Positions 1 to 38,521 of a stretch of DNA of 38,521 bases are shown here, one piece after another. Every line of letters begins with the position of its first letter. Position 1 is the first letter of the stretch. Origin of the DNA: an uncultured Chloroflexaceae bacterium. Lineage in GTDB: Bacteria; Chloroflexota; Chloroflexia; Chloroflexales; Chloroflexaceae. The stretch covers positions 1-38,521 of the forward strand of contig CAZLKK010000001.1 in the NCBI GenBank assembly GCA_964559995.1, read 5' to 3'. The position numbers were made by a program, and so were the translations under genes. The notes beneath the pieces were generated by a model, which made no database searches, was not told the DNA's origin, and saw only the letters and a list, made by a program, of their open reading frames with translations.

Positions 1-3000
1 GGCAACGTTTGCGCTGCGGCTAACTCGGCAGGCAACGTGTAGGAGTTCATCACCTGTACGCCCGACCCACCGGTTGTTGTCAGTTTGACCTGGACATCCG
101 TACCAAACAGCGTGGGGGATGTCTGCCCGTCCAGCATCTTTGGCTCAATCTGAACCACGTTAAGTTGTGCTGTCACGGGTTGGGTAAGGCTCTTTGTGCT
201 TGACCCAAGCGCATCCTCAAACTGGCCTAGCGTAATTTCGTAGGTTATCGGTGAGGTACCAACAAACCCAATTGATGCTTTGGGTGTGGCAGCGTTGTCT
301 TCAATCGTGACCGTTGCAGTCTGGGCTGTAGTATTGACGGTAGCTCGTGTTAGCCGAGTTGCCGGGTCATTGTTGAAGTTGACTCCAGTAACATTCTCCC
401 CGGTAAACAAGGGGTCTTGATTTGGCAATGGCTCACCTAGCACAATCTGCACATCCTCTGGCACTTCCTTAATGTTGTCATTCGCAATGGAAAGCGCAAC
501 ATTTTGCTGAGTTGTACCAGCGGGGAAGACCAATTCTGTCGTGTCCAGCGTATAGTCACTACCACTCGCATTGACTTCACTAGCAGTCACAGGAATCCTG
601 ATCTCTTCGGGGCTTGCTGCTGACAACTTGACCTGCAAGGTCTTGGTTGTTGCGCTGGTTGCGGTTGCGCCCGGTTCGCTTGCACTGTCGTCTACTTGTG
701 CAAAGCTCACGTTGGGACCATCGTTGTCGCCAATGGTAATCGTGAGGGCTTGGGTTTCCCCAAAACCAGAGCTAATGTCCATACAGAAGATTTGCCCATC
801 CACCTGGTCTATGGTGTCATCCAGGATGGTGACAGAAATTGCTGCGGTGCCAGAGATAGAGGTACTACCTGCTGCAATCGTCAAGTCCTGGTTGACCGCG
901 GTAAAGTCTGTCCCTGCCTTCGCCTGATAAGCCCCCTCGCCACACTCTCGCGTTGACAGGTTAATATCAAATTGGGTACTGCTAGGCTGGCTCAACTCTG
1001 GCGAAATCGTCACCCTACCAGACCCTTCAGAGACTGGCTTAGGCTGACGGGTGTTGAGCGTTGGGTTCGTGGTATTGGTATCGTAGCCAGCAAAGTAGAG
1101 GCGTGGCGGACCAACTTTGGCAATGAAGCCATCACCATTGTTGTAGGTATCATCAAAAGAGCCTTCGGTGATAGGGAAGCCGGTGTTAGACTGCGTTTCC
1201 CCTGCAATGAAGGCAAATGATTGGTTGCCAGAACCGAGCACGACAATATCGTTAGCCACGTCGGTACCATCACCACCAACAAAGACGCTGTAACTAAGCG
1301 TTTTTCCATCAGGATTGAACTTGGTAATGAAGGCATCACCACTTCCATTATTCTTTTCCTGCTGCGGAGTTAGCTCTTTGGTGGGGAAACTGGTTGCATC
1401 CGTATCGCTCCCTGAACTGCGTGTTTGCCCGGTCAAGTAGATGTTACTAGAATCATCAACAGCTATACCATGTGCTCTATCTTCCTGGGTGCCCCCAAAG
1501 AAGCTGCTAAAGTTAATTGTTCCATCGTTGTTGAGCTTGCTCACAAACGCATCAGTGCCACCATTGTTTGTGCTACGGAAGGAATCAGCACCAACACCGG
1601 AAAATGCGGTTGAATTGGTGTAGCCTGAAACGTAGATATTGCCGTCATTATCAACAGCGACACCAGTAGCTACATCGTTACCAACCCCACCCAGGTAGGT
1701 GCTAAGGGTGTAGGACAATTGCCCAGAAGCACTGATGATACGTGTGACAAACGCATCGGTGTTGTCGGTGTTGTCATCACCATTGAGCTTGTTGCCAACC
1801 ACTGGCTGAATTTTCAGGGCGGTAGTCATGCTGTTGGTCCAGGTGAAGATGTCAGTAGATTTGGTTTGACCCGCAAGGTAGATAACCGGATCACTCTTCA
1901 CTGCACTTTCAGCTGCTACTGCAACGCTATAGCTGATGTCATCACTGCTCCCACCGATGTAGGTGCTGTATTGCAAACTCTTACCGTGGGGACCAACACG
2001 GGTCAAGAAACCACTGGTTGTACCAGCAAAAGAGCTACCAGGAAGGGCATTATAAACTGGGAAGTCCGCTGATGCCGTTGAACCGGTAACGTAAGCATAT
2101 TCTAGGTCTTGACCTGCGTAAAATTTCCCTTCGCTGCTGGCGTATACGGCAATATCCAACCCCTCGTCTTTTGCTGAACCGCCCAAGTAGGAAGAATAGA
2201 CTAACCCATCTCCTTCAGGGGTGAGCTTGGCGACAAATGCATCCCCTGCTCCAGAGTTGGAAGCTTCGCCGTCTGCTTGTTCGTCAAGGATGTACCCATA
2301 GGCTGTTCCTGCTGGGTCCATAACAACACGGATACCGTCTGCTTTGGTACTGGTTGGAGATATAGGGAAGGACTTGGCAAAGATATTGTCTGAGGTGTCT
2401 GTACCGGCGATGATCTTGCGATATTCATCCTCATACATTGGAGAATCGGTAAAGCCGGTGATATAGACATTGCTATCTTTGCCTAGCGCAATTGCATTGG
2501 CATAGTCGTTCTTGTCGCCACCCATGTAGGTACTGTAGACGAGTTCATTAGAACGCACGTCTATCTTGCGGATGAAGATGTCTGTTGTCTGACCCACTTT
2601 GGATTGTCCCAAATAGTTGGGTAGTGGGTTAAGCGTAGCAAAATCGCTTGATTCTGTCCAACCTGTGACGTAGACGTAGCCATCTTTTTCATCCACAGCA
2701 AGCCCGGTAGCTGCATCACCAGAACCGCCGCCAACGTAGGTTGCGTAGGTGATGGCGGGGTCAATGATGAGGGCGTGGGCGGGGTTGTAGCTGCCGAGGG
2801 CAAAGCCCACGGTGCCGTTGGTCAGCGTGTAGTCTACGGCAACGGGTACCTGACTACCACCGATGTTCTGCCATGCAATGGGGGCTTCTTCAACCAGCGG
2901 GGTTGAGGTGCCTGCCAGCCCAATGTGCAGATTGCCGCTTGCCTTATCAATGCTCACGCCGGTTGCGCCAGCGTAGCTCCAGCGAATGTTGGCGGGGTTT

Positions 3001-3620
3001 GCGCCTGCGGCAACAGTGTAGGTGCTCTTGAGCGTGCCTGCCGTGCCATCGTAGCGCAGGTTGATACCGGGATAGATGGACTCATAGGTGATGCTGCCAT
3101 AGTTGGCAACGTTGGTAATCCACTGTGAGGAATCACTCCCGTACAGGTAGTTGCTAACGCCGCCCTGCTTGTCAACACCACTGACAGCTACATCAGCACT
3201 GCTGCCGTGAAACTGCATACGGACAGCGGTAGCACCAGCATTGCCGCTGTCAGCAGACAACTGAGCAGCTGTTGTTGGCAGTGACATCACCACTTCATTA
3301 TTGGCGAAGTAGACCACACCGCCCATGGTGTGTGCCTGGAAGTGGACGGCGGTATCGCTCTGTCCTGCGTTGGCGACAAATGCCACCGGGAGACGCTCCA
3401 GAGCAGGGATGTCCACTGCGGGGACACCAGCTTCCTGGGCAGTCGGCACAGTGACAGGCTGTGCTGGTTGTGCGGGTAGTGTTGGGAGTCCAATATGCTG
3501 CTGGTTGAGTGTCGCAGCAAAGGGAAGGGTACTGACCACCATCACCATTGCGAGAAACATAGCCAACCAACGAAATGATGGGGTAGTAAACGAACGTGTA
3601 TGTCCAAAGTGAGCGTACAT
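1..3620 (-). CDS. Secreted SBBP beta-propeller repeat protein with Calx-beta-like C-terminal domains; the 3' end lies beyond the left edge of the window
   Basis: Absent from the ORF track because it has no stop in the window. The minus-strand frame opens at ATG 3620..3618, directly preceded by an in-frame TGA, with GGAGG 5 nt upstream. No track ORF occupies this frame between 1 and 3620, which fits it staying open throughout. I hand-translated roughly the first 390 codons and spot-checked 960..900. The N-terminus MYAHFGHTRSFTTPSFRWLAMFLAMVMVVSTLPFA looks like a signal or anchor. It is followed by LPVAFVANAGQSD..VHFQAH, repeated YSTY(L/M/I)GG..D.A.(G/A)IAVD..GN.Y(V/I)TG.T.S.DF units (SBBP-like), and GTDFTAVNQDLTIAAGSTS..VTILDDTIDQVDGQIF plus GSDYTLDTTELVFPAGTTQQNV (Calx-beta-like). 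Confidence 0.8.
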   Translation of the reverse strand, partial: MYAHFGHTRSFTTPSFRWLAMFLAMVMVVSTLPFAATLNQQHIGLPTLPAQPAQPVTVPTAQEAGVPAVDIPALERLPVAFVANAGQSDTAVHFQAHTMGGVVYFANNEVVMSLPTTAAQLSADSGNAGATAVRMQFHGSSADVAVSGVDKQGGVSNYLYGSDSSQWITNVANYGSITYESIYPGINLRYDGTAGTLKSTYTVAAGANPANIRWSYAGATGVSIDKASGNLHIGLAGTSTPLVEEAPIAWQNIGGSQVPVAVDYTLTNGTVGFALGSYNPAHALIIDPAITYATYVGGGSGDAATGLAVDEKDGYVYVTGWTESSDFATLNPLPNYLGQSKVGQTTDIFIRKIDVRSNELVYSTYMGGDKNDYANAIALGKDSNVYITGFTDSPMYEDEYRKIIAGTDTSDNIFAKSFPISPTSTKADGIRVVMDPAGTAYGYILDEQADGEASNSGAGDAFVAKLTPEGDGLVYSSYLGGSAKDEGLDIAVYASSEGKFYAGQDLEYAYVTGSTASADFPVYNALPGSSFAGTTSGFLTRVGPHGKSLQYSTYIGGSSDDISYSVAVAAESAVKSDPVIYLAGQTKSTDIFTWTNSMTTALKIQPVVGNKLNGDDNTDNTDAFVTRIISASGQLSYTLSTYLGGVGNDVATGVAVDNDGNIYVSGYTNSTAFSGVGADSFRSTNNGGTDAFVSKLNNDGTINFSSFFGGTQEDRAHGIAVDDSSNIYLTGQTRSSGSDTDATSFPTKELTPQQEKNNGSGDAFITKFNPDGKTLSYSVFVGGDGTDVANDIVVLGSGNQSFAFIAGETQSNTGFPITEGSFDDTYNNGDGFIAKVGPPRLYFAGYDTNTTNPTLNTRQPKPVSEGSGRVTISPELSQPSSTQFDINLSTRECGEGAYQAKAGTDFTAVNQDLTIAAGSTSISGTAAISVTILDDTIDQVDGQIFCMDISSGFGETQALTITIGDNDGPNVSFAQVDDSASEPGATATSATTKTLQVKLSAASPEEIRIPVTASEVNASGSDYTLDTTELVFPAGTTQQNVALSIANDNIKEVPEDVQIVLGEPLPNQDPLFTGENVTGVNFNNDPATRLTRATVNTTAQTATVTIEDNAATPKASIGFVGTSPITYEITLGQFEDALGSSTKSLTQPVTAQLNVVQIEPKMLDGQTSPTLFGTDVQVKLTTTGGSGVQVMNSYTLPAELAAAQTL

Positions 3621-4080
3621 TCAAACCTCCTAAAAGAGTTCAAGTTTTGTGTGCGAAAAACCTGTGGTTTCAGCTGTCAAAAACACAGTTCGATTTGTCC
3701 GTCACATAGGGAAACGAACAAAGAGCATACATGTTACAGATTTTTGTTAAAAGTTGTCCATACATCCCTCACCGTTTGCGGGTGATGAGTAGATAAACGC
3801 CTCCCTTCTTGCCTGTTGAGATTCCGTAGCCACACATTAGGAGGGCAGGGGAGAGGTTGACATTCCCCATACCCCATCTTGTTTACGAGGGTGAAATATA
3901 TTGTTACCAGTTGTTTCCAACTATCTACCCTGTTGCCCAAAGACAGCACACGAAAACGGAACTGCCTTGTAGCTAGTAGACGGGGGAATAGTAGCAGATA
4001 ATAGCTCTGTTGTCAATGGTATAGACGGCTTTTTCTTGATTGCTAAGGGGGAAAAAGGGGGGACTTGTCTCGTTGTTTAT

Positions 4081-7000
4081 CTATGGCAAGGGTTTTGCTT
4101 GAGAGAGACGGCAGATAGTGGTATAAGGGCAACTGCTGCTGCACGTATCCTGGGGAAGCGGCGGAAATATTCCGCTGCGTACCTTATTCAACACTACCCC
4201 CGCTTGCTGCTGCAATGCAGCGATTGCCTCATTGCGGTTGTCGGTGGTCAACGGTGAGCTATATTTGCCACCGCCCAGGTGAAAGAACGCCGCTCGCCCC
4301 ACCTGCTGGTGCTGCATAAGCAACGTTTCTACTGCGAGCAGATAGACGGAAAGCTGAACATCAATTCCCTTGAGCGTCTCTTTGAGCGGACGGGGGCTAC
4401 TGCTGCTCTTGTAATCCAACACCGCCAACGAGCCATCGGGGTGTTGGTCTATGCGGTCTATACGCCCAATAACTAGCATATCGCCAGCATGGGTGGGTAG
4501 TTTGAGGGGAGATGTGCTCTGTGACGTGCCAAAGGGTTGCTCAACAGCTATTGGGCGATAGTCTGACCAAGCACTCTGCTGCTGAATAGACCGGCGTATG
4601 GCACGGGTGAGGCGGCGGCGTATATCGCCCTGCTCCCACTCCCAGAAGGGACCAGGGGCAAAGCCATAGGACGTGGGGGCATTGGCAAGGATAGTGTCCA
4701 TTGCCTGCCCCAATGCCGCCATAATAGGTTGCTCATTATCGCTGGTGAGGGTTAGCTGTTGGGCTATCCATTGCTTGCCAGCAAGGGACAGAATATCATG
4801 GTAGATACGTCCCCGCTCGGCACTCTCTAGCCCCTCTTCTGGCTCCATACGCGATTGAAGTCGTAGGATATGGGCTGCAACAAAGCGGAAGGGGCAGTCG
4901 GTGTAGGTATTGATTTGGGTGACGCTCCAGAGGTGTGCAGCATTGAACCGCTGGTTGAGATACTCGATAATGTCCGTGTTCGTTGGGGAAATGATCCCCT
5001 CAAACGGCCCGTAGGTTGCATGCTCGCCTTGCAGGGATTCGCGCTGATACTCAACAGCCCTCGTGCGCCACGTATGCCTAAGCAGCGGGGTAAGGTGCTG
5101 CCAACTGTTGGGCAGGGTTGGGAGTTGATCCTGCTGCCCCTGCTGCTCCCCCGTTTGTAATTCTGCCTGCCCATCTGTCAGCAGGGCAATGAGTACTTCT
5201 TGGTCTGATGCAGCCTCTTCCAACGTAGGGGTGCTACCAGCACTCGCCACAATATGGTTGACACTCTCTGGTTGCAGCAGACTAAGCAATGAGGCGAGGT
5301 AGGGGGACGGTGGCAAGGGATTACCGCGTTCGTCTAGGTAGGTACGCGCAAGCGTCAAGCTGCGCCGGGCGCGGGTAATCGCTTCATAGAACAGGGTACG
5401 CTCATCTGCCGCATCCGGTGGCGGTAGGACAATACCCCGCTGTGCCAACAACGCCCGCTCGCGGCGGCTATAGATGGTCGGGGTAGGGGCAGCTTGGGGA
5501 AATTCGCTCTCCGCTATCCCCAAGATGATAACGTGTTCATAGTGTTGTCCACGAGCAGCATGCACCGGGAGCACCGGGAGAGCACCGGGCGTTGGGGGAG
5601 ATTGTCCATAGGAGCTATTCGCAAGGGCAGCGGTGATCTCACTGATGAACGTGGTATAGGGGACAGGCGGCTCATGGAGATGGTCGGCAGCATCGGCGAG
5701 AGTCTTGAGTACCTTTTGCCATTCGTTGGAGATAGCTGTTGCTTTGTCACTTGCGCTCGTTGGAGCAATACGCGCTTGCACCCACGCACAGTAGTCTGCA
5801 ATTGTCGCCGTTTTTGGTGGGGTAAGCCATGCGTCAAACGCTTGGAGTTGGTCTAGCAATGGCGCACTAGACTCCGGCGGGATAGGCGGCGGGGTCATAG
5901 GGTCGGCGGGAATAGGGGCAGAGGCTATCATCTTGACCCCCTTCTGGAGTTGGTGCATACCGCCAGTGATACCATAGCGGCGGGCGATGAGGTCAAGCAA
6001 GGTGGCAGCCCGTTGGGTCTCCTTCGGGTCGCCAAACGTGGCGTTGCATGGAGCGGATACCAACGCCACCCGACCATCGGCTATGCTGCGCCATGTTTCC
6101 ACCAGCGAGCGGCGGGGGTAGTTTTCTAGCGGCAGCCGCAGCAACATCAGCGTTGCGATGATAGCGGGGGCTTCAGTCAGCGGTATGCCATCGTGCATTG
6201 CCAACGATAGCCTATACTCGGCGGCGACTTCACGCAGCAGCGGCGGGTATGTGCCAGGAGCACGGTAGATAATAGCGATGTCGTGTGGCGATAGGGTGTC
6301 ATCCTCATTGAGCAGGTGACGAGCATGGCGCAGCGCAGCACGAACTTCTCGCTCGCGGTCTGCTGCTGCAATGGTGCAGACTGCCCCGGCAGCATCTACC
6401 GGTGTTGGAGAGTCTAGGTCAAACAGGTATGCGGCTACTGTTGCCAGTGGGGGGGCAGGCGTGGTTTCTGGTGGCAGAGGGGTATAGGATGTACTCGTGG
6501 TCACATGAACAGGCGGGTCTAGGTGCAAGTAGCCGGTTAGCTGTTGTCGTGTTCGCTCGAAACGGCGATGGGCAGGATGGGGGGGGGTAGCCCCGGTAAG
6601 GGTCATGACCGTCTGGTTGGCACAGTGGGTCAGGCGGGACACCAGCGCAAGTTGTAGCGGCGTAAACTGGTCAAAGCCATCTACAATAACCAGGTCTATG
6701 CTCCCCAAAAGCGATGGGTTAGCCGTGAGCGCATCATAGGCAAGCCGTAGCCATTTGCCACCGTCTGCTACCTGATAGGTGTCTAGCGTGGCGAGATAGT
6801 GGGTGTAGATGGTATCCAACTCGGCATCGTAGGGGGTAATCTGGGCTTGCTTGAGGGTACCGGGGACAACACAAGCATGCTGCGCTTCAGCAATGAACGC
6901 AGCGATAGTTGCCAGAAACCCTGACTTCTCGACAATTGGCGCATAGATAGGCAGGAGTCCCTGGGATGCCAAGTTTTTGAGCAGAGTACGCAGCAGCATA

Positions 7001-7266
7001 GTCTGCATTGGGCTGGTGAGATGAGCTCGTTTCTGTTTTGCATGGTACAAAATCGTCTCAGCAAGGGTGAGAAACTGATAGACTGAGCCTTTGGATAGCT
7101 TGTCTTCAAATGTTCGTCCCTGGAGTTTATCGGGGACAAGCACATATGCTCTACCCGATTGTATCTGGCGGAGGAGCGTTTGTATGGTGGTTGTTTTGCC
7201 GCACCCGGCACTGCCAATAAGCAGCGTTGTGTTGTGGGCAGGCGGCACATTCAACGGATGTTGCAC
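4081..7266 (-). CDS. AddB/RexB-like helicase-nuclease subunit: N-terminal P-loop ATPase plus C-terminal PD-(D/E)XK nuclease with Fe-S type cysteines
   Basis: 1061-aa ORF with a GTG start and GGGGA 5 nt upstream. Walker A GSAGCGKTT lies near residue 18, with a Walker B-like DLVIVDGFDQF. The C-terminus carries CPFRFVAAHIL ... GRIDRIDQHPDGSLAVLDYKSS ... QLSVYLLA ... CSSSCPYTTIC. This is a RecB-family nuclease core flanked by 1+3 cysteines, as in AddB. Confidence 0.75.
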   Translation of the reverse strand: MQHPLNVPPAHNTTLLIGSAGCGKTTTIQTLLRQIQSGRAYVLVPDKLQGRTFEDKLSKGSVYQFLTLAETILYHAKQKRAHLTSPMQTMLLRTLLKNLASQGLLPIYAPIVEKSGFLATIAAFIAEAQHACVVPGTLKQAQITPYDAELDTIYTHYLATLDTYQVADGGKWLRLAYDALTANPSLLGSIDLVIVDGFDQFTPLQLALVSRLTHCANQTVMTLTGATPPHPAHRRFERTRQQLTGYLHLDPPVHVTTSTSYTPLPPETTPAPPLATVAAYLFDLDSPTPVDAAGAVCTIAAADREREVRAALRHARHLLNEDDTLSPHDIAIIYRAPGTYPPLLREVAAEYRLSLAMHDGIPLTEAPAIIATLMLLRLPLENYPRRSLVETWRSIADGRVALVSAPCNATFGDPKETQRAATLLDLIARRYGITGGMHQLQKGVKMIASAPIPADPMTPPPIPPESSAPLLDQLQAFDAWLTPPKTATIADYCAWVQARIAPTSASDKATAISNEWQKVLKTLADAADHLHEPPVPYTTFISEITAALANSSYGQSPPTPGALPVLPVHAARGQHYEHVIILGIAESEFPQAAPTPTIYSRRERALLAQRGIVLPPPDAADERTLFYEAITRARRSLTLARTYLDERGNPLPPSPYLASLLSLLQPESVNHIVASAGSTPTLEEAASDQEVLIALLTDGQAELQTGEQQGQQDQLPTLPNSWQHLTPLLRHTWRTRAVEYQRESLQGEHATYGPFEGIISPTNTDIIEYLNQRFNAAHLWSVTQINTYTDCPFRFVAAHILRLQSRMEPEEGLESAERGRIYHDILSLAGKQWIAQQLTLTSDNEQPIMAALGQAMDTILANAPTSYGFAPGPFWEWEQGDIRRRLTRAIRRSIQQQSAWSDYRPIAVEQPFGTSQSTSPLKLPTHAGDMLVIGRIDRIDQHPDGSLAVLDYKSSSSPRPLKETLKGIDVQLSVYLLAVETLLMQHQQVGRAAFFHLGGGKYSSPLTTDNRNEAIAALQQQAGVVLNKVRSGIFPPLPQDTCSSSCPYTTICRLSQAKPLP

Positions 7267-7357
7267 AGGTTCCCCTTGTCAGATATTCATAAAGATACGG
7301 GAGAGATGAAAGGATTATACGACAAGCACCCGTGGGGCTTCCCTTCATCCCCCATTG

Positions 7358-8614
7358 TTATGAACCAAATAACACCCGATCCCCGGTATCTACGATGTGG
7401 ACAATGACATTCTCGACAGTCTGCTCCCGTCCAATCAGCGAGAAGGTCTGGATGTCAAGCCTATGCTCTAGCCCGGCGGGGTCGGAGTAGGTTTCCGTCG
7501 AACTTCGCGCACAGCCATCTGCCATTGTTTCCATAGCCAGTTTGCCTGGGAAGGGGGGCGATGTCCGATGGCAAATTTCATCCCAGGGTTCATACATGAT
7601 TTCATCTGGGGTAGAGCCAAAGAGCCGGGCCATTGCCTGGTTGACCGTCAAGACCAACCCCTCGCCATCCAACAACGCGAGACCATCGTCTAGCCCATCA
7701 AAGAGAATACGAAACATATCGCGGCTATGGCGCAGGTCTTCGTTCAGTTCTTTGAGACTAGCATAGGCAGTTTTGATAGATTCTTCTGCCCATTTGCGTT
7801 CGGTGATGTCCCGAACGATAATTTGCATAGCCGGCTTGTTTTCCCATTCAAAGTGTCCCGCGTGTATCTCCACGGGGAAGGGTTCGCCCCCAACGCTTTT
7901 GTAGGTAATAGAAGTAAAGGGGGGATTGACTGCTTGGATTTCTACCGGCGTAAGATCGCCATTGATCCGCACAAAAACGGTCTCCAATCGGGCAACGTGT
8001 GCGGCATCGGAGATGACATTGCTCAAACACGAGGAGTAGTAATCTACTTGCTCTGAAGCAATGAAGGAGAGCATATTTTTGTTGACGATGGTTTCGGCAT
8101 CTTGCGCCCCAAGCATTTTGAGCAAAGCGGGGTTTGCCAGCCGGATAATCCCCTCGGCATCCACAATCATGACCCCATCGGGGGCAAGTTCGGTGATACG
8201 CTCAAATTTTGCTCGCTCTACCATCAGGCGGCGGTAACGGTTGAGTTTGATGGTCGTACGCACCCGCGCCTGGAGTTCTACCGGGTCTATGGGCTTGGAG
8301 ATGAAATCATCTGCTCCCACCTCGATGCCGCGCAACCGCGACTCCCGATCATCAAGAGCCGTAACCATAATGATTGGCACCTCGGCGAGCAGATCATCAG
8401 CACGGAGCCGGCGACACACCTCGAAGCCATCCATAATGGGCATCATCACATCGAGCAGGATGAGGTCCGGGGTTAGCTCTTTTGCCTTGTTGATAGCTTC
8501 TTCACCGTTGCTTGCGAGTGCCAGAGTATAGTCTGGAGAGGTCAAGAGTCCCTCCAGCGTTTTGCTCATAAAGAGTTCGTCATCTACAATAAGGATAGTG
8601 CTTTTATGCTTCAT
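7358..8614 (-). CDS. Response regulator: receiver domain followed by two PAS-like domains, with no recognisable output domain
   Basis: 418 aa, ATG start with GGGGGAAAGG upstream. Receiver signature: ILIVDDE ... DLILLDVMMPIMDG ... ADDFISKP. PAS-like segments follow: ITELAPDGVMIVDAEGIIRLANPALLKMLG and FRILFDGLDDGLALLDGEGLVLTVNQAMARLFG. Confidence 0.85.
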   Translation of the reverse strand: MKHKSTILIVDDELFMSKTLEGLLTSPDYTLALASNGEEAINKAKELTPDLILLDVMMPIMDGFEVCRRLRADDLLAEVPIIMVTALDDRESRLRGIEVGADDFISKPIDPVELQARVRTTIKLNRYRRLMVERAKFERITELAPDGVMIVDAEGIIRLANPALLKMLGAQDAETIVNKNMLSFIASEQVDYYSSCLSNVISDAAHVARLETVFVRINGDLTPVEIQAVNPPFTSITYKSVGGEPFPVEIHAGHFEWENKPAMQIIVRDITERKWAEESIKTAYASLKELNEDLRHSRDMFRILFDGLDDGLALLDGEGLVLTVNQAMARLFGSTPDEIMYEPWDEICHRTSPPFPGKLAMETMADGCARSSTETYSDPAGLEHRLDIQTFSLIGREQTVENVIVHIVDTGDRVLFGS

Positions 8615-8752
8615 ACCTTTCCCCCTACTTGAGCGTCATTTCTTCTATTGGAGAGCCTGCTTGTATTATCGTGCATATGGTTTTGTCCCTGTCTACCTGT
8701 TCAAGACTCCTCAGCACTGTTTTTTAGTCCTATGAAAACACTGCATACTGCT

Positions 8753-8761
8753 ATTGTAGCA
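8753..8761 (-). promoter_or_regulatory. Putative extended -10 promoter box TGCTACAAT for the response-regulator gene
   Basis: The plus strand reads ATTGTAGCA, so the minus strand reads TGCTACAAT (TGnTAYAAT pattern). It lies 139 nt upstream of ATG 8614 in intergenic DNA. Confidence 0.35.
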
Positions 8762-8900
8762 TGGGGATGATGATTTCGTGAAATTTTACCCCTGTTAGTT
8801 GCGGCTCATGATCCAAAATAGCTTGTCCAGTTTTGTTGGGTTTGTGCCTGTTATCATCATGCAGGGTAGGGTCAAAGTCCCTTTTGCCCCTAGTCCCTAG

Positions 8901-8990
8901 CCCTTCCCCCACCGAGAGGGGATGGGTATATTCGGCTCCCCCTTGCCCTAAAATGGGAGCGGCGACAGGGGGAGAGGAAGCAAAAAAGGG
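8901..8990 (-). repeat. ~90-nt G/C-rich structured intergenic repeat element, copy A (minus orientation)
   Basis: Its reverse complement reads CCCTTTTTTGCTTCCTCTCCCCCTGTCGCCGCTCCCATTTTAGGGCAAGGGGGAGCCGAATATACCCATCCCCTCTCGGTGGGGGAAGGG. This aligns block for block with copy B at 9305..9394: T-run, TCTCCCCC(C)TG.C.CCGCTCCCA, CAAGGGGGAGCCG, TCTC, GGGGAA. Confidence 0.7.
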
Positions 8991-9304
8991 CTATAATATT
9001 TAGCTTTGTGCGCCTTTGCTATGACCCGCATAATCCTGGTTCGCTTCCCTACGCTATCACGGGATGAGTCTGGTCAACATCGGTTTGCTCGCACAAGCCC
9101 AAGACGGAAACGGCTTGGGTCATTGACTCCCTCTATATAAACGAACACGTCCTGCATAATTTCTCCAGGATACCCTCTTCTTATGATAGCATCTCTTGGC
9201 TAAAATCGCCACATTGCAATGAGGAGAAAATAGGATTATGGCAAAGTCTAAGTTGCTCCCTAACCCCTGCCCCCGCTCCTTTCAAGGGTAGGTCAAATGG
9301 GCAA

Positions 9305-9394
9305 TTTTTTTATTTCCCTCTCCCCCCTGCCCCCGCTCCCAGAGGACAAGGGGGAGCCGTCCGATCTTCCCTTCTCCCGCTTGCGGGGAAAAAG
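9305..9394 (+). repeat. ~90-nt G/C-rich structured intergenic repeat element, copy B (plus orientation), with an extra partial core at 9264..9279
   Basis: Sequence: TTTTTTTATTTCCCTCTCCCCCCTGCCCCCGCTCCCAGAGGACAAGGGGGAGCCGTCCGATCTTCCCTTCTCCCGCTTGCGGGGAAAAAG. The core CCCCTGCCCCCGCTCC is repeated at 9264..9279. Related copies occur at 31347..31420 and 37317..37517. Confidence 0.7.
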
Positions 9395-9429
9395 TAGGGA
9401 TAGGGGCTGACCGGATATTGACACAGCCC

Positions 9430-9438
9430 TGGTATAAT
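9430..9438 (+). promoter_or_regulatory. Putative extended -10 promoter box TGGTATAAT for the SDR gene
   Basis: Exact TGGTATAAT ends 48 nt before ATG 9487. The same 9-mer recurs at 16397..16405 and 20778..20786, both on the minus strand. Confidence 0.45.
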
Positions 9439-9486
9439 AGTCCTCAATGTCTTGATACCATACGGTGAAAGGAACGAACATTCAAT

Positions 9487-10425
9487 ATGCCAAACACACA
9501 TACCCCCCATTCCCCCAACGGCTCCCGCAAACTTGGCATGCTCATGGGAATAGCCGGGGCGTTAGCCGGCGGCATCATCGCCTGGAAGCGCATCCAACGA
9601 CAACCGTTCATCCCCACCCCGCAAATGCGCGTGGTATTGCCAACCCCCGCTCCCCACAACGCCGGTACTGCACTCATTACCGGCGCGTCTAGCGGTATAG
9701 GGGCAGCCTATGCCCAACGTCTAGCAGCAATCGGCTATGATCTCATTATCGTGGCACGGCGCGAGGATCGACTCCAAACATTGGCAACAGATATTGAGCA
9801 AAAGCATGGGGTATCGGTAGAGGTGCTCGTGGCAGACCTTGCTGTCCCCGCGGATGTAGACCGCGTAGCCGAGCGTATAGCCGCATGCGACACGCTCACG
9901 ATGCTGGTCAACAACGCTGGTTTTGGCTTGATTGGCGCGTTTGCCGATTTGCCCATAGAAAAGCACATGGCAATGATCCATGTGCATGTCTTGGCAAGTG
10001 TGCGCTTTTGCCATGCAGTCCTACCGGGCATGCTGGCGCGGGGGCATGGCAGCATCATCAACGTTTCCTCCATTGCAGCTTTCTTGCCACGCCCTAACAA
10101 CGTCATCTATAGCCCAACGAAAATGTACCTCAAGACCTTTACCGAAGGGTTGCGAGAAGAGCTAGATGGCAGCAATATTCAGTTGCAAGTAGTGTTTCCC
10201 GGCTTGACCAAAACCGAGTTTTTTGATCGCCCTGAGATAGGTGGTACACGGGTCAAGGTTCCTGAATTTCTGTGGATGACTGCTGAGGAAGTGGTAGATG
10301 GGTCGCTCAAGGCGTTACAGCGGGGGCAGTTTTCCTGTTTACCGGGGGCAAAAAACCGTTTGCTGCTGTTTTTGCTTCGCAACAGAGGGATGCTCAAGGG
10401 GTTTCGACGGTTGATAGCGAGATAA
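9487..10425 (+). CDS. SDR-family NAD(P)-dependent oxidoreductase with an N-terminal hydrophobic segment
   Basis: 312 aa. Motifs: LITGASSGIGAAYA (TGxxxGxG), LVNNAGFG, NVSSIAA ... YSPTKMY (Ser/YxxxK catalytic motif). The N-terminal LGMLMGIAGALAGGIIAW looks membrane-spanning. Confidence 0.85.
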   Translation: MPNTHTPHSPNGSRKLGMLMGIAGALAGGIIAWKRIQRQPFIPTPQMRVVLPTPAPHNAGTALITGASSGIGAAYAQRLAAIGYDLIIVARREDRLQTLATDIEQKHGVSVEVLVADLAVPADVDRVAERIAACDTLTMLVNNAGFGLIGAFADLPIEKHMAMIHVHVLASVRFCHAVLPGMLARGHGSIINVSSIAAFLPRPNNVIYSPTKMYLKTFTEGLREELDGSNIQLQVVFPGLTKTEFFDRPEIGGTRVKVPEFLWMTAEEVVDGSLKALQRGQFSCLPGAKNRLLLFLLRNRGMLKGFRRLIAR

Positions 10426-10448
10426 CCAAATCACGGGTAGTTTGGTTT

Positions 10449-10476
10449 GTAGAGCTGTTGCATGCAACGGCTCTAC
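10449..10476. terminator. Strong hairpin between convergent genes (SDR stop 10425, STAND stop 10492); a candidate bidirectional terminator
   Basis: GTAGAGCTGTTG-CATG-CAACGGCTCTAC forms a 12-bp stem (one G-U pair) with a 4-nt loop. There is no clear U-run on either side, so terminator function is inferred from position only. Confidence 0.5.
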
Positions 10477-10491
10477 AATCAAGACTCCCCC

Positions 10492-13400
10492 CTACAAATC
10501 TGCCAGCAAGATGGCGGCTTCGGTCTGTCCGCGGTAATAGCCGGTTTGGTTGCTCAACTGTTGGGCATAGGACGCTTCTGTATGGGCAGTCTCACGATCC
10601 CCTATCGCCATGTAGACATACGCCAACGCAATGCGGATAGCTGCCTCGTGGAGCCGATAACCCCCCGCCATCGCTAGGCTTAGGGCTTCTTCTAGTGAGC
10701 TACGGGCTACCTGAAAGGCGGATATATACTCTTTGGGGGGTTCCGGTTGGGGAGGAGCATTACCCCCCCTTGCCATCCCCGATTGTTCATCATAACGTGC
10801 CTGCCTCCGCTCGGCGGAGGCGGACAACCGCTCCTTTATCTGGTTGACAAACGTGCGCTCAGGACGGAAGGGCAACTGCTCTGAGATGCCATCTATGAGC
10901 TTAATCCACCCGCCACCAGTATTGCCCCGCGTGGTAGGGGCTTGGGCATCCAGCGGCACCCGCAACGAACGTCCGCGAGTACGTGCTCTCGTCCCCACCC
11001 GCGCCACAGTAAATCGCCTAGCAGTCTCCGGGTTGCTCTGTACCCAGAACTTACGCGAGGTTGAGGAGTCCCCGTCTTCTGTTGCCGTGTCCTTATCCCC
11101 ATCGAGGTCTTCATCGTCTAGCCCCGGCTCATCCTCAACCACCGGGGTAACTTTTTCGCTGAGGAGTGTGGCGATTGTCCGTTGTTGGGTATCTGATGGG
11201 GTTTCGCTGTCGTCTTCGCCTACGCTTTGATCATCTGCCAACCCGATGCTGCCTACGCCTCGCGCCGCCCATAGCCCCCGTGCCAACAACGTTTCAATGA
11301 GCACGAGCCGCCGTGGGATGCCCCGCGCTACCTTGATAGCTTCCTGGTAATGCTGATAGGCAGTCTCTTGGTTTCCCTGCTGGCTATCCAGATCAGCCAA
11401 GATACGATAGCAACGGCTGATCTCTTCTTTCCAGTTGTAGTGTTGGCAGAGCTTCAGATTGGCTTCTATTACCTGGCGTGCTGTATCCATACTGCCAGTC
11501 TGATAGAGATGCTCTGCATACCACCCCCCCCGCTGGTTATAGAGCGAGTAGACATCCGGGTTAGCCTCTCGTTCTAGCAGTTCTGCCCAAACAAAGGTAG
11601 AACGAGCCATAACAAAGTGTCCGCACAGGTGGGCAACCCATGCCTGAAGTGACGATGCCAGCATCTCAAGGTAGCGGTTTTGTGCCTGCCGTGCCAGCAT
11701 AAGCGATTGGCGAATGTATGCGCTGCTTTCGGCAAGCATCCCCCGCTCCATAGCCACATACGCAAGGTGGTAAGCGGCGGTATGGGCGGTGTGCCAGTTT
11801 TGCGCTTCAGTTGCAAGCGTGAGACATTGGCGATAACAAATCGCAGCTTTGGGATACTCGCCTAGATAGTAAAAACAACGGGCAGTTTGGTCAAGCAGGT
11901 GGTAGCAGTGGGTTGTATCGTCAAGTAGCGGCGGTTGGGTAATGTCGCCATTTGGGAAAAATTCCAAGAACAGTGTGCAAGCCAGTTCATACGCGCCCAT
12001 TTGGTCAGTCAAGATACTGACCTCTTGTTGTTGACAGAGATAGTCTTGGTATATGTGCCACGCCTCCGCATATGCCCCCGCTTGGCAGGCGTGGTAGCAG
12101 GCTTCCCTAGCAGGCACTAGATCATGGAGCGTGGGGAGCGGTTGATCGCGCTCGACCAGCGAGAGGTAGTACTCTTTGATGGTATGGTGCAAAGCGGGGA
12201 GTTGGGGGTGTATATCCACCAACTGCACAAGGCGGTTTCGAGCGTAGGTATGGATGAGCGGGTGCAAGATGAAATACCCCTCCTCCTCATCGTAGGTAAG
12301 AATACGATAGTTGACCAGTTGCTCAAGCATCTGTTGGAAGGTGTCATCTTCCAACGCGAGCAGCGGGTCAAGCAATATATCGAACAGGCTGCACGCGTCT
12401 TCGGTCTCTGCTGCATTTTCCCCAACCTCTGGCTCTATTGGCTCTGTTGGTTGCTCTATCTCACTGTCTGGCTCATTCCCCCCCCCATCCGTCTGCTGTG
12501 CCATACCCAGCCGTGTGTCCCCGTTTGCATCCTCCCCATTATCGGGGATGCTGATAGCGCGGGTGGTGCTGGTACCGCTGGTGATAATGGTGATAGTCCG
12601 TGCCGCGGGGGGGGATGCTACGGGAGAATCTTCCCCCCCATCCCCTGCCTCATCGTCTACACCAGGGGGAGCAGGTTCTTCGGTTCCCCCTTGCTCTGTA
12701 TGGGAGCGGGGGCTAGGGGGAGCGGGGGCATCTTCCCCCCCATCCCCTGCCTCATCGTCTACACCGGTGGCATCATCATTGATACACAGAACCACAGAGT
12801 CCGGGCAGGAGACCCCAGTCAAGAGTTCATGATAGACCTCGTTATTGTCAGACTCTTTCTGTTTCTGTGTTTCTGCATCTCTGTCAGATGTCTCTTGTTC
12901 GGACTCCGTGCCACTCCGTGTTTCCGTGTCTCCGTGGTGAACTTTGTCCGGTAGACATCCCTTTGAAGAAACATCTTCCCCCCCATCCCCTGTCCCATCG
13001 TCTATTGTGGGGGGAGCAGGTTCGTCATCCCCTGCCCCACGTCCCACGAGGGGAGAAGGGGAGTCGTTAGGGGGAGCGGGGGGGGCAGGATTATCTCGCA
13101 CCGAGATCGCTATACCCGTTGATTTACGGAGGGGAATAGACGATGATCTTGGCTCACGCTTGGCAGTATCTGCAATGTCATTATCAGCAGCAGTATCGGG
13201 GTCATCAGGGATGGTGATTTCTATGCCCATTGGGATGCGGAAGGGGATGTCGTCATCACCATCATCATTGCCCCTACCCCTACTACCACCACGGCTCCCC
13301 CGAACAACAACGCGATTACTTGGAGTACCTTGCCAATCGCTTGCTTCATCTCTGTTATCAGTATCCCCTGCATCCTCGATGCCCTCTGCGTCCTCGATGC

Positions 13401-15102
13401 CCTCTGTGTCCTCGATGCCCTCTGCGTCCTCGATGCCCTCTGCGTCCTCGAAGCCCTCTGCGTCCTCGCTGCTTTCCCCAAAGGTAGGCTCACCTTGCAC
13501 TATCTCCATCCCCATTGCTGGCGATTGTGGGGGGGCAGGATAATTCCCCTCGGCAAGCAGCTGGAGCATACGGTAGCGTGCCAAAAAAGCGTCACCATTG
13601 CCCTGATAGGTCTGCATCAGGTAGCTACTCATCATACAGAGCGTCAGCGGGTGAGCATCACACGCTGCGACAATTTCGTCTAGCGTTTCCGTGCTGCCCT
13701 TTAGCCCTAGCCGTTGGGCAAGCGCATACCCTTCATCAGGCAACAGCGGCGGCAACTGATGCTGCGTGTAGGAGGGATAGTCAAGCAGATCAAAGATAGG
13801 GGTACGACTGATCAGCACACAGAGCGAGCCATGTTTTATACCAGCAAGGTAGGCGAGAAACTCGCGCAAGTTGGGGCTAGTCAGCATCCCATATTGCTCA
13901 CTATCCTGATGCAACAGCGTTTCTATGCCGTCTAGGATGAAGAGCGATGGACGGCTCGTGACCATTGCGCCGAGGGTCTGCACCCGCATACTCGTTGACG
14001 GCAGCAAGTGGGGGTCTATGCGTGTGCCGCTCAGGTGGGTGAGGGCAGCCAACAAAAACTCATCCACACTCCCCCGCTCCTGAAAATTCCACCAAAACGC
14101 GCTTTCTGGTTGGCGTATCGTCTTATCTGACCACACCTTGCGGAGCCAACGGCGCACCAGACTACTTTTGCCCTGTCCTGCTGCGCCTACGACTCCTACC
14201 ACCTGACAATGGGGATTGCTCAACGCTTCGCTCAAGTGTTGAACCATTGGTTCTTGCCCCACCCAGCGGGTTACAAGCGGCGGTGCATCATACAGCATCT
14301 TACCCGCCCGCGGTATCGCCATCGGATGGGTTGTTGCCCCATCACTGCGTGGGTGATAGCCGGTGCGCTTTCGCATTGGCATATCGTACACCGACACCCC
14401 AAAGGGAGCTTTGCTCAAGATACGGCTACTCACTGCCCAAGCCTTTGGAGTATCCGTTTTGGCTACAACCGGTTGGGATGTGTTTCCAAAGGGGGAGAAG
14501 CTCATCGGAGCGGTAGTTGTGGGGGGGGGAGCAGGAGCAACGATACCAACAACCAAATTGCGCTCAATATCCAAAATAGCCGACCCTGCCAAGTGGTCTA
14601 TTGGCTGCGAGGGACTCAACTTGATACTACCGGGGGGGGCAGCAGGTCCTGCCATACCCGGTAGGGATTGGATCGTCCCTTCAACAAGGACCGGCTTGGG
14701 TTGATCTGCCGAGAAGCCATAGCAACGGAAGGGATGATTGAGCGAACGCTCTGGTGTGCCAAGCACCGCGATCTGCTCTGGGGCAAGCGGTACTTGCCCA
14801 TCCGTCAAGCGCAACAGCACAACAGGCTCCCCATTCGGAGCCATGCTATGGAGTGCGGCACGGGAGGAGTTGGGCAAATCGCTGCCTATTTGGGGAAAGA
14901 CCACAACCACCTCTTGTTCTGGCAGGGAGGTTGTGGGATTCGCTGGCAGGGTAATACCAGCGGCTGCGACAACAGACGGGGCAGTTGCTATGAGACCATC
15001 TCGTGAGACAACAATACCTGCGCCGACAAGTTCACCGGTATGCGGATGGCGGAGTTGGACAGTGAAGTCGCGCAGGTTTTGTAAGCGAATATTGGGATTC
15101 AC
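10492..15102 (-). CDS. STAND NTPase: degenerate trypsin-like domain, NB-ARC-type P-loop ATPase, ~360-aa acidic low-complexity insert, winged helix, and a TPR array carrying a second insert
   Basis: 1536 aa; GTG start 25 nt after the ArsA-like stop.
- N-terminus: GAGIVVSRDGLIATAPSVV ... EPVVLLRL ... CYGF ... AGSAILDIERNLVVGIV follows the Trypsin_2 pattern, but without the usual His and Asp.
- NTPase: Walker A VVGAAGQGKSSL, Walker B SLFILDGIETLL, then LISRTP and LPPLLPDEGYALAQ.
- Winged helix: LVNYRILTYDEEEGYFILHPLIHTYARNRL.
- C-terminal half: TPR-like helical repeats such as CFYYLGEYPKAAICYRQCL and AYHLAYVAMERGMLAESSAYIRQSL. Confidence 0.75.
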   Translation of the reverse strand: MNPNIRLQNLRDFTVQLRHPHTGELVGAGIVVSRDGLIATAPSVVAAAGITLPANPTTSLPEQEVVVVFPQIGSDLPNSSRAALHSMAPNGEPVVLLRLTDGQVPLAPEQIAVLGTPERSLNHPFRCYGFSADQPKPVLVEGTIQSLPGMAGPAAPPGSIKLSPSQPIDHLAGSAILDIERNLVVGIVAPAPPPTTTAPMSFSPFGNTSQPVVAKTDTPKAWAVSSRILSKAPFGVSVYDMPMRKRTGYHPRSDGATTHPMAIPRAGKMLYDAPPLVTRWVGQEPMVQHLSEALSNPHCQVVGVVGAAGQGKSSLVRRWLRKVWSDKTIRQPESAFWWNFQERGSVDEFLLAALTHLSGTRIDPHLLPSTSMRVQTLGAMVTSRPSLFILDGIETLLHQDSEQYGMLTSPNLREFLAYLAGIKHGSLCVLISRTPIFDLLDYPSYTQHQLPPLLPDEGYALAQRLGLKGSTETLDEIVAACDAHPLTLCMMSSYLMQTYQGNGDAFLARYRMLQLLAEGNYPAPPQSPAMGMEIVQGEPTFGESSEDAEGFEDAEGIEDAEGIEDTEGIEDAEGIEDAGDTDNRDEASDWQGTPSNRVVVRGSRGGSRGRGNDDGDDDIPFRIPMGIEITIPDDPDTAADNDIADTAKREPRSSSIPLRKSTGIAISVRDNPAPPAPPNDSPSPLVGRGAGDDEPAPPTIDDGTGDGGEDVSSKGCLPDKVHHGDTETRSGTESEQETSDRDAETQKQKESDNNEVYHELLTGVSCPDSVVLCINDDATGVDDEAGDGGEDAPAPPSPRSHTEQGGTEEPAPPGVDDEAGDGGEDSPVASPPAARTITIITSGTSTTRAISIPDNGEDANGDTRLGMAQQTDGGGNEPDSEIEQPTEPIEPEVGENAAETEDACSLFDILLDPLLALEDDTFQQMLEQLVNYRILTYDEEEGYFILHPLIHTYARNRLVQLVDIHPQLPALHHTIKEYYLSLVERDQPLPTLHDLVPAREACYHACQAGAYAEAWHIYQDYLCQQQEVSILTDQMGAYELACTLFLEFFPNGDITQPPLLDDTTHCYHLLDQTARCFYYLGEYPKAAICYRQCLTLATEAQNWHTAHTAAYHLAYVAMERGMLAESSAYIRQSLMLARQAQNRYLEMLASSLQAWVAHLCGHFVMARSTFVWAELLEREANPDVYSLYNQRGGWYAEHLYQTGSMDTARQVIEANLKLCQHYNWKEEISRCYRILADLDSQQGNQETAYQHYQEAIKVARGIPRRLVLIETLLARGLWAARGVGSIGLADDQSVGEDDSETPSDTQQRTIATLLSEKVTPVVEDEPGLDDEDLDGDKDTATEDGDSSTSRKFWVQSNPETARRFTVARVGTRARTRGRSLRVPLDAQAPTTRGNTGGGWIKLIDGISEQLPFRPERTFVNQIKERLSASAERRQARYDEQSGMARGGNAPPQPEPPKEYISAFQVARSSLEEALSLAMAGGYRLHEAAIRIALAYVYMAIGDRETAHTEASYAQQLSNQTGYYRGQTEAAILLADL
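12628..13004 (-). repeat. In-frame direct repeats inside the STAND low-complexity insert
   Basis: Perfect 36-nt repeat ATCTTCCCCCCCATCCCCTGCCTCATCGTCTACACC at 12628..12663 and 12730..12765, with a diverged third copy at 12973..13004. On the minus strand these encode ..GVDDEAGDGGED.. and ..TIDDGTGDGGED... Confidence 0.85.
13374..13468 (-). repeat. 18-nt tandem repeat, about 5.5 units, in frame (hexapeptide ED(A/T)EG(I/F))
   Basis: The plus-strand unit CCTCGATGCCCTCTGCGT repeats from 13374 with single-base variants. It translates on the minus strand to EDAEGFEDAEGIEDAEGIEDTEGIEDAEGIED. Confidence 0.9.
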
Positions 15103-15127
15103 GATCTCGTTCAGACATCAACAGCAA

Positions 15128-16291
15128 TCAGCGCGTAAAGACCACATGCAGTTCTTCGTTTTCAAAGAACGCATCACGGGCATGGAGCCGTGCCAGCGAT
15201 TGTGGCAGCGCGACCCGGTGCCGATGCCAGCCAACAGAGATTAACAATTCATCAGCATTTTGGGCAAGGTGTATCTGGTCTTCAGAGACAAAGGGCAATG
15301 GCACGATAAGATCGTACCCTTGCGCGGTGCGCTCCACCCGTTGGGTTGGACCGGTGTAGAGAAACGAAGCCGGGTCTACATCTTCACCATAGAGGAGATT
15401 ACCCATCTCTTCAAGCATTTCTAACCCGACAATTTCGCGGGAAAAGTGACCCGATTTGAGTAAGGGCAAGGGGGAAAACATCTGCTCCACCTGGGGATAG
15501 TACCCCTGCTGCATCTCCTGCCAACTGGAGAAATGTCCATCTACATTGTCTGGCAGGATGCGATTGACGACCACGGCATCTACCGCATAGCCAAACAGCG
15601 ACAGATAGGTGAGGCTACGTTGGGCTTCCCGTATGACCATTTTTTCTAAGTTCATCACAATGCGGGCAGTGGTGGTTTGCTGGTCGGTGAGGATACTCCG
15701 TACCGCTACCAGCGAATCAATGGCATCTTGGGCAGAGACGAGTACATCATCCCCCGCGATGGGAATATCACTCACGCGCTTTGCCATAGGACGCACCACC
15801 TTGAGCACCCCCCGCACGATGGGGAAGAGACGCGAAATCCACCAACGCATAATTTCTGGCAACGCCAACAACCGCAGCGTTTCGCCGGTGGGGGCAGCAT
15901 CCACAACCAAGACATCAAATATGCCTTCGTCATAGTGGCGTTTTATCTGTAGCAGGCTAAACAGTTCTTCTGTGCCAGGGATAACCGAAAGTTCCCCCTG
16001 GGCAATAGACTCGACCCCTTGCCATGCCAAAAGGTCAGAAAGGTAGCGTTGTACATCGCCCCAGTTCATTTCTAGTTCGTGAAGGGCGTTTATTTCCTGC
16101 GCCCAGAGGTTGTCTGCAACCTGCATGGGTTCAGCCAACAGTTCAATACCAAAAGAATCTCCAAGCGAGTGGGCGGAGTCCGTGCTAAGGACAACCGTTT
16201 TGTGACCAAGTTTTGCACAGCGTAGCGCAGTCGAAGCGGCAACACTGGTCTTTCCTACCCCACCTTTGCCGGTGTAGAATAATATTCGCAT
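15128..16291 (-). CDS. ArsA/GET3/TRC40-family P-loop ATPase with an HSP20-like C-terminal domain
   Basis: 387 aa, ATG start. Motifs: MRILFYTGKGGVGKTSVAAS (deviant Walker A), STDSAHSLGDSF, VVDAAPTGETLRLL (DTAPTGHT-type switch motif with Glu in place of His). The C-terminal ~100 aa (YDLIVPLPFVSEDQIHLAQNADELLISVGWHRHRVALP) resembles the HSP20-like tail of bacterial and plastid Get3/ArsA homologs. Confidence 0.8.
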   Translation of the reverse strand: MRILFYTGKGGVGKTSVAASTALRCAKLGHKTVVLSTDSAHSLGDSFGIELLAEPMQVADNLWAQEINALHELEMNWGDVQRYLSDLLAWQGVESIAQGELSVIPGTEELFSLLQIKRHYDEGIFDVLVVDAAPTGETLRLLALPEIMRWWISRLFPIVRGVLKVVRPMAKRVSDIPIAGDDVLVSAQDAIDSLVAVRSILTDQQTTTARIVMNLEKMVIREAQRSLTYLSLFGYAVDAVVVNRILPDNVDGHFSSWQEMQQGYYPQVEQMFSPLPLLKSGHFSREIVGLEMLEEMGNLLYGEDVDPASFLYTGPTQRVERTAQGYDLIVPLPFVSEDQIHLAQNADELLISVGWHRHRVALPQSLARLHARDAFFENEELHVVFTR

Positions 16292-16396
16292 AGTTTAAAG
16301 TATCAGGCGTTTCAGACAAAACCCCGCAGGTACCGGGGGAACCTCCGGGTACAGTATGTTACCATATTTCCACTATTCAGCTAATCACAATGCCCC

Positions 16397-16405
16397 ATTA
16401 TACCA
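16397..16405 (-). promoter_or_regulatory. Putative extended -10 promoter box TGGTATAAT for the ArsA-like/STAND pair
   Basis: The plus strand reads ATTATACCA, so the minus strand reads TGGTATAAT. It lies 106 nt upstream of ATG 16291, in the 136-nt gap after the lipase-like gene. Confidence 0.45.
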
Positions 16406-16427
16406 TACCTTGTCGGGGGCAAAAACA

Positions 16428-17264
16428 CTACTCCCCCTCCAGCAACGGCGGCGGGGCAGGCAACACTGGCACATCTGCCGTTCCCGTTATCTGTGCTGGT
16501 GCAGGCGGTGTGGGGAGCTCTGGCGGCTCTGGCGGCTCTGGTGGCTCTGGTGGCTCTACCGTGTGCCACCACAAACGGACGATCTCCTCGTTATGCCCAT
16601 ACCATACCCGCGTATCAGGCAGCGGGTCGTGGCGTAGCCCCTCTAGTATCACATGCTCTGCCCCATCCAGCAGACCGCACGACAACGGCACAACCCCATC
16701 CCCCCACTGCTCCCCACTAGCACTCAACATCGCGTAGCTCTCCCACGCGCTCCGCTCTGCCCGTTCGCCATCTGGTATCCCCTGTATCCCTTGAGAAATA
16801 ACCGTCACATAGCGAATAAACCGCCAGTAGGCACCGGGGTAGTGCGTTTGGGCAAAGACAATCTGGTTGAGACCACCAAAACGTCCCTGTTTGGTTGTCG
16901 TATGGGGGGTACCAAGCGTAATGAGCGTTGTCACACGCTGGAAACCGTGAAAGACCAACTGCTCGTTGCCATAGGGTTGGTCGCCCATGTAGATACGCGC
17001 CAAAATCCCCCCGGCACTATGCGCTACCACCATAAGCTGTTGGGCGCGGGTGCGGCGGAGCGTGTCATTGACAGCAATATGCAGTTTCTTGAGCAAGGGG
17101 GTATAGTCATCACTCACGATAACCCCCAACCAGTCGAGGGTCACGAGGCGGGTAACGTATACGCGGCGTTGGGTGATGGACTCAAGGATATGGCGGAGCG
17201 GTTCGTAGGCTTGCCAACTTGCCCCAAACCCACCAATGATGAGAATTGGGAGATTCTCTGGCAT
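16428..17264 (-). CDS. Lipase/PGAP1-like alpha/beta hydrolase with a Pro-Glu repeat C-terminal tail
   Basis: 278 aa, ATG start. Motifs: ILIIGGFGASW, nucleophile elbow VVAHSAGGILA (A-x-S-x-G as in Bacillus-type lipases), LITLGTPH. The C-terminal tail reads VEPPEPPEPPEPPELPTPPAPAQ. Confidence 0.7.
   Translation of the reverse strand: MPENLPILIIGGFGASWQAYEPLRHILESITQRRVYVTRLVTLDWLGVIVSDDYTPLLKKLHIAVNDTLRRTRAQQLMVVAHSAGGILARIYMGDQPYGNEQLVFHGFQRVTTLITLGTPHTTTKQGRFGGLNQIVFAQTHYPGAYWRFIRYVTVISQGIQGIPDGERAERSAWESYAMLSASGEQWGDGVVPLSCGLLDGAEHVILEGLRHDPLPDTRVWYGHNEEIVRLWWHTVEPPEPPEPPEPPELPTPPAPAQITGTADVPVLPAPPPLLEGE
16518..16553 (-). repeat. 9-nt tandem repeat x4 encoding PEP repeats
   Basis: The plus strand reads CTCTGGCGG CTCTGGCGG CTCTGGTGG CTCTGGTGG. 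It is in frame in the hydrolase C-terminus. Confidence 0.85.
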
Positions 17265-17288
17265 AGGGCTTTTCCCGTATGTATCAAA

Positions 17289-17341
17289 GGGGTACCGGGG
17301 GGCAGAACGATGTCATCACGTCTGTGTCCCCCCCTGTACCC
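17289..17341 (-). terminator. Inverted repeat between the STAS-like stop and the lipase-like start; a possible terminator or RNA stem
   Basis: GGGTACCGGGGGG (17290..17302) pairs with CCCCCCTGTACCC (17329..17341) as 6+6 bp with one mismatch and a 26-nt loop. No clean U-run follows. Confidence 0.25.
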
Positions 17342-17372
17342 AAATAAGATTGCTTGCCAGAGGACTTCCTAA

Positions 17373-17747
17373 CTAGGAGGAAGCCTGGGTCGTAGCGATA
17401 AGCGATTCTTGTTGCAAAAAGGCGAGGGCTTCCTCTTCACTGCCAAACATATGCACCCCCGCAAAGAGTTTCACCAGGGAAGAAAACAACAAGAGGTACG
17501 GCTGATTGACCACGAAAAAGTACATCCCAACATGGGGATGGTGCTTCACCTTCTCAATAATATTGCGAGCCACCGGGCAAGACGTATTCACCCCACGAGC
17601 ATTGATAAGAATGTTCGTAGGTTGTGGGCAATGATCTAGCATTTCCCACGCTTCTACATAGTAATTCTCGGCTGTCTCCCTATCTACATGCCCATTCATC
17701 TCCAATCGGAGCAGATTTGGTGCGAGTAATGACAGGCTATAAGACAT
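17373..17747 (-). CDS. Small hypothetical protein (124 aa), possibly with a STAS/SpoIIAA-like fold
   Basis: I place the start at ATG 17747 (MSYSLSLLAPNLLRLEMNGH...), with GAAGG about 9 nt upstream. The longer track ORF (to 17921) would overlap the upstream radical SAM gene. The functional guess rests only on size and an alternating strand/helix-like pattern. Confidence 0.45.
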   Translation of the reverse strand: MSYSLSLLAPNLLRLEMNGHVDRETAENYYVEAWEMLDHCPQPTNILINARGVNTSCPVARNIIEKVKHHPHVGMYFFVVNQPYLLLFSSLVKLFAGVHMFGSEEEALAFLQQESLIATTQASS

Positions 17748-17809
17748 GATGGCTACCTTCTTTCTAACTTTTTCTACAGCGAGTATACAACGGCGTATCC
17801 TTCTGCCTA

Positions 17810-19189
17810 TTACAGCAGCATTTCTGGGGTAAGACGTTGCGTGAAATTGTGCATTGCCAGATTTGCTGCCCAGATCCAATCGAGTTTGTGTCCTTGCAAT
17901 CGATGACGTATCCCTCTCCATGAGTAAACTTCACGTTGTATTTTGATAAAGTTTTTCAAAAACTCATGTTGTCCCATCTTTGCCGGGTGATACATATAAT
18001 GAAAGGTATCGTACTTGTCCCAGTCAAAGTGCAGGATGCGATCTTTGATTTCATCAAACCACGCGGTACCGGGAAACGGGGTTGCTATGGTAAAAACGGG
18101 AAACTCTACCCGATTCCGCATGATAAAATCATATGTTGTTTGGAAACCCTCTGTTGTATCTGTGTCAAAGCCAAAAATAAAGTAGCCCTGTAAAGCCAGG
18201 TTATGTTTCTTTGTGTTTTGTACTACGATGTCATACCGTTCAATACGGTTTGACCCCTTGCCAACGGATTTTATTGTTTCAGGATTGAGTGATTCAAAGC
18301 CTACGTTGAGTAATTCACACCCAGAGGCTTTGGCAAGTTCGGGGATATGCGGTTTTTCAAGAAAGTTCATGGAGATATTCGAGTTCCAGCGAATCCCTTT
18401 CCCGACCATGCTATTGAGCAATTCCTCAATAAAATCAGGTCGGAAGCAGATGTTATCATCCATGAAGGAAATATTGATGTCTTTTCGTTTGAGCCTATCT
18501 TGATGGTATTCTATCTCTTCAATAACGTGGTCTACCGTGCGGGTGCGATAGGTCTTGCCATACACCTTGTAGGCACAGCAAAAGCTACAGCTAATGGGAC
18601 ACCCTTTAGTCGCCAGCAGCGGTATGCGGGTGCTATATTTTCTCGCATGCTTGGAGCGCATGGCAATATTGAAATCGGCATGCTCCATGCTCGCCATCTC
18701 TTTGAAGTCTGAGGCACGATAGAAAGGCTTGAGCTTGTCCTGTTGCACATCTTGCAGCAACTCTTCCCACACCGACTCTACCTCGCTAGAGACGATAGAG
18801 GTACTATGCTCACGGGCTTCTTCGGAGAGCATCGTTGGATGAACCCCCCCAAGAATAACCTGCTTGCCCTGGGCAAGGGCTTTGTCGGCTATCTCATAGG
18901 CTTTTTTGGCATTGAGGGTGCGCGAGGTAATGGCGACAACATCGTACTCAGTGAGATCATCTGGCACCTTGTCGCCAATGCGCTCATCCACAAAGTCAAG
19001 GTCAAAGTACTTTTGCACCAGGGTAGCAACCATCAGCAGGTTGAGCGGGATGCTCACCTTGCCAGAGTCTACCATCAGCGGGGTAGCACTTTTTGGCTGT
19101 ACAATCAACCATTTTTTGCGCCGACCATTGGTAGATGGGTTGTAGCGAGTTATTTTGGTTCCGTTTGTTGCTGGGTTCTGGTGTGCCAT
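17810..19189 (-). CDS. B12-binding-domain radical SAM enzyme (class B; BchE/BchQ/BchR-type family), copy 2
   Basis: 459 aa from ATG 19189, 10 nt after the upstream stop; the track start 19294 overlaps the upstream gene. The N-terminal half resembles a B12-binding domain (YDVVAITSRTLNAKKAYEIADKALAQGKQVILGGVHPT). The CX3CX2C cluster is KGCPISCSFC. Paralogous to 19200..20726. Confidence 0.8.
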   Translation of the reverse strand: MAHQNPATNGTKITRYNPSTNGRRKKWLIVQPKSATPLMVDSGKVSIPLNLLMVATLVQKYFDLDFVDERIGDKVPDDLTEYDVVAITSRTLNAKKAYEIADKALAQGKQVILGGVHPTMLSEEAREHSTSIVSSEVESVWEELLQDVQQDKLKPFYRASDFKEMASMEHADFNIAMRSKHARKYSTRIPLLATKGCPISCSFCCAYKVYGKTYRTRTVDHVIEEIEYHQDRLKRKDINISFMDDNICFRPDFIEELLNSMVGKGIRWNSNISMNFLEKPHIPELAKASGCELLNVGFESLNPETIKSVGKGSNRIERYDIVVQNTKKHNLALQGYFIFGFDTDTTEGFQTTYDFIMRNRVEFPVFTIATPFPGTAWFDEIKDRILHFDWDKYDTFHYMYHPAKMGQHEFLKNFIKIQREVYSWRGIRHRLQGHKLDWIWAANLAMHNFTQRLTPEMLL

Positions 19190-19199
19190 AATGGTTGTA

Positions 19200-20726
19200 T
19201 TATCCCTTGACCACTTCTGTTGCTGCCATCTGTGGTTCCGCTTTGGTATCTGCGAGAGTCTGTTCAACCGGGCGGCGGCGACCTGCCCGTACATTCTTCA
19301 GTTGGTCTGCTAGATTACGCTTGAAATAGATGCTAGTCACAAGGTTAATCAGCTTGTTGGAATTGTTCATGACCCTGGTAACAATCGTCTTCCAGGAGTA
19401 CATCGCCAAGTAGTGCTCCAAGAACTTGATTTGATATTCTAGCGGGTCAAACCGCTCACTCTTGACGACAAGATTAGCGGCAGTATACTTGTCCCAATCT
19501 TCGTCAACGACCAAGCCCTTTTCCTTATATTCCCAATACATCGCCGTACCGGGGTAGGGAGTGATGAGCGAATAGATGGGCATGACAATGTGGTTCTTGC
19601 GGACAAATTCTTCTACCGCGTCCATATCTGCGAAGGAGTCTACATCTGGGTTGGTCAGGAAGTTGCCCTGCACACAGAGTCCCGCTTCGCGGCACTGGCG
19701 GATGATGCGAATGAATTTCTCCACGCTGTTCTGGCGGCTCTTGTTGTACAACTTGAGCGTTTCATCATTGATAGACTCAAACCCGACCAGCACCATAGCA
19801 CAGCCGGCATCTACCAACAGTCTGACTGTCTTGGGGTCTTCTAGGAAGTTGAGACTGATAAAGCTACTAAAGCGAATATTGCACCCCTTGATAGCCTCAA
19901 GAATATCCCAGAGTTTCTTCTTATTAACCCCCAGGTTCTCGTCAGTAAACATAAACCAGGGTTTATCGCCATAGCGCGTCTTCTTGAAGAAGACCTGCTT
20001 TGCCTGCTCTATCTGCTGGACAATTGCTTCTGGGGTCTGGATACGGTAGAGCTTGCCCGTGAAATTTGGCGTAACGCAAAAGGAGCAGGTGTAGGGGCAG
20101 CCCCGCGAAATGTAGATAGGGATAGACTTTCGGGCATCGACCTTTTCGCGCTTGCTTGCCTTGAAAATGCGCTCATAGTCAATCATTGGGGCTTCAGTCA
20201 CAGGCGGGAAATCGCCAGAGAAGTAGTAGGGTAGGATATGCTCCTTCCCCTGGGCGGCATGTTCTATGATGGTAGTCCACATCCCATCTGCCTCGCCAAT
20301 GATCACCGAGTCGCAGTGCGGGGATGCTTCGTCATAGTTGAAGGAGACGTGTACGCCACCTATGACAACGGGAGTTCCCCGTTTCTTGAACTCATCGGCT
20401 ATCTCGTAGGCACGGGTCGCGTTGAGGGTGCGGGTGGTAATACCAACAAGATCATAATCGCCATCATAGGGTATTTCATCACCAAAGAGATCATCAGCAA
20501 TTTCTAGCTGATGCTGCGGTGGGGTAATGCTTGCCAACACCCCAATTGCCATCGTAAATAGGGGCTTTTGCCCACTGTCTTCCTCCTGTTTGCCTTTGGG
20601 CATCACCAGCAGAATCTTGAGCGGACGGACGCTTTCCGGCGGCTGTGCGGGTCCCGTTGCCCGAGTAATTGGTATGGGTGGGACGGTTAGTAATGATTCT
20701 TGATGACTATGACTAGGAGAACTCAT
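19200..20726 (-). CDS. B12-binding-domain radical SAM enzyme (class B; BchE/BchQ/BchR-type family), copy 1
   Basis: 508 aa, ATG start with GAAGGG upstream. Motifs: YDLVGITTRTLNATRAYEIADEFKKRGTPVVIGGVHVS (B12-binding-like), RGCPYTCSFC (CX3CX2C), LVGFESINDETL. Confidence 0.8.
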   Translation of the reverse strand: MSSPSHSHQESLLTVPPIPITRATGPAQPPESVRPLKILLVMPKGKQEEDSGQKPLFTMAIGVLASITPPQHQLEIADDLFGDEIPYDGDYDLVGITTRTLNATRAYEIADEFKKRGTPVVIGGVHVSFNYDEASPHCDSVIIGEADGMWTTIIEHAAQGKEHILPYYFSGDFPPVTEAPMIDYERIFKASKREKVDARKSIPIYISRGCPYTCSFCVTPNFTGKLYRIQTPEAIVQQIEQAKQVFFKKTRYGDKPWFMFTDENLGVNKKKLWDILEAIKGCNIRFSSFISLNFLEDPKTVRLLVDAGCAMVLVGFESINDETLKLYNKSRQNSVEKFIRIIRQCREAGLCVQGNFLTNPDVDSFADMDAVEEFVRKNHIVMPIYSLITPYPGTAMYWEYKEKGLVVDEDWDKYTAANLVVKSERFDPLEYQIKFLEHYLAMYSWKTIVTRVMNNSNKLINLVTSIYFKRNLADQLKNVRAGRRRPVEQTLADTKAEPQMAATEVVKG

Positions 20727-20777
20727 TGTTACCCTTCAATGTTTTGATAGTTTATCGTGATGAAAAACACGAAGCTG

Positions 20778-20786
20778 ATTATACCA
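20778..20786 (-). promoter_or_regulatory. Putative extended -10 promoter box TGGTATAAT ahead of the radical SAM pair
   Basis: The plus strand reads ATTATACCA, so the minus strand reads TGGTATAAT. It lies 52 nt upstream of ATG 20726, within the 125-nt gap after the hydrolase gene. Confidence 0.45.
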
Positions 20787-20851
20787 CGCTCAATACAAAC
20801 TGTCTAGCTAAGGCTACGTCAAAGTCGCAAAATCTTTTGCATTGGGCAACT

Positions 20852-21730
20852 TTAGCCATGATCCTGTCGATCTATCCAAGCAGCGAGTACCTGGCAAAAC
20901 TCCTCTGGCACCTCGTCAAAGGGGCAATGTCCCGCATCAGCCAGCATATGGATGTCGGCTTGTGGGAGTATGCGCTCCTTGAGGATATGGGCATGGGCGA
21001 AGGGGAGCGATTGATCTTCCTCACCCCAGATAATCAGGGTAGGCGTTTGGATAGCCCCTGCTGGTACGTCAAGGATGAGCCGAGCAAAAGCCCGTGATGC
21101 TGCCAAGTAGGATGCCACCCCACCGGGTTGGCTAAGGGGCTTACTGAAGGCTTCAATGAGAGCAGGTGTGACCATCTCCTTGCGGTGGTAGGCGGCGAGC
21201 AAACTCTGGCGCACCGTCTCCTTGCCGCTGAGGATGCCACCCATCATCTCGCCAAGCAGCGGCGCACGGATAGCCCCAACGAGGATACGCTCAATGAGCG
21301 ATGATGGCTCGCTGGATTCTGTCAAGCCGGTGCTATCTACCAACACCAACCCCCGCAAGAACTGCGGGTAGTTGTAGGCTAACTGGGTAGCAACAACGCC
21401 GCCCATGGAGTGACCCACCACAATAGCGGGACCGGGGACGACCTTACTGATCAGGTCAGCTACTTGGTCTGCCCAAAATTCCTTTGATGGAGCTACTTGG
21501 AGTCGAGAGGAATATCCAAAGCCAAAGAGATCAAGCGCGTAGACGGTATAGTGTTGCGCTAACGGACGCATCACCCGCCACCAGTGCTCAATAAGTCCCC
21601 CGTAGCCATGAATGAGTACCACAGGGATTCCCTGGTGGGGTACCGATTCCCAGTAACGAGTAAAGCCGTGGTTGCCTTCTAGCCAGTGTTCATAGATTGC
21701 ATGCGGTACTACGTCTGTTGGTGCCGTCAT
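20852..21730 (-). CDS. Alpha/beta-fold hydrolase (MhpC/BioH-like esterase type)
   Basis: 292 aa. Motifs: VVLIHGYGG, LDLFGFGYS, nucleophile elbow VGHSMGG, C-terminal DAGHCPFDE (catalytic His region). Confidence 0.8.
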   Translation of the reverse strand: MTAPTDVVPHAIYEHWLEGNHGFTRYWESVPHQGIPVVLIHGYGGLIEHWWRVMRPLAQHYTVYALDLFGFGYSSRLQVAPSKEFWADQVADLISKVVPGPAIVVGHSMGGVVATQLAYNYPQFLRGLVLVDSTGLTESSEPSSLIERILVGAIRAPLLGEMMGGILSGKETVRQSLLAAYHRKEMVTPALIEAFSKPLSQPGGVASYLAASRAFARLILDVPAGAIQTPTLIIWGEEDQSLPFAHAHILKERILPQADIHMLADAGHCPFDEVPEEFCQVLAAWIDRQDHG

Positions 21731-21802
21731 AATGCTGAGGGGTAAACCTCATGTCCTTACGTTCATACGGGGGTATGCCCCCATATGGACAACTGAGATG
21801 AC

Positions 21803-21852
21803 CGTTGGTCTTTCCCTTGCTGTCTGCGAACGAGTAGCGAGAAAGACCAACG
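21803..21852 (-). terminator. 12-bp perfect inverted repeat downstream of the CsmN-like ORF; a possible terminator, attenuator or RNA stability stem
   Basis: CGTTGGTCTTTC (21803..21814) pairs with GAAAGACCAACG (21841..21852) across a 26-nt loop. It begins 42 nt after stop 21894 on the minus strand. No U-run follows. Confidence 0.3.
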
Positions 21853-21893
21853 ACAGCATTGCGATATACGTCCTGCGCTTGTAGCGTTGCTGC

Positions 21894-22304
21894 TTACTTT
21901 TTCTTTTCTACCCACTCATCAACTTTGCCCCCAGAAGCGGGGGCATCTTTGGCACCACCGGATACCGCGTTGCCTACTTCTTGGGCAGATTTTGCCATAC
22001 GATCTGTGAAATCACGGACGCGATCCCCGACTTCCTCAAAGCGGGGCAGGGAAATCTCACCAGAGCCGCTAAAAGCCTGGTCTACAACCCCCTGTGCCGT
22101 GCGGGAAATCTCACGGGGGACATCCATAATGGCTGTGGTGGCATTGCAAATGGTCTGGCGTACTTGCTGGTTGGTCTCTGTGGGCAACAACCCTAGAGGC
22201 AGGGAAACAATATTCAACCCGCCACGAACAACCCCATCAACGACACCAAGCATCATATCCAATGGATTTGGTGTGGTGTTCTCTTGCGTTTTCTGTTCTG
22301 ACAT
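21894..22304 (-). CDS. Small soluble/amphipathic protein (136 aa), candidate chlorosome envelope protein of the CsmM/CsmN type
   Basis: ATG start with GAGGA 9 nt upstream. It shares NPL..ML..V and (V/I)V(S/T)LPL(G/A)(L/I)LP(T/P)E..(Q/K)QV..TI with the 105-aa ORF at 22623..22940. Its position immediately after the chlorophyll synthase and bchU-like genes matches what I recall of Chloroflexus csmM/csmN. No alignment was run. Confidence 0.45.
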   Translation of the reverse strand: MSEQKTQENTTPNPLDMMLGVVDGVVRGGLNIVSLPLGLLPTETNQQVRQTICNATTAIMDVPREISRTAQGVVDQAFSGSGEISLPRFEEVGDRVRDFTDRMAKSAQEVGNAVSGGAKDAPASGGKVDEWVEKKK

Positions 22305-22407
22305 TGCTACATTCCTCTTTCTTGTCTGGTATTTTTCGCTAGATTCTTACATCTTCAGTACGTTAGGTTTTACCCCTACCGAACTCACCCGATGGAGAAG
22401 CATGGCT

Positions 22408-22566
22408 TTAGCTATCTTGCTTCTTTTGCGGCTGATTAGCCCAATCTTCTACCGCTTTAGTGATAACATTTGCCCACTGTGCCGGGAAACTTACGACACT
22501 TTCCAGCATCGATGCCAACGGGTTTGTCGTTGGTGCTTGGGTTTCCTGCTTTTGCTCTTCTGCCAT
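22408..22566 (-). CDS. Unlisted 52-aa ORF, third paralog of the CsmM/CsmN-like pair (lacks the central segment)
   Basis: Hand-translated codon by codon as MAEEQKQETQAPTTNPLASMLESVVSFPAQWANVITKAVEDWANQPQKKQDS, ending at a TAA stop. An in-frame TAA lies upstream at 22603..22605. The C-terminal 28 aa nearly match the C-terminus of 22623..22940 (AVVSFPGDWANVVTKAVEDWANQPVNKQQD). At the DNA level 22430..22498 matches 22645..22713 at 57 of 69 positions (hand count). The RBS is weak (AGGT 7 nt upstream). Confidence 0.45.
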   Translation of the reverse strand: MAEEQKQETQAPTTNPLASMLESVVSFPAQWANVITKAVEDWANQPQKKQDS

Positions 22567-22622
22567 AACGCAACCTGTATCTTTCCAGGCAGCAATGCTG
22601 CCTTACTGGAACACCCTGACGA

Positions 22623-22940
22623 CTAATCCTGCTGTTTGTTGACGGGCTGATTTGCCCAATCTTCTACCGCTTTGGTGACGACATTTGCCCAATCCCCAGG
22701 AAAGCTGACGACAGCCTTTACTGTGTCTTGGATGGTGTCTTGTACCTGCTTGCGTGATTCCGGCGGGAGAATAGCGAGGGGGAGGGTCACAACCCCCAAT
22801 GCCATACGAACGACAGTATTCCCACCTTCTAAGACGGAGGAGAGGACATTCTTTGAGCTTTCCGGGGTACGCACATTGCGTACTCGAACCTCTCCCTCAA
22901 CGTCAGCCGGTTTTTTCTGTTCTGTTTTTTCTGCTGCCAT
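22623..22940 (-). CDS. Small soluble/amphipathic protein (105 aa), candidate chlorosome envelope protein of the CsmM/CsmN type
   Basis: ATG start with AGGA 7 nt upstream. Paralogous to 21894..22304 and 22408..22566 (see those entries). No transmembrane segment is evident. Confidence 0.45.
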   Translation of the reverse strand: MAAEKTEQKKPADVEGEVRVRNVRTPESSKNVLSSVLEGGNTVVRMALGVVTLPLAILPPESRKQVQDTIQDTVKAVVSFPGDWANVVTKAVEDWANQPVNKQQD

Positions 22941-22984
22941 AGAAATTCCTGCTACCTTTCTGTTTACTAGGTTCCTAAAGGCGA

Positions 22985-23914
22985 CTAATCGAAATATCCA
23001 CCTGCGACAAATGCCGAGACAAATTGTATGGCAATGATAAACAGGTTACTTGCTAACATATAGCGCATAAAGTTCTTGTGTGATGGGTTTTTATACAGGC
23101 TCATTTGGCTAAAGAAGGGGATAAGCATAGCTGCTAAGACCAACCCTGCTACCCACAAGTACCCCCACACGAGCGCGAGGATCATCAGTGCCAACTCTGA
23201 GCCGTTGATAAAACCAAATGCTACGAGCATGGCGCGTTGCTCGCCAAGCATCACGGGGAGCGATTTTAACCCATGCTTGCGATCCCCTTCAACACTTTTG
23301 ATGTCGTTGAGGAAAATCAACCCTGTAGCGATACCGCCATTGATGACCGCCATAATTGCGCTGCGCCAGGTCAGTTCAGCAAAAATGATATGCCCTGCCC
23401 ACCAGCTCATACAGGCATAGCCAAGCCCCACCGCGGGAGCACTGAGCCAGACGTTCTTCTTGAGCTTGATAGGGGGGACACTGTAGATAGCCCCAAGCAA
23501 CAAGCCGGCGATGATCAGTATGGTAATCCAGGGGCTTGCATAGACCAACGAAACGAGCATCGTCACAACAGCCAAGATAATCCAGTTGAGCCGGGCTTCG
23601 GTGAGGGTAACATCACCGGCTGGGATGGGACGCGAGGGGTCATTGATAGCATCAAGTTCACGGTCATAGTAGTCATTGATGCTTTGGCTAAAGCCAGTGG
23701 CTAATGGACCCATCATGATAGCCCCCAAGATCACCAAGAGGAGACTTACAGGGTCCGTTGGATTGAAACTTGATCCTGCTGCTATGGCACCACAAACACA
23801 CATCAAGGCTGGCGAAATCCACGTTATGGGGTCGGTCAGCCTGATGTGAGCGTTAATGCGTCTGCTCAGTGTTACACTGCTTTCAGATGTCGAAACCACG
23901 GTTGCTCCTGGCAA
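22985..23914 (-). CDS. bchK: (Bacterio)chlorophyll synthase, UbiA prenyltransferase family; context favours BChl c synthase BchK over BchG
   Basis: The motifs NDYYDRELDAINDPSRPIPAG, YSVPPIKLKKNVW and NDIKSVEGDRKHGLKSLPV match the ChlG/BchG/BchK signature blocks, and multiple TM helices are present. The track start is TTG 23914. GTG 23899, with GGAG 5 nt upstream, is an alternative start. The K-versus-G assignment rests on neighbourhood only. Confidence 0.7.
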   Translation of the reverse strand: MPGATVVSTSESSVTLSRRINAHIRLTDPITWISPALMCVCGAIAAGSSFNPTDPVSLLLVILGAIMMGPLATGFSQSINDYYDRELDAINDPSRPIPAGDVTLTEARLNWIILAVVTMLVSLVYASPWITILIIAGLLLGAIYSVPPIKLKKNVWLSAPAVGLGYACMSWWAGHIIFAELTWRSAIMAVINGGIATGLIFLNDIKSVEGDRKHGLKSLPVMLGEQRAMLVAFGFINGSELALMILALVWGYLWVAGLVLAAMLIPFFSQMSLYKNPSHKNFMRYMLASNLFIIAIQFVSAFVAGGYFD

Positions 23915-23954
23915 AAATCAATCTATCCATAGGTGCTCGTTACCGTCCTTATCG

Positions 23955-24977
23955 TTAGGAACGGGGTTTTACTGCCTGATACAAAACGTGTTCGTAGGCT
24001 TCGTGCATTGTTACCTTTTCAAAGCCAACACGTTGCAGCACATCTGGATAGATGGTATGACTCTTAAAATCCAATACCGAGAAGTTTAGCCCAATAGCGC
24101 AAATATAATGGGTGAGATAGTCGTAGTTGGGGGCTTCCGGGTCGCTAATGATAAGGTCTAGGATGAGGATACGCCCACCGGGTTCTAGGGCTTCAAAGGC
24201 TTTCTGACACATCATGGTACAGAATTGTTCATTCATTGGGTAGAGAATACGCCCAAACATCAGCGCATCACACGCAGGGTAAGGTTCTTTGTACATATCC
24301 ATAGCAATGGGGGTGATGCGGTCTGCCAAGCCTTTGGATGCTGCGTTTTCTCGGACGAGTTCGATGGCACTTGGTAGGTTGATGAGCGTGACGTTGAGGT
24401 CTGGGTGTTGCTGGCACATTGCTGCAGCAATATCCCCTATACCGCCGCCTACGTCTACCATGTGGTTGACCCCGCCGAGCTCTGCATGGTCTTGCATCAG
24501 CTTGATGGGATAGTACACATTGCTCCGATGGATCGTCTCGTAATAGAGGCTCTCTTCGGGAGTCGTTGGAGGATACGGTACAACGCTGGTCAGGTCTACC
24601 TTCCCCTTGACGGCATCAGCAAGCTGCATAAAGAAGCGTTCTGACAGGTCTGCCATATAAGCAATATGGGGGGTCATCGTGAGATTTTGGGTTTCTTCCG
24701 ACTCTACGAAAAACCGGCGAGAAAACTCGGTAAGCTCCCATGAGCCGTTTTCCTCTTGAACTAGCCCTAGCTGTTGAAGCGTGATCAAGAACCGCTCAAG
24801 CCGTGCAGGGACCCCTGCTATTGCCTGTGCAAGCTCATCGAGCGTATACGCTTTCCCGTCCATTACTTTGAAAATTCCAAGATCATAGGCGGCTTTCATG
24901 CAGCTAAATTCAACCGCACTTTTGAATACCATATCATAGGCACGATTTGTTGCCTGCAACAGGTCTTTATCGTTCAT
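23955..24977 (-). CDS. bchU: Class I SAM-dependent O-methyltransferase of the CrtF/BchU family; context favours bacteriochlorophyllide C-20 methyltransferase
   Basis: 340 aa, ATG start with GGGGA upstream. It has an N-terminal dimerisation/winged-helix-like region and the SAM motif I HMVDVGGGIGDIAAAM. It lies directly upstream of the chlorophyll synthase gene, with a 40-nt gap. Confidence 0.6.
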   Translation of the reverse strand: MNDKDLLQATNRAYDMVFKSAVEFSCMKAAYDLGIFKVMDGKAYTLDELAQAIAGVPARLERFLITLQQLGLVQEENGSWELTEFSRRFFVESEETQNLTMTPHIAYMADLSERFFMQLADAVKGKVDLTSVVPYPPTTPEESLYYETIHRSNVYYPIKLMQDHAELGGVNHMVDVGGGIGDIAAAMCQQHPDLNVTLINLPSAIELVRENAASKGLADRITPIAMDMYKEPYPACDALMFGRILYPMNEQFCTMMCQKAFEALEPGGRILILDLIISDPEAPNYDYLTHYICAIGLNFSVLDFKSHTIYPDVLQRVGFEKVTMHEAYEHVLYQAVKPRS

Positions 24978-25050
24978 GTGTCCCCAATCTACGTTTCCAA
25001 AAAGTTGTTACTACGAGAAGTGTCTTTCATCTTAATTTTGTGATGACCTT

Positions 25051-25078
25051 ATTATATTACAAATAGTGAATTATTCAA
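25051..25078 (-). promoter_or_regulatory. Putative sigma-70 type promoter for the bchU-led gene array
   Basis: The minus strand reads TTGAAT (25078..25073), a 16-nt spacer, then TATAAT (25056..25051). It sits in an AT-rich stretch about 75 nt upstream of ATG 24977. Confidence 0.5.
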
Positions 25079-25278
25079 GTGTGACGGATTCCGTGTTAGG
25101 GCAACGTAACGAGCGGATGTCTGAGAGTGGGGGCATTGTTCGCCTTTGACACACCCCTGGGGTCTAACGAAAGTGCTAGACGGGGCAACTTGTGCTACCA
25201 TGCGTGAACACAACCCGTACACTATGGTGAAATGGGTAGGATTAGGATCGTGAGGGACAATTAAGGACAATAAGGACC

Positions 25279-26949
25279 ATGAGGACACCTTCAGGGAACG
25301 ATACCAAAGAGATAGCGGCGATCTACCGGCTGCGTATGGCAGAACAGGTTGCCACCCTGCCGTTTGCTGGTGTGACAGGCAAGGGCAGCCCCACTGCCCC
25401 CATACAAGCGGTGTTTGTGCCGCCTATGCTTGAACGTGAGGCAAACGTCTTTGCCCTAGCAGAAATGATGCTGGCGATGCAGGCAGGCAATGAGGCGGTG
25501 CATCCGCGAGAACTTCGCAAGCAGGGGGGACACACTGGCGAGCGTATGCCCCTATCGGATGCTCTCCATACCTCGCCCTGTATCGTATTGCTTGGGGAAG
25601 CCGGCGCAGGCAAAACAACGCTCCTTACCTATCTTACCCACTGCTGCGCTACGGGACAGGTAGCGCATGAGCCAGCATTAGCCGATGCATCGGGAAATGC
25701 GCTCTTGCCCCTGTTCATTTCGCTACGGGACTATGCCGGGGAATCTGCGACACGCAGCTTGGACTATAGTCTCATCCACCACCTCTACACGCTGGCAAAT
25801 GAACGATTACTCTGTGCTCCCCCCTACAAATTTTTTGAGGATGCATTGGAAGCGGGGCAGTGTTTGGTGTGCTTGGATGGGCTAGACGAGATATGGGATA
25901 TTGGGCAGCGCAAGACAGTAGCCGATGCTATCAGTGTGCTGGTATCCCGGTTTCCCCATAGCCGCTATCTTGTCACTTCGCGCAGTGCTGGCTATCATCA
26001 ATCCCCGCTCACCTATACGCTGTTTGAACACTACACGCTGCTGCCCCTAAATGATGTGAGTATCCATCTGGTGATCACCCGCTGGTATCAGGTGGATGAT
26101 GCTGTCCCCCAAGCAGCGCAAGCGCAACGGGCAACCACGCTCTGGGAGACGATAGAGCGCGAGCCACAGACTCGCACGCTTGCCCGTTCGCCCCTGCTCC
26201 TGATGCTCTATTGCCTGTTGCATGGGTCAGTAACCTCCCTGCCCCATGAGCGAGTGCGGCTCTATGCTACGGGGATTGCCCATATGATTACCGGTTGGAA
26301 ACAGGCTATGGGGGTGAGTGCTGATGAAGATGCCCACCCCTTGTATGCTATGCTGCCAAAGTTGATGGAGTTTCTTGCCTATGAACTGCATAGTCACGCT
26401 GAGCAGCCGGGGCAGAGGCAGACGATGACCGCCGATATGCTTCACCGTTTGCTGACCAGTTGGGTTATGGAGCAAGCGCGGTTGATGGGGAGCGAGGCAG
26501 GAGGTACGGTAGGTGATGAACAGGTCAGCAGGTTTCTAACCCGCTTGCAAGAGACCCCTGGGCTATTGAGAGAAGTACATCCAGGGGTGTTTGCTTTTGC
26601 TCATCTTGCCTTCCAAGAATACCTAACGGCTTGTGCCATAGAAAAGCAGGTAGCCCATCGGGGGGGAGAACTGCTCTGGAGCGAGATACAAGACCACTTG
26701 CATACCCCCCATTGGCGCGAGATTATCCTTTTCCTCATGGGCAGTCTCAGCACGATGAGTACGCTTACCACGGAGGTAGCCAAGCGCATTATGCAGCTTG
26801 GTGAGCAAGATATATTTGAGCCAGTGTTGCATCGCCACCTCTACCTTGTGGCAGGCATCCTCTCAACGAGCGGCAATGTGACGGCAGAACTGCGCCAGCA
26901 TGTGGTAGAAACGATCCTGCATATTGCCCGTACAACCAAATTGACCTAG
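25279..26949 (+). CDS. NACHT-family STAND NTPase, ending at an in-frame TAG that interrupts a HEAT repeat
   Basis: 556 aa. Motifs: Walker A IVLLGEAGAGKTTLLTYL, Walker B CLVCLDGLDEIWD, YLVTSRSAGY. There is no N-terminal effector domain, only about 100 aa before the P-loop. It is in the same reading frame as 26962..28128. Confidence 0.8.
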   Translation: MRTPSGNDTKEIAAIYRLRMAEQVATLPFAGVTGKGSPTAPIQAVFVPPMLEREANVFALAEMMLAMQAGNEAVHPRELRKQGGHTGERMPLSDALHTSPCIVLLGEAGAGKTTLLTYLTHCCATGQVAHEPALADASGNALLPLFISLRDYAGESATRSLDYSLIHHLYTLANERLLCAPPYKFFEDALEAGQCLVCLDGLDEIWDIGQRKTVADAISVLVSRFPHSRYLVTSRSAGYHQSPLTYTLFEHYTLLPLNDVSIHLVITRWYQVDDAVPQAAQAQRATTLWETIEREPQTRTLARSPLLLMLYCLLHGSVTSLPHERVRLYATGIAHMITGWKQAMGVSADEDAHPLYAMLPKLMEFLAYELHSHAEQPGQRQTMTADMLHRLLTSWVMEQARLMGSEAGGTVGDEQVSRFLTRLQETPGLLREVHPGVFAFAHLAFQEYLTACAIEKQVAHRGGELLWSEIQDHLHTPHWREIILFLMGSLSTMSTLTTEVAKRIMQLGEQDIFEPVLHRHLYLVAGILSTSGNVTAELRQHVVETILHIARTTKLT

Positions 26950-26961
26950 CAGCAAGATGCA

Positions 26962-28128
26962 GTGCGGGTACTTGGGCGTATGGAAGGTGATGGGTATGTG
27001 GCTATGGGATTGCTTGAACTTGCCTGTGACCCGAACGTCGAGCCGGTGGTACGACTTGAATCGGCAACAGCGTTGGGGAAACTTGGACACGTTGACGAAG
27101 CAGCACAAGCTCTCGTGACGTTAGCCCACAACCCACAACATGATCTATGGTGTGCGCGGGCAGCGGCGGTAGTGCTTGGGTCGTTGGGACGCAAGGATGA
27201 AGCGGCAGAAGCCCTCTTAGCCCTAGCCCGCGACCCGCAGGGCAGCATCCGTGAGCGATGTGCGGCGGCGGTAGCCCTGGAGACTCTAGGACACCGCGAT
27301 GAGGCAGTAGAGGTGTTGTTGATGCTGGCACGCGACCCCCAGGGGGATGCGGCAGTACGGCGCAATGCAGCGGAGACGCTTGGGCGGCTTGGACACCATG
27401 AGGCTGCTGCTGAGGTGTTGTTGGACTTGGCTGGTAATGCGGCACAGAACGCATGGCAAAGACGCTATGCTGCTGAGGCGTTGGGGATGCTTGGACGTAG
27501 GCAAGAAGCGGCGAGTATTCTATTGGCACTCGCCCAAGACCCCTCGCTAGAGAGCCGCGTTCGCCGCTTTGCAACTGAATCCTTGGGGACGCTTGGCTAC
27601 CAAGATGAGGCGGTCTTTGCTGGCTTGCTCAAGTTGGCGCAGGATTTTTCGCGTAGCCCGTGGGAACGTACCACGGCGGCGATGGCTCTGGGCAAACTTG
27701 GGCGCAAAACTGATGCGGTGGGGGTGCTGATGAGTCTAGCGCACGATACGAGCAAGGGACCATCGGTGCGCCGTGCGGCATCGGTTGCGCTTGGCAATCT
27801 AGGCTACCCAGATGAGGCGGCAGAGGTCCTGATGGCGTTGGCGTGTGATTCGTTTGGCGACCCGTGGGAACGGTGTACGGCGGCGATGGCGATGGCTTCG
27901 TTGGGACGCACTGATAAGGCGGTGTTGGATAGTCTGCTCACGTTAGCCCACAATCCCAAAGCCCAAGATGATGAACGGGCAACAGCAGCGGTGGCACTTG
28001 GTAAACTTGGACGTAGCGAGGAAGCAGCAAAGGTGTTGTTAGCATTGGCATGCGATACCGATGTAGCGGGGTGGGTGCGGCGCACGGCGTATGATAGCCT
28101 CAAACGGCTCGTGGGTAGCCGGGGGTAG
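26962..28128 (+). CDS. HEAT-repeat (PBS-lyase HEAT-like) protein; probably the C-terminal sensor part of the upstream NACHT gene
   Basis: About eleven ~31-aa repeats of the type (D/E)EA.EVLL.LA.DP...(W/V)(E/R)R..AA.ALG.LGR. The track start is GTG 26962, with no convincing RBS there or at ATG 26980. Frame continuity across TAG 26947..26949 was checked by hand. Confidence 0.75.
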   Translation: MRVLGRMEGDGYVAMGLLELACDPNVEPVVRLESATALGKLGHVDEAAQALVTLAHNPQHDLWCARAAAVVLGSLGRKDEAAEALLALARDPQGSIRERCAAAVALETLGHRDEAVEVLLMLARDPQGDAAVRRNAAETLGRLGHHEAAAEVLLDLAGNAAQNAWQRRYAAEALGMLGRRQEAASILLALAQDPSLESRVRRFATESLGTLGYQDEAVFAGLLKLAQDFSRSPWERTTAAMALGKLGRKTDAVGVLMSLAHDTSKGPSVRRAASVALGNLGYPDEAAEVLMALACDSFGDPWERCTAAMAMASLGRTDKAVLDSLLTLAHNPKAQDDERATAAVALGKLGRSEEAAKVLLALACDTDVAGWVRRTAYDSLKRLVGSRG

Positions 28129-28212
28129 CAGCGCAAAATGGCTGTTCTCTCGTTGTCCTCCCCCTCCCACATCATCCTAACTAACGATCACTTTTGCGTG
28201 AATGAAGAGTCA

Positions 28213-28221
28213 TGATACAAT
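28213..28221 (+). promoter_or_regulatory. Putative extended -10 promoter box TGATACAAT for pckG
   Basis: TGATACAAT ends 63 nt before ATG 28285. Confidence 0.4.
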
Positions 28222-28227
28222 AGAAGG

Positions 28228-28249
28228 CATATTGCTACTTGGCAATATG
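28228..28249 (+). promoter_or_regulatory. Perfect 8-6-8 palindrome at the predicted pckG transcription start; a candidate operator or 5' hairpin
   Basis: CATATTGC-TACTTG-GCAATATG starts 7 nt after the -10 box. Confidence 0.4.
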
Positions 28250-28284
28250 TGGACCCCTTTGAAGTCTAAGTGAAGGGAGGGACA

Positions 28285-30111
28285 ATGGAAATCCCTGGTT
28301 ATGTGAAGAACAACCGGTTGCGTTCCTGGGTACAGGAAATGGTCGAACTATGTAAGCCGGATAATGTGCATTGGTGTGATGGCTCACAAGAAGAGTATGA
28401 CCAGATGTGTCAATTGATGATAGACGCTGGTACTGCCGTCAAACTCAACGAAGAGAAACGCCCCAATAGTTACCTTGTCCGTTCTGACCCTGGTGACGTA
28501 GCCCGTGTAGAAGGTCGCACATTCATTTGTACGACCAACGAGCAAGACGTAGGCCCAACAAACAACTGGGAAGACCCCAAGCGGATGAAAGAAACGCTGA
28601 CCAAGTTGTTTGATGGAAGTATGCGTGGTCGTACCATGTACATCATCCCTTACAGCATGGGACCACTCGGATCGCCTATTGCCCACATTGGTATTGAGAT
28701 TACCGATTCCCCCTATGTCGTGGCAAATATGCGAATTATGACCCGGATGGGGAAAGCGGTCATAGAGGTACTTGGTGATGGTGAATTTGTACCCTGTCTC
28801 CATTCGGTAGGCAAACCCCTCCAGTCCGGCGAGCAGGATGTCCCTTGGCCCTGCAACCCCGACAACAAGTACATTGTGCATTTCCCCGAAGAGCGCACCA
28901 TTTGGTCATTTGGTAGCGGCTACGGTGGCAACGCCCTGCTCGGCAAGAAGTGTTTTGCGTTGCGTATCGCTTCCAACATTGCGCGAGATGAAGGCTGGTT
29001 GGCAGAGCATATGCTCATCTTGGGGGTAGAATCTCCCGAAGGCGAAAAGACCTACGTGGCAGCCGCCTTCCCTAGCGCGTGCGGTAAAACCAACTTTGCG
29101 ATGATGATCCCGCCAAAGGCATTTGAAGAAGATGGTTGGAAAGTGACAACGGTAGGGGATGACATCGCATGGATCAAGCCCGGTGAGGATGGCAGAATCT
29201 ACGCTATCAACCCAGAAAACGGCTACTTTGGCGTAGCTCCCGGTACCTCAGACAAATCAAACCCCAACGCTATGGTGTCATGTAGCAAGAACAGCATTTT
29301 CACCAATGTTGCCTTGACTCCTGATGGGGATGTTTGGTGGGAAGGGATGACGGATGAACCGCCGCCTAAGTTGACAGATTGGCTTGGGCAAGAATGGACT
29401 CCCGACTGTGGCAGGGTATCTTCGCACCCCAACGCCCGCTTCACGGCTCCTGCCAGTCAATGTCCTTCTATTGACCCCGACTGGGAAAATCCAGCAGGTG
29501 TTCCCATCAAAGCCTTTATCTTTGGTGGTCGGCGTAGTAGTGTCGTTCCCCTTATCTACCAAGCATTTAACTGGAACTATGGGGTCTACTTGGCGGCTAC
29601 GATGGGGTCTGAGACTACCGCAGCGGCAACGGGAGCCGTTGGGAAGATACGCCGTGACCCATTCGCTATGTTGCCCTTCTGTGGCTATCACATGGCAGAC
29701 TATTGGAACTACTGGCTCGACTTTGGTCGCAGACTTCCCAACCCACCACGTATCTTTGGGGTAAACTGGTTCCGCAAAGGCGAGGATGGTTCCTTTACGT
29801 GGCCCGGCTTTGGCGAAAACATGCGCGTGCTCAAGTGGATTGTTGAGCGGGCTAATGGACGCGCCGTCAGTATTGAGTCTCCGGTGGGTTGGCAGCCACG
29901 CTATGAGGATATAGATTGGCGTGGGATAGACTTCCCCAAAGAGAAGTTTGACGAAGTGATGGACATAGACCCAGAGGCATGGAAAGAAGAGCTGCTGTTG
30001 CATGAAGAGTTGTTTATCAAGCTCTTTGATCGGTTGCCAAAGGAGATGGTCTTTACCCGTCAGTTGATTCTCTCCAGTTTGTGGCGTTCTCCTAAGATGG
30101 AAGCCTTCTAA
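28285..30111 (+). CDS. pckG: Phosphoenolpyruvate carboxykinase (GTP)
   Basis: 608 aa from ATG 28285, with AAGGGAGGG upstream; the track GTG 28270 lies inside this RBS. Full-length resemblance to GTP-PEPCK includes [34 protein letters not shown] (P-loop), VGDDIAWI and NWFRK. Confidence 0.9.
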
Positions 30112-30151
30112 TATAGCGAGAGCCTATTCAACAACGGGTTATGGGTTTCTA

Positions 30152-30186
30152 GGGGGGATATAGCGTAGGCTGTATCTCCCCTTTTT
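30152..30186 (+). terminator. Intrinsic terminator after pckG
   Basis: GGGGA-T-ATA (30154..30162) pairs with TAT-C-TCCCC (30173..30181) across a 10-nt loop, followed by TTTTT (30182..30186). It starts about 40 nt after the TAA stop. Confidence 0.55.
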
Positions 30187-30316
30187 GTCCCCAGGTAGTC
30201 CTGCTTGCCCCCCCGCTCCCCCCCTTGACAATCATTACCGTATCTTGCCCCCTCGACTCCTTGAACCGTGTATAATGGGAGTATTAAAGACAACCAGCAT
30301 AAGAAAAGAGGGAACT

Positions 30317-31297
30317 ATGAAGATTCTCGTCACCGGTGGGGCAGGCTATATCGGCAGTATCACCACCGCAGAGCTTATCCAAGCAGGACACCAGGTTATT
30401 GTTTTTGACAATCTGTACCAGGGGCATAGGGAAGCAATCCATCCTGATGCAGCCTTTGTGCAAGGTGATCTAGCAGACCGCACCGCACTAGAGCAACTTT
30501 TTACCACGTACCCAAATATAGATGGCATTATGCACTTTGCCTCCTATACGCTCGTGGGTGAGAGTATGCAGCACCCATTGAAGTACCTACGTGACAATTT
30601 GGTCAATGCTAGTAACTTATTGGAGTATGCGGTGGCGAGTGGAATACGCCGCTTTATCCTCTCTTCTACGGCAAACCTCTTTGACCAGCCGCAGCGCGTC
30701 CCCATAGACGAGGAGGAGGTCATCGTCCCCGGTGCGCCCTATGGCGAGTCCAAGTTCTTTATTGAGCGATTGCTGTATTGGTTTGAGCGTATCTACGGCC
30801 TACGCTTTGCAGCATTGCGCTACTTCAATGCTGCAGGCGATACCCCGGAGCGGGGCGAGGATCATGACCCAGAAACTCACCTCATCCCCCTAGTACTTCA
30901 GGTGGCACTAGGGCAGCGGGAACATATTACCATTTTTGGGGATGACTACCCCACCCGTGATGGGACGTGTATACGGGACTACATCCATGTCGTAGACTTA
31001 GCACAGGCGCACATCCTCGCCATGCAGTCGCTGGACGACTTGGGAAGTCGGGTATACAACCTGGGCAATGGACAGGGGTTTACCGTGCTAGAGGTGCTAG
31101 AGTCTGCTCGCCGTATCACCCAACACCCCATCCCCCACATTGTTGGGACACGGCGAGCAGGCGACCCACCAGTGTTGGTAGCATCGTCAGAGCGCATCCG
31201 TAGGGAGCTCGGTTGGCAACCCCGCTATCCTACCATTGATGCTATTATGGAGACCGCATGGGAATGGCACAAAACTCATCCGTATGGCTATCGGTAG
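30317..31297 (+). CDS. galE: UDP-glucose 4-epimerase
   Basis: 326 aa from ATG 30317, with AGAGGGA upstream. Motifs: [27 protein letters not shown] (YxxxK), RYFNAAG. The upstream part of the track ORF lies in repeat-like intergenic sequence. Confidence 0.85.
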
Positions 31298-31333
31298 GGA
31301 GCATCCGCGTAGATAATCACGGGTATGTGTTAA

Positions 31334-31452
31334 GGTCATGGCAATGAAGGGGCGAGGGGGAGCCGCCCCAGCGACCCGCTCCCCTACTACGCGGGAGCGG
31401 GGGCGGGGGGAGCGGGTGAAAAATCCTTTGATTGGGCAACATTGCCATGACC
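31334..31452. repeat. 119-nt element bounded by 13-bp perfect inverted repeats, enclosing a member of the G/C-rich repeat family (MITE-like, or a long structured RNA/terminator)
   Basis: GGTCATGGCAATG (31334..31346) pairs with CATTGCCATGACC (31440..31452). The interior holds GGCGAGGGGGAGCCG and the inner inverted repeat ACCCGCTCCCC (31374..31384) / GGGGAGCGGGT (31407..31417). It sits between the galE stop and the kinase promoter. Confidence 0.65.
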
Positions 31453-31492
31453 CGGTAACGTTGATGCTTCTGTCAGGATGATATAAAGAATA

Positions 31493-31501
31493 TGGTACAA
31501 T
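31493..31501 (+). promoter_or_regulatory. Putative extended -10 promoter box TGGTACAAT for the hybrid kinase gene
   Basis: TGGTACAAT lies 137 nt upstream of ATG 31638. Confidence 0.4.
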
Positions 31502-31637
31502 AGCATACATAAGACATTTTGCTCTGTGGTCAACATTCCTATGCCCAACCAAAGGTATCAGCACAAACCACAACAAAACTTTAAGGATTACCCATTGAAG
31601 TACACAGTCCAAGACAGCAAAAAGACAAGAGGTTCTT

Positions 31638-34600
31638 ATGGGAACAGGAACCCCCAATTCCCCAGAAACTCCCAACAAGGATACCGCATTGCAAGAACAC
31701 CTGCTGGTTGCCCTGCAGCAACATAACCCTGTTTTTGCCTCGCTTGAGCCACCACAACAGCAACAACTGGTGCAAGACATCATAGCCATTGCAGCAGACC
31801 ATACCCCTTCTCTATTGGCGGTAGCGCAACCTCCTCACCATTCCCCTACACAACCCACCGCCCCGCAAGAGCCACCCGTATTGCTTGAGCAAAATAGACA
31901 AGACAGCGAGCAACGATTACAGACTATCATTGAGAAAAACGCCGACCCGATCATCGTCTGTATTGCAGGCAACGTTTGTTTTATCAACCCGGCTGCGGAG
32001 ATGATGTTTGGTCGCTCTGCCCAAGAACTGCTTGGGTATGACCTGGGTATCCCCCTCGTAGCCGCAGACAAAACCGAGGTAGATATACTGGATACGCAAG
32101 GGGAACACCACATAGCTGAAATGCGCGTGGTGGAAATAACGTGGGGGGGAGAAACCGCGCTGCTTGCGACCTTCCGGGATATAACCCGCCGCAAAGAGCT
32201 CGAAGACCAACTGGAGCAGAAAGTACACGAGCGCACCAGCATGCTCCAGCATGCCACAGAACGGCTTATCATTGAGCTTGCGCGGCGCGAAAAAGCTGAA
32301 CAGACGATACAAGGGCGCGATGCCATCTTTGAGGCAATAGAATATACCGCGCAAACATCCCTCAAAACTACCAGTATCAAACAAAACATCCCGGCTATTC
32401 TCAACCAACTTGGCACAGCTACCGGGGTCAATCGTATTACCCTCTTTACCGTCGAGCCACTCCAGAAACTCCAACGCATGCATACTTGGACATCCAGTGC
32501 AACGCTTCTCTCTACCCTGCCAGAAGACCTCCCCACCTACCACACGGACGTGATAGACCCAACCACGCGCACCTTTTCGCGCTGGTTTGAACGGCTACAA
32601 AAAGGTCTCTCGATTTATGGGAATGTCCAAGCCCTACCCCTCAATGAACGGGATATTCTCCAACAGCAACACATCCAATCGCTGGCTATTATTCCCATCT
32701 TTGTCAATGATACGTGGTGGGGTTTTCTGGAATTTGACCATTGCTATAGCGAGCATGCTTGGCTGTTGGCAGAAGCCGAAGCCCTCAAAGCGATTGCCAA
32801 CATCATCGGTACTGCTATGCAGCGCGAACAGATACAGCAAGCCCTTTTGAAGAGTGAAGAGCGATTTCGCACCGTTGCCGATTTTACCTACGACTGGGAG
32901 TATTGGGTCAGCCCCGAAGGTGAACTGCTCTACAACTCGCCATCCTGCGAGCGCATTACCGGCTACTCCCCCCAAGAGTTCCAAGCACGAACCTCGCTTC
33001 TCTACGATATTATTCACCCAGAAGACCGTGCCCTGATGCCCAATGCCAACAAGATTATCCAGTCTGACAAGAGCCGGGATATTCGCATCATCACCGCCCA
33101 GGGCAAAGAACGCTGGATCAACCGTATTGAGCAACCGGTCTATGCCAACGATGGCGTATGGCTTGGGCAGCGGATAAGCAACCGGGATATTACCGAGCGT
33201 ATTTATGCCGAGCAAGCGTTACGGGAGAGCGAAGCAACCTACCGCGCTATGTTTGAGAAGAATACCGCGGTAAAAATCCTGGTAGACCCAGACACGGCGA
33301 TGATTGTAGATGCAAACTCGGCGGCTTGCCAATTTTACGGCTATACCCAAGAGACCATCCGCGATCAATCACTCTCAGCCATTGTTGACCTTTCGTCCAA
33401 TCAACTCCAGGATATGATCTACGCGGCACAAGAAGAACAGCGCACCTACTTTACGACCCGACACCGGCATGCTTCCGGTACCACCCGTGAAGTGGAGATA
33501 TATACTGCCCCCATTGAGATACATGGCAAAACGCTTATCTATTCTATCATTCACGACATCACAGACCGTATCCAGGCAAAACTGGACTTGCAACACAAAG
33601 AAGAGCACTTCCGGGAGATCGTCGAAGAAACTGGCGATTTGATTATCCAAACAGACCCCAAGGGCATCATTATCTACATCAACCAAGCCACGCTCAAATA
33701 TCTGGGACATCCACCAGAGACCTATATCTCGCGGAGCTTGTTTGACTACATCCATCCAGATGACCGCAAGCGTACTCAGGTCGCTTTTGATATGTGGGTA
33801 CAGCGGCGGGCAACTAGCGCGACCTTTGAAAACCGCATGTTGCACTCCAACGGCACAGTGTATCATCTCAGTTGGAGCATTTGCCTGCATCACGCCACCG
33901 ATGGTACCCCCAGAACTATCAATGCTATTGCCCACAACATCACCGAGAGAAAGCAGATAGAGCATGCCCTACGGGAAAGCGAATCGCGCTACCGGGCTAT
34001 ATCCGACCTCATAACCGACTTTGCCTATGCTATCCGGTTGGAGGCAGACAATACCCCAACGCTAGAATGGGTAACGGAAGCCTTTACCCGTACCACGGGG
34101 TATACGCTGCATGAAATACACCAGGCTGGCGGGTGGGATACCATCATACACCCCGAAGATCAGCCAGTGATTCGGCAGCGGCGAAAATGGATGATAGCGG
34201 GGCAGGCATCAGACATTACCGAGTTTCGTATTGTCACCAAGCCAGGCGATGTGCGATGGCTCCGCAACCACTGCCGCCCCATCTGGGATTCAGCCCAGGG
34301 ACGGGTGGCGCGTATCTATGGAGCAGGGCAAGACATCACTGCACGGGTGCAGGCGGAGCAAGCCTTACGGGAAAGCGAAAAACGCTATCGCCAACTGGTT
34401 GAACTCTTCCCCGATATGATCATTGTCCACAGTGAAGGCAAGCTCATGTTTATCAATGAGGAAGGCGCGAAACGGTTTGGGGTAGAATCTGCCGAAGAGA
34501 TCATTGGCAGACCTATCATGCCGCATGTCGCCCCTGCCTACCGTGAAATTGTCGCCAACCGCGTAGCAGCATTGCAATCGGGAGAGCAGACCCGCACAGC

Positions 34601-37289
34601 ATTTATTGAAGAGCAGTTTATCCGATATGATGGCACCCCCATGCATGTCGAAGTTGCCTCAAGTACGCTTGTCTATGCAGGCAAGCCGGCTATCTTGGTG
34701 GTAGCCCGCGATATTACCGAGCGCAAGCGGGTTGAACAAGCCCTGCGGGAGAGTGAACAGAAATTCCGTTGCTTCTTTGAACAATCGCGTGATGGGTTGA
34801 TGCTGATAGATCGCCAGGGTATCATCCTTGATTGGAACAAAGGGGCTGAGCGTATTTGGGCAATCCCCCGTGGAGAAGCTATCCAGCGTCCCGTTTGGGA
34901 CGTTCTCTTCCAAGCTGCGCCAGAAGACCACAAAACGCCATTGGTCTATGAGCAGACCAAAACAACGATGCTCCACATGCTCCAGTCTGGACGTACCCCC
35001 TCGCTTAATCAATGGGTCTGGCGTGAGGTACAACACCAGGATGGCAGCCGTTTGCATATTCATTCGCTTGTCTTCCCCATCACCATTGACGATACGCTAC
35101 TCCTCGGCAATATTACCAGAGACATCACCGAGCAGAAACAAGCCGAGGAAGAACTCAAACAGGCGTGGCAAGCAGCCGAAATCGCCTCCCGCGCCCGTTC
35201 GGAGTTTCTCGCCAATATGAGCCACGAGATACGCACCCCCCTGAATGCCATCATTGGGATGACCACACTGCTGTTTAATACGCCGCTCACGCCAGAACAG
35301 CGCGACTTTACCGACACGATACGCACGAGCAGCGATGCACTGCTGGCACAAATCAACGACATTCTCGACTTCTCAAAAATCGAGGCAGGAAAACTCAAAC
35401 TGGAGCATCAACCCTTTAATTTGTGTACCTGCATTGAAGAGACCTTCGACCTCGTTTCAGACCGTGCGGCAGAAAAACGACTAGACCTTGCCTATATGGT
35501 AGAACCCCCTTCGCTCTGCTCGCTCATTGGTGATCCCACACGGGTGCGACAGATTATCGCCAATCTTTTGAGTAATGGGGTGAAGTTTACCGAACATGGC
35601 GAGGTCACGCTGCTGGTGCAAGCTGACGATACTATCCATACGGATGAGGAGCAAATCGACAAGAGCCAGGATACTGCCCGTCCCCAACATACCATGCTGC
35701 ATATGTATATTGCAGATACGGGGGTAGGTATCCCAAAGGAAGCCTTAGACAAGCTGTTTCAGTCATTTACGCAGATAGACACCTCAACGACACGCAAGTA
35801 TAGTGGCACGGGGTTGGGGTTGATCATCAGCAAACGGCTTGCCGAGCTTATGGGAGGGACAATTGAGATAGCAAGCGAACCAGACCAGGGAACAACGCTC
35901 CATGTGTCGCTGGCACTGGAGCGGTTGCCAGACATCCACGACCAGTCATCCCCCGAACTTGCCAACAAGCACCTCCTGGTGATACAGCAAGATACTACTA
36001 CGCACCGCTATCTCACCCGCTGGCTGGCTACGTGGGGTTGTCAAATAACGACCATTACCTCCAGCGCAGCAGCCTATGATGTGCTGCAACAACCTGCCGT
36101 CTATGATGGTATCTTGCTCGACAGCAATCTGCCCAATACAGAGGGAGACCACCTTACCCAAGCGGTCTGTGCGGCATACCCCAACACCCCCTTCATCCTG
36201 CTGATCTTTCCCGGCTCGCAGGATGGGAAAGAGCTTACAGATACCCTAATATTGATGCACAAACCTCTAAAGCCAACCTACTTGCACCAAACATTGCGGA
36301 GCATCTTTACCCATACGCCGATACCATCCCGCAGTCGTATGCACGAGCACTACATCAATCCCCAAATGGCTCACCACTACCCGCTAACTATGCTGTTGGC
36401 AGAGGACAATGCGCTCAACCAAAAGATAGCCCTGCATTTGCTCAAGCGGATGGGGTATCTTGCCGATATTGCCGCAAATGGCATTGAGGTGCTGAATGCG
36501 CTGCGGCGACAGACCTATGATGTTATCCTGATGGATGTCCAGATGCCAGAGATGGACGGTATCCAGGCAACTCGCCATATCCGTATGCACCATCCAGAAG
36601 ACCGCCAACCCTGGATCATTGCGATGACTGCCTATGCGTTGGTGGGGGATAGGGAGCGGTGCCTTGCAGCGGGGATGAATGACTACGTAAGTAAGCCAGT
36701 CCATATAGAAGAACTGATCGAAGCCCTCTATCGGGTATCAAGCACTGCCAAGCCGGTGCTACCCACAGAGTTGGTGGCAGAATCTGTACAGGCAACGATG
36801 CGTGAAATTATGCAGGATGAATCCCCAGAAGGACAATCATTACCATTACCAGAAGGTCAACTAGAAAGACAAGAAATCAATACGATGCAACCATTCAACA
36901 ATACTGGCACTCCAAGTACGAATACCATAGACCCCCAAGCCTATAACCTCTTTCGCCAGATGATCGGGGAGGAGGATACTGAGGCGATTATTGATATGCT
37001 AGATTTGTTCATGGATGATGTGCCAGAAAAGTTAGCTAAAATGGAGCAAGCCCTGGAACAAGCGGATCATGCCAAACTCTCCCAGATTGCCCACGCCCTC
37101 AAGTCCTCCAGTGCTCAGATTGGCGCACTCTCGCTCTCTGAACATTGTAAGCAGTTGGAAGCTGCTACCAAATCTACCACCCAAGCGGAACTTCAGCAGT
37201 TGGTGTCGTCACTCAAGGCAGAGTATCAGCGGGTAGAACGCGCCCTACAACAGCTATGTGCAGCAGAAAAGAACGATAACGGAGAATAG
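31638..37289 (+). CDS. Hybrid sensor histidine kinase: about 7 PAS plus 1 GAF, HisKA, HATPase_c, an atypical receiver, a canonical receiver, and HPt
   Basis: 1883 aa, ATG start with AGAGG 6 nt upstream. PAS modules are joined by recurring DITERK..EQALRESE linkers. H-box SHEIRTPLNAIIGM (His codon 35223..35225). ATP-lid ADTGVGIP and GTGLGLIISKRLAELMGG. Receiver 1 is LLVIQQD..ILLDSNLP..HKPLKP (acidic pair replaced). Receiver 2 is LLAEDNALNQ..DVILMDVQMPEMDG..SKPV. HPt is AHALKSSSAQIG. Confidence 0.9.
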   Translation: MGTGTPNSPETPNKDTALQEHLLVALQQHNPVFASLEPPQQQQLVQDIIAIAADHTPSLLAVAQPPHHSPTQPTAPQEPPVLLEQNRQDSEQRLQTIIEKNADPIIVCIAGNVCFINPAAEMMFGRSAQELLGYDLGIPLVAADKTEVDILDTQGEHHIAEMRVVEITWGGETALLATFRDITRRKELEDQLEQKVHERTSMLQHATERLIIELARREKAEQTIQGRDAIFEAIEYTAQTSLKTTSIKQNIPAILNQLGTATGVNRITLFTVEPLQKLQRMHTWTSSATLLSTLPEDLPTYHTDVIDPTTRTFSRWFERLQKGLSIYGNVQALPLNERDILQQQHIQSLAIIPIFVNDTWWGFLEFDHCYSEHAWLLAEAEALKAIANIIGTAMQREQIQQALLKSEERFRTVADFTYDWEYWVSPEGELLYNSPSCERITGYSPQEFQARTSLLYDIIHPEDRALMPNANKIIQSDKSRDIRIITAQGKERWINRIEQPVYANDGVWLGQRISNRDITERIYAEQALRESEATYRAMFEKNTAVKILVDPDTAMIVDANSAACQFYGYTQETIRDQSLSAIVDLSSNQLQDMIYAAQEEQRTYFTTRHRHASGTTREVEIYTAPIEIHGKTLIYSIIHDITDRIQAKLDLQHKEEHFREIVEETGDLIIQTDPKGIIIYINQATLKYLGHPPETYISRSLFDYIHPDDRKRTQVAFDMWVQRRATSATFENRMLHSNGTVYHLSWSICLHHATDGTPRTINAIAHNITERKQIEHALRESESRYRAISDLITDFAYAIRLEADNTPTLEWVTEAFTRTTGYTLHEIHQAGGWDTIIHPEDQPVIRQRRKWMIAGQASDITEFRIVTKPGDVRWLRNHCRPIWDSAQGRVARIYGAGQDITARVQAEQALRESEKRYRQLVELFPDMIIVHSEGKLMFINEEGAKRFGVESAEEIIGRPIMPHVAPAYREIVANRVAALQSGEQTRTAFIEEQFIRYDGTPMHVEVASSTLVYAGKPAILVVARDITERKRVEQALRESEQKFRCFFEQSRDGLMLIDRQGIILDWNKGAERIWAIPRGEAIQRPVWDVLFQAAPEDHKTPLVYEQTKTTMLHMLQSGRTPSLNQWVWREVQHQDGSRLHIHSLVFPITIDDTLLLGNITRDITEQKQAEEELKQAWQAAEIASRARSEFLANMSHEIRTPLNAIIGMTTLLFNTPLTPEQRDFTDTIRTSSDALLAQINDILDFSKIEAGKLKLEHQPFNLCTCIEETFDLVSDRAAEKRLDLAYMVEPPSLCSLIGDPTRVRQIIANLLSNGVKFTEHGEVTLLVQADDTIHTDEEQIDKSQDTARPQHTMLHMYIADTGVGIPKEALDKLFQSFTQIDTSTTRKYSGTGLGLIISKRLAELMGGTIEIASEPDQGTTLHVSLALERLPDIHDQSSPELANKHLLVIQQDTTTHRYLTRWLATWGCQITTITSSAAAYDVLQQPAVYDGILLDSNLPNTEGDHLTQAVCAAYPNTPFILLIFPGSQDGKELTDTLILMHKPLKPTYLHQTLRSIFTHTPIPSRSRMHEHYINPQMAHHYPLTMLLAEDNALNQKIALHLLKRMGYLADIAANGIEVLNALRRQTYDVILMDVQMPEMDGIQATRHIRMHHPEDRQPWIIAMTAYALVGDRERCLAAGMNDYVSKPVHIEELIEALYRVSSTAKPVLPTELVAESVQATMREIMQDESPEGQSLPLPEGQLERQEINTMQPFNNTGTPSTNTIDPQAYNLFRQMIGEEDTEAIIDMLDLFMDDVPEKLAKMEQALEQADHAKLSQIAHALKSSSAQIGALSLSEHCKQLEAATKSTTQAELQQLVSSLKAEYQRVERALQQLCAAEKNDNGE

Positions 37290-37353
37290 CAAAGGCGGCA
37301 CACTCCTAAGATTTTGCCCTTTTTTTCCCCCCTGCCCCTATCCAATAAAGGGC

Positions 37354-37517
37354 GAGGGGGTACCGAACATTGGGCGCACCGCCGTGCGCCCCTACGGAAC
37401 GTCTTCTCCCGCGTAGTGGGGGAAAGGAGACCGGATGGCTCCCCCTCGCCTTCTGGGAGAGGGGGAGCCGAACATTGGGCGCACGTCGGTGCGCCCCTAC
37501 GGATCGTCTTCTCCCGC
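37354..37517 (+). repeat. Two 59-nt direct repeat copies (period 105 nt), each with an 8-bp GC hairpin; members of the G/C-rich intergenic repeat family
   Basis: Copy 1 spans 37354..37412 and copy 2 spans 37459..37517. Consensus: GAGGGGG(TA/AG)CCGAACATTGGGCGCAC(NNNN)GTGCGCCCCTACGGA(A/T)CGTCTTCTCCCGC. The hairpins GGGCGCAC-CGCC-GTGCGCCC (37372..37391) and GGGCGCAC-GTCG-GTGCGCCC (37477..37496) differ mainly in the loop. In addition, GGCGAGGGGG (37351..37360) pairs with CCCCCTCGCC (37441..37450). They lie between convergent stops at 37289 and 37549. Confidence 0.8.
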
Positions 37518-37548
37518 TGAATCGATAACAATACCCATTTAAGATACG

Positions 37549-38521
37549 TTACGTTGACCTACCTTTATCAAGGTCATCATCATCAAGGTCATCATCATCA
37601 AGGTCATCAGATACCCGATTTTCTGTTACCCATAACCATGTCAATAAACTAGCCCCACTCATTATGCATAAAACACCTATCACCAAAATACTATTACCTG
37701 CCCAAAAGGATGTAGGCTCATTGGGAACCGATGCAAAAAGCGAAGAGGTAGTCATATTTGCCAAAGATATTGGTAGGCTTGTGGTAGGTGTACATACTTG
37801 TGTTGCAGAATTTTGGATAAGATTTTCGTAACGATAAAGTTGTCCTAGTTTGGGTTCATAGGGTTTTCCTGGTCCCATACCTGCTACAATAACAGGAACT
37901 TTGCCTGATATGTCGGATGTTTGTACAATACCTTCGCTCACTTCTATTAGGGTCATTTCAGAGGGGGAGATTGTCTTCAATACTTGTGAGGATGGTTGCG
38001 TTGATTGTAGATCAGTCGCCACAGCTACTGCTACTAGGTCAGAAGCTGTGACAGGTTTTTTTGTTGATGCACCCACCGTAAGCAGGGTCGCTGTGCTATT
38101 CTTGGTTAAGCTAGTTATGGAATCCCTATTGGGCATATTAGCGGCGTTGGGGGAAGGTGGGTAATCGGTGCTCCAGGTGGTTGCCCCGTCTGCTGTGCGG
38201 GCATAGACCTGCCCCGTAGACAGTGTGGGGTAGGTTATCGCATCCCCTATGGTATTGCTTTTACTGTCAAGTAGCGTTAGGGTACTGCCGTTGTTGGGGA
38301 GAAAACCGCTGGTAAAGGACACCAGCGCATACCCTCTGGCGGGTATTGTCACTGTCTGGATGCTCTTGGTTTGCACCGTGCCACTGCCGCTGGTGCGCCG
38401 AATTTTCCATCCGTCGAGGGTAACAGTACTGTTGCCCGTATTGTAGAGTTCTACCCATTCTTGCTCGCCGGTTGATGGTGCAGGGGAGAGTTCGTTTATG
38501 AGGATAGTTAGCGGCGTAGAT
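37549..38521 (-). CDS. Lamin-tail-domain (LTD) protein with a C-terminal TM helix and an acidic DDDL-repeat tail; the 5' end lies beyond the right edge
   Basis: The frame is open from 38520 with no start codon before GTG 38376, so the track start is an artefact of the window edge. The upstream residues STPLTILINELSPAPSTGEQEWVELYNTGNSTVTLDGWKI, together with ...IPARGYALV...LPNNGSTLTLLDSKSNTIGDAITY, form the LTD signature. The C-terminus is FWAGNSILVIGVLCIMSGASLLTWLWV followed by DDLDDDDLDDDDLDKGRST. Confidence 0.75.
   Translation of the reverse strand, partial: STPLTILINELSPAPSTGEQEWVELYNTGNSTVTLDGWKIRRTSGSGTVQTKSIQTVTIPARGYALVSFTSGFLPNNGSTLTLLDSKSNTIGDAITYPTLSTGQVYARTADGATTWSTDYPPSPNAANMPNRDSITSLTKNSTATLLTVGASTKKPVTASDLVAVAVATDLQSTQPSSQVLKTISPSEMTLIEVSEGIVQTSDISGKVPVIVAGMGPGKPYEPKLGQLYRYENLIQNSATQVCTPTTSLPISLANMTTSSLFASVPNEPTSFWAGNSILVIGVLCIMSGASLLTWLWVTENRVSDDLDDDDLDDDDLDKGRST
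37567..37609 (-). repeat. 15-nt tandem repeat, about 2.9 units, encoding the acidic (D)DDDL tail
   Basis: The plus-strand unit ATCAAGGTCATCATC occurs at 37567, 37582 and 37597 (the last partial). Confidence 0.85.

Follow-up and report, generated by a model that had tools for sequence, protein, structure and literature searches.

Kaur, Burroughs, Iyer and Aravind (2020; PMC7159879) were the first to point out the pairing of Trypco with trypsin-like proteins, and modules combining Pepco (Trypco1/Trypco2) with a trypsin-protease-STAND protein, for example SsPepco-SsAvs4, have been described (bioRxiv 10.1101/2025.11.14.688446). According to the published description of the Pepco module, the catalytic serine is required for Pepco-dependent toxicity. 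In such parent modules ligand-triggered oligomerisation switches on the N-terminal serine protease, which in turn clips Pepco into a membrane-permeabilising beta-barrel. Trypsin domains that have lost their activity are also known from conflict systems; in ternary MoxR-vWA systems they are carried by the vWA component, and peptide binding or dominant-negative/decoy action has been proposed as their role (Kaur et al., 2020, PMC7159879). The Get3d family, represented by AtGet3d and the Nostoc protein All4481/NosGet3d, was described by Barlow et al. (2023, PMC10248533), one criterion being that the Zn-binding CXXC motif, known from cytoplasmic Get3, is absent.

The window analysed here, 38,521 nt from an uncultured Chloroflexaceae bacterium (contig CAZLKK010000001.1), contains a get3d gene followed on the same strand by a gene for a STAND protein. 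Both genes are real; the open reading frames, their 25-nt spacing, the domain calls and the promoter box reported in an earlier note on this DNA all stand. The features of the locus are as follows.

16397..16405, minus strand: extended -10 promoter box TGGTATAAT, part of the invariant TATGGTATAAT; the get3d ATG follows 105 nt downstream
15128..16291, minus strand: get3d, 387 aa, ATG start
15389..16291, minus strand: Get3/ArsA-fold ATPase domain, aa 1-301 (Pfam, NCBIfam)
15137..15322, minus strand: C-terminal alpha-crystallin/ArsA_HSP20 domain, aa 324-385 (Pfam)
15103..15127, minus strand: 25-nt spacer from the get3d stop to the STAND GTG
10492..15102, minus strand: whole STAND gene, 1536 aa, GTG start
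14503..15102, minus strand: pseudoprotease head with trypsin/HtrA fold, aa 1-200 (AlphaFold2, Foldseek, alignments)
14974..14976, 14824..14826 and 14587..14589, minus strand: triad positions Ser43, Pro93 and Ala172, respectively (alignments)
13498..14277, minus strand: NB-ARC nucleotide-binding and helical domains, aa 276-535 (Pfam, motif alignment, AlphaFold2/Foldseek)
14161..14187, minus strand: Walker A, GAAGQGKSS (motif alignment)
13921..13944, minus strand: Walker B, LFILDGIE (motif alignment)
13801..13818, minus strand: sensor ISR (motif alignment)
13639..13659, minus strand: DAHPLTL motif (motif alignment)
12397..13497, minus strand: acidic repeat-rich insert, probably disordered, aa 536-902, between helical domain and winged helix
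13368..13472, minus strand: 18-nt tandem repeat, 5.8 copies (EDAEG[IF] repeats), in the acidic insert
12367..12396, minus strand: junction of an allele-specific in-frame deletion/replacement, 30 nt (ACSLFDILLD; comparison with contig L001)
11233..12366, minus strand: rest of the winged-helix domain and TPR sensor repeats, aa 913-1290 (Pfam TPR_12, TPR_2, TPR_MalT)
12253..12273, minus strand: His motif FILHPLI of the winged helix
10495..11232, minus strand: second low-complexity stretch, aa 1291-1465, then conserved Ala-rich helical C-terminus, aa 1466-1536 (composition)

The product of the upstream gene matches ArsA_ATPase PF02374 at 1e-89 and ArsA_HSP20 PF17886 at 2.6e-20 (Pfam), scores 248.7 bits against GET3_arsA_TRC40 TIGR00345 (NCBIfam; cutoff 135), and in a search of PDB sequences matches archaeal and eukaryotic Get3 as well as All4481/NosGet3d. 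The deviant Walker A GKGGVGKT (aa 8-15) and DAAPTGETLRLL, both quoted previously, are present, and no CXXC motif was found in the translated protein. With AtGet3d and NosGet3d it has in common the Get3/ArsA fold, the deviant Walker A, the C-terminal alpha-crystallin domain and the missing CXXC; it belongs to the green-nonsulfur type and conserves the Walker A lysine, the switch motifs and the catalytic Asp (STDSAH). Identity to Chloroflexales proteins is 75-98 % (75-79 % for Chloroflexus, Oscillochloris, Chloroploca and Viridilinea), the protein nests among green-nonsulfur Get3d proteins in an NJ tree, and its dN/dS is 0.05. It is predicted to be an ATPase, and binding of tail-anchored proteins is implicated. 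The protein itself does not differ from known Get3d; all that sets it apart is its location in this clade, where it borders the BChl c gene cluster and has a STAND gene after it. The ATPase shows no specialisation as a STAND partner; it is an ordinary Chloroflexales orthologue with only two clade-specific substitutions in the STAND-linked group.

For the downstream gene product, the proposed order of trypsin fold, NB-ARC, winged helix and TPR rests on marginal Pfam scores and was confirmed at the level of folds by AlphaFold2 and Foldseek. NB-ARC scores 24.5 bits (gathering score 23.5), NACHT 26.9 (26.7) and TPR_12 32.6 (30.1); Trypsin_2 reaches 20.9 bits, below its gathering score of 27.6, and TPR_2, TPR_1 and TPR_MalT likewise match below theirs. 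The model of aa 1-260 (pLDDT 84.9, pTM 0.82) matches HtrA1, HtrA, DegS, V8 protease and the protease domain of MamO (E ~2e-8, probability 1.0), and that of aa 261-540 (pLDDT 89.4) matches CED-4, an archaeal STAND-TPR protein, Roq1, the NRC1 NB-ARC, MalT and Apaf-1. Residues 536-960 carry a net charge of -77 and 24 % Asp+Glu. Besides its tandem repeat the acidic insert has three DDEAGDGGED-like motifs; it is ~60 aa long in the orthologue at locus L085, and the repeat number differs between the window and L001. The winged-helix/TPR region shares 42 % identity with L085 and can be aligned with paralogues; over the last 76 aa, identity to L085 is 57 %.

When triad-intact relatives are aligned with the head, the family His, Asp and Ser fall on Ser43 (TAPSVV), Pro93 (PVVLLRL) and Ala172 (AGSAILD), and by this alignment all three catalytic residues are lost, the nucleophile included. 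The claim that the head is catalytically dead is thus borne out, no intact His/Asp/Ser being recovered, whereas AGSAILD, once taken for a surviving remnant of the Ser region, is merely a G-x-x-x-L-D scaffold with Ala172 at the Ser position. Judged as an active S1/PA-clan serine protease, the head has the fold, lacks the triad and falls short of the Trypsin_2 gathering score. The triad positions are broken in all five Get3d-linked orthologues (5/5), each time with different residues (SPA, APA, SGC, GDD and AGC); an exhaustive HMMER search found the HDS triad in 113 of the 137 representatives with a protease-domain match. Like the inactive peptidase domains of Kaur et al. (2020, PMC7159879) and like MamO, the head keeps a trypsin fold without the triad and under constraint. 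Unlike the vWA-borne domains of that study, it heads an NB-ARC-type STAND protein that is otherwise intact, and neither MoxR nor vWA genes accompany it.

The STAND protein is not an orphan design; it proves to be a triad-dead, Trypco1-less offshoot of a described family (PMC7159879; bioRxiv 10.1101/2025.11.14.688446). Its relatives form a large family, most of them with an intact triad and with a small Trypco1 (Pepco) gene directly upstream; they are 30-45 % identical over aa 1-530 and carry Trypsin_2, NB-ARC and TPR. With a Trypco1 HMM, 52 of the 69 paralogue loci proved to have that gene as their immediate upstream neighbour, and neither the window nor the orthologous loci gave a match at E<=1; Get3d was found in none of the paralogue loci (0/82). 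At the level of sequence, these comparisons show the window STAND gene to descend from Trypco1/Pepco and trypsin-STAND-TPR defence modules. Homology to the Pepco-protease-STAND module is direct: both have an N-terminal trypsin fold, a STAND NTPase, a TPR sensor and an upstream partner gene on the same strand. The window differs from the module in lacking the catalytic His, Asp and Ser and the Trypco1/Pepco gene, whose upstream slot is filled by get3d, and in adding an acidic disordered insert of ~370 aa between helical domain and winged helix. The window protein cannot activate a pore-former by proteolysis, which is the mechanism that defines the module.

The reading we favour, to which we give about an even chance, is that of a non-proteolytic, orphaned or exapted derivative of a Pepco-protease-STAND protein, bicistronic with get3d and specific to one clade. 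In the ancestor of this Chloroflexales clade a STAND copy would, in whatever order, have lost Trypco1 and the catalytic triad and been placed 4-25 nt downstream of get3d, on the margin of the BChl c cluster, where the extended -10 promoter of get3d itself would drive it. The NTP-driven STAND switch would have been kept, its Walker A, Walker B, sensor and His motif being intact, together with the TPR sensor, and the motifs suggest residual NTPase and oligomerisation activity. The head would at most bind peptides without cleaving them, so that any output would have to be non-proteolytic; candidates are scaffolding, sequestration, or decoy/dominant-negative modulation of active paralogues, roles of the kind proposed by Kaur et al. 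(PMC7159879) for inactive peptidase domains of conflict systems. The link to Get3d would then consist of common transcription and no common mechanism. The pair is an evolutionary curiosity of one clade of green filamentous phototrophs rather than a demonstrated new system.

The gap between the genes is short, no terminator-like hairpin was found in the 25-nt spacer, and the -10 box is invariant; the pair therefore reads as one transcription unit, as the earlier note had supposed, and we infer that get3d and the STAND gene are co-transcribed as an apparent two-gene operon. At orthologous loci the gaps are 25, 20, 20 and 4 nt. The TATGGTATAAT box is unchanged across six STAND-bearing lineages, with diverged flanking sequence, and is not present upstream of get3d in the 5 STAND-less relatives compared; the 9-mer TGGTATAAT also precedes two other window genes in the correct orientation. 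A further suggestion, that the ATPase belongs to the adjacent BChl c cluster, survives in part: that cluster does include BchU and a BchG/K-type synthase, but the get3d promoter box is separate from the upstream bch operon. A second STAND gene of the window carries an in-frame stop.

Adjacency of get3d and the STAND gene, with a gap of 4-25 nt, is kept in six lineages. As the earlier note required of a real pair, it is conserved in related genomes (L083/84, L085, L086/87, L088 and L089), and in L001, L085 and L089 the gene after get3d encodes a STAND orthologue of 1205-1588 aa. The STAND-linked Get3d proteins form one monophyletic clade, and the adjacency therefore represents one evolutionary event. 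No STAND gene lies next to get3d in five flanking Chloroflexales lineages, rpmG or unrelated genes following get3d in other Chloroflexales, the adjacency is absent from 80 Get3d-type loci across phyla, and no member of this STAND family was found near 84 Get3d-type loci (1.35 Mb in total). The coupling of ArsA-like and STAND genes is thus confined to one Get3d clade and does not recur, the relatives' get3d having no STAND gene. That no Get3/ArsA-STAND system has been described holds for the searchable literature and for PADLOC. Downstream of the pair, the window and L085 have an SDR gene, L088 and L089 a Peptidase_M23 gene. That the get3d-STAND junction is kept while this neighbour changes could mean that the pairing as such is under selection.

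Get3d and the STAND protein might form a genuine functional module, in which the STAND protein guards or regulates Get3d or its tail-anchored clients; the TPR array and a peptide-binding head would make it a regulated pre-targeting or quality-control partner, analogous to the TPR co-chaperones upstream of eukaryotic Get3. Adjacency that stays tight in six lineages while STAND identity drops to 37-43 % and the downstream neighbour changes points this way, as do the conserved dedicated promoter box, purifying selection on the dead head (dN/dS 0.17) and the position of get3d where Trypco1 sits in paralogues. We nevertheless consider such a module unlikely, because the adjacency has a single origin, the Get3d of the clade is unspecialised with only two fixed changes, Get3d has no such partner in all other Chloroflexales and cyanobacteria sampled, and in one lineage the head is gone and the STAND gene is split. 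The more specific proposal that a dead STAND protein was exapted as an NLR-like guard or regulated co-chaperone of Get3d or its clients in chlorosome-bearing Chloroflexales we regard as quite improbable; if true, a bacterial immune-receptor scaffold would have been recruited to membrane-protein targeting or its surveillance.

The orphaned or exapted derivative preferred here has also to be weighed against decay. Over the folded STAND domains dN/dS is 0.12-0.24, indicating purifying selection (against L083, head 0.17 and NB-ARC 0.12), and in the acidic insert it is ~0.4. The STAND frames, of 1205-1588 codons, are open across lineages with saturated dS, and the NTPase motifs are intact and conserved across them. 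In L088 the STAND protein has no head and is split into two genes, and P0166 is a 322-aa fragment. The window allele is 46 aa short in the winged helix relative to its 99 %-identical sibling contig L001, which has at the junction 168 nt that encode the conserved helices at the start of the winged helix (…EEYLSTLELQLLMVLSLFRRPVDELAI…). The motif missing from the window, LTxxExxFLxxFSxFRxPV, is kept in all other aligned orthologues and paralogues, and the window domain keeps the His motif FILHPLI and misses those first helices. L088, P0166 and the window deletion argue that some STAND copies are not needed.

These lesions would suit a functionless defence relic that decays slowly while hitch-hiking on the get3d transcript. 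So would triad residues that differ in every lineage, the loss of Trypco1, repeat-rich acidic inserts of variable length with a dN/dS of ~0.4, and the interrupted frame of the window's other STAND gene. Such a relic would not be expected to show the constraint seen over the folded domains, to retain all NTPase motifs, or to keep frames of >1200 codons intact in at least 4 lineages separated by saturated synonymous divergence, and we find this explanation doubtful.

With Avs1-5 (PADLOC-DB 2.0) the window protein shares the grammar of effector head, STAND NTPase and TPR sensor, but its head is inactive and it matches no Avs model; the Avs family profiles gave only a weak generic TPR match, to it and likewise to its orthologues and paralogues. 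As it lacks both a catalytic head and an effector gene, it has no Avs-like killing mechanism at its disposal. An active Avs-like antiviral system with Get3d or another protein as effector in trans is very improbable: the head/STAND/TPR architecture, the ancestry in a defence family and the faster evolution of the STAND protein than of its neighbours (43 % identity where Get3d is 87 % identical) would fit it, but catalytic head and Pepco are both missing, PADLOC gives no Avs match, Get3d is conserved and of housekeeping type (dN/dS 0.05), and the surroundings are a vertically inherited pigment-biosynthesis block and not a defence island. Within the wider family, the window STAND protein also has sister groups with a dead triad.

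Both open reading frames proposed in the earlier note are present as described, get3d encoding a Get3/ArsA ATPase of 387 aa and, downstream of it, a GTG-initiated gene encoding a 1536-aa STAND protein, with a spacer of 25 nt between them. The adjacent photosynthesis cluster is likewise upheld by above-cutoff matches to a BchU equivalog and a BchG/K-type (bacterio)chlorophyll synthase; two B12-radical-SAM enzymes are also among the neighbours. The cluster is accordingly of the BChl c type, from a member of the Chloroflexales that bears chlorosomes. The genes that follow the radical-SAM genes are:

17373..17747, minus strand: small SpoIIAA/STAS-like protein
16428..17264, minus strand: PGAP1/DUF676-like alpha/beta hydrolase
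15128..16291, minus strand: get3d, ORF of 387 aa
10492..15102, minus strand: STAND gene, GTG-initiated ORF of 1536 aa

The hydrolase lies before get3d in all STAND-bearing lineages examined, as it does in L003, a STAND-less comparison locus (59 % identical). A second STAND-less locus, L175, has a 252-aa alpha/beta hydrolase before get3d that is possibly equivalent, homology having been confirmed for L003 only. The idea that the hydrolase is a protease-activated zymogen, like the partners of caspase-type proteases, was rejected because the hydrolase-get3d pair exists in STAND-less L003 and because the hydrolase belongs to the upstream operon, with a separate promoter box.

Get3d proteins are defined by a Get3 fold with a C-terminal alpha-crystallin domain (PMC10248533); they are reported to be universal in cyanobacteria, green sulfur and green non-sulfur bacteria, and binding of tail-anchored proteins has been demonstrated for plant Get3d (Barlow et al., PMC10248533). 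The window protein has every testable feature of the class. Its ArsA_ATPase domain is full-length (E 1e-89), its tail is of the ArsA_HSP20 type (E 3e-20), and it scores above the NCBIfam cutoff for GET3/ArsA/TRC40. It shares 75-79 % identity with the proteins of Chloroflexus, Oscillochloris, Chloroploca and Viridilinea and nests among them in a neighbour-joining tree. It is under strong constraint (dN/dS 0.05 against a 98 % identical relative), and neofunctionalisation was rejected because the Get3d proteins of the window clade carry only two clade-specific substitutions. As far as these data can tell, it is an ordinary orthologue rather than a specialised paralogue. Among comparison loci L004-L082, full-length proteins of Get3 plus alpha-crystallin architecture (match residues 1-384, 41-55 % identity) are common in non-phototrophs, including Actinomycetota, Brevibacillus, Paenibacillus, Cohnella, Dormibacterota, Spirochaetota and some archaea, so that the 'Get3d' architecture is not restricted to photosynthetic lineages.

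Conservation of the pair in related genomes holds within one clade and fails outside it. A STAND orthologue begins 4-25 nt behind get3d in the sibling contig L001 and in four further lineages.

Loci with a STAND orthologue directly behind get3d, and identities to the window proteins
L001: Get3d identical, STAND 99 %
L083/L084: Get3d 98 %, STAND 83-87 %
L085: Get3d 87 %, STAND 43 %
L086/L087: Get3d 83 %, STAND 37 %
L089: Get3d 80 %, STAND reported at 42 % (P0199)

The STAND-linked Get3d proteins are monophyletic, and in the nearest outgroups (Get3d identity to the window 79 % in L090, 79 % in L174, 78 % in L175, 76 % in L003 and 75 % in Chloroflexus L091) get3d is followed by rpmG or unrelated genes, the STAND gene being absent. 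The recurrent ArsA-like plus STAND adjacency that the earlier note thought worth surveying thus dwindled to this one clade: tblastn and a family HMM gave no recurrence at 80 loci across phyla and four Chloroflexales loci, and at the 80 Get3d-type loci from other phyla no protein of the window STAND family lies within 10 kb, a count that applies to this family alone, since a positive control showed the HMM to be specific to it and to miss the window's own NACHT gene. Given the one-clade distribution, the monophyly and the STAND-less outgroups, the adjacency is therefore one ancestral event, retained since.

The box claimed before the pair, TGGTATAAT, was found at 16397..16405 on the minus strand. 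The longer element TATGGTATAAT upstream of get3d is unchanged in all six STAND-bearing lineages, within intergenic sequence that is otherwise unalignable, and was not found upstream of get3d in any of the five STAND-less outgroups. Three copies of the 9-mer TGGTATAAT are present in the window against a chance expectation of ~0.3 in 2 x 38.5 kb, each correctly oriented just 5' of a gene start: at 16405(-) for get3d, 20786(-) for the first radical-SAM gene and 9430(+) for an SDR gene. Further copies lie in L175 (9287) and L007 (9932). The motif looks like the strong extended -10 promoter in general use among these Chloroflexales, and its position sets get3d and the STAND gene apart, as a unit, from the upstream bch operon; inheritance of the promoter from a defence module was rejected because the motif is generic and local. 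No terminator-like site was found in the 25-nt spacer, and the orthologues' gaps of 4-20 nt leave no room for a separate STAND promoter. From the short gaps, the spacer and the invariant box we infer, with good support, that the two genes are co-transcribed; the single transcription unit of the earlier note stands on that reasoning. In the 105-nt get3d leader, 3' of the promoter box, a GC-rich hairpin with a TTTTG T-run (16322..16338, minus strand) is kept only in the closest lineage (L083). A structured RNA in this leader was rejected, Rfam giving no match at E<=1.

Sequence profiles place the STAND protein marginally, with Trypsin_2 below its gathering score, NB-ARC and NACHT barely above theirs and TPR_12 above; two segments were therefore modelled. 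The model of aa 1-260 (pLDDT 84.9, pTM 0.82) is matched by Foldseek to HtrA1, HtrA, DegS, V8 protease and MamO at probability 1.0, and that of aa 261-540 (pLDDT 89.4) to CED-4, an archaeal STAND-TPR protein, plant NLR NB-ARC domains, MalT and Apaf-1, in agreement with the trypsin-like and NB-ARC folds first assigned from the sequence. The proposal that the head is catalytically dead is borne out by the alignment, where the nearly invariant His, Asp and Ser of the family fall on Ser43, Pro93 and Ala172. Of the 137 representatives that an exhaustive HMMER search matched over the protease domain, 113 carry the His-Asp-Ser triad; this figure replaces the 67/67 obtained from a metagenome sample that was biased by a scan pattern containing the catalytic His. 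All five orthologues behind get3d have a broken triad, each in a different way (SPA, APA, SGC, GDD and AGC at the three positions). In a neighbour-joining tree the dead-triad representatives group, with a single exception, into one clade that joins the Get3d-linked group to some nine shorter sister representatives, and in several of these sisters just one catalytic residue is gone. All orthologues keep Walker A (GxxGxGKS), Walker B (LDG[IL][DE]), the sensor SR, a G/A-H-x-L motif and the winged-helix His motif. The STAND protein cannot be a serine protease; it keeps the full set of NTP-switch motifs and the TPR sensor.

Relatives of the STAND protein were collected by word-indexed and exhaustive HMMER searches, and orthologues were recovered through gene neighbourhoods and the exhaustive search. 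The family comprises 216 representative clusters at E<=1e-30, mostly of ~1000 aa, with Trypsin_2, NB-ARC/NACHT and TPR domains. Inspection of neighbourhoods revealed a small Pfam Trypco1 gene directly 5' of two relatives; of 69 further loci whose upstream sequence was long enough, 52 have one immediately 5' of the STAND gene and co-oriented with it, according to a custom HMM. It was Kaur et al. 2020 (PMC7159879) who first drew attention to the pairing of Trypco with trypsin. Trypco1 is the 'Pepco' of a preprint from 2025 (bioRxiv 10.1101/2025.11.14.688446), in which the trypsin domain of the STAND sensor trims the C-terminal tail of Pepco after recognition of a phage protein; the beta-barrel oligomer thereby becomes a toxin that permeabilises membranes, and toxicity is lost when the catalytic Ser is mutated. 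No Get3d was found at any of the paralogue loci, and a hidden Trypco1 or Pepco partner was rejected because the HMM had no match at E<=1 in the window or the orthologous loci. There is no Pepco for the STAND protein to activate.

Kaur et al. 2020 (PMC7159879) proposed that peptidase domains without activity in conflict systems bind peptides or regulate in a dominant-negative manner. The reading that appears most economical, and to which we give an even chance, is that the STAND protein acts as a sensor or scaffold, using its NTP-switch and TPR sensor, with a head that would bind peptides without cleaving them; expression from the get3d promoter would be a consequence of the insertion site. Genuine functional coupling to Get3d would accord with a shared transcript, but the link goes back to a single ancestral gene arrangement, and we consider such coupling unlikely.

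No more probable is that the STAND gene is a pure relic. Several signs of erosion favour it. In L088 (Get3d 81 %; 9285..12430) the STAND protein lacks the pseudoprotease head and is split in two, an NBD-HD part of 297 aa and a WHD-TPR part of 750 aa, with overlapping stop and start codons at the helical-domain/winged-helix junction, exactly where the window protein carries an acidic insert. P0166 is a 322-aa STAND fragment that probably shares an 80.8-kb contig with a Get3d of 92 %. Compared with the 99 % identical L001, the window STAND allele has one fewer EDAEG[IF] repeat, and 30 nt (12367..12396, minus strand) replace 168 nt of L001 (aa ~903-963), removing 46 aa that include the conserved first helices of the winged helix. 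A second STAND gene of the window (NACHT then HEAT; 25279..28128, plus strand) is interrupted at 26947..26949 by an in-frame TAG that the sibling contig does not have, and on the near-identical JGI contig the gene is called as a single 949-aa product; either this strain has a nonsense polymorphism here or the TAG is a sequencing error. The window strain may thus carry impaired alleles, or these may be assembly errors. Against a relic, dN/dS relative to L083 is 0.17 for the head, 0.12 for NB-ARC and ~0.4 for the acidic insert (0.14 for the neighbouring hydrolase), and STAND frames of 1205-1588 codons stay open across lineages with saturated synonymous sites; judged from sequence, the low dN/dS and long frames point to function, and the clade-level signal to constraint. 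Long opposite-strand ORFs (276, 173 and 199 aa; 12124..13543, plus strand) overlap the acidic insert; rather than genes, they are most probably by-products of the GA-rich codon repeats.

An active Avs-like system, suggested by the domain layout, is very improbable, PADLOC having returned no informative match for Get3d or the STAND protein. Nor did it for the orthologues and the Trypco1 protein, and three paralogues gave weak RT-Protease_XI and generic TPR matches only, with no Avs match. Since the defining triad and the Pepco gene of the Pepco-protease-STAND module are both missing and no Avs profile is matched, the locus belongs to neither class and is not to be filed as Avs; it is a derivative of the Pepco-protease-STAND module, not a member. 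The searchable literature yielded no Get3/ArsA-STAND coupling, as the earlier note had supposed, and no triad-dead, Pepco-less STAND protein fixed within a Get3d operon, whereas conflict systems with inactive trypsin heads are already known. The locus alone does not define a new defence system. If the sensor/scaffold reading is true, it would be a natural example of a protease-activated STAND defence module after loss of its toxin (Pepco/Trypco1) and catalytic triad, in which the sensor and NTPase chassis persists under purifying selection and shares a transcript with a conserved chaperone associated with photosynthesis. On it one could test what pseudoprotease heads do without catalysis in prokaryotic NLR-like proteins, for instance as decoy, dominant-negative or scaffold, and it would offer a lead on the partners and clients of bacterial Get3d.

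Among the paralogue loci TGGTATAAT occurs as a single copy (L093), ~3.2 kb upstream of the Trypco1 gene. About eight paralogue loci without Trypco1 (L094, L106, L108, L129, L146, L147, L153 and L172) have directly upstream a conserved membrane protein of ~140 aa (MSAPFRIRRPD…FYLDRLLKMIPAEVV…), without a Pfam match, which may be an alternative protease-activated partner.

What the first reader, a model, noticed from the sequence alone, without database searches (positions are those of the whole stretch)
12405..13495. ~360-aa acidic Gly/Pro-rich insert splitting the STAND NTPase module, built from internal repeats and containing the intergenic repeat core
**Position.** An Asp/Glu/Gly/Pro/Thr-rich tract of roughly residues 535-900 lies between the NTPase helical region (...QLLAEGNYPAPPQSPAMGMEIVQGE) and the winged helix (...ACSLFDILLDPLL...YRILTYDEEEGYFILHP). 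STAND cores are normally contiguous at this point.

**Internal repeats.**
- 5.5 units of an 18-nt tandem repeat at 13374..13468.
- A perfect 36-nt direct repeat at 12628..12663 and 12730..12765, with a diverged third copy at 12973..13004.

**Shared string with intergenic repeats.** GGGAGCGGGGGC (12702..12713), GGGGGAGCGGGGGC (12716..12729) and GGGGAGCGGGGGGGGCAGG (13071..13089) are reverse complements of the CCCCTGCCCCCGCTCC core of the intergenic repeat family (9264..9279 and 9322..9340). On the coding strand they read as PAPP-type peptides.

**Hypothesis.** The insert arose by in-frame capture and expansion of the dispersed repeat element. This would make a hypervariable disordered linker in a putative sensor.
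Basis: partly seen in the sequence, partly recalled or inferred. Interest (0 to 1): 0.62.

Follow-up and report, generated by a model that had tools for sequence, protein, structure and literature searches.

The report
Repeat-built disordered insert in STAND protein
A large signalling ATPase of an uncultured Chloroflexaceae bacterium carries a roughly 375-residue acidic, disordered insert in its hinge, built partly from in-frame copies of a selfish GC-rich repeat that litters this genome; this is a real and striking example of a phenomenon already known from Rickettsia.

Summary
Window 12403-13530 (minus strand) encodes about 375 acidic Gly/Pro-rich residues between the NB-ARC helical domain and the winged helix of a 1536-aa protein with a trypsin-like (catalytically dead), NB-ARC and TPR architecture.

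- **Not chance:** the shared G/C strings belong to near-complete units of a mosaic palindromic repeat. Module A has about 438 copies genome-wide and module CD about 118.
- **Lineage-specific:** 120 homologues of about 1000-1050 aa lack the insert. Only the one true orthologue (88% nt identity) has it, at the same site but with very different repeat copy numbers. The repeat family occurs in just these two of nine genomes of the genus.
- **Genome-wide process:** the element also sits in frame in HypF, in PMT-type glycosyltransferases and in other genes.
only about a third of the insert traces to dispersed repeats. The rest includes three copies of a unique motif (I[ST][IV][PR]D[DN]) under purifying selection.
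- **Disorder:** AlphaFold2 gives pLDDT below 50 across most of the insert.
- **Assembly caveat:** the 27 nt at 12369-12395, which truncate the winged helix, look like an assembly patch.

Verdict: an RPE-like in-frame repeat colonisation with tandem amplification, that is, a new member of a known kind.

The parts
10492..15102 (-). 1536-aa ORF: trypsin-like pseudoprotease, NB-ARC/NACHT STAND NTPase, insert 1, winged helix, TPR, insert 2, terminal TPR
   Evidence: dN/dS against the orthologue is 0.13-0.18 in the flanking domains.
14542..15024 (-). Trypsin_2-like domain with the catalytic His, Asp and Ser replaced (TCAHV becomes TAPSV, HDDD becomes NGEP, GMSG becomes LAGS)
   Evidence: Pfam E 6e-4; alignment A1.
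13591..14265 (-). NB-ARC/NACHT NTPase core; Walker A GAAGQGKS at 14164-14187
   Evidence: AlphaFold2 pLDDT about 90.
12403..13530 (-). Insert 1, residues about 525-900: acidic and predicted disordered, between the helical domain and the winged helix
   Evidence: Absent from homologues. pLDDT below 50 for residues 525-733 and 766-900. Composition.
13368..13472 (-). 18-nt coding tandem array, 5.8 copies, read as (EDAEGI)n. The orthologue has an EDIEDT-type array here instead.
   Evidence: X4 contig with 104 nt in place of 113 nt.
13198..13248 (-). Motif copy 1, IPFRIPMGIEITIPDDP. The 75-nt unit holding it is triplicated in the orthologue.
13087..13137 (-). Motif copy 2, IPLRKSTGIAISVRDNP
12535..12582 (-). 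Motif copy 3, TSGTSTTRAISIPDNG. It lies in a 26-residue stretch identical in the orthologue despite 6 synonymous nt differences.
13066..13092 (-). Fragment of repeat module A, read as NPAPPAPPN.
12978..13063 (-). Two adjacent copies of repeat module CD, read as SPSPLVGRGAGDD and PAPPTIDDGTGDGGED
   Evidence: nhmmer E 3e-5 and 7e-4; blastn to 31 genomic copies.
12847..12945 (-). Module E, a second dispersed repeat family, read as KVHHGDTETRSGTESEQETSDRDAETQKQKESD
   Evidence: tblastn to C78, C231 and C12 at E 6e-10 to 1e-8; blastn.
12628..12765 (-). 1.35 copies of a 102-nt unit: a 36-nt perfect repeat (module D part, read as GVDDEAGDGGED) at both ends, 12730-12765 and 12628-12663, around a near-complete module A
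   Evidence: X1 contigs match 12574-12947 over three overlapping contigs: two without difference, the third (12729-12947) with 3 differing letters.
12671..12730 (-). Near-complete copy of palindromic repeat module A in sense orientation, read as APAPPSPRSHTEQGGTEEPAPP. A 1-nt insertion shifts its internal frame.
   Evidence: nhmmer E 1e-8; blastn to 128 copies; frames.
12369..12395 (-). 27-nt patch (ACSLFDILL) replacing about 55 residues of the first winged-helix helices; probably an assembly chimera
11251..12378 (-). Rest of the winged helix (HPLIH at 12250-12264) and the TPR array
10726..11238 (-). Insert 2, residues about 1289-1459: older, shared with the dead-protease sub-clade, and not related to insert 1
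9264..9340 (+).

Best explanation
Insert 1 is a real, lineage-specific, intrinsically disordered acidic linker. It lies in the hinge between the helical domain (HD1/ARC1) and the winged-helix domain of a STAND ATPase with a trypsin-like (inactive), NB-ARC and TPR architecture.

**How it grew**
- A GC-rich mosaic repeat family expanded only in this species pair. Module A is a 47-nt hairpin-forming unit. Modules CD and E are further parts of the mosaic.
- Units of this family inserted into an already permissive surface loop in sense orientation.
- Module A has no stop codon in any of its six frames and module CD has none in five of six (module E was not checked).
- So any copy, or any tandem duplication whose length is a multiple of three, leaves the downstream winged helix and TPR in frame and survives selection.
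- Replication slippage or unequal recombination between the repeats then changes copy number quickly. Units seen are 102 nt here; 51, 75 and 99 nt in the orthologue; and 18 nt in the acidic microsatellite.

**What it probably does**
- Inferred: the repeat-derived parts are largely tolerated spacer.
- Shown as conservation, with function inferred: interspersed islands, three copies of I[ST][IV][PR]D[DN] and the NRVVVRGSRGG segment, are conserved under purifying selection. They probably act as short linear motifs.

The same element family has colonised about 15 other genes of this genome in frame, so the process is genome-wide and not specific to this sensor.
For: **Real**
- Both junctions of the insert are covered by independent contigs of the source-type sample (X1 13432-13587; X2 12396-12496). 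12574-12947 is covered by three overlapping X1 contigs, two without difference and the third (12729-12947) with 3 differing letters.
- An independently assembled orthologue has an insert at the same site, in frame on both sides.

**Lineage-specific**
- The 120 best homologues are 923-1345 aa long and lack it.
- In the genus, only G006 has an orthologue.

**Repeat-derived**
- Evidence. Module A has 438 copies and module CD 118.
- The 16-mer core occurs 185 times here and 257 times in G006. It occurs 0-1 times in 29 other relatives.
- The module A consensus folds at -26.7 kcal/mol, z -3.2.
- The module A consensus has no stop codon in any of the six frames.

**Frame kept and gene functional**
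- The coding frame has 0 stops; the other frames have 3-34.
- dN/dS is 0.13-0.18 in the flanking domains.

**Hypervariable**
- Copy numbers of every repeat class differ between the two species.
- Both orthologue contigs break inside the array.

**Disordered**
- pLDDT is below 50 for residues 525-733 and 766-900, and about 90 in the flanks.

**Genome-wide process**
- 13 ORFs of at least 300 aa hold module A internally, 11 of them in sense orientation.
- The HypF insert splits the HypF_C domain. It is absent from the two genus members without the repeat that could be aligned, G003 and G008.

**Conserved islands**
-.
Against: - Only about a third of the insert can be traced to dispersed repeats. 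The origin of the scaffold, and of the first insertion, is not shown.
- No target-site duplication, terminal inverted repeat or mobilising enzyme was identified, so insertion is inferred from presence and absence patterns, not from a mechanism.
- Short-read contigs cannot confirm the long-range order or the copy number of the repeats. Sample depth is about 3x, and several stretches (12497-12573, 12948-12991, 13153-13372) are not covered.
- There are no RNA or protein data showing that the insert is translated.
- The strong sense and frame bias and the conserved motifs could mean more function than tolerated spacer.
Confidence: 0.8

Rival explanations
1. The insert is an adaptive module. On this view it is a selected, hypervariable acidic disordered region in the NOD hinge. 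It could tune auto-inhibition, act as a nucleic-acid mimic or decoy, or present docking motifs to a partner such as the adjacent Get3/ArsA-like ATPase. Repeat-driven length variation would then be selected, as in a contingency locus.
For: - Motif islands are under purifying selection. One stretch of 26 residues is fully identical with 6 synonymous differences, and four segments together show 18 synonymous nt differences against 5 amino-acid changes.
- The motif is unique to this protein in the genome.
- A different family member, P0004, independently carries an acidic repeat (GERDEGDEA x3) at the same hinge.
- There is a sense and frame bias among in-gene copies.
Against: - The same repeat units sit in HypF and in membrane glycosyltransferases. 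A shared sensor-specific role there is implausible.
- The longer alignable insert segments have dN/dS of 0.47-0.59.
- No functional or expression data exist.
- There is no significant similarity to insert 2. The tblastn of three repeat-poor insert segments against this genome gave only low-complexity hits for the N-terminal segment and module-E repeat hits for the middle segment, and results for the C-terminal segment fell outside the lines shown.
Confidence: 0.22
2. The gene is decaying. On this view the insert is junk accumulating in a pseudogene that merely happens to remain open.
For: - The protease catalytic residues are lost.
- The window copy lacks about 46 residues of the winged helix.
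Against: - The flanking domains have dN/dS of 0.13-0.18 over about 1150 codons.
- The reading frame is kept over 1.1 kb while the other frames are closed.
- The loss of catalytic residues is shared by a whole sub-clade, so it is old and stable.
- The winged-helix truncation is not supported by the sample's own contigs, which carry the intact 165 nt.
Confidence: 0.05
3. The insert is an assembly artefact. On this view intergenic repeat DNA was wrongly threaded into the gene by a short-read assembler.
For: - The repeats exceed typical k-mer sizes. Both orthologue contigs, and the Logan contigs, break inside the region.
- The window does contain one probable chimeric patch at 12369-12395.
Against: - Independent contigs from three runs match the window across both junctions and across the A/CD units with at most 3 differing letters.
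- A separately assembled species has the insert at the same codon position with shared non-repeat segments.
- The frame is preserved.
Confidence: 0.04
4. The insert is removed after transcription or translation, as an intron or an intein.
For: None beyond its position inside a conserved module.
Against: - No Rfam family, including the intron families, matches anywhere in the window.
- No Pfam intein or Hint domain was found.
- The region is low-complexity and predicted to be unstructured.
- Its length differs between the orthologues by repeat copy number.
Confidence: 0.01

Closest known systems
Rickettsia palindromic elements (RPEs; Ogata et al. 2000, as summarised in PMC10969869), together with the related Wolbachia and Coxiella cases (QMITE, PMC5896051)
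   Same: - A dispersed, hairpin-forming, non-coding repeat family.
- It is mostly intergenic, but a minority of copies sit in frame inside unrelated functional genes and add peptide segments in loops.
- The insertions are absent from homologues in relatives that lack the element.
   Different: - Unrelated GC-rich sequence.
- Shorter modular units of 47-50 nt that combine as a mosaic, against roughly 100-150 bp for RPEs.
- The host is a free-living phototrophic-mat Chloroflexaceae, not a reduced intracellular genome.
- Here the units also amplify in tandem inside one gene and contribute to a linker of several hundred residues.
REP/BIME mosaic elements of enterobacteria and pseudomonads, and the small dispersed repeats (SDR) of Nostoc-type cyanobacteria (recalled from Elhai et al. 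2008, not checked here)
   Same: - Short palindromic units combined with other short motifs into variable mosaics (modules A, B, CD).
- Hundreds of copies per genome, restricted to particular lineages.
   Different: - There is no GTAG or CGTC tag.
- A Y1 (RAYT-type) transposase does not co-occur with the repeats. It is absent from G006, which has the most copies, and present in repeat-free relatives.
- Classical REPs are extragenic.
Coding minisatellites and tandem-repeat linkers in bacterial proteins (contingency-type length variation)
   Same: - In-frame units of 18, 51, 75, 99 and 102 nt.
- Copy number differs between close relatives.
- The product is low-complexity and disordered.
   Different: - Part of the array units are copies of a genome-wide dispersed element, not locus-specific sequence.
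- There is no evidence of phase variation or surface exposure.
Bacterial protease-STAND-TPR conflict and NLR-like proteins (Kaur et al. 2021, PMC8195603; Avs2-trypsin, bioRxiv 10.64898/2026.08.25.746987). The best fold match is the archaeal STAND-TPR structure 6mfv, followed among STAND proteins by CED-4.
   Same: - Domain order: N-terminal trypsin-like domain, then NB-ARC-type NTPase with winged helix, then TPR sensor.
- There are hundreds of homologues of about 1000 aa in Chloroflexota, cyanobacteria and other phyla.
   Different: - The catalytic triad is lost in this sub-clade.
- There is no PADLOC Avs hit and no sequence match to any solved structure.
- The protein carries two large inserts.

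Membership tests
RPE-like in-frame palindromic repeat insertions (a phenomenon class, not a sequence family) | Multi-copy dispersed repeat family in the genome | tested here: met
   The 16-mer core occurs 185 times. Profile hits: 438 for module A and 118 for module CD.
RPE-like in-frame palindromic repeat insertions (a phenomenon class, not a sequence family) | The unit can form a stable hairpin (palindromic) | tested here: met
   The module A consensus folds at -26.7 kcal/mol, z -3.19, and 0 of 200 shuffles fold as well. Module CD is not better than shuffles (z +0.59).
RPE-like in-frame palindromic repeat insertions (a phenomenon class, not a sequence family) | Copies inserted in frame inside unrelated, otherwise conserved genes | tested here: met
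   13 ORFs of at least 300 aa hold internal module A copies. They include HypF, a FAD-linked oxidase and PMT_2 glycosyltransferases.
RPE-like in-frame palindromic repeat insertions (a phenomenon class, not a sequence family) | The insert is absent at the same site in relatives that lack the element | tested here: met
   HypF of G003 and G008 lacks the roughly 30-aa insert. STAND homologues lack insert 1.
RPE-like in-frame palindromic repeat insertions (a phenomenon class, not a sequence family) | Sequence homology to a described RPE, WPE or REP family | not tested
   No library of those elements was available. Rfam gave no match in the window.
MITE | Terminal inverted repeats and target-site duplication flanking each copy | tested here: inconclusive
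   Module A is an internal palindrome. The flanks of the 161 aligned copies show only further mosaic modules and no consistent duplication. No empty-site comparison at nucleotide resolution was made.
REP/RAYT system | Co-occurrence with a Y1 (RAYT-type) transposase | tested here: not met
   PF01797 is present once in G000, absent from G006 (257 core copies), and present in the repeat-free G003 and G008.
STAND NTPase, NB-ARC/AP-ATPase type with TPR sensor | P-loop NTPase with Walker A and Pfam NB-ARC/NACHT above the gathering score | tested here: met
   NB-ARC scores 24.5 against a cut-off of 23.5, and NACHT 26.9 against 26.7. Walker A is GAAGQGKS. Fold matches 6mfv, CED-4 and NRC1 NB-ARC.
STAND NTPase, NB-ARC/AP-ATPase type with TPR sensor | Contiguous helical domain and winged helix with the conserved His (MHD-like) | tested here: inconclusive
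   HPLIH is present. The first winged-helix helices are missing from the window, but are present in the sample's own contigs and in the orthologue. The insert separates HD1 from the winged helix.
Trypsin-like serine protease (S1/Trypsin_2) | Catalytic His, Asp and Ser | tested here: not met
   All three are replaced here and in the orthologue. In P0002, P0003, P0004, P0009 and P0033 the catalytic His and the GMSG serine are also replaced, although some keep an Asp near the Asp position. The Pfam score is below the cut-off (20.9 against 27.6).
Avs (antiviral STAND) defence families | Match to a PADLOC Avs model | tested here: not met
   Only a weak TPR model hit, E 0.0067.

The most novel reading that the evidence does not exclude
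The GC-rich mosaic element of this Chloroflexaceae species pair may be a coding-compatible mobile repeat. On this reading it preferentially persists, or inserts, in sense orientation and in one reading frame (PAPPAPAPIxGEG), and so acts as a generator of new flexible linkers in a free-living bacterium.

In the STAND hinge it would have been exapted. Tandem arrays of the element would serve as adjustable spacers between three conserved docking motifs (I[ST][IV][PR]D[DN]), so that repeat copy number tunes how the sensor opens or whom it binds.
Probability: 0.12. Interest if true: 0.75.

Novelty: new member of a known kind. Interest (0 to 1): 0.45.

Why it matters
**A process caught in progress.** A selfish repeat family expanded in just two sister species. 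It is being written into proteins, including a housekeeping maturase (HypF) and an NLR-like sensor, without breaking them. It can then be amplified into hundreds of disordered residues.

**Extension of a known phenomenon.** In-frame colonisation of the RPE type is best known from reduced intracellular genomes. This case extends it to a free-living mat phototroph.

**A structural pointer.** The HD1 to winged-helix hinge of STAND proteins appears to be a highly permissive site. That is useful for engineering and for interpreting odd NLR architectures.

**A practical warning.** These repeats fragment metagenome assemblies, and contigs break exactly here. They can also hide local chimeras.

Tried and rejected
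- **Insert 1 as a duplicate of insert 2:** BLASTP gives best E 0.24, so this is rejected.
- **Known RNA family or intron in the window:** Rfam gives no match at gathering thresholds.
- **REP/RAYT system:** the Y1 transposase does not track the repeats.
- **Phage origin of the element:** a 19-mer of module A finds nothing in viral contigs.
- **More orthologues spanning the insert:** the JGI metagenome scan found none. The protein database holds no closer relative than 44% identity.
- **Solved structure by sequence:** none found.
- **PADLOC defence family:** none found.
- **Deriving the 27-nt patch from the 165-nt orthologous segment by deletions:** no meaningful alignment.
- **Homology of the insert's repeat-poor segments to anything else in the genome:** the tblastn of three segments gave only low-complexity hits at E 0.4 or worse for the N-terminal segment. 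The middle segment matched the module E repeat copies. Results for the C-terminal segment fell outside the lines shown.
- **RNA evidence:** the one metatranscriptome offered (X8) holds nothing of the region.
Full report
**1. What is at the coordinates**

Window 10492..15102 (minus strand) is a single 1536-aa ORF. Pfam finds:
- a weak Trypsin_2 domain at residues 27-187;
- NACHT/NB-ARC/nSTAND1 at residues 280-504, with NB-ARC and NACHT just above their gathering scores;
- TPR repeats at residues 1071-1262.

The predicted fold of residues 270-1290 matches, best of all, the archaeal STAND-TPR structure 6mfv. After a series of TPR-only proteins, the next STAND matches are CED-4 and the NRC1 NB-ARC domain. 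The protein is therefore an AP-ATPase/NB-ARC-type STAND with an N-terminal trypsin-like domain and a TPR sensor.

- the 18-nt tandem array (TRF 13368-13472, 5.8 copies);
- the 36-nt perfect direct repeat at 12628-12663 and 12730-12765, with a diverged third copy;
- the G-rich strings.

The coding frame has no stop over 12405-13495, while the other five frames have 3-34. The peptide is 13.7% Asp, 11.5% Glu, 12.6% Gly and 9.6% Pro, with net charge -68.

**2. The shared strings are part of whole repeat units**

The assembly that holds the window is 4.2 Mb in 539 contigs, about 87% complete. It contains the 16-mer CCCCTGCCCCCGCTCC 185 times.

Aligning the flanks of 161 copies gives a 47-nt consensus, module A: aCCCGCTCCCCCTGCCCCCGCTCCCATCCCAGGGCGAGGGGGAGCCG.
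- It folds as a hairpin at -26.7 kcal/mol, z -3.2.
- It is usually followed by other short modules. One is a variable module B (AACATTGGGCGCACCGCCGTGCG...). Another is module CD (TTCCCCTTCTCCCCGCGGTGGGGGAAGGGCAGGGGATGGGGG).

The family is thus a mosaic, in the manner of BIMEs. Profile searches count 438 copies of A and 118 of CD. They are mainly intergenic: the median spanning ORF is about 110 aa, against 405 aa for random positions.

Inside the gene:
- Window 12673-12753 aligns to up to 128 genomic copies over 45-53 nt at 89-95% identity.
- Profiles built only from copies outside the gene find one near-complete A (12671-12730, E 1e-8) and four CD copies or fragments (13026-13063, 12978-13020, 12736-12752 and 12633-12674).
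- All are in the coding orientation, and 200 codon-shuffled genes give no hit.

A further stretch (12847-12945...HHGDTETRS...DRDAETQKQKESD) belongs to a second dispersed family. Copies occur on C78, C231 and C12 (E 6e-10 to 1e-8), and related peptides occur in other ORFs of the genome.

Together these modules cover about 350 of the roughly 1130 nt.

**3. The insert is lineage-specific and fluid**

The 120 best homologues in the protein database are 923-1345 aa long, mostly 1000-1070 aa. At this point they are contiguous, with consensus ...GDVAHxxDIPxPTADEPRYERVHRVLRRYDEHLTxAERAFLxLFSAFRTPV....

Only one genome holds a true orthologue: an uncultured Chloroflexaceae MAG, G006 = CAYPHM01, with 88% nt identity in the flanks. 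Other genomes of the genus have only 35-42% identical paralogue-level relatives without the insert.

The orthologue has an insert at the same place, but it is built differently:
- an EDIEDT-type array where this gene has (EDAEGI)n;
- a 75-nt unit present three times instead of once;
- at least 8 CD and 5 A-type units, against 4 and 1 here;
- no match for window 12753-12973.

Both orthologue contigs end inside the array, so its full length is unknown. It is at least about 450 aa.

The repeat family has the same distribution as the insert. It occurs 185 and 257 times in these two genomes, and 0-1 times in 29 other genomes of the genus, family and order.

**4. The gene is under selection; the insert is a mosaic of fluid and conserved parts**

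- dN/dS against the orthologue is 0.18 for the trypsin-like domain, 0.13 for the NTPase, and 0.13 for the winged helix and TPR. The gene is not decaying.
- The longer alignable stretches of the insert give 0.47-0.59.
- Four short islands, however, are as constrained as the core domains. They show 18 synonymous nucleotide differences against 5 amino-acid changes in 92 codons. One is a 26-residue stretch (PPAARTITIITSGTSTTRAISIPDNG) that is identical despite 6 synonymous differences.
- Three of the islands are paralogous: IPFRIPMGIEITIPDDP, IPLRKSTGIAISVRDNP and ...TTRAISIPDNG.
- Their core, I[ST][IV][PR]D[DN], occurs three times in 1.56 million residues of long ORFs in this genome, and all three are in this insert.

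AlphaFold2, run with a 70-sequence alignment, gives pLDDT of about 90 for the NTPase and the TPR. It gives pLDDT below 50 for residues 525-733 and 766-900, which fits an intrinsically disordered region.

**5. The same process acts elsewhere in the genome**

- Thirteen ORFs of at least 300 aa hold an internal copy of module A, eleven of them in sense orientation.
- Among the six loci with an exact core, five read it in one frame as PAPPAPAPIxGEG.
- In HypF the unit splits the HypF_C (Kae1-like) domain. It is absent from the HypF of the two genus members without the repeat that could be aligned (G003, G008), and is present with one extra partial unit in G006.
- Other hosts include PMT_2-type membrane glycosyltransferases and a FAD-linked oxidase.
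- The module A consensus has no stop codon in any of its six frames, and CD has none in five of six. This explains why in-frame survivors are possible.

**6. Mechanism**

The steps are marked as shown or inferred.
- Shown: the insert is real, specific to one species pair, disordered by prediction, and partly made of sense-oriented units of a dispersed hairpin repeat. It differs between sister species by unit copy number, and the frame is preserved.
- Inferred: units entered a permissive surface loop at the hinge between HD1 and the winged helix.
- Supporting the permissive-loop idea: another family member, P0004, independently carries an acidic GERDEGDEA x3 insertion at the same hinge.
- Inferred: slippage or unequal recombination between units then changes copy number, and selection on the downstream domains filters for stop-free lengths that are multiples of three.
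- Inferred: the repeat-derived parts act mainly as tolerated spacer, while the conserved islands act as short linear motifs of unknown partner.
- Not found: a mobilising enzyme or a target-site signature. A Y1 (RAYT-type) transposase does not track the repeats.

**7. Assembly caveats**

Logan contigs of three runs from one microbial-mat sample (about 3x depth) support the assembly at several points:
- three overlapping contigs cover 12574-12947, two without difference and the third (12729-12947) with 3 differing letters;
- contigs match 12992-13152 and 13432-13587 without difference;
- a contig crosses from the insert into the winged-helix side (12396-12496).

Both junctions are therefore supported. 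The long-range order and the copy number of the repeats cannot be checked with these short contigs.

One local problem exists.
- The 27 nt at 12369-12395 code ACSLFDILL in place of about 55 residues of the first winged-helix helices. No contig of that sample covers them.
- Two runs instead carry 165 nt at this point. One of them reads into them from the insert side as ...DDLAQSAVAWF..., as in the orthologue.
- The 52 nt at 12348-12399 are identical to a contig of an unrelated sediment metagenome whose flanks are unlike the window.
- The 27 nt bear no relation to the 165 nt.

The most likely reading is a chimeric patch in the MAG contig. The true protein is then probably 1582 aa, with an intact winged helix.

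**8. Comparison with what is known, and verdict**

In-frame insertion of dispersed palindromic repeats into working genes is established for Rickettsia palindromic elements. It has also been reported for some MITEs (PMC10969869, PMC5896051).

This case meets the functional criteria of that class: a dispersed family, hairpin-forming, in frame in unrelated genes, and absent at the same site in element-free relatives. It is an unrelated, shorter, GC-rich mosaic family in a free-living Chloroflexaceae. It adds tandem amplification of the units inside one gene. It is best filed as a new member of a known kind.

The repeat inflated the insert and makes it hypervariable, but about half of the insert is a conserved scaffold of different, unknown origin.

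Noticed in passing
window 12369-12395 (with 12348-12399): A 27-nt stretch replaces about 165 nt (46 more codons) of the first winged-helix helices.
- The sample's own contigs and the orthologue carry the intact version.
- The 52 nt around it are identical to a contig from an unrelated sediment metagenome.
- It is probably a chimeric assembly patch.
   Followed up: partly
window 14542-15024; proteins P0002, P0003, P0004, P0009, P0033: The trypsin-like domain has lost its catalytic His, Asp and Ser here. The closest sub-clade of homologues has also lost the catalytic His and Ser (the Asp position is less clear). The roughly 1000-aa majority of the family keeps TCAHV, HDDD and GMSG. This sub-clade is therefore a pseudoprotease lineage.
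   Followed up: partly
window 10726-11238 (residues about 1289-1459): A second, older insert sits inside the C-terminal TPR region. It is shared by the dead-protease sub-clade and has conserved basic motifs (RRFTVxRxG...RGNTGGxW). It is unrelated to insert 1.
   Followed up: partly
L009 (G000:C309:2983-5136), residues about 441-473: HypF carries one unit of the repeat in frame (PPAPPAPAPIKGEGDSDSLLPLAGEGAGGCPKE) inside its Kae1-like HypF_C domain. G006 has the same insert plus an extra partial unit. G003 and G008, which lack the repeat family, lack the insert.
   Followed up: yes
L003, L005, L006, L007, L008, L010, L011, L012 (contigs C338, C44, C56, C149, C6, C145, C256, C74): Large multi-pass membrane proteins carry repeat modules in frame in apparent loops. 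Several of them are PMT_2/PMT glycosyltransferase-like. Across all internal module A copies, 11 of 13 are in sense orientation, and 5 of 6 exact cores are read as PAPPAPAPIxGEG.
   Followed up: partly
genomes G000 and G006 against 29 relatives: The repeat core is present 185 and 257 times in two sister species. It is essentially absent (0-1 copies) from seven other genomes of the genus and from the rest of the family and order. This points to a recent, lineage-restricted burst.
   Followed up: yes
protein P0004 (JGI metagenome, 1260 aa): An independent acidic repeat insertion (GERDEGDEA x3, about 70 aa) lies at the same hinge between the helical domain and the winged helix. This suggests that the site is generally permissive.
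   Followed up: no
window 12847-12945; contigs C78, C231, C12, C149, C74: A second dispersed repeat is read as ...HHGDTETRS...EIPDxNAETQRRRDAE... It recurs both between genes and inside ORFs.
   Followed up: partly
window 9632-9662, 10318-10332, 30199-30226, 31348-31420, 37325-37507: Further high-copy k-mer islands of the same repeat family (11-mer counts of 200-413 genome-wide). The first two lie inside the ORF 9487-10425.
   Followed up: no
run X4 (a different mat sample), contig over window 13226-13900: A relative about 92% identical, G006-like, is present at about 52x depth. Its contig also ends inside the insert, and it has 104 nt in place of the 113-nt part of the 18-nt array. This shows that the array differs between lineages.
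   Followed up: partly

Follow-up and report, generated by a model that had tools for sequence, protein, structure and literature searches.

A predicted late bacteriochlorophyll c biosynthesis and chlorosome envelope gene cluster from an uncultured member of the Chloroflexales

The window, that is, the whole 38,521-nt stretch of DNA analyzed here, is closest to a MAG labelled "uncultured Chloroflexaceae bacterium" (96 to 98% protein identity). It carries a minus-strand array of bchU, bchK, three small csm-type ORFs, a hydrolase gene, bchQ, bchR, and a STAS-fold ORF, separated by intergenic gaps of 10 to 163 nt. A preliminary description had listed all of these ORFs, and all are present, but they number nine rather than the eight it counted. 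The co-directional run also reaches further than it had proposed, through three additional minus-strand genes encoding a PGAP1-like lipase/esterase (16428 through 17264; 278 residues), an ArsA/Get3-type ATPase with a C-terminal HSP20-like domain (15128 through 16291; 387 residues), and a STAND NTPase (10492 through 15102; 1536 residues). The longest ORF forms of the second radical SAM gene (494 residues) and of the last ORF in the array (182 residues) both overlap their neighbors; homolog alignments back shorter starts, giving products of 459 residues (BchR) and 124 residues (STAS-fold protein).

The first gene (23955 through 24977, minus strand; 340 residues) has a GGGGA Shine-Dalgarno-like motif 5 nt ahead of its ATG. 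Its product scores 465.4 bits against the NCBIfam equivalog TIGR02716 (cut-off 276.1), contains the Pfam domains Methyltransf_2 and O-methyltransferase dimerisation, and is 57 to 61% identical to BchU from Chloroflexus, Oscillochloris, Chloroploca, and Viridilinea; the gene is assigned as bchU, encoding the predicted bacteriochlorophyllide d C-20 methyltransferase. The following gene (22985 through 23914, minus strand; ∼305 to 309 residues from a TTG or nearby GTG start) encodes a UbiA-fold synthase that scores 321 bits against TIGR01476, (bacterio)chlorophyll synthase (cut-off 212), and is 56 to 62% identical to the product of the gene after bchU in all Chloroflexales loci. It falls below the threshold of the Chlorobi-trained BchK model PRK12392 (251, below 494), as does the Chloroflexus islandicus BchK ortholog used as a control (253). 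We assign it, from sequence comparison, as the putative Chloroflexales BchK ortholog, bacteriochlorophyll c synthase. The bchU-like O-methyltransferase and chlorophyll-synthase-family prenyltransferase of the preliminary description are borne out, both models being matched above cut-off. Its suggestion of known synteny with Chloroflexus aurantiacus also stands: bchU-bchK and then two Csm-type ORFs, in this conserved order, occur in 36 of the 38 Chloroflexales loci that make up our synteny set.

Three csm-type ORFs follow on the minus strand, encoding 105 (22623 through 22940), 52 (22408 through 22566), and 136 (21894 through 22304) residues. The 105-residue protein has no match among Pfam or NCBIfam models; by tblastn it is 36 to 49% identical to the product encoded immediately downstream of bchK in 36 loci. 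Its 136-residue paralog (37% identity over 54 residues) is 32 to 47% identical to the product of the second ORF after bchK in Chloroflexales loci. Caur_0139 and Caur_0140 are csmM and csmN in C. aurantiacus (Tang 2011, PMC3150298), and the three small ORFs, earlier called CsmM/CsmN-like paralogs, match this pair, with one a partial duplicate. That one is the 52-residue ORF, which duplicates the C-terminal half of the 105-residue Csm protein (22 of 30 positions, or 73%, identical to its residues 74 through 103). It lies within an RNA contig and was found only in the window, a near-identical contig (L003), and relative L001/L008; in L001, a relative at 96 to 97%, it is 98% conserved. The Csm set is accordingly described as two full, predicted chlorosome envelope genes plus one truncated duplicate.

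Between the third csm gene and the hydrolase gene, the minus strand encodes a structured intergenic RNA (21731 through 21893), which folds into two strong hairpins (minimum free energy −60.3 kcal/mol; z = −4.83 against shuffles) and has no U tract. RNA contig depth drops here from 14 to 17 upstream to 2 to 6 downstream, and two of three RNA contigs read through. The element is possibly an attenuator, a processing site, or a stabiliser.

The radical SAM pair consists of bchQ (19200 through 20726; 508 residues) and bchR (17810 through 19189; 459 residues), both class B and on the minus strand, with bchR starting 10 nt past the bchQ stop. BchQ combines B12-binding and Radical_SAM domains (Pfam) with a CPYTCSFC cluster motif and is 59 to 66% identical to Chloroflexales and Chlorobi proteins named BChl C8 methyltransferase by JGI. 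BchR is 58 to 65% identical to Chlorobi and Oscillochloris proteins named BChl C12 methyltransferase by JGI (60% to the Chlorobaculum protein P0311). The mutual identity of BchQ and BchR is just 30%. Ortholog identity assigns them as the predicted bacteriochlorophyllide d methyltransferases for C-8(2) (BchQ) and C-12(1) (BchR), functions defined by genetic work on Chlorobaculum tepidum (PMC7242693).

That leaves just two members of the array with no described role, the hydrolase and the STAS-fold ORF. The hydrolase gene (20852 through 21730, minus strand; 292 residues) encodes an alpha/beta-fold serine hydrolase (Pfam Abhydrolase_1/6; GHSMGG nucleophile motif) that scores under the cut-off of every NCBIfam equivalog, BchO included (63.7 against 172.6). 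In many Chloroflexales lineages (the window, L041, L049 through L052, and ∼12 Oscillochloris-type loci), orthologs at 48 to 57% identity are neighbors of csm genes or of bchQ/bchR; the Chloroflexus ortholog is elsewhere in the genome, unlinked to pigment genes. With low confidence, we suggest that it may be an esterase whose substrate is the ester tail of the pigment or the lipids and wax esters of the chlorosome.

The 124-residue ORF (17373 through 17747, minus strand) had been called STAS-like, and an AlphaFold2 model built with the family alignment (pLDDT 83.7; pTM 0.76) agrees with this, as do Foldseek matches to SpoIIAA, DUF3478, and STAS domains (TM 0.6 to 0.7). The family is small, with 33 representative clusters among 1.84 billion, and all of its named members belong to Chloroflexus, Oscillochloris, or Chloroflexaceae MAGs, so that it appears restricted to chlorosome-bearing Chloroflexales. 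Its gene adjoins bchR or bchQ in L046 through L051 and bchH in 12 Chloroflexus-type loci; the L057 subfamily has unrelated neighbor genes. In the family alignment, most members continue into a Pro-rich linker and a conserved C-terminal helix motif, both lacking from the window copy. As the hydrolase and STAS genes are conserved neighbors in relatives, they are not peculiar to the window; their linkage is frequent, not universal, given the unlinked Chloroflexus hydrolase and the L057 group.

Of the genes further downstream, the PGAP1-like gene (Pfam PGAP1, 26.4 bits; AHSAGG motif) has one or two homologs (31 to 39%) immediately upstream of bchU in almost every Chloroflexales locus. Closer homologs (61 to 66%) follow the STAS gene in L046 through L048 and, in L049, lie 6.6 kb downstream of that gene. 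The ATPase (Pfam ArsA_ATPase, 301 bits; ArsA_HSP20, 72 bits) likewise has homologs no more than 7 kb upstream of bchU in almost every sufficiently long locus, and copies 72 to 83% identical in the same downstream position as in the window in L046 through L048 and L050.

A TTGAAT-16-TATAAT promoter (25051 through 25078, minus strand; 10 of 12 consensus positions) precedes bchU, as the preliminary description had stated; matches of this kind are not rare in the region (15, with 10 expected in shuffles). RNA contigs from three mat metatranscriptomes (21557 through 25026, 21676 through 25022, and 21919 through 25026) add support, ending at 25022 through 25026, 25 to 29 nt downstream of the −10 hexamer; these metatranscriptomes gave no RNA at 25269 through 25600, a stretch covered by the DNA run. 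Since the RNA ends lie 14 to 22 nt downstream of the expected transcription start, the promoter is supported rather than mapped. A single RNA contig spans bchU through the third csm gene. Beyond it, contigs are fragmentary and of lower depth, except over the STAS gene (17151 through 18226; depth 11 to 12); the ArsA/HSP20 gene reaches 7 to 10. Every gene is reached except the PGAP1-like one (no contig over 16605 through 16965). These are unstranded assembled contigs; their depth reflects expression poorly, and DNA carry-over may contribute to them. The region's best consensus match, a candidate TAGACA-17-TG-TATAAT promoter between the hydrolase gene and bchQ (20778 through 20806, minus strand; 11 of 12, with an extended −10 TG), is crossed by one RNA contig (20497 through 20796). 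The structured RNA may attenuate transcription past the third csm gene, and transcription of the downstream genes would then depend on read-through, on internal promoters, or on both.

Taken together, the block is very probably a late bacteriochlorophyll c biosynthesis and chlorosome envelope cluster from an uncultured, mat-dwelling, chlorosome-bearing member of the Chloroflexales; it is expressed but largely ordinary. By orthology, BchQ and BchR would methylate C-8(2) and C-12(1) of the 3-vinyl-BChlide d intermediate, BchU would methylate C-20, BchK would esterify the product, and the CsmM/CsmN-type proteins would coat the chlorosome. The preliminary description had instead placed the radical SAM pair in an undescribed extension that might encode pigment tailoring or chlorosome maturation steps new to Chloroflexota. 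Neither protein reaches any NCBIfam equivalog cut-off, and the genes are missing from Chloroflexus, the textbook Chloroflexota phototroph; nevertheless, the two assort cleanly, one per ortholog group, with 58 to 66% identity over at least 90% of their length to annotated BchQ/BchR from Chlorobi, Oscillochloris, and Viridilinea. Both genes have already been reported in the mesophilic Chloroflexales Viridilinea and Oscillochloris, and as absent from Chloroflexus (PMC6346205), which leaves new tailoring by this pair scarcely credible. Recent transfer of the block as a genomic island, as its lower G+C might suggest, is improbable. The dip noted earlier is present, at ∼4 points, but its size had been overstated (49.8% in the block; 54.1% and 52.7% in the flanks); values of 43 to 47% are reached solely in the bchR/STAS part (1-kb windows), and BchQ/BchR resemble their Chlorobi counterparts almost as closely as those from Chloroflexales. 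Against transfer, GC3 in the block (47 to 60%) overlaps that outside it (56 to 63%), the block is not bounded by repeats or mobile-element genes, its gene order is common to many Chloroflexales, and the ArsA and STAND NTPase genes that flank it are themselves conserved neighbors. The G+C anomaly is minor.

For the remaining genes, an undescribed chlorosome-maturation or pigment-tail module formed by the hydrolase, STAS, PGAP1-like, and ArsA/HSP20 proteins is possible but doubtful, and is compatible with our explanation of the cluster. The recurrent neighborhoods described above, with PGAP1-like and ArsA-like genes flanking bchU, the apparent restriction of the STAS family, its usual C-terminal helix motif, and a STAS RNA depth nearer that of csm (14 to 17) than of bchQ/bchR (2 to 6) speak for it. 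The argument is nonetheless one of gene neighborhood throughout, with exceptions in the Chloroflexus hydrolase and the L057 group; the PGAP1-like gene lacks an RNA contig, and the BChl c pathway is regarded as complete, with no need of steps of this kind. Somewhat more plausibly, though still tentatively, the STAS-fold protein could be a non-enzymatic partner of BchR/BchQ and BchH in substrate hand-over or flux control. Its top structural matches, SpoIIAA and RsbV-type antagonists, raise the alternative of an anti-sigma-factor antagonist regulating the cluster by partner switching. We consider this unlikely: sequence identity to antagonists is 9 to 19%, the family alignment shows no conservation at the site corresponding to the phosphorylated serine, and the genes adjoining the STAS gene in the window and in L046 through L051 include neither a SpoIIAB/RsbW-type kinase nor a PP2C phosphatase.

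The STAS-fold family shares its fold with SpoIIAA/STAS proteins and Pfam PF11964 (SpoIIAA-like, DUF3478; matches 1thn_B, 1h4z, 2q3l, and 4xs5); 17 of 31 members match PF11964 weakly, and NCBI labels the Chloroflexus members "STAS/SEC14 domain-containing protein". Unlike these relatives, it has conserved motifs of its own (LDxCPxPT and HHPH(L/V)G), no partner kinase or phosphatase, bchR or bchH as neighbors, and usually the linker and helix. The window BchQ and BchR share ∼60% identity, the B12-binding and radical SAM architecture, and the CxxxCxxC motif with their C. tepidum counterparts. In C. tepidum bchQ and bchR are dispersed, unlike the adjacent window genes, which join the bchU/bchK/csm array. 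With both genes present, the organism is predicted to produce C-8/C-12-methylated BChl c homologs, a pattern that would match green sulfur bacteria and Oscillochloris but differ from Chloroflexus. With the C. aurantiacus cluster, bchU-bchK-csmM-csmN(-csmP) (Caur_0137-0142; Tang et al. 2011, PMC3150298), the window shares bchU, bchK, and two small paralogous envelope genes in the order of Caur_0137-0140, with PGAP1-like lipases and ArsA-like ATPases nearby. It differs in having these last genes downstream rather than upstream, in a third, truncated csm paralog, in lacking the NDH-2-like and CsmP-like genes that come after csmM/N there, and in adding the hydrolase, bchQ, bchR, and STAS genes. 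Among mesophilic Chloroflexales, the hydrolase ortholog of Oscillochloris lies 2 kb past the csm pair; in Oscillochloris trichoides, bchR is on another part of the genome. The position of the hydrolase relative to bchQ/bchR differs from the window in the MAGs L041 (bchU-bchK-csm-csm-bchQ-bchR-hydrolase) and L050 (bchU-bchK-csm-csm-...-hydrolase-bchQ-bchR-hydrolase-STAS-ArsA), and the tail of L046 through L048 is that of the window, bchR-STAS-PGAP1-ArsA/HSP20-STAND NTPase.

Nine co-directional ORFs occupy positions 17373-24977 of the minus strand, separated by intergenic gaps of 10 to 163 nt. In transcription order they are bchU, bchK, three csm-type ORFs (105, 52, and 136 aa), a hydrolase gene, bchQ, bchR, and a 124-aa ORF with a STAS-like fold. 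The preliminary description had counted eight; the array itself is real and most of its genes had been read correctly. Read as their longest ORFs, the last two genes run into their neighbors; the starts at 19189 (bchR, 459 aa) and 17747 (STAS, 124 aa) are backed by gene calls on near-identical contigs and by homolog alignments. Beyond the STAS gene, the same strand continues down to 10492 with a PGAP1-like hydrolase, an ArsA/HSP20 ATPase, and a 1536-aa STAND NTPase.

The 340-aa minus-strand ORF is BchU, the predicted C-20 methyltransferase; it scores 465.4 bits against the equivalog TIGR02716 (BChlide d C-20 methyltransferase; cut-off 276.1) and contains the Methyltransf_2 and Dimerisation Pfam domains of SAM-dependent O-methyltransferases. 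The next protein matches PF01040 (UbiA fold; 133 bits) and the (bacterio)chlorophyll synthase subfamily TIGR01476 (321 bits; cut-off 212). It scores too low for PRK12392, the model specific to BchK (250.8 bits; cut-off 494), but so do the position-equivalent Chloroflexus islandicus ortholog (253.3) and the Oscillochloris protein (226.1). As these controls score equally low, the model leaves out all Chloroflexales BchK rather than the window protein specifically. The window synthase is 56 to 62% identical to the gene directly after bchU in 36 loci, and in Chloroflexus aurantiacus that gene, Caur_0138, is bchK (Tang 2011, PMC3150298); judged by sequence identity and position, it is the ortholog of Caur_0138 BchK.

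Two of the small ORFs (105 and 136 aa) are mutual paralogs and, in those 36 loci, match the first and second ORFs after bchK with 36 to 49% and 32 to 47% identity, respectively (tblastn, E < 1e-4). The names csmM and csmN for the ORFs at this position come from Tang 2011 (PMC3150298), and our naming rests on that paper because the databases call the Chloroflexus ORFs “hypothetical protein” throughout. The earlier reading of the small ORFs as CsmM/CsmN-like paralogs is borne out by both similarity and a position shared with the Chloroflexus pair; the 105-aa and 136-aa products are the csmM/csmN pair, predicted chlorosome envelope proteins. The 52-aa ORF (22408-22566) is a partial copy of the 105-aa protein, matching its C-terminal 30 residues with 73% identity. 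This duplicate is 98% conserved in a 96 to 97% relative, lies within an RNA contig, and is seen only in the window, in a near-identical JGI contig (L003), and in a related MAG (L001/L008).

Both radical SAM proteins combine B12-binding and radical SAM Pfam domains, and the first has a CxxxCxxC motif. Over most of its length, the first is 59 to 66% identical to Chloroflexales and Chlorobi proteins that JGI names BChl C8 methyltransferase; the second shows 58 to 65% identity to proteins bearing the name BChl C12 methyltransferase, one of which is encoded on a 2,154,946-bp Chlorobaculum contig. The two window proteins share only 30% identity with each other, against ∼60% with their own groups, which makes the assignment unambiguous; for BchQ it was made by identity to JGI-named proteins rather than with a curated HMM. 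The pair is thus predicted to be the BchQ (C-8(2)) and BchR (C-12(1)) methyltransferases, whose functions are known from genetic work in C. tepidum (PMC7242693). Both genes are present in Viridilinea and absent from Chloroflexus (PMC6346205). The hydrolase, the radical SAM pair, and the small terminal ORF had been proposed as an undescribed extension of the pathway. For the radical SAM pair this fails, the two being the already known BchQ and BchR, and the proposal shrinks to the hydrolase and STAS genes, which are conserved and uncharacterized. The cluster predicts C-8/C-12-methylated BChl c in the source lineage. Three further contigs from related lineages (L046, L047, and L048) have bchK without an adjacent bchU and, where the window has bchQ and bchR, encode two BchR-like paralogs (67 to 69% and 78 to 79% identical to the window BchR); an extra ORF lies between their two csm genes (249 to 267 aa in L046 and L048, 102 aa in L047). 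These lineages may have a different set of pigment homologs.

The window nearly matches L003, a 37.5-kb contig of JGI metagenome 3300040801, and all array proteins are 100% identical between the two. The MAG L001/L008 (“uncultured Chloroflexaceae bacterium”) has the same gene order, with protein identities of 93 to 98%. BchU is only 57 to 61% identical to the copies of Chloroflexus, Oscillochloris, Chloroploca, and Viridilinea, which places the source in a deep lineage within the chlorosome-bearing Chloroflexales. The block is lower in G+C than its surroundings, as had been noted, but the contrast is smaller than the 43 to 52% against 55 to 65% given from spot counts: 49.8% versus 54.1 and 52.7% in the flanks, with overlapping GC3 ranges. 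A horizontal-transfer island was considered and rejected, the difference in G+C being too small.

Other genes lie around the array. A NACHT-HEAT gene (25279-28128, plus strand) is split by an in-frame TAG at 26947-26949 (...TKLT*QQ...); in L003 and L001 the corresponding segment reads ...TKWTEQQ... within one intact 949-aa protein, the window differing by two substitutions within 8 nt. The TAG could be a genuine nonsense variant or else an error of assembly. The 1536-aa protein (10492-15102, minus strand) has a trypsin-like N terminus, a NACHT/NB-ARC NTPase domain, and TPRs, and its gene contains a tandem repeat at 13368-13472 (18 bp, 5.8 copies) encoding acidic EDAEGI repeats; homologs also follow the ArsA/HSP20 gene in L046-L048. 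An 1883-aa hybrid sensor kinase (31638-37289, plus strand), with GAF, multiple PAS, HisKA/HATPase, two receiver, and Hpt domains, flanks the region together with a receiver-PAS protein (7358-8614, minus strand). Either could be a light or redox regulator, and no evidence of a connection with the array was seen.

Expression was assessed in three RNA runs and one DNA run from microbial mat, in which 60 to 77% of the 31-mers of the block are present. The RNA data are unstranded assembler contigs, so that depth is a rough guide only. Each RNA run yields one contig that starts at 21557, 21676, or 21919, ends at 25022-25026 (depth 14 to 17), and spans bchU, bchK, and all three csm genes. The promoter described earlier, TTGAAT-16-TATAAT, is found at 25078..25051. 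As a motif it proves little, since matches of equal quality are common here (15 found versus 10 expected in the region). The long contig, however, ends 25 to 29 nt downstream of the −10 hexamer, and no RNA is present at 25269-25600 in the three runs, although the DNA run covers this stretch. Together with the span of the contig, this supports the promoter and the co-transcription of the first five genes.

Downstream, the hydrolase gene, bchQ, and bchR are represented by short RNA contigs only (depth 2 to 6), while the STAS gene, together with the 3′ end of bchR, falls within a contig at 17151-18226 (depth 11 to 12). The ArsA gene has a depth of 7 to 10, and no RNA was found over 16605-16965 of the PGAP1-like gene in the three runs. 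Between the third csm gene and the hydrolase gene, a 163-nt spacer has a strong predicted fold (z = −4.8) with two long hairpins. A terminator at this position was considered and rejected: the hairpins are strong but lack a U tract, and two of the three RNA contigs read through. A candidate promoter (TAGACA-17-TG-TATAAT, 11/12; 20778-20806, minus strand) lies in the spacer that separates the hydrolase gene from bchQ; it resembles a promoter more closely than any other site in the region, and one RNA contig spans it.

Synteny was compared in 38 Chloroflexales loci obtained from a genome scan with a BchU alignment, all window proteins being searched by tblastn, and in additional contigs (L046-L052) found through BchQ, BchR, and hydrolase homologs. 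The near-universal order in the 38 loci is two ArsA-like genes, a distant hydrolase, one or two PGAP1-like genes, bchU, bchK, csm, and csm. One locus (L041) reads bchU-bchK-csm-csm-bchQ-bchR-hydrolase; the hydrolase, bchQ/bchR, and a CsmP-like gene occur together in L049-L052; and bchR-STAS-PGAP1-ArsA/HSP20-STAND NTPase, the tail seen in the window, recurs unchanged in L046-L048. The window arrangement is therefore a permutation of a widespread Chloroflexales supercluster. Across ∼50 loci, the bchU-bchK-csm neighborhood is regularly accompanied by four kinds of uncharacterized gene: the alpha/beta hydrolase, PGAP1-like lipases, ArsA/Get3-like ATPases with an HSP20 domain, and the small STAS-fold protein.

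The ArsA/Get3-type ATPases and PGAP1-like lipases lie beside bchU-bchK-csm in nearly all Chloroflexales loci. They occupy 15128-17264 in the window, where one ATPase has an HSP20-like domain, and are upstream of bchU in L009-L045. It is conceivable that they insert or chaperone envelope proteins; no link between chlorosomes and Get3/ArsA was found in the literature searched, and the PGAP1-like protein has no match among PDB sequences. In the bchQ/bchR neighborhood of two contigs, an epimerase-fold gene next to the CsmP-like (Polyketide_cyc2) gene (L049, 6319-7296; L052, 163-1116) matches NAD_binding_4, a domain typical of fatty acyl reductases, which may point to a source of fatty alcohols for wax esters or for the tails of BChl c. 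A similar gene adjoins the CsmP-like gene in L051 (11-964), with NAD_binding_4 not among its listed matches.

The hydrolase has a GHSMGG nucleophile elbow and a C-terminal His motif, features typical of active serine hydrolases, and falls below the cut-off of every curated family tested. BchO, known from purple-bacterial photosynthesis clusters, was rejected as an identity: TIGR03056 gives 63.7 bits, far under its equivalog cut-off of 172.55. Orthology to C. tepidum BciC, the chlorophyllide a C-13(2) demethoxycarbonylase (K21058), is argued against by the JGI names, every listed hydrolase homolog being called “pimeloyl-ACP methyl ester carboxylesterase” (a generic COG name), whereas the BchQ and BchR homologs receive pathway-specific names. 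Relatives in the PDB are generic esterases, BioH, and meta-cleavage hydrolases, and none of these comparisons pointed to one particular family. In genomes of the Oscillochloris type, an ortholog (48 to 52% identity) follows the csm pair at a distance of ∼2 kb; in Chloroflexus it is unlinked. Action on an ester tail or as a lipid esterase would be our guess.

For the 124-aa protein, the single-sequence AlphaFold2 model was poor (pLDDT 56.5), and the model built with the family alignment (pLDDT 83.7, pTM 0.76) was used instead. Foldseek returned SpoIIAA, DUF3478, and STAS domains (probability 1.0, TM 0.6 to 0.7); predicted fold and matches agree with the STAS-like label given earlier. With 23.1 bits against PF11964 (SpoIIAA-like, DUF3478; gathering threshold 25), the protein is a distant relative of that family at best. 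Among 1.84 billion cluster representatives, searched exhaustively with HMMER, only 33 relatives were recovered. In most of them, which are 170 to 290 aa long, the STAS domain is followed by a linker rich in proline and by a helix motif conserved at the C terminus; the window and Chloroflexus copies consist of the STAS domain alone. The named members (C. aurantiacus, C. aggregans, C. islandicus, Oscillochloris trichoides, Ca. O. fontis, and Chloroflexaceae MAGs) are all from chlorosome-bearing Chloroflexales and annotated only as “STAS/SEC14 domain-containing protein”.

The family HMM places members directly after, or one gene from, bchR in five contigs (L046, L047, L048, L050, and L051) and ∼0.7 kb after bchQ in L049. 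Linkage to bchR is not universal: a metagenome scan with alignment subset A3, a more distant STAS subfamily, gave 24 loci, none of which has bchQ/R within 7 kb. In half of these (12 of 24), the STAS gene lies ∼140 nt upstream of a 1269-aa BchH gene. The six loci of the L057 group have otherwise unrelated immediate neighbors, and in two of them (L058 and L060) BchH is ∼6 kb away on the other strand. In L049 and L051 the STAS gene sits between bchQ/bchR and bchH. No adjacent partner kinase or phosphatase gene is present in the window or in L046-L051, and the position equivalent to the phosphorylatable serine of SpoIIAA varies in the family alignment (A2). On the evidence of gene neighborhood, we propose with modest confidence that the STAS protein is a non-enzymatic partner of tetrapyrrole enzymes.

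These data document that a deep, uncultured mat lineage of chlorosome-bearing Chloroflexales expresses a BChl c/chlorosome cluster, and a STAS family that tracks bchR and bchH offers a testable lead on a Chloroflexales-restricted family; no mention of the family, or of a link between STAS domains and chlorosomes, was found in the literature searched. The accessory genes are candidates for attachment of non-isoprenoid alcohol tails, chlorosome envelope assembly, and the flux split between BChl a and BChl c. A more specific proposal, which we consider speculative and rather unlikely, is that the STAS family, whose gene directly follows bchR or directly precedes a bchH paralog, serves the BChl c branch as an accessory factor not yet described, perhaps a hand-over or flux-control partner for tetrapyrroles, tethered by the C-terminal helix in most lineages, and that with the hydrolase, PGAP1-like lipases, and ArsA/HSP20 ATPases it would mark a never-studied chlorosome maturation module. 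As a partner of BchH, BchR, and BchQ, the STAS protein would be comparable in role to GUN4.

Follow-up and report, generated by a model that had tools for sequence, protein, structure and literature searches.

In green sulfur bacteria, side-chain methylation at C-8 and C-12 is associated with low-light adaptation, and it broadens and red-shifts chlorosome absorption. The genetically characterised reference genes are those of Chlorobaculum tepidum TLS, in which the bchQ locus (protein P0241; AE006470.1, 1,683,528–1,684,949, at 1.68 Mb) adjoins a gene with a BCHF domain, and the bchR locus (P0191; AE006470.1, 1,241,819–1,243,225, at 1.24 Mb) lies ~440 kb away. We take these to be CT1777/bchQ, beside bchV, and CT1320/bchR, an assignment based on the two genome positions and, for the former, on its neighbours. 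The functions of BchQ and BchR are summarised in PMC7242693. A 2019 genome announcement (PMC6346205), in a statement citing Grouzdev et al. 2015, places both genes in “Ca. Viridilinea halotolerans” and gives them as absent from the genus Chloroflexus; the statement in the initial annotation that Chloroflexus lacks bchQ and bchR agrees with both articles. A literature search found no enzymology or pigment analysis for any Chloroflexales BchQ or BchR or for the organism studied here, and no Chloronema homolog or methylation data.

The locus described here lies in the window, the whole 38,521-nucleotide stretch of DNA from an uncultured Chloroflexaceae bacterium that was analysed, and very likely consists of bchQ followed by bchR, coding for cobalamin-dependent (class B) radical SAM methyltransferases predicted to tailor chlorosome bacteriochlorophyll. 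Both genes are on the minus strand. RS1 (ORF1; 19200..20726), the bchQ ortholog, codes for 508 residues with the motif GCPYTCSFC at residues 209–217, and RS2 (ORF2; 17810..19189), the bchR ortholog, codes for 459 residues with GCPISCSFC at residues 196–204. Only 10 nt (tacaaccatt) separate the TAA of RS1 from the ATG of RS2; so short a spacer suggests that the genes are co-transcribed, and their translation may be coupled. The longest ORF for RS2 extends to 19294 and overlaps RS1; the ATG at 19189 agrees with the gene call in a 98%-identical relative, where the protein has 457 residues and the gap is also 10 nt. Each protein has the class B radical SAM architecture. In RS1, the B12-binding domain (PF02310) scores 36.0 bits against a cutoff of 32.1 and the Radical_SAM domain (PF04055) 64.9 bits; in RS2, PF04055 scores 58.4 bits and the B12-binding match, at 26.2 bits, falls below the gathering score of 32.1, although it spans residues 38–128, a region conserved with C. 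tepidum BchR. The CxxxCxxC cysteines C210, C214 and C217 of RS1 do not vary among ten aligned BchQ sequences, and C197, C201 and C204 of RS2 are all intact. The two adjacent class B ORFs of the initial annotation are thus recovered exactly in coordinates and motifs, and its B12-binding-like N-terminal halves are borne out in both proteins, in RS2 by a match below gathering.

RS1 and RS2 share only 30% identity, and each has its own counterpart in C. tepidum. RS1 is 60% identical to P0241 over 448 residues and ~30% identical to the R family; RS2 is 60% identical to P0191 over 436 residues, nearly its full length. RS1 is accordingly orthologous to C. tepidum BchQ rather than to BchR or other paralogs, and RS2 to C. 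tepidum BchR. P0241 lies outside the best 120 matches of RS1 and was reached from P0112, a high-GC Chlorobiaceae BchQ, used as the query. NCBIfam contains no curated BchQ or BchR model, and the 24–26 NCBIfam matches of each protein are all to generic class B families, far below cutoff; because no such trusted-cutoff HMM exists, membership in Q or R rests on pairwise identity and on a neighbor-joining tree. That tree, built from Kimura-type distances among 116 sequences with two unidentified Chlorobiaceae class B paralogs as outgroups, places RS1 with 83 others in a Q clade of 84 and RS2 in an R clade of 26, each with a bootstrap of 100/100. Identity is at least 52–56% within the clades and at most 33% between them. 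The clade-conserved columns are largely kept (119/126 in RS1, 147/152 in RS2), and at the columns that discriminate Q from R, RS1 has the Q residue in 35 of 36 and RS2 the R residue in 33 of 36. Among the JGI matches listed, the specific names given to relatives of RS1 are all “C8” or “C-8(2)-methyltransferase” and those given to relatives of RS2 are all “C12” or “C-12(1)-methyltransferase”; the remaining matches are named generically as radical SAM proteins. A search of PDB sequences returned only distant matches (AprD4 6fd2, and 9ccb; E = 1e-9 to 1e-5). The BchQ/BchR-like methyltransferases proposed by the initial annotation are upheld by identity and tree alike; the phylogenetic check that it suggested is answered for the separation of Q from R, in a tree of Q and R sequences and the two outgroup paralogs. 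In both clades, the window groups with two other loci, L003 and L004, on a branch of its own apart from the main Oscillochloridaceae group. The same tree also hints that Chloroherpetonaceae BchQ is nested inside Chloroflexales BchQ.

The comparison with BchE, HpnR and HpnJ comes from model scores and identities. BchE, the anaerobic Mg-protoporphyrin IX monomethyl ester cyclase, is likewise a radical SAM protein that binds B12 and acts in tetrapyrrole metabolism, in its case in (bacterio)chlorophyll biosynthesis, and the initial annotation held BchE-like paralogs to be the main alternative. TIGR02026 does give weak partial matches to RS1 (E = 5e-22) and RS2 (E = 3e-24), but the scores of 78.4 and 85.8 bits compare with an equivalog cutoff of 481, the similarity is limited to the radical SAM core, and the two proteins are 60% identical to BchQ and BchR of C. 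tepidum and share 100/100 clades with them, so that this reading is effectively refuted and retains barely any credence. Hardly more probable is that the pair consists of class B methylases for a hopanoid, a lipid or another non-tetrapyrrole substrate (HpnR, HpnJ or ladderane-type) that merely lie near pigment genes. HpnJ is the best NCBIfam match of both proteins by E-value, at 92 and 87 bits; its cutoff, however, is 578, and HpnR (at most 62 bits against 650) and the lipid radical SAM family TIGR04072 (at most 64 against 360) fare no better. With scores of 58–92 bits to models whose cutoffs are 481–650, the BchE, HpnR and HpnJ alternatives are rejected. A substrate outside tetrapyrrole metabolism is also hard to reconcile with the distribution of the homologs of at least 57% identity, which among the matches listed are confined to Chloroflexales and Chlorobiales that bear chlorosomes, or with the Q homolog of Chlorobiaceae, which usually adjoins bchU.

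It is somewhat less improbable, though still a small chance, that RS1 and RS2 are true BchQ and BchR orthologs whose regiochemistry, number of methylations or substrate has shifted in this lineage, for example toward precursors of BChl d in place of those of BChl c, or to a BchR attenuated by changes beside its Fe-S motif. Such a shift would fit the separate branch formed by the window, L003 and L004, and the substitutions G200S, inside the CxxxC, and P207Y, both next to the Fe-S motif, which RS2 shares with L003 at sites otherwise conserved to at least 97%; the two bchQ paralogs found in some Chloroflexales and Chlorobiaceae suggest that functional diversification occurs in the family. Nearly all of the discriminating residues are nevertheless kept in both proteins, all three cluster cysteines are intact, and dN/dS is low. 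The closest match in the species-representative genome collection is a Chloroflexaceae MAG, 96–98% identical, and dN/dS against L003, a MAG at this identity, is 0.06 for RS1 and 0.03 for RS2, values that point to strong purifying selection on both genes. On these comparisons, RS1 is a predicted bacteriochlorophyllide d C-8(2)-methyltransferase and RS2 a predicted bacteriochlorophyllide d C-12(1)-methyltransferase.

Among the matches listed, all named relatives of RS1 and RS2 belong to Chloroflexales or Chlorobiales, and the best 80 genome loci do so as well, with the exception of one contig of 1.8x coverage binned as Gracilibacteria, which is likely mis-binned. Among these relatives and loci, that contig aside, the RS1 family is confined to chlorosome organisms with BChl c, d or e and co-occurs with bchU and bchK, counterparts of both being present in the window. 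Equal occurrence of such pairs in non-phototrophs, which the initial annotation named as a finding that would count against a pigment role, is not the pattern seen in these loci. Of 36 Chloroflexales loci, 18 have a Q-to-R tandem, among them that of Oscillochloris trichoides DG6. The initial annotation implied that such a pair would be novel in a Chloroflexota-like genome; this expectation fails, because both genes are already documented in relatives of Chloroflexus, with bchQ and bchR reported in “Ca. Viridilinea halotolerans” (PMC6346205) and O. trichoides DG6 being one of the 18 Chloroflexales loci that have the tandem.

The closest known tandems are those of Oscillochloridaceae (O. trichoides DG6, Oscillochloris sp. 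ZM17-4 and “Ca. Viridilinea”), from the same phylum and order and already identified as bchQ/bchR in published work, which have the same Q-to-R order and orientation and proteins 63–64% identical to each window protein. The intergenic gap is 10 nt in the window, whereas roughly 80–250 nt separate the tblastn matches in Oscillochloris-type loci. Unlike these tandems, the window pair is directly linked to bchU, bchK-like and csm-like genes, as it is in L035 and L039. RS1 and C. tepidum BchQ have the domain architecture, the CxxxCxxC motif, the 100/100 clade and the co-occurrence with bchU and bchK in common, but RS1 is longer (508 against 473 residues), with extensions of ~30 residues at each terminus. 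RS2 shares its 100/100 clade with C. tepidum BchR and differs from it by G200S, by P207Y and by its tandem arrangement with bchQ, where the C. tepidum genes stand far apart.

The initial annotation placed the pair inside the pigment cluster. Pigment genes are indeed nearby on the same strand, a bchU gene and a chlorophyll-synthase-family gene lying 3–4 kb upstream, but the cluster is small, comprising bchU, bchK and three small ORFs, and its flanks are non-pigment genes. At the head of the same-strand cluster, bchU (23955..24977, minus strand), for bacteriochlorophyllide d C-20 methyltransferase, scores 465 bits to TIGR02716 (cutoff 276). The bchK-like (bacterio)chlorophyll synthase gene (22985..23914, minus strand) scores 321 bits to TIGR01476 (cutoff 212), and 251 bits, below the cutoff of 494, to the BChl c synthase model built from Chlorobi; its position after bchU matches Caur_0137/0138 of Cfx. 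aurantiacus (gene order from PMC3150298). Three small ORFs of 105, 52 and 136 residues follow (21894..22940, minus strand), in the csmM/csmN position of Chloroflexus. They have no Pfam match, are conserved after bchK in L001, L009, L035 and L039, and by synteny are putative chlorosome envelope proteins. The 52-residue ORF (22408..22566) is probably not CsmA: its C-terminal motif is common to the neighbouring 105-residue ORF, and it is unlike the Chloroflexus CsmA sequence.

Behind the csm-like ORFs, the same strand continues with a hydrolase gene, bchQ, bchR, a STAS-like ORF, a PGAP1-like esterase gene and a Get3d ATPase gene. The alpha/beta-fold hydrolase (20852..21730, minus strand; Abhydrolase_1, 103 bits) lies directly upstream of bchQ, and L004, L016 and L035 have homologs 49–52% identical to it close to their bchQ-bchR pairs. 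BchO was considered for this gene and rejected, the score of 63.7 bits falling well short of the 172 that the BchO model requires. The 124-residue SpoIIAA/STAS-like ORF (17373..17747, minus strand) begins 62 nt downstream of bchR and has a weak match to PF11964 (E = 3e-4); a gene of 124 residues is called at the same position in L001, and homologs follow bchR in L016 and L022. Four genes downstream of bchR, on the same strand, is a Get3d-type ArsA/Get3 ATPase gene (15128..16291, minus strand; ArsA_ATPase, 301 bits) with a C-terminal HSP20/alpha-crystallin domain (ArsA_HSP20, 72 bits), of the family described in PMC10248533. In Chlorobiaceae, a different phylum, 21 of the 32 loci have a Get3d homolog no more than 700 bp from bchQ, adjoining bchQ-bchU. 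That bchQ and bchR belong to a conserved module for chlorosome tailoring and biogenesis, and are not a stand-alone pair, is a proposal to which we give a slim chance.

A putative promoter precedes the pair. The exact TGGTATAAT box that the initial annotation reported at 20778..20786 is found on the minus strand (20786..20778), 52 nt before the bchQ ATG and within the 125 nt that separate the hydrolase gene from RS1, where it forms part of a predicted sigma-70-type promoter with an extended -10 element (20778..20806, minus strand; TAGACA, 17 nt, TG-G-TATAAT). The bchQ-bchR pair probably has an internal promoter of its own, a prediction made from the match to the consensus. The other possibility is that the box is inactive and that the pair is transcribed only by read-through from the promoter region of bchU. 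Every gene from bchU through the Get3d gene has the same orientation, the interval between the hydrolase gene and bchQ showed nothing resembling a terminator, a second good promoter-like match lies upstream of bchU (25078..25051), and the 13 promoter-like sites of the region are not above the count in shuffled sequences (8.6 +/- 3.6). We consider read-through alone possible but rather unlikely. TAGACA, 17 nt and TGGTATAAT constitute the best sigma-70-like match in 17000..25400 (11/12 plus the TG), and the exact 9-mer is enriched 12-fold in the window, with three copies where 0.25 would be expected, a count that none of 100 shuffles reaches. All three copies are intergenic and correctly oriented toward the downstream gene, at 9430 before an SDR gene, at 16405 before the Get3d gene and at 20786 before RS1. 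In L003, both promoter elements are identical and the leader is conserved as well, although the sequence immediately upstream has diverged there and gained an insertion of ~100 nt. As part of the module proposal, the TGGTATAAT sites before bchQ and the Get3d gene might, if active as promoters, let light adjust BChl methylation independently of bchU and bchK.

The way in which BchQ and BchR would act is taken from what is established for class B radical SAM methylases in general and for the two enzymes in C. tepidum. The [4Fe-4S] cluster at the CxxxCxxC motif would cleave SAM reductively to a 5'-deoxyadenosyl radical, which would abstract hydrogen from an unactivated carbon in a side chain of 3-vinyl-bacteriochlorophyllide d. 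The radical formed on the substrate would then receive a methyl group from methylcobalamin bound by the N-terminal domain; the cobalamin would be re-methylated by a second SAM. BchQ would act at C-8(2) in up to three rounds, from ethyl to n-propyl, isobutyl and neopentyl, and BchR at C-12(1) in one round, from methyl to ethyl. Together, the homologs so formed would give the BChl aggregates in chlorosomes a broader, red-shifted absorbance. Since both bchQ and bchR are present, this uncultured Chloroflexaceae-type phototroph is predicted to differ from Chloroflexus in making BChl c homologs with methylated C-8 and C-12 side chains.

These results give correct names to two genes that are mostly labelled only “radical SAM protein” in public sources, and they add one more lineage to the known spread of bchQ and bchR across Chloroflexales and Chlorobiales; current understanding is unchanged. 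The only forward-looking element is the linkage of Get3d to bchQ. Seen in two phyla, this linkage could mean, with the same slim probability as the module itself, that the photosynthesis-associated Get3d ATPase has a role in chlorosome assembly in green bacteria, for example in the delivery of envelope proteins.

Two adjacent minus-strand ORFs, RS1 and RS2, occupy exactly the coordinates reported in the initial annotation, including the 10-nt spacer between them. RS1 (19200..20726) codes for 508 residues with a GCPYTCSFC cluster motif, and RS2 (17810..19189) for 459 residues with GCPISCSFC. The longest reading frame of RS2 begins at 19294, a stretch that overlaps RS1; starting from the ATG at 19189 leaves the 10-nt spacer behind the RS1 TAA, and a 98%-identical relative (L001) carries a gene call with the identical RS2 start and the identical gap. 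Both proteins match the Pfam B12-binding and Radical_SAM domains, the B12-binding match of RS2 being sub-threshold, and they share only 30% identity with each other.

RS1 and RS2 were proposed to be BchQ/BchR-like methyltransferases, with BchE-like cyclase paralogs as the main alternative. None of the NCBIfam equivalogs fits either protein: the two score 78 and 86 bits with the BchE model, whose cutoff is 481, and the lipid methylases HpnJ and HpnR reach at most 92 bits against 578 and at most 62 against 650, respectively. Both the cyclase and lipid-methylase identities are therefore rejected. Homolog searches covering 5.8 billion proteins point instead to BchQ and BchR. Among the matches listed, RS1 relatives (57–96% identity) come only from Chloroflexales, Chloroherpeton/Thermochlorobacter-type Chlorobiales and Chlorobiaceae, and their specific JGI names are ‘bacteriochlorophyll C8’ or ‘bacteriochlorophyllide d C-8(2)-methyltransferase’; the RS2 relatives listed have the same taxonomic range, their names being ‘C12’ or ‘C-12(1)-methyltransferase’. 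Chlorobaculum tepidum is the organism in which bchQ and bchR were genetically defined. RS1 is 60% identical over 448 residues to the C. tepidum TLS protein P0241 (AE006470.1, 1,683,528–1,684,949, adjoining a BCHF-domain gene), and RS2 is 60% identical over 436 residues to P0191 (1,241,819–1,243,225 of the same chromosome). Position and neighbours fit P0241 as BchQ (probably CT1777, beside bchV) and P0191 as BchR (probably CT1320).

A neighbor-joining (NJ) tree of 116 sequences, comprising ORFs from 80 genome loci, named references and an outgroup of six more distant Chlorobiaceae class B paralogs, separates the two proteins. RS1 falls among the 84 sequences of the Q clade and RS2 among the 26 of the R clade, which includes C. 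tepidum BchR; each clade has 100/100 bootstrap support, with identities of at least 52–56% inside the clades and at most 33% between them. The window pair forms a separate branch with L003 and L004 in both clades. The proposed methyltransferase reading is supported by sequence comparison, with RS1 as bchQ and RS2 as bchR and with enzymatic activity and BChl homolog pattern predicted. Of the 126 columns with at least 97% conservation in the Q clade, RS1 retains 119, and RS2 retains 147 of 152 for the R clade; RS1 carries the Q residue in 35 of the 36 columns that tell the two clades apart, and RS2 the R residue in 33 of them. Since dN/dS relative to the close relative L003 is also low (0.06 for RS1, 0.03 for RS2), both are, as judged from these sequences, intact genes under selection. 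The only unusual features noted are two RS2 substitutions shared by L003 alone: P207Y and G200S, the latter falling within the Fe-S motif's CxxxC. At both positions the remaining 24 BchR sequences show at least 97% conservation. Within the NJ topology, BchQ of the Chloroherpeton/Thermochlorobacter type nests among Chloroflexales BchQ and not with Chlorobiaceae BchQ, a hint of possible lateral bchQ transfer between phyla.

The bchR gene directly follows bchQ in half of the Chloroflexales loci (18/36), including Oscillochloris trichoides DG6, and in none of the 43 Chlorobiales loci among the 80 examined. Within this set, such pairs are not equally frequent in non-phototrophs: the sole non-phototroph label belongs to a contig of 1.8x coverage, binned as Gracilibacteria, whose sequence falls inside Chloroflexales BchQ in the tree. 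Chloroflexus lacks bchQ and bchR (PMC6346205; PMC7242693), as the initial annotation stated, and bchQ is unmentioned in the Cfx. aurantiacus genome paper (PMC3150298). “Ca. Viridilinea halotolerans” is already reported to have both genes (PMC6346205, 2019, citing Grouzdev et al. 2015), and the published genome of O. trichoides DG6 (L037) clearly contains the tandem; the window therefore adds another example of this known pair, from a lineage without a description of its own. The RS1 and RS2 counterparts in the closest deposited MAG (96–98% identical) carry no specific name in the sources searched. Some genomes contain two bchQ paralogs, in one Chloroflexaceae MAG on separate contigs (L005, L049), and several Chlorobiaceae (L052, L056, L069, L072) have a bchQ-Get3d-bchQ-bchU arrangement.

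Upstream of the pair, on the same strand, lies bchU (TIGR02716; its 465 bits exceed the cutoff of 276). The bchK position is taken by a gene of the chlorophyll synthase family, and this upstream stretch also contains three small ORFs and an alpha/beta hydrolase gene identified by domain match. The Cfx. aurantiacus order bchU-bchK-csmM-csmN (Caur_0137–0140; PMC3150298) is matched here and extended by hydrolase-bchQ-bchR. The small minus-strand ORFs (22623..22940, 105 residues; 22408..22566, 52 residues; 21894..22304, 136 residues) occupy the csmM/csmN position and have no Pfam or NCBIfam matches; the first two share the C-terminal motif SFPxxWANVxTKAVEDWANQP, and homologs follow bchK in L009, L035 and L039. 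Downstream of the pair are a STAS-like 124-residue ORF, a PGAP1-like esterase and, four genes from bchR, a Get3d-type ArsA/Get3 ATPase with a C-terminal HSP20/alpha-crystallin domain (15128..16291, minus strand). Of 32 Chlorobiaceae loci, 21 (within L052–L081) have a homolog of this protein (43–44% identity) no more than 700 bp away from bchQ, usually in the order Get3d-bchQ-bchU; Get3d is thus linked to BChl c tailoring genes in two phyla. Conservation of Get3d extends across cyanobacteria, green sulfur bacteria and green nonsulfur bacteria (PMC10248533). Directly behind the Get3d gene, a 1536-residue ORF (10492..15102, minus strand) has long acidic DAEGIED-type repeats and TPR-like C-terminal regions; its counterpart in L001 is shortened. 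Elsewhere, an in-frame TAG (26947..26949, plus strand, within 25279..28128) interrupts a ~950-residue NACHT and HEAT-repeat protein, leaving two ORFs (556 and 388 residues). In 96%-identical L001 the codon is GAG (Glu) and the 949-residue gene is uninterrupted; the TAG thus reflects either a nonsense mutation, a pseudogene or an error in sequencing.

The exact TGGTATAAT box noted before the pair is present on the minus strand (20786..20778), 52 nt 5’ of the RS1 ATG, and is a predicted extended -10 promoter element. With TAGACA as the -35 element 17 nt upstream, it is the top sigma-70-like site within 17000..25400 (11/12 plus extended TG). The window contains three copies of the 9-mer where 0.25 would be expected, a count reached in 0 of 100 shuffles. 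All three copies are intergenic and face a downstream gene: SDR (9430..9438, plus strand), the Get3d ATPase (16397..16405, minus strand) and bchQ (20778..20786, minus strand). TGGTATAAT appears to be a promoter element favoured by this organism. The bchQ box, -35 element and leader are all unchanged in L003. Directly upstream of its box, L003 also carries a ~100-nt G-rich hairpin-forming insertion (6800..6905; -55.8 kcal/mol, z-score -2.4) without a counterpart in the window. Related GGGNNAGGGGGAGCCG motifs occur at 8932..8948, 31350..31366 and 37455..37471 of the window (three against 0.2 expected), which together with the insertion suggests a small REP/MITE-like repeat family.

The 10-nt spacing suggests that bchQ and bchR are co-transcribed, and the predicted internal promoter would let them be expressed independently of bchU/bchK. 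From family knowledge and a review (PMC7242693), both would act as class B radical SAM methylases, in which a [4Fe-4S] cluster and SAM generate a 5’-deoxyadenosyl radical and methylcobalamin donates a methyl group to an unactivated carbon. BchQ would methylate C-8(2) up to three times and BchR C-12(1) once, and the resulting homolog mixture would tune where the chlorosome absorption band lies and how wide it is.
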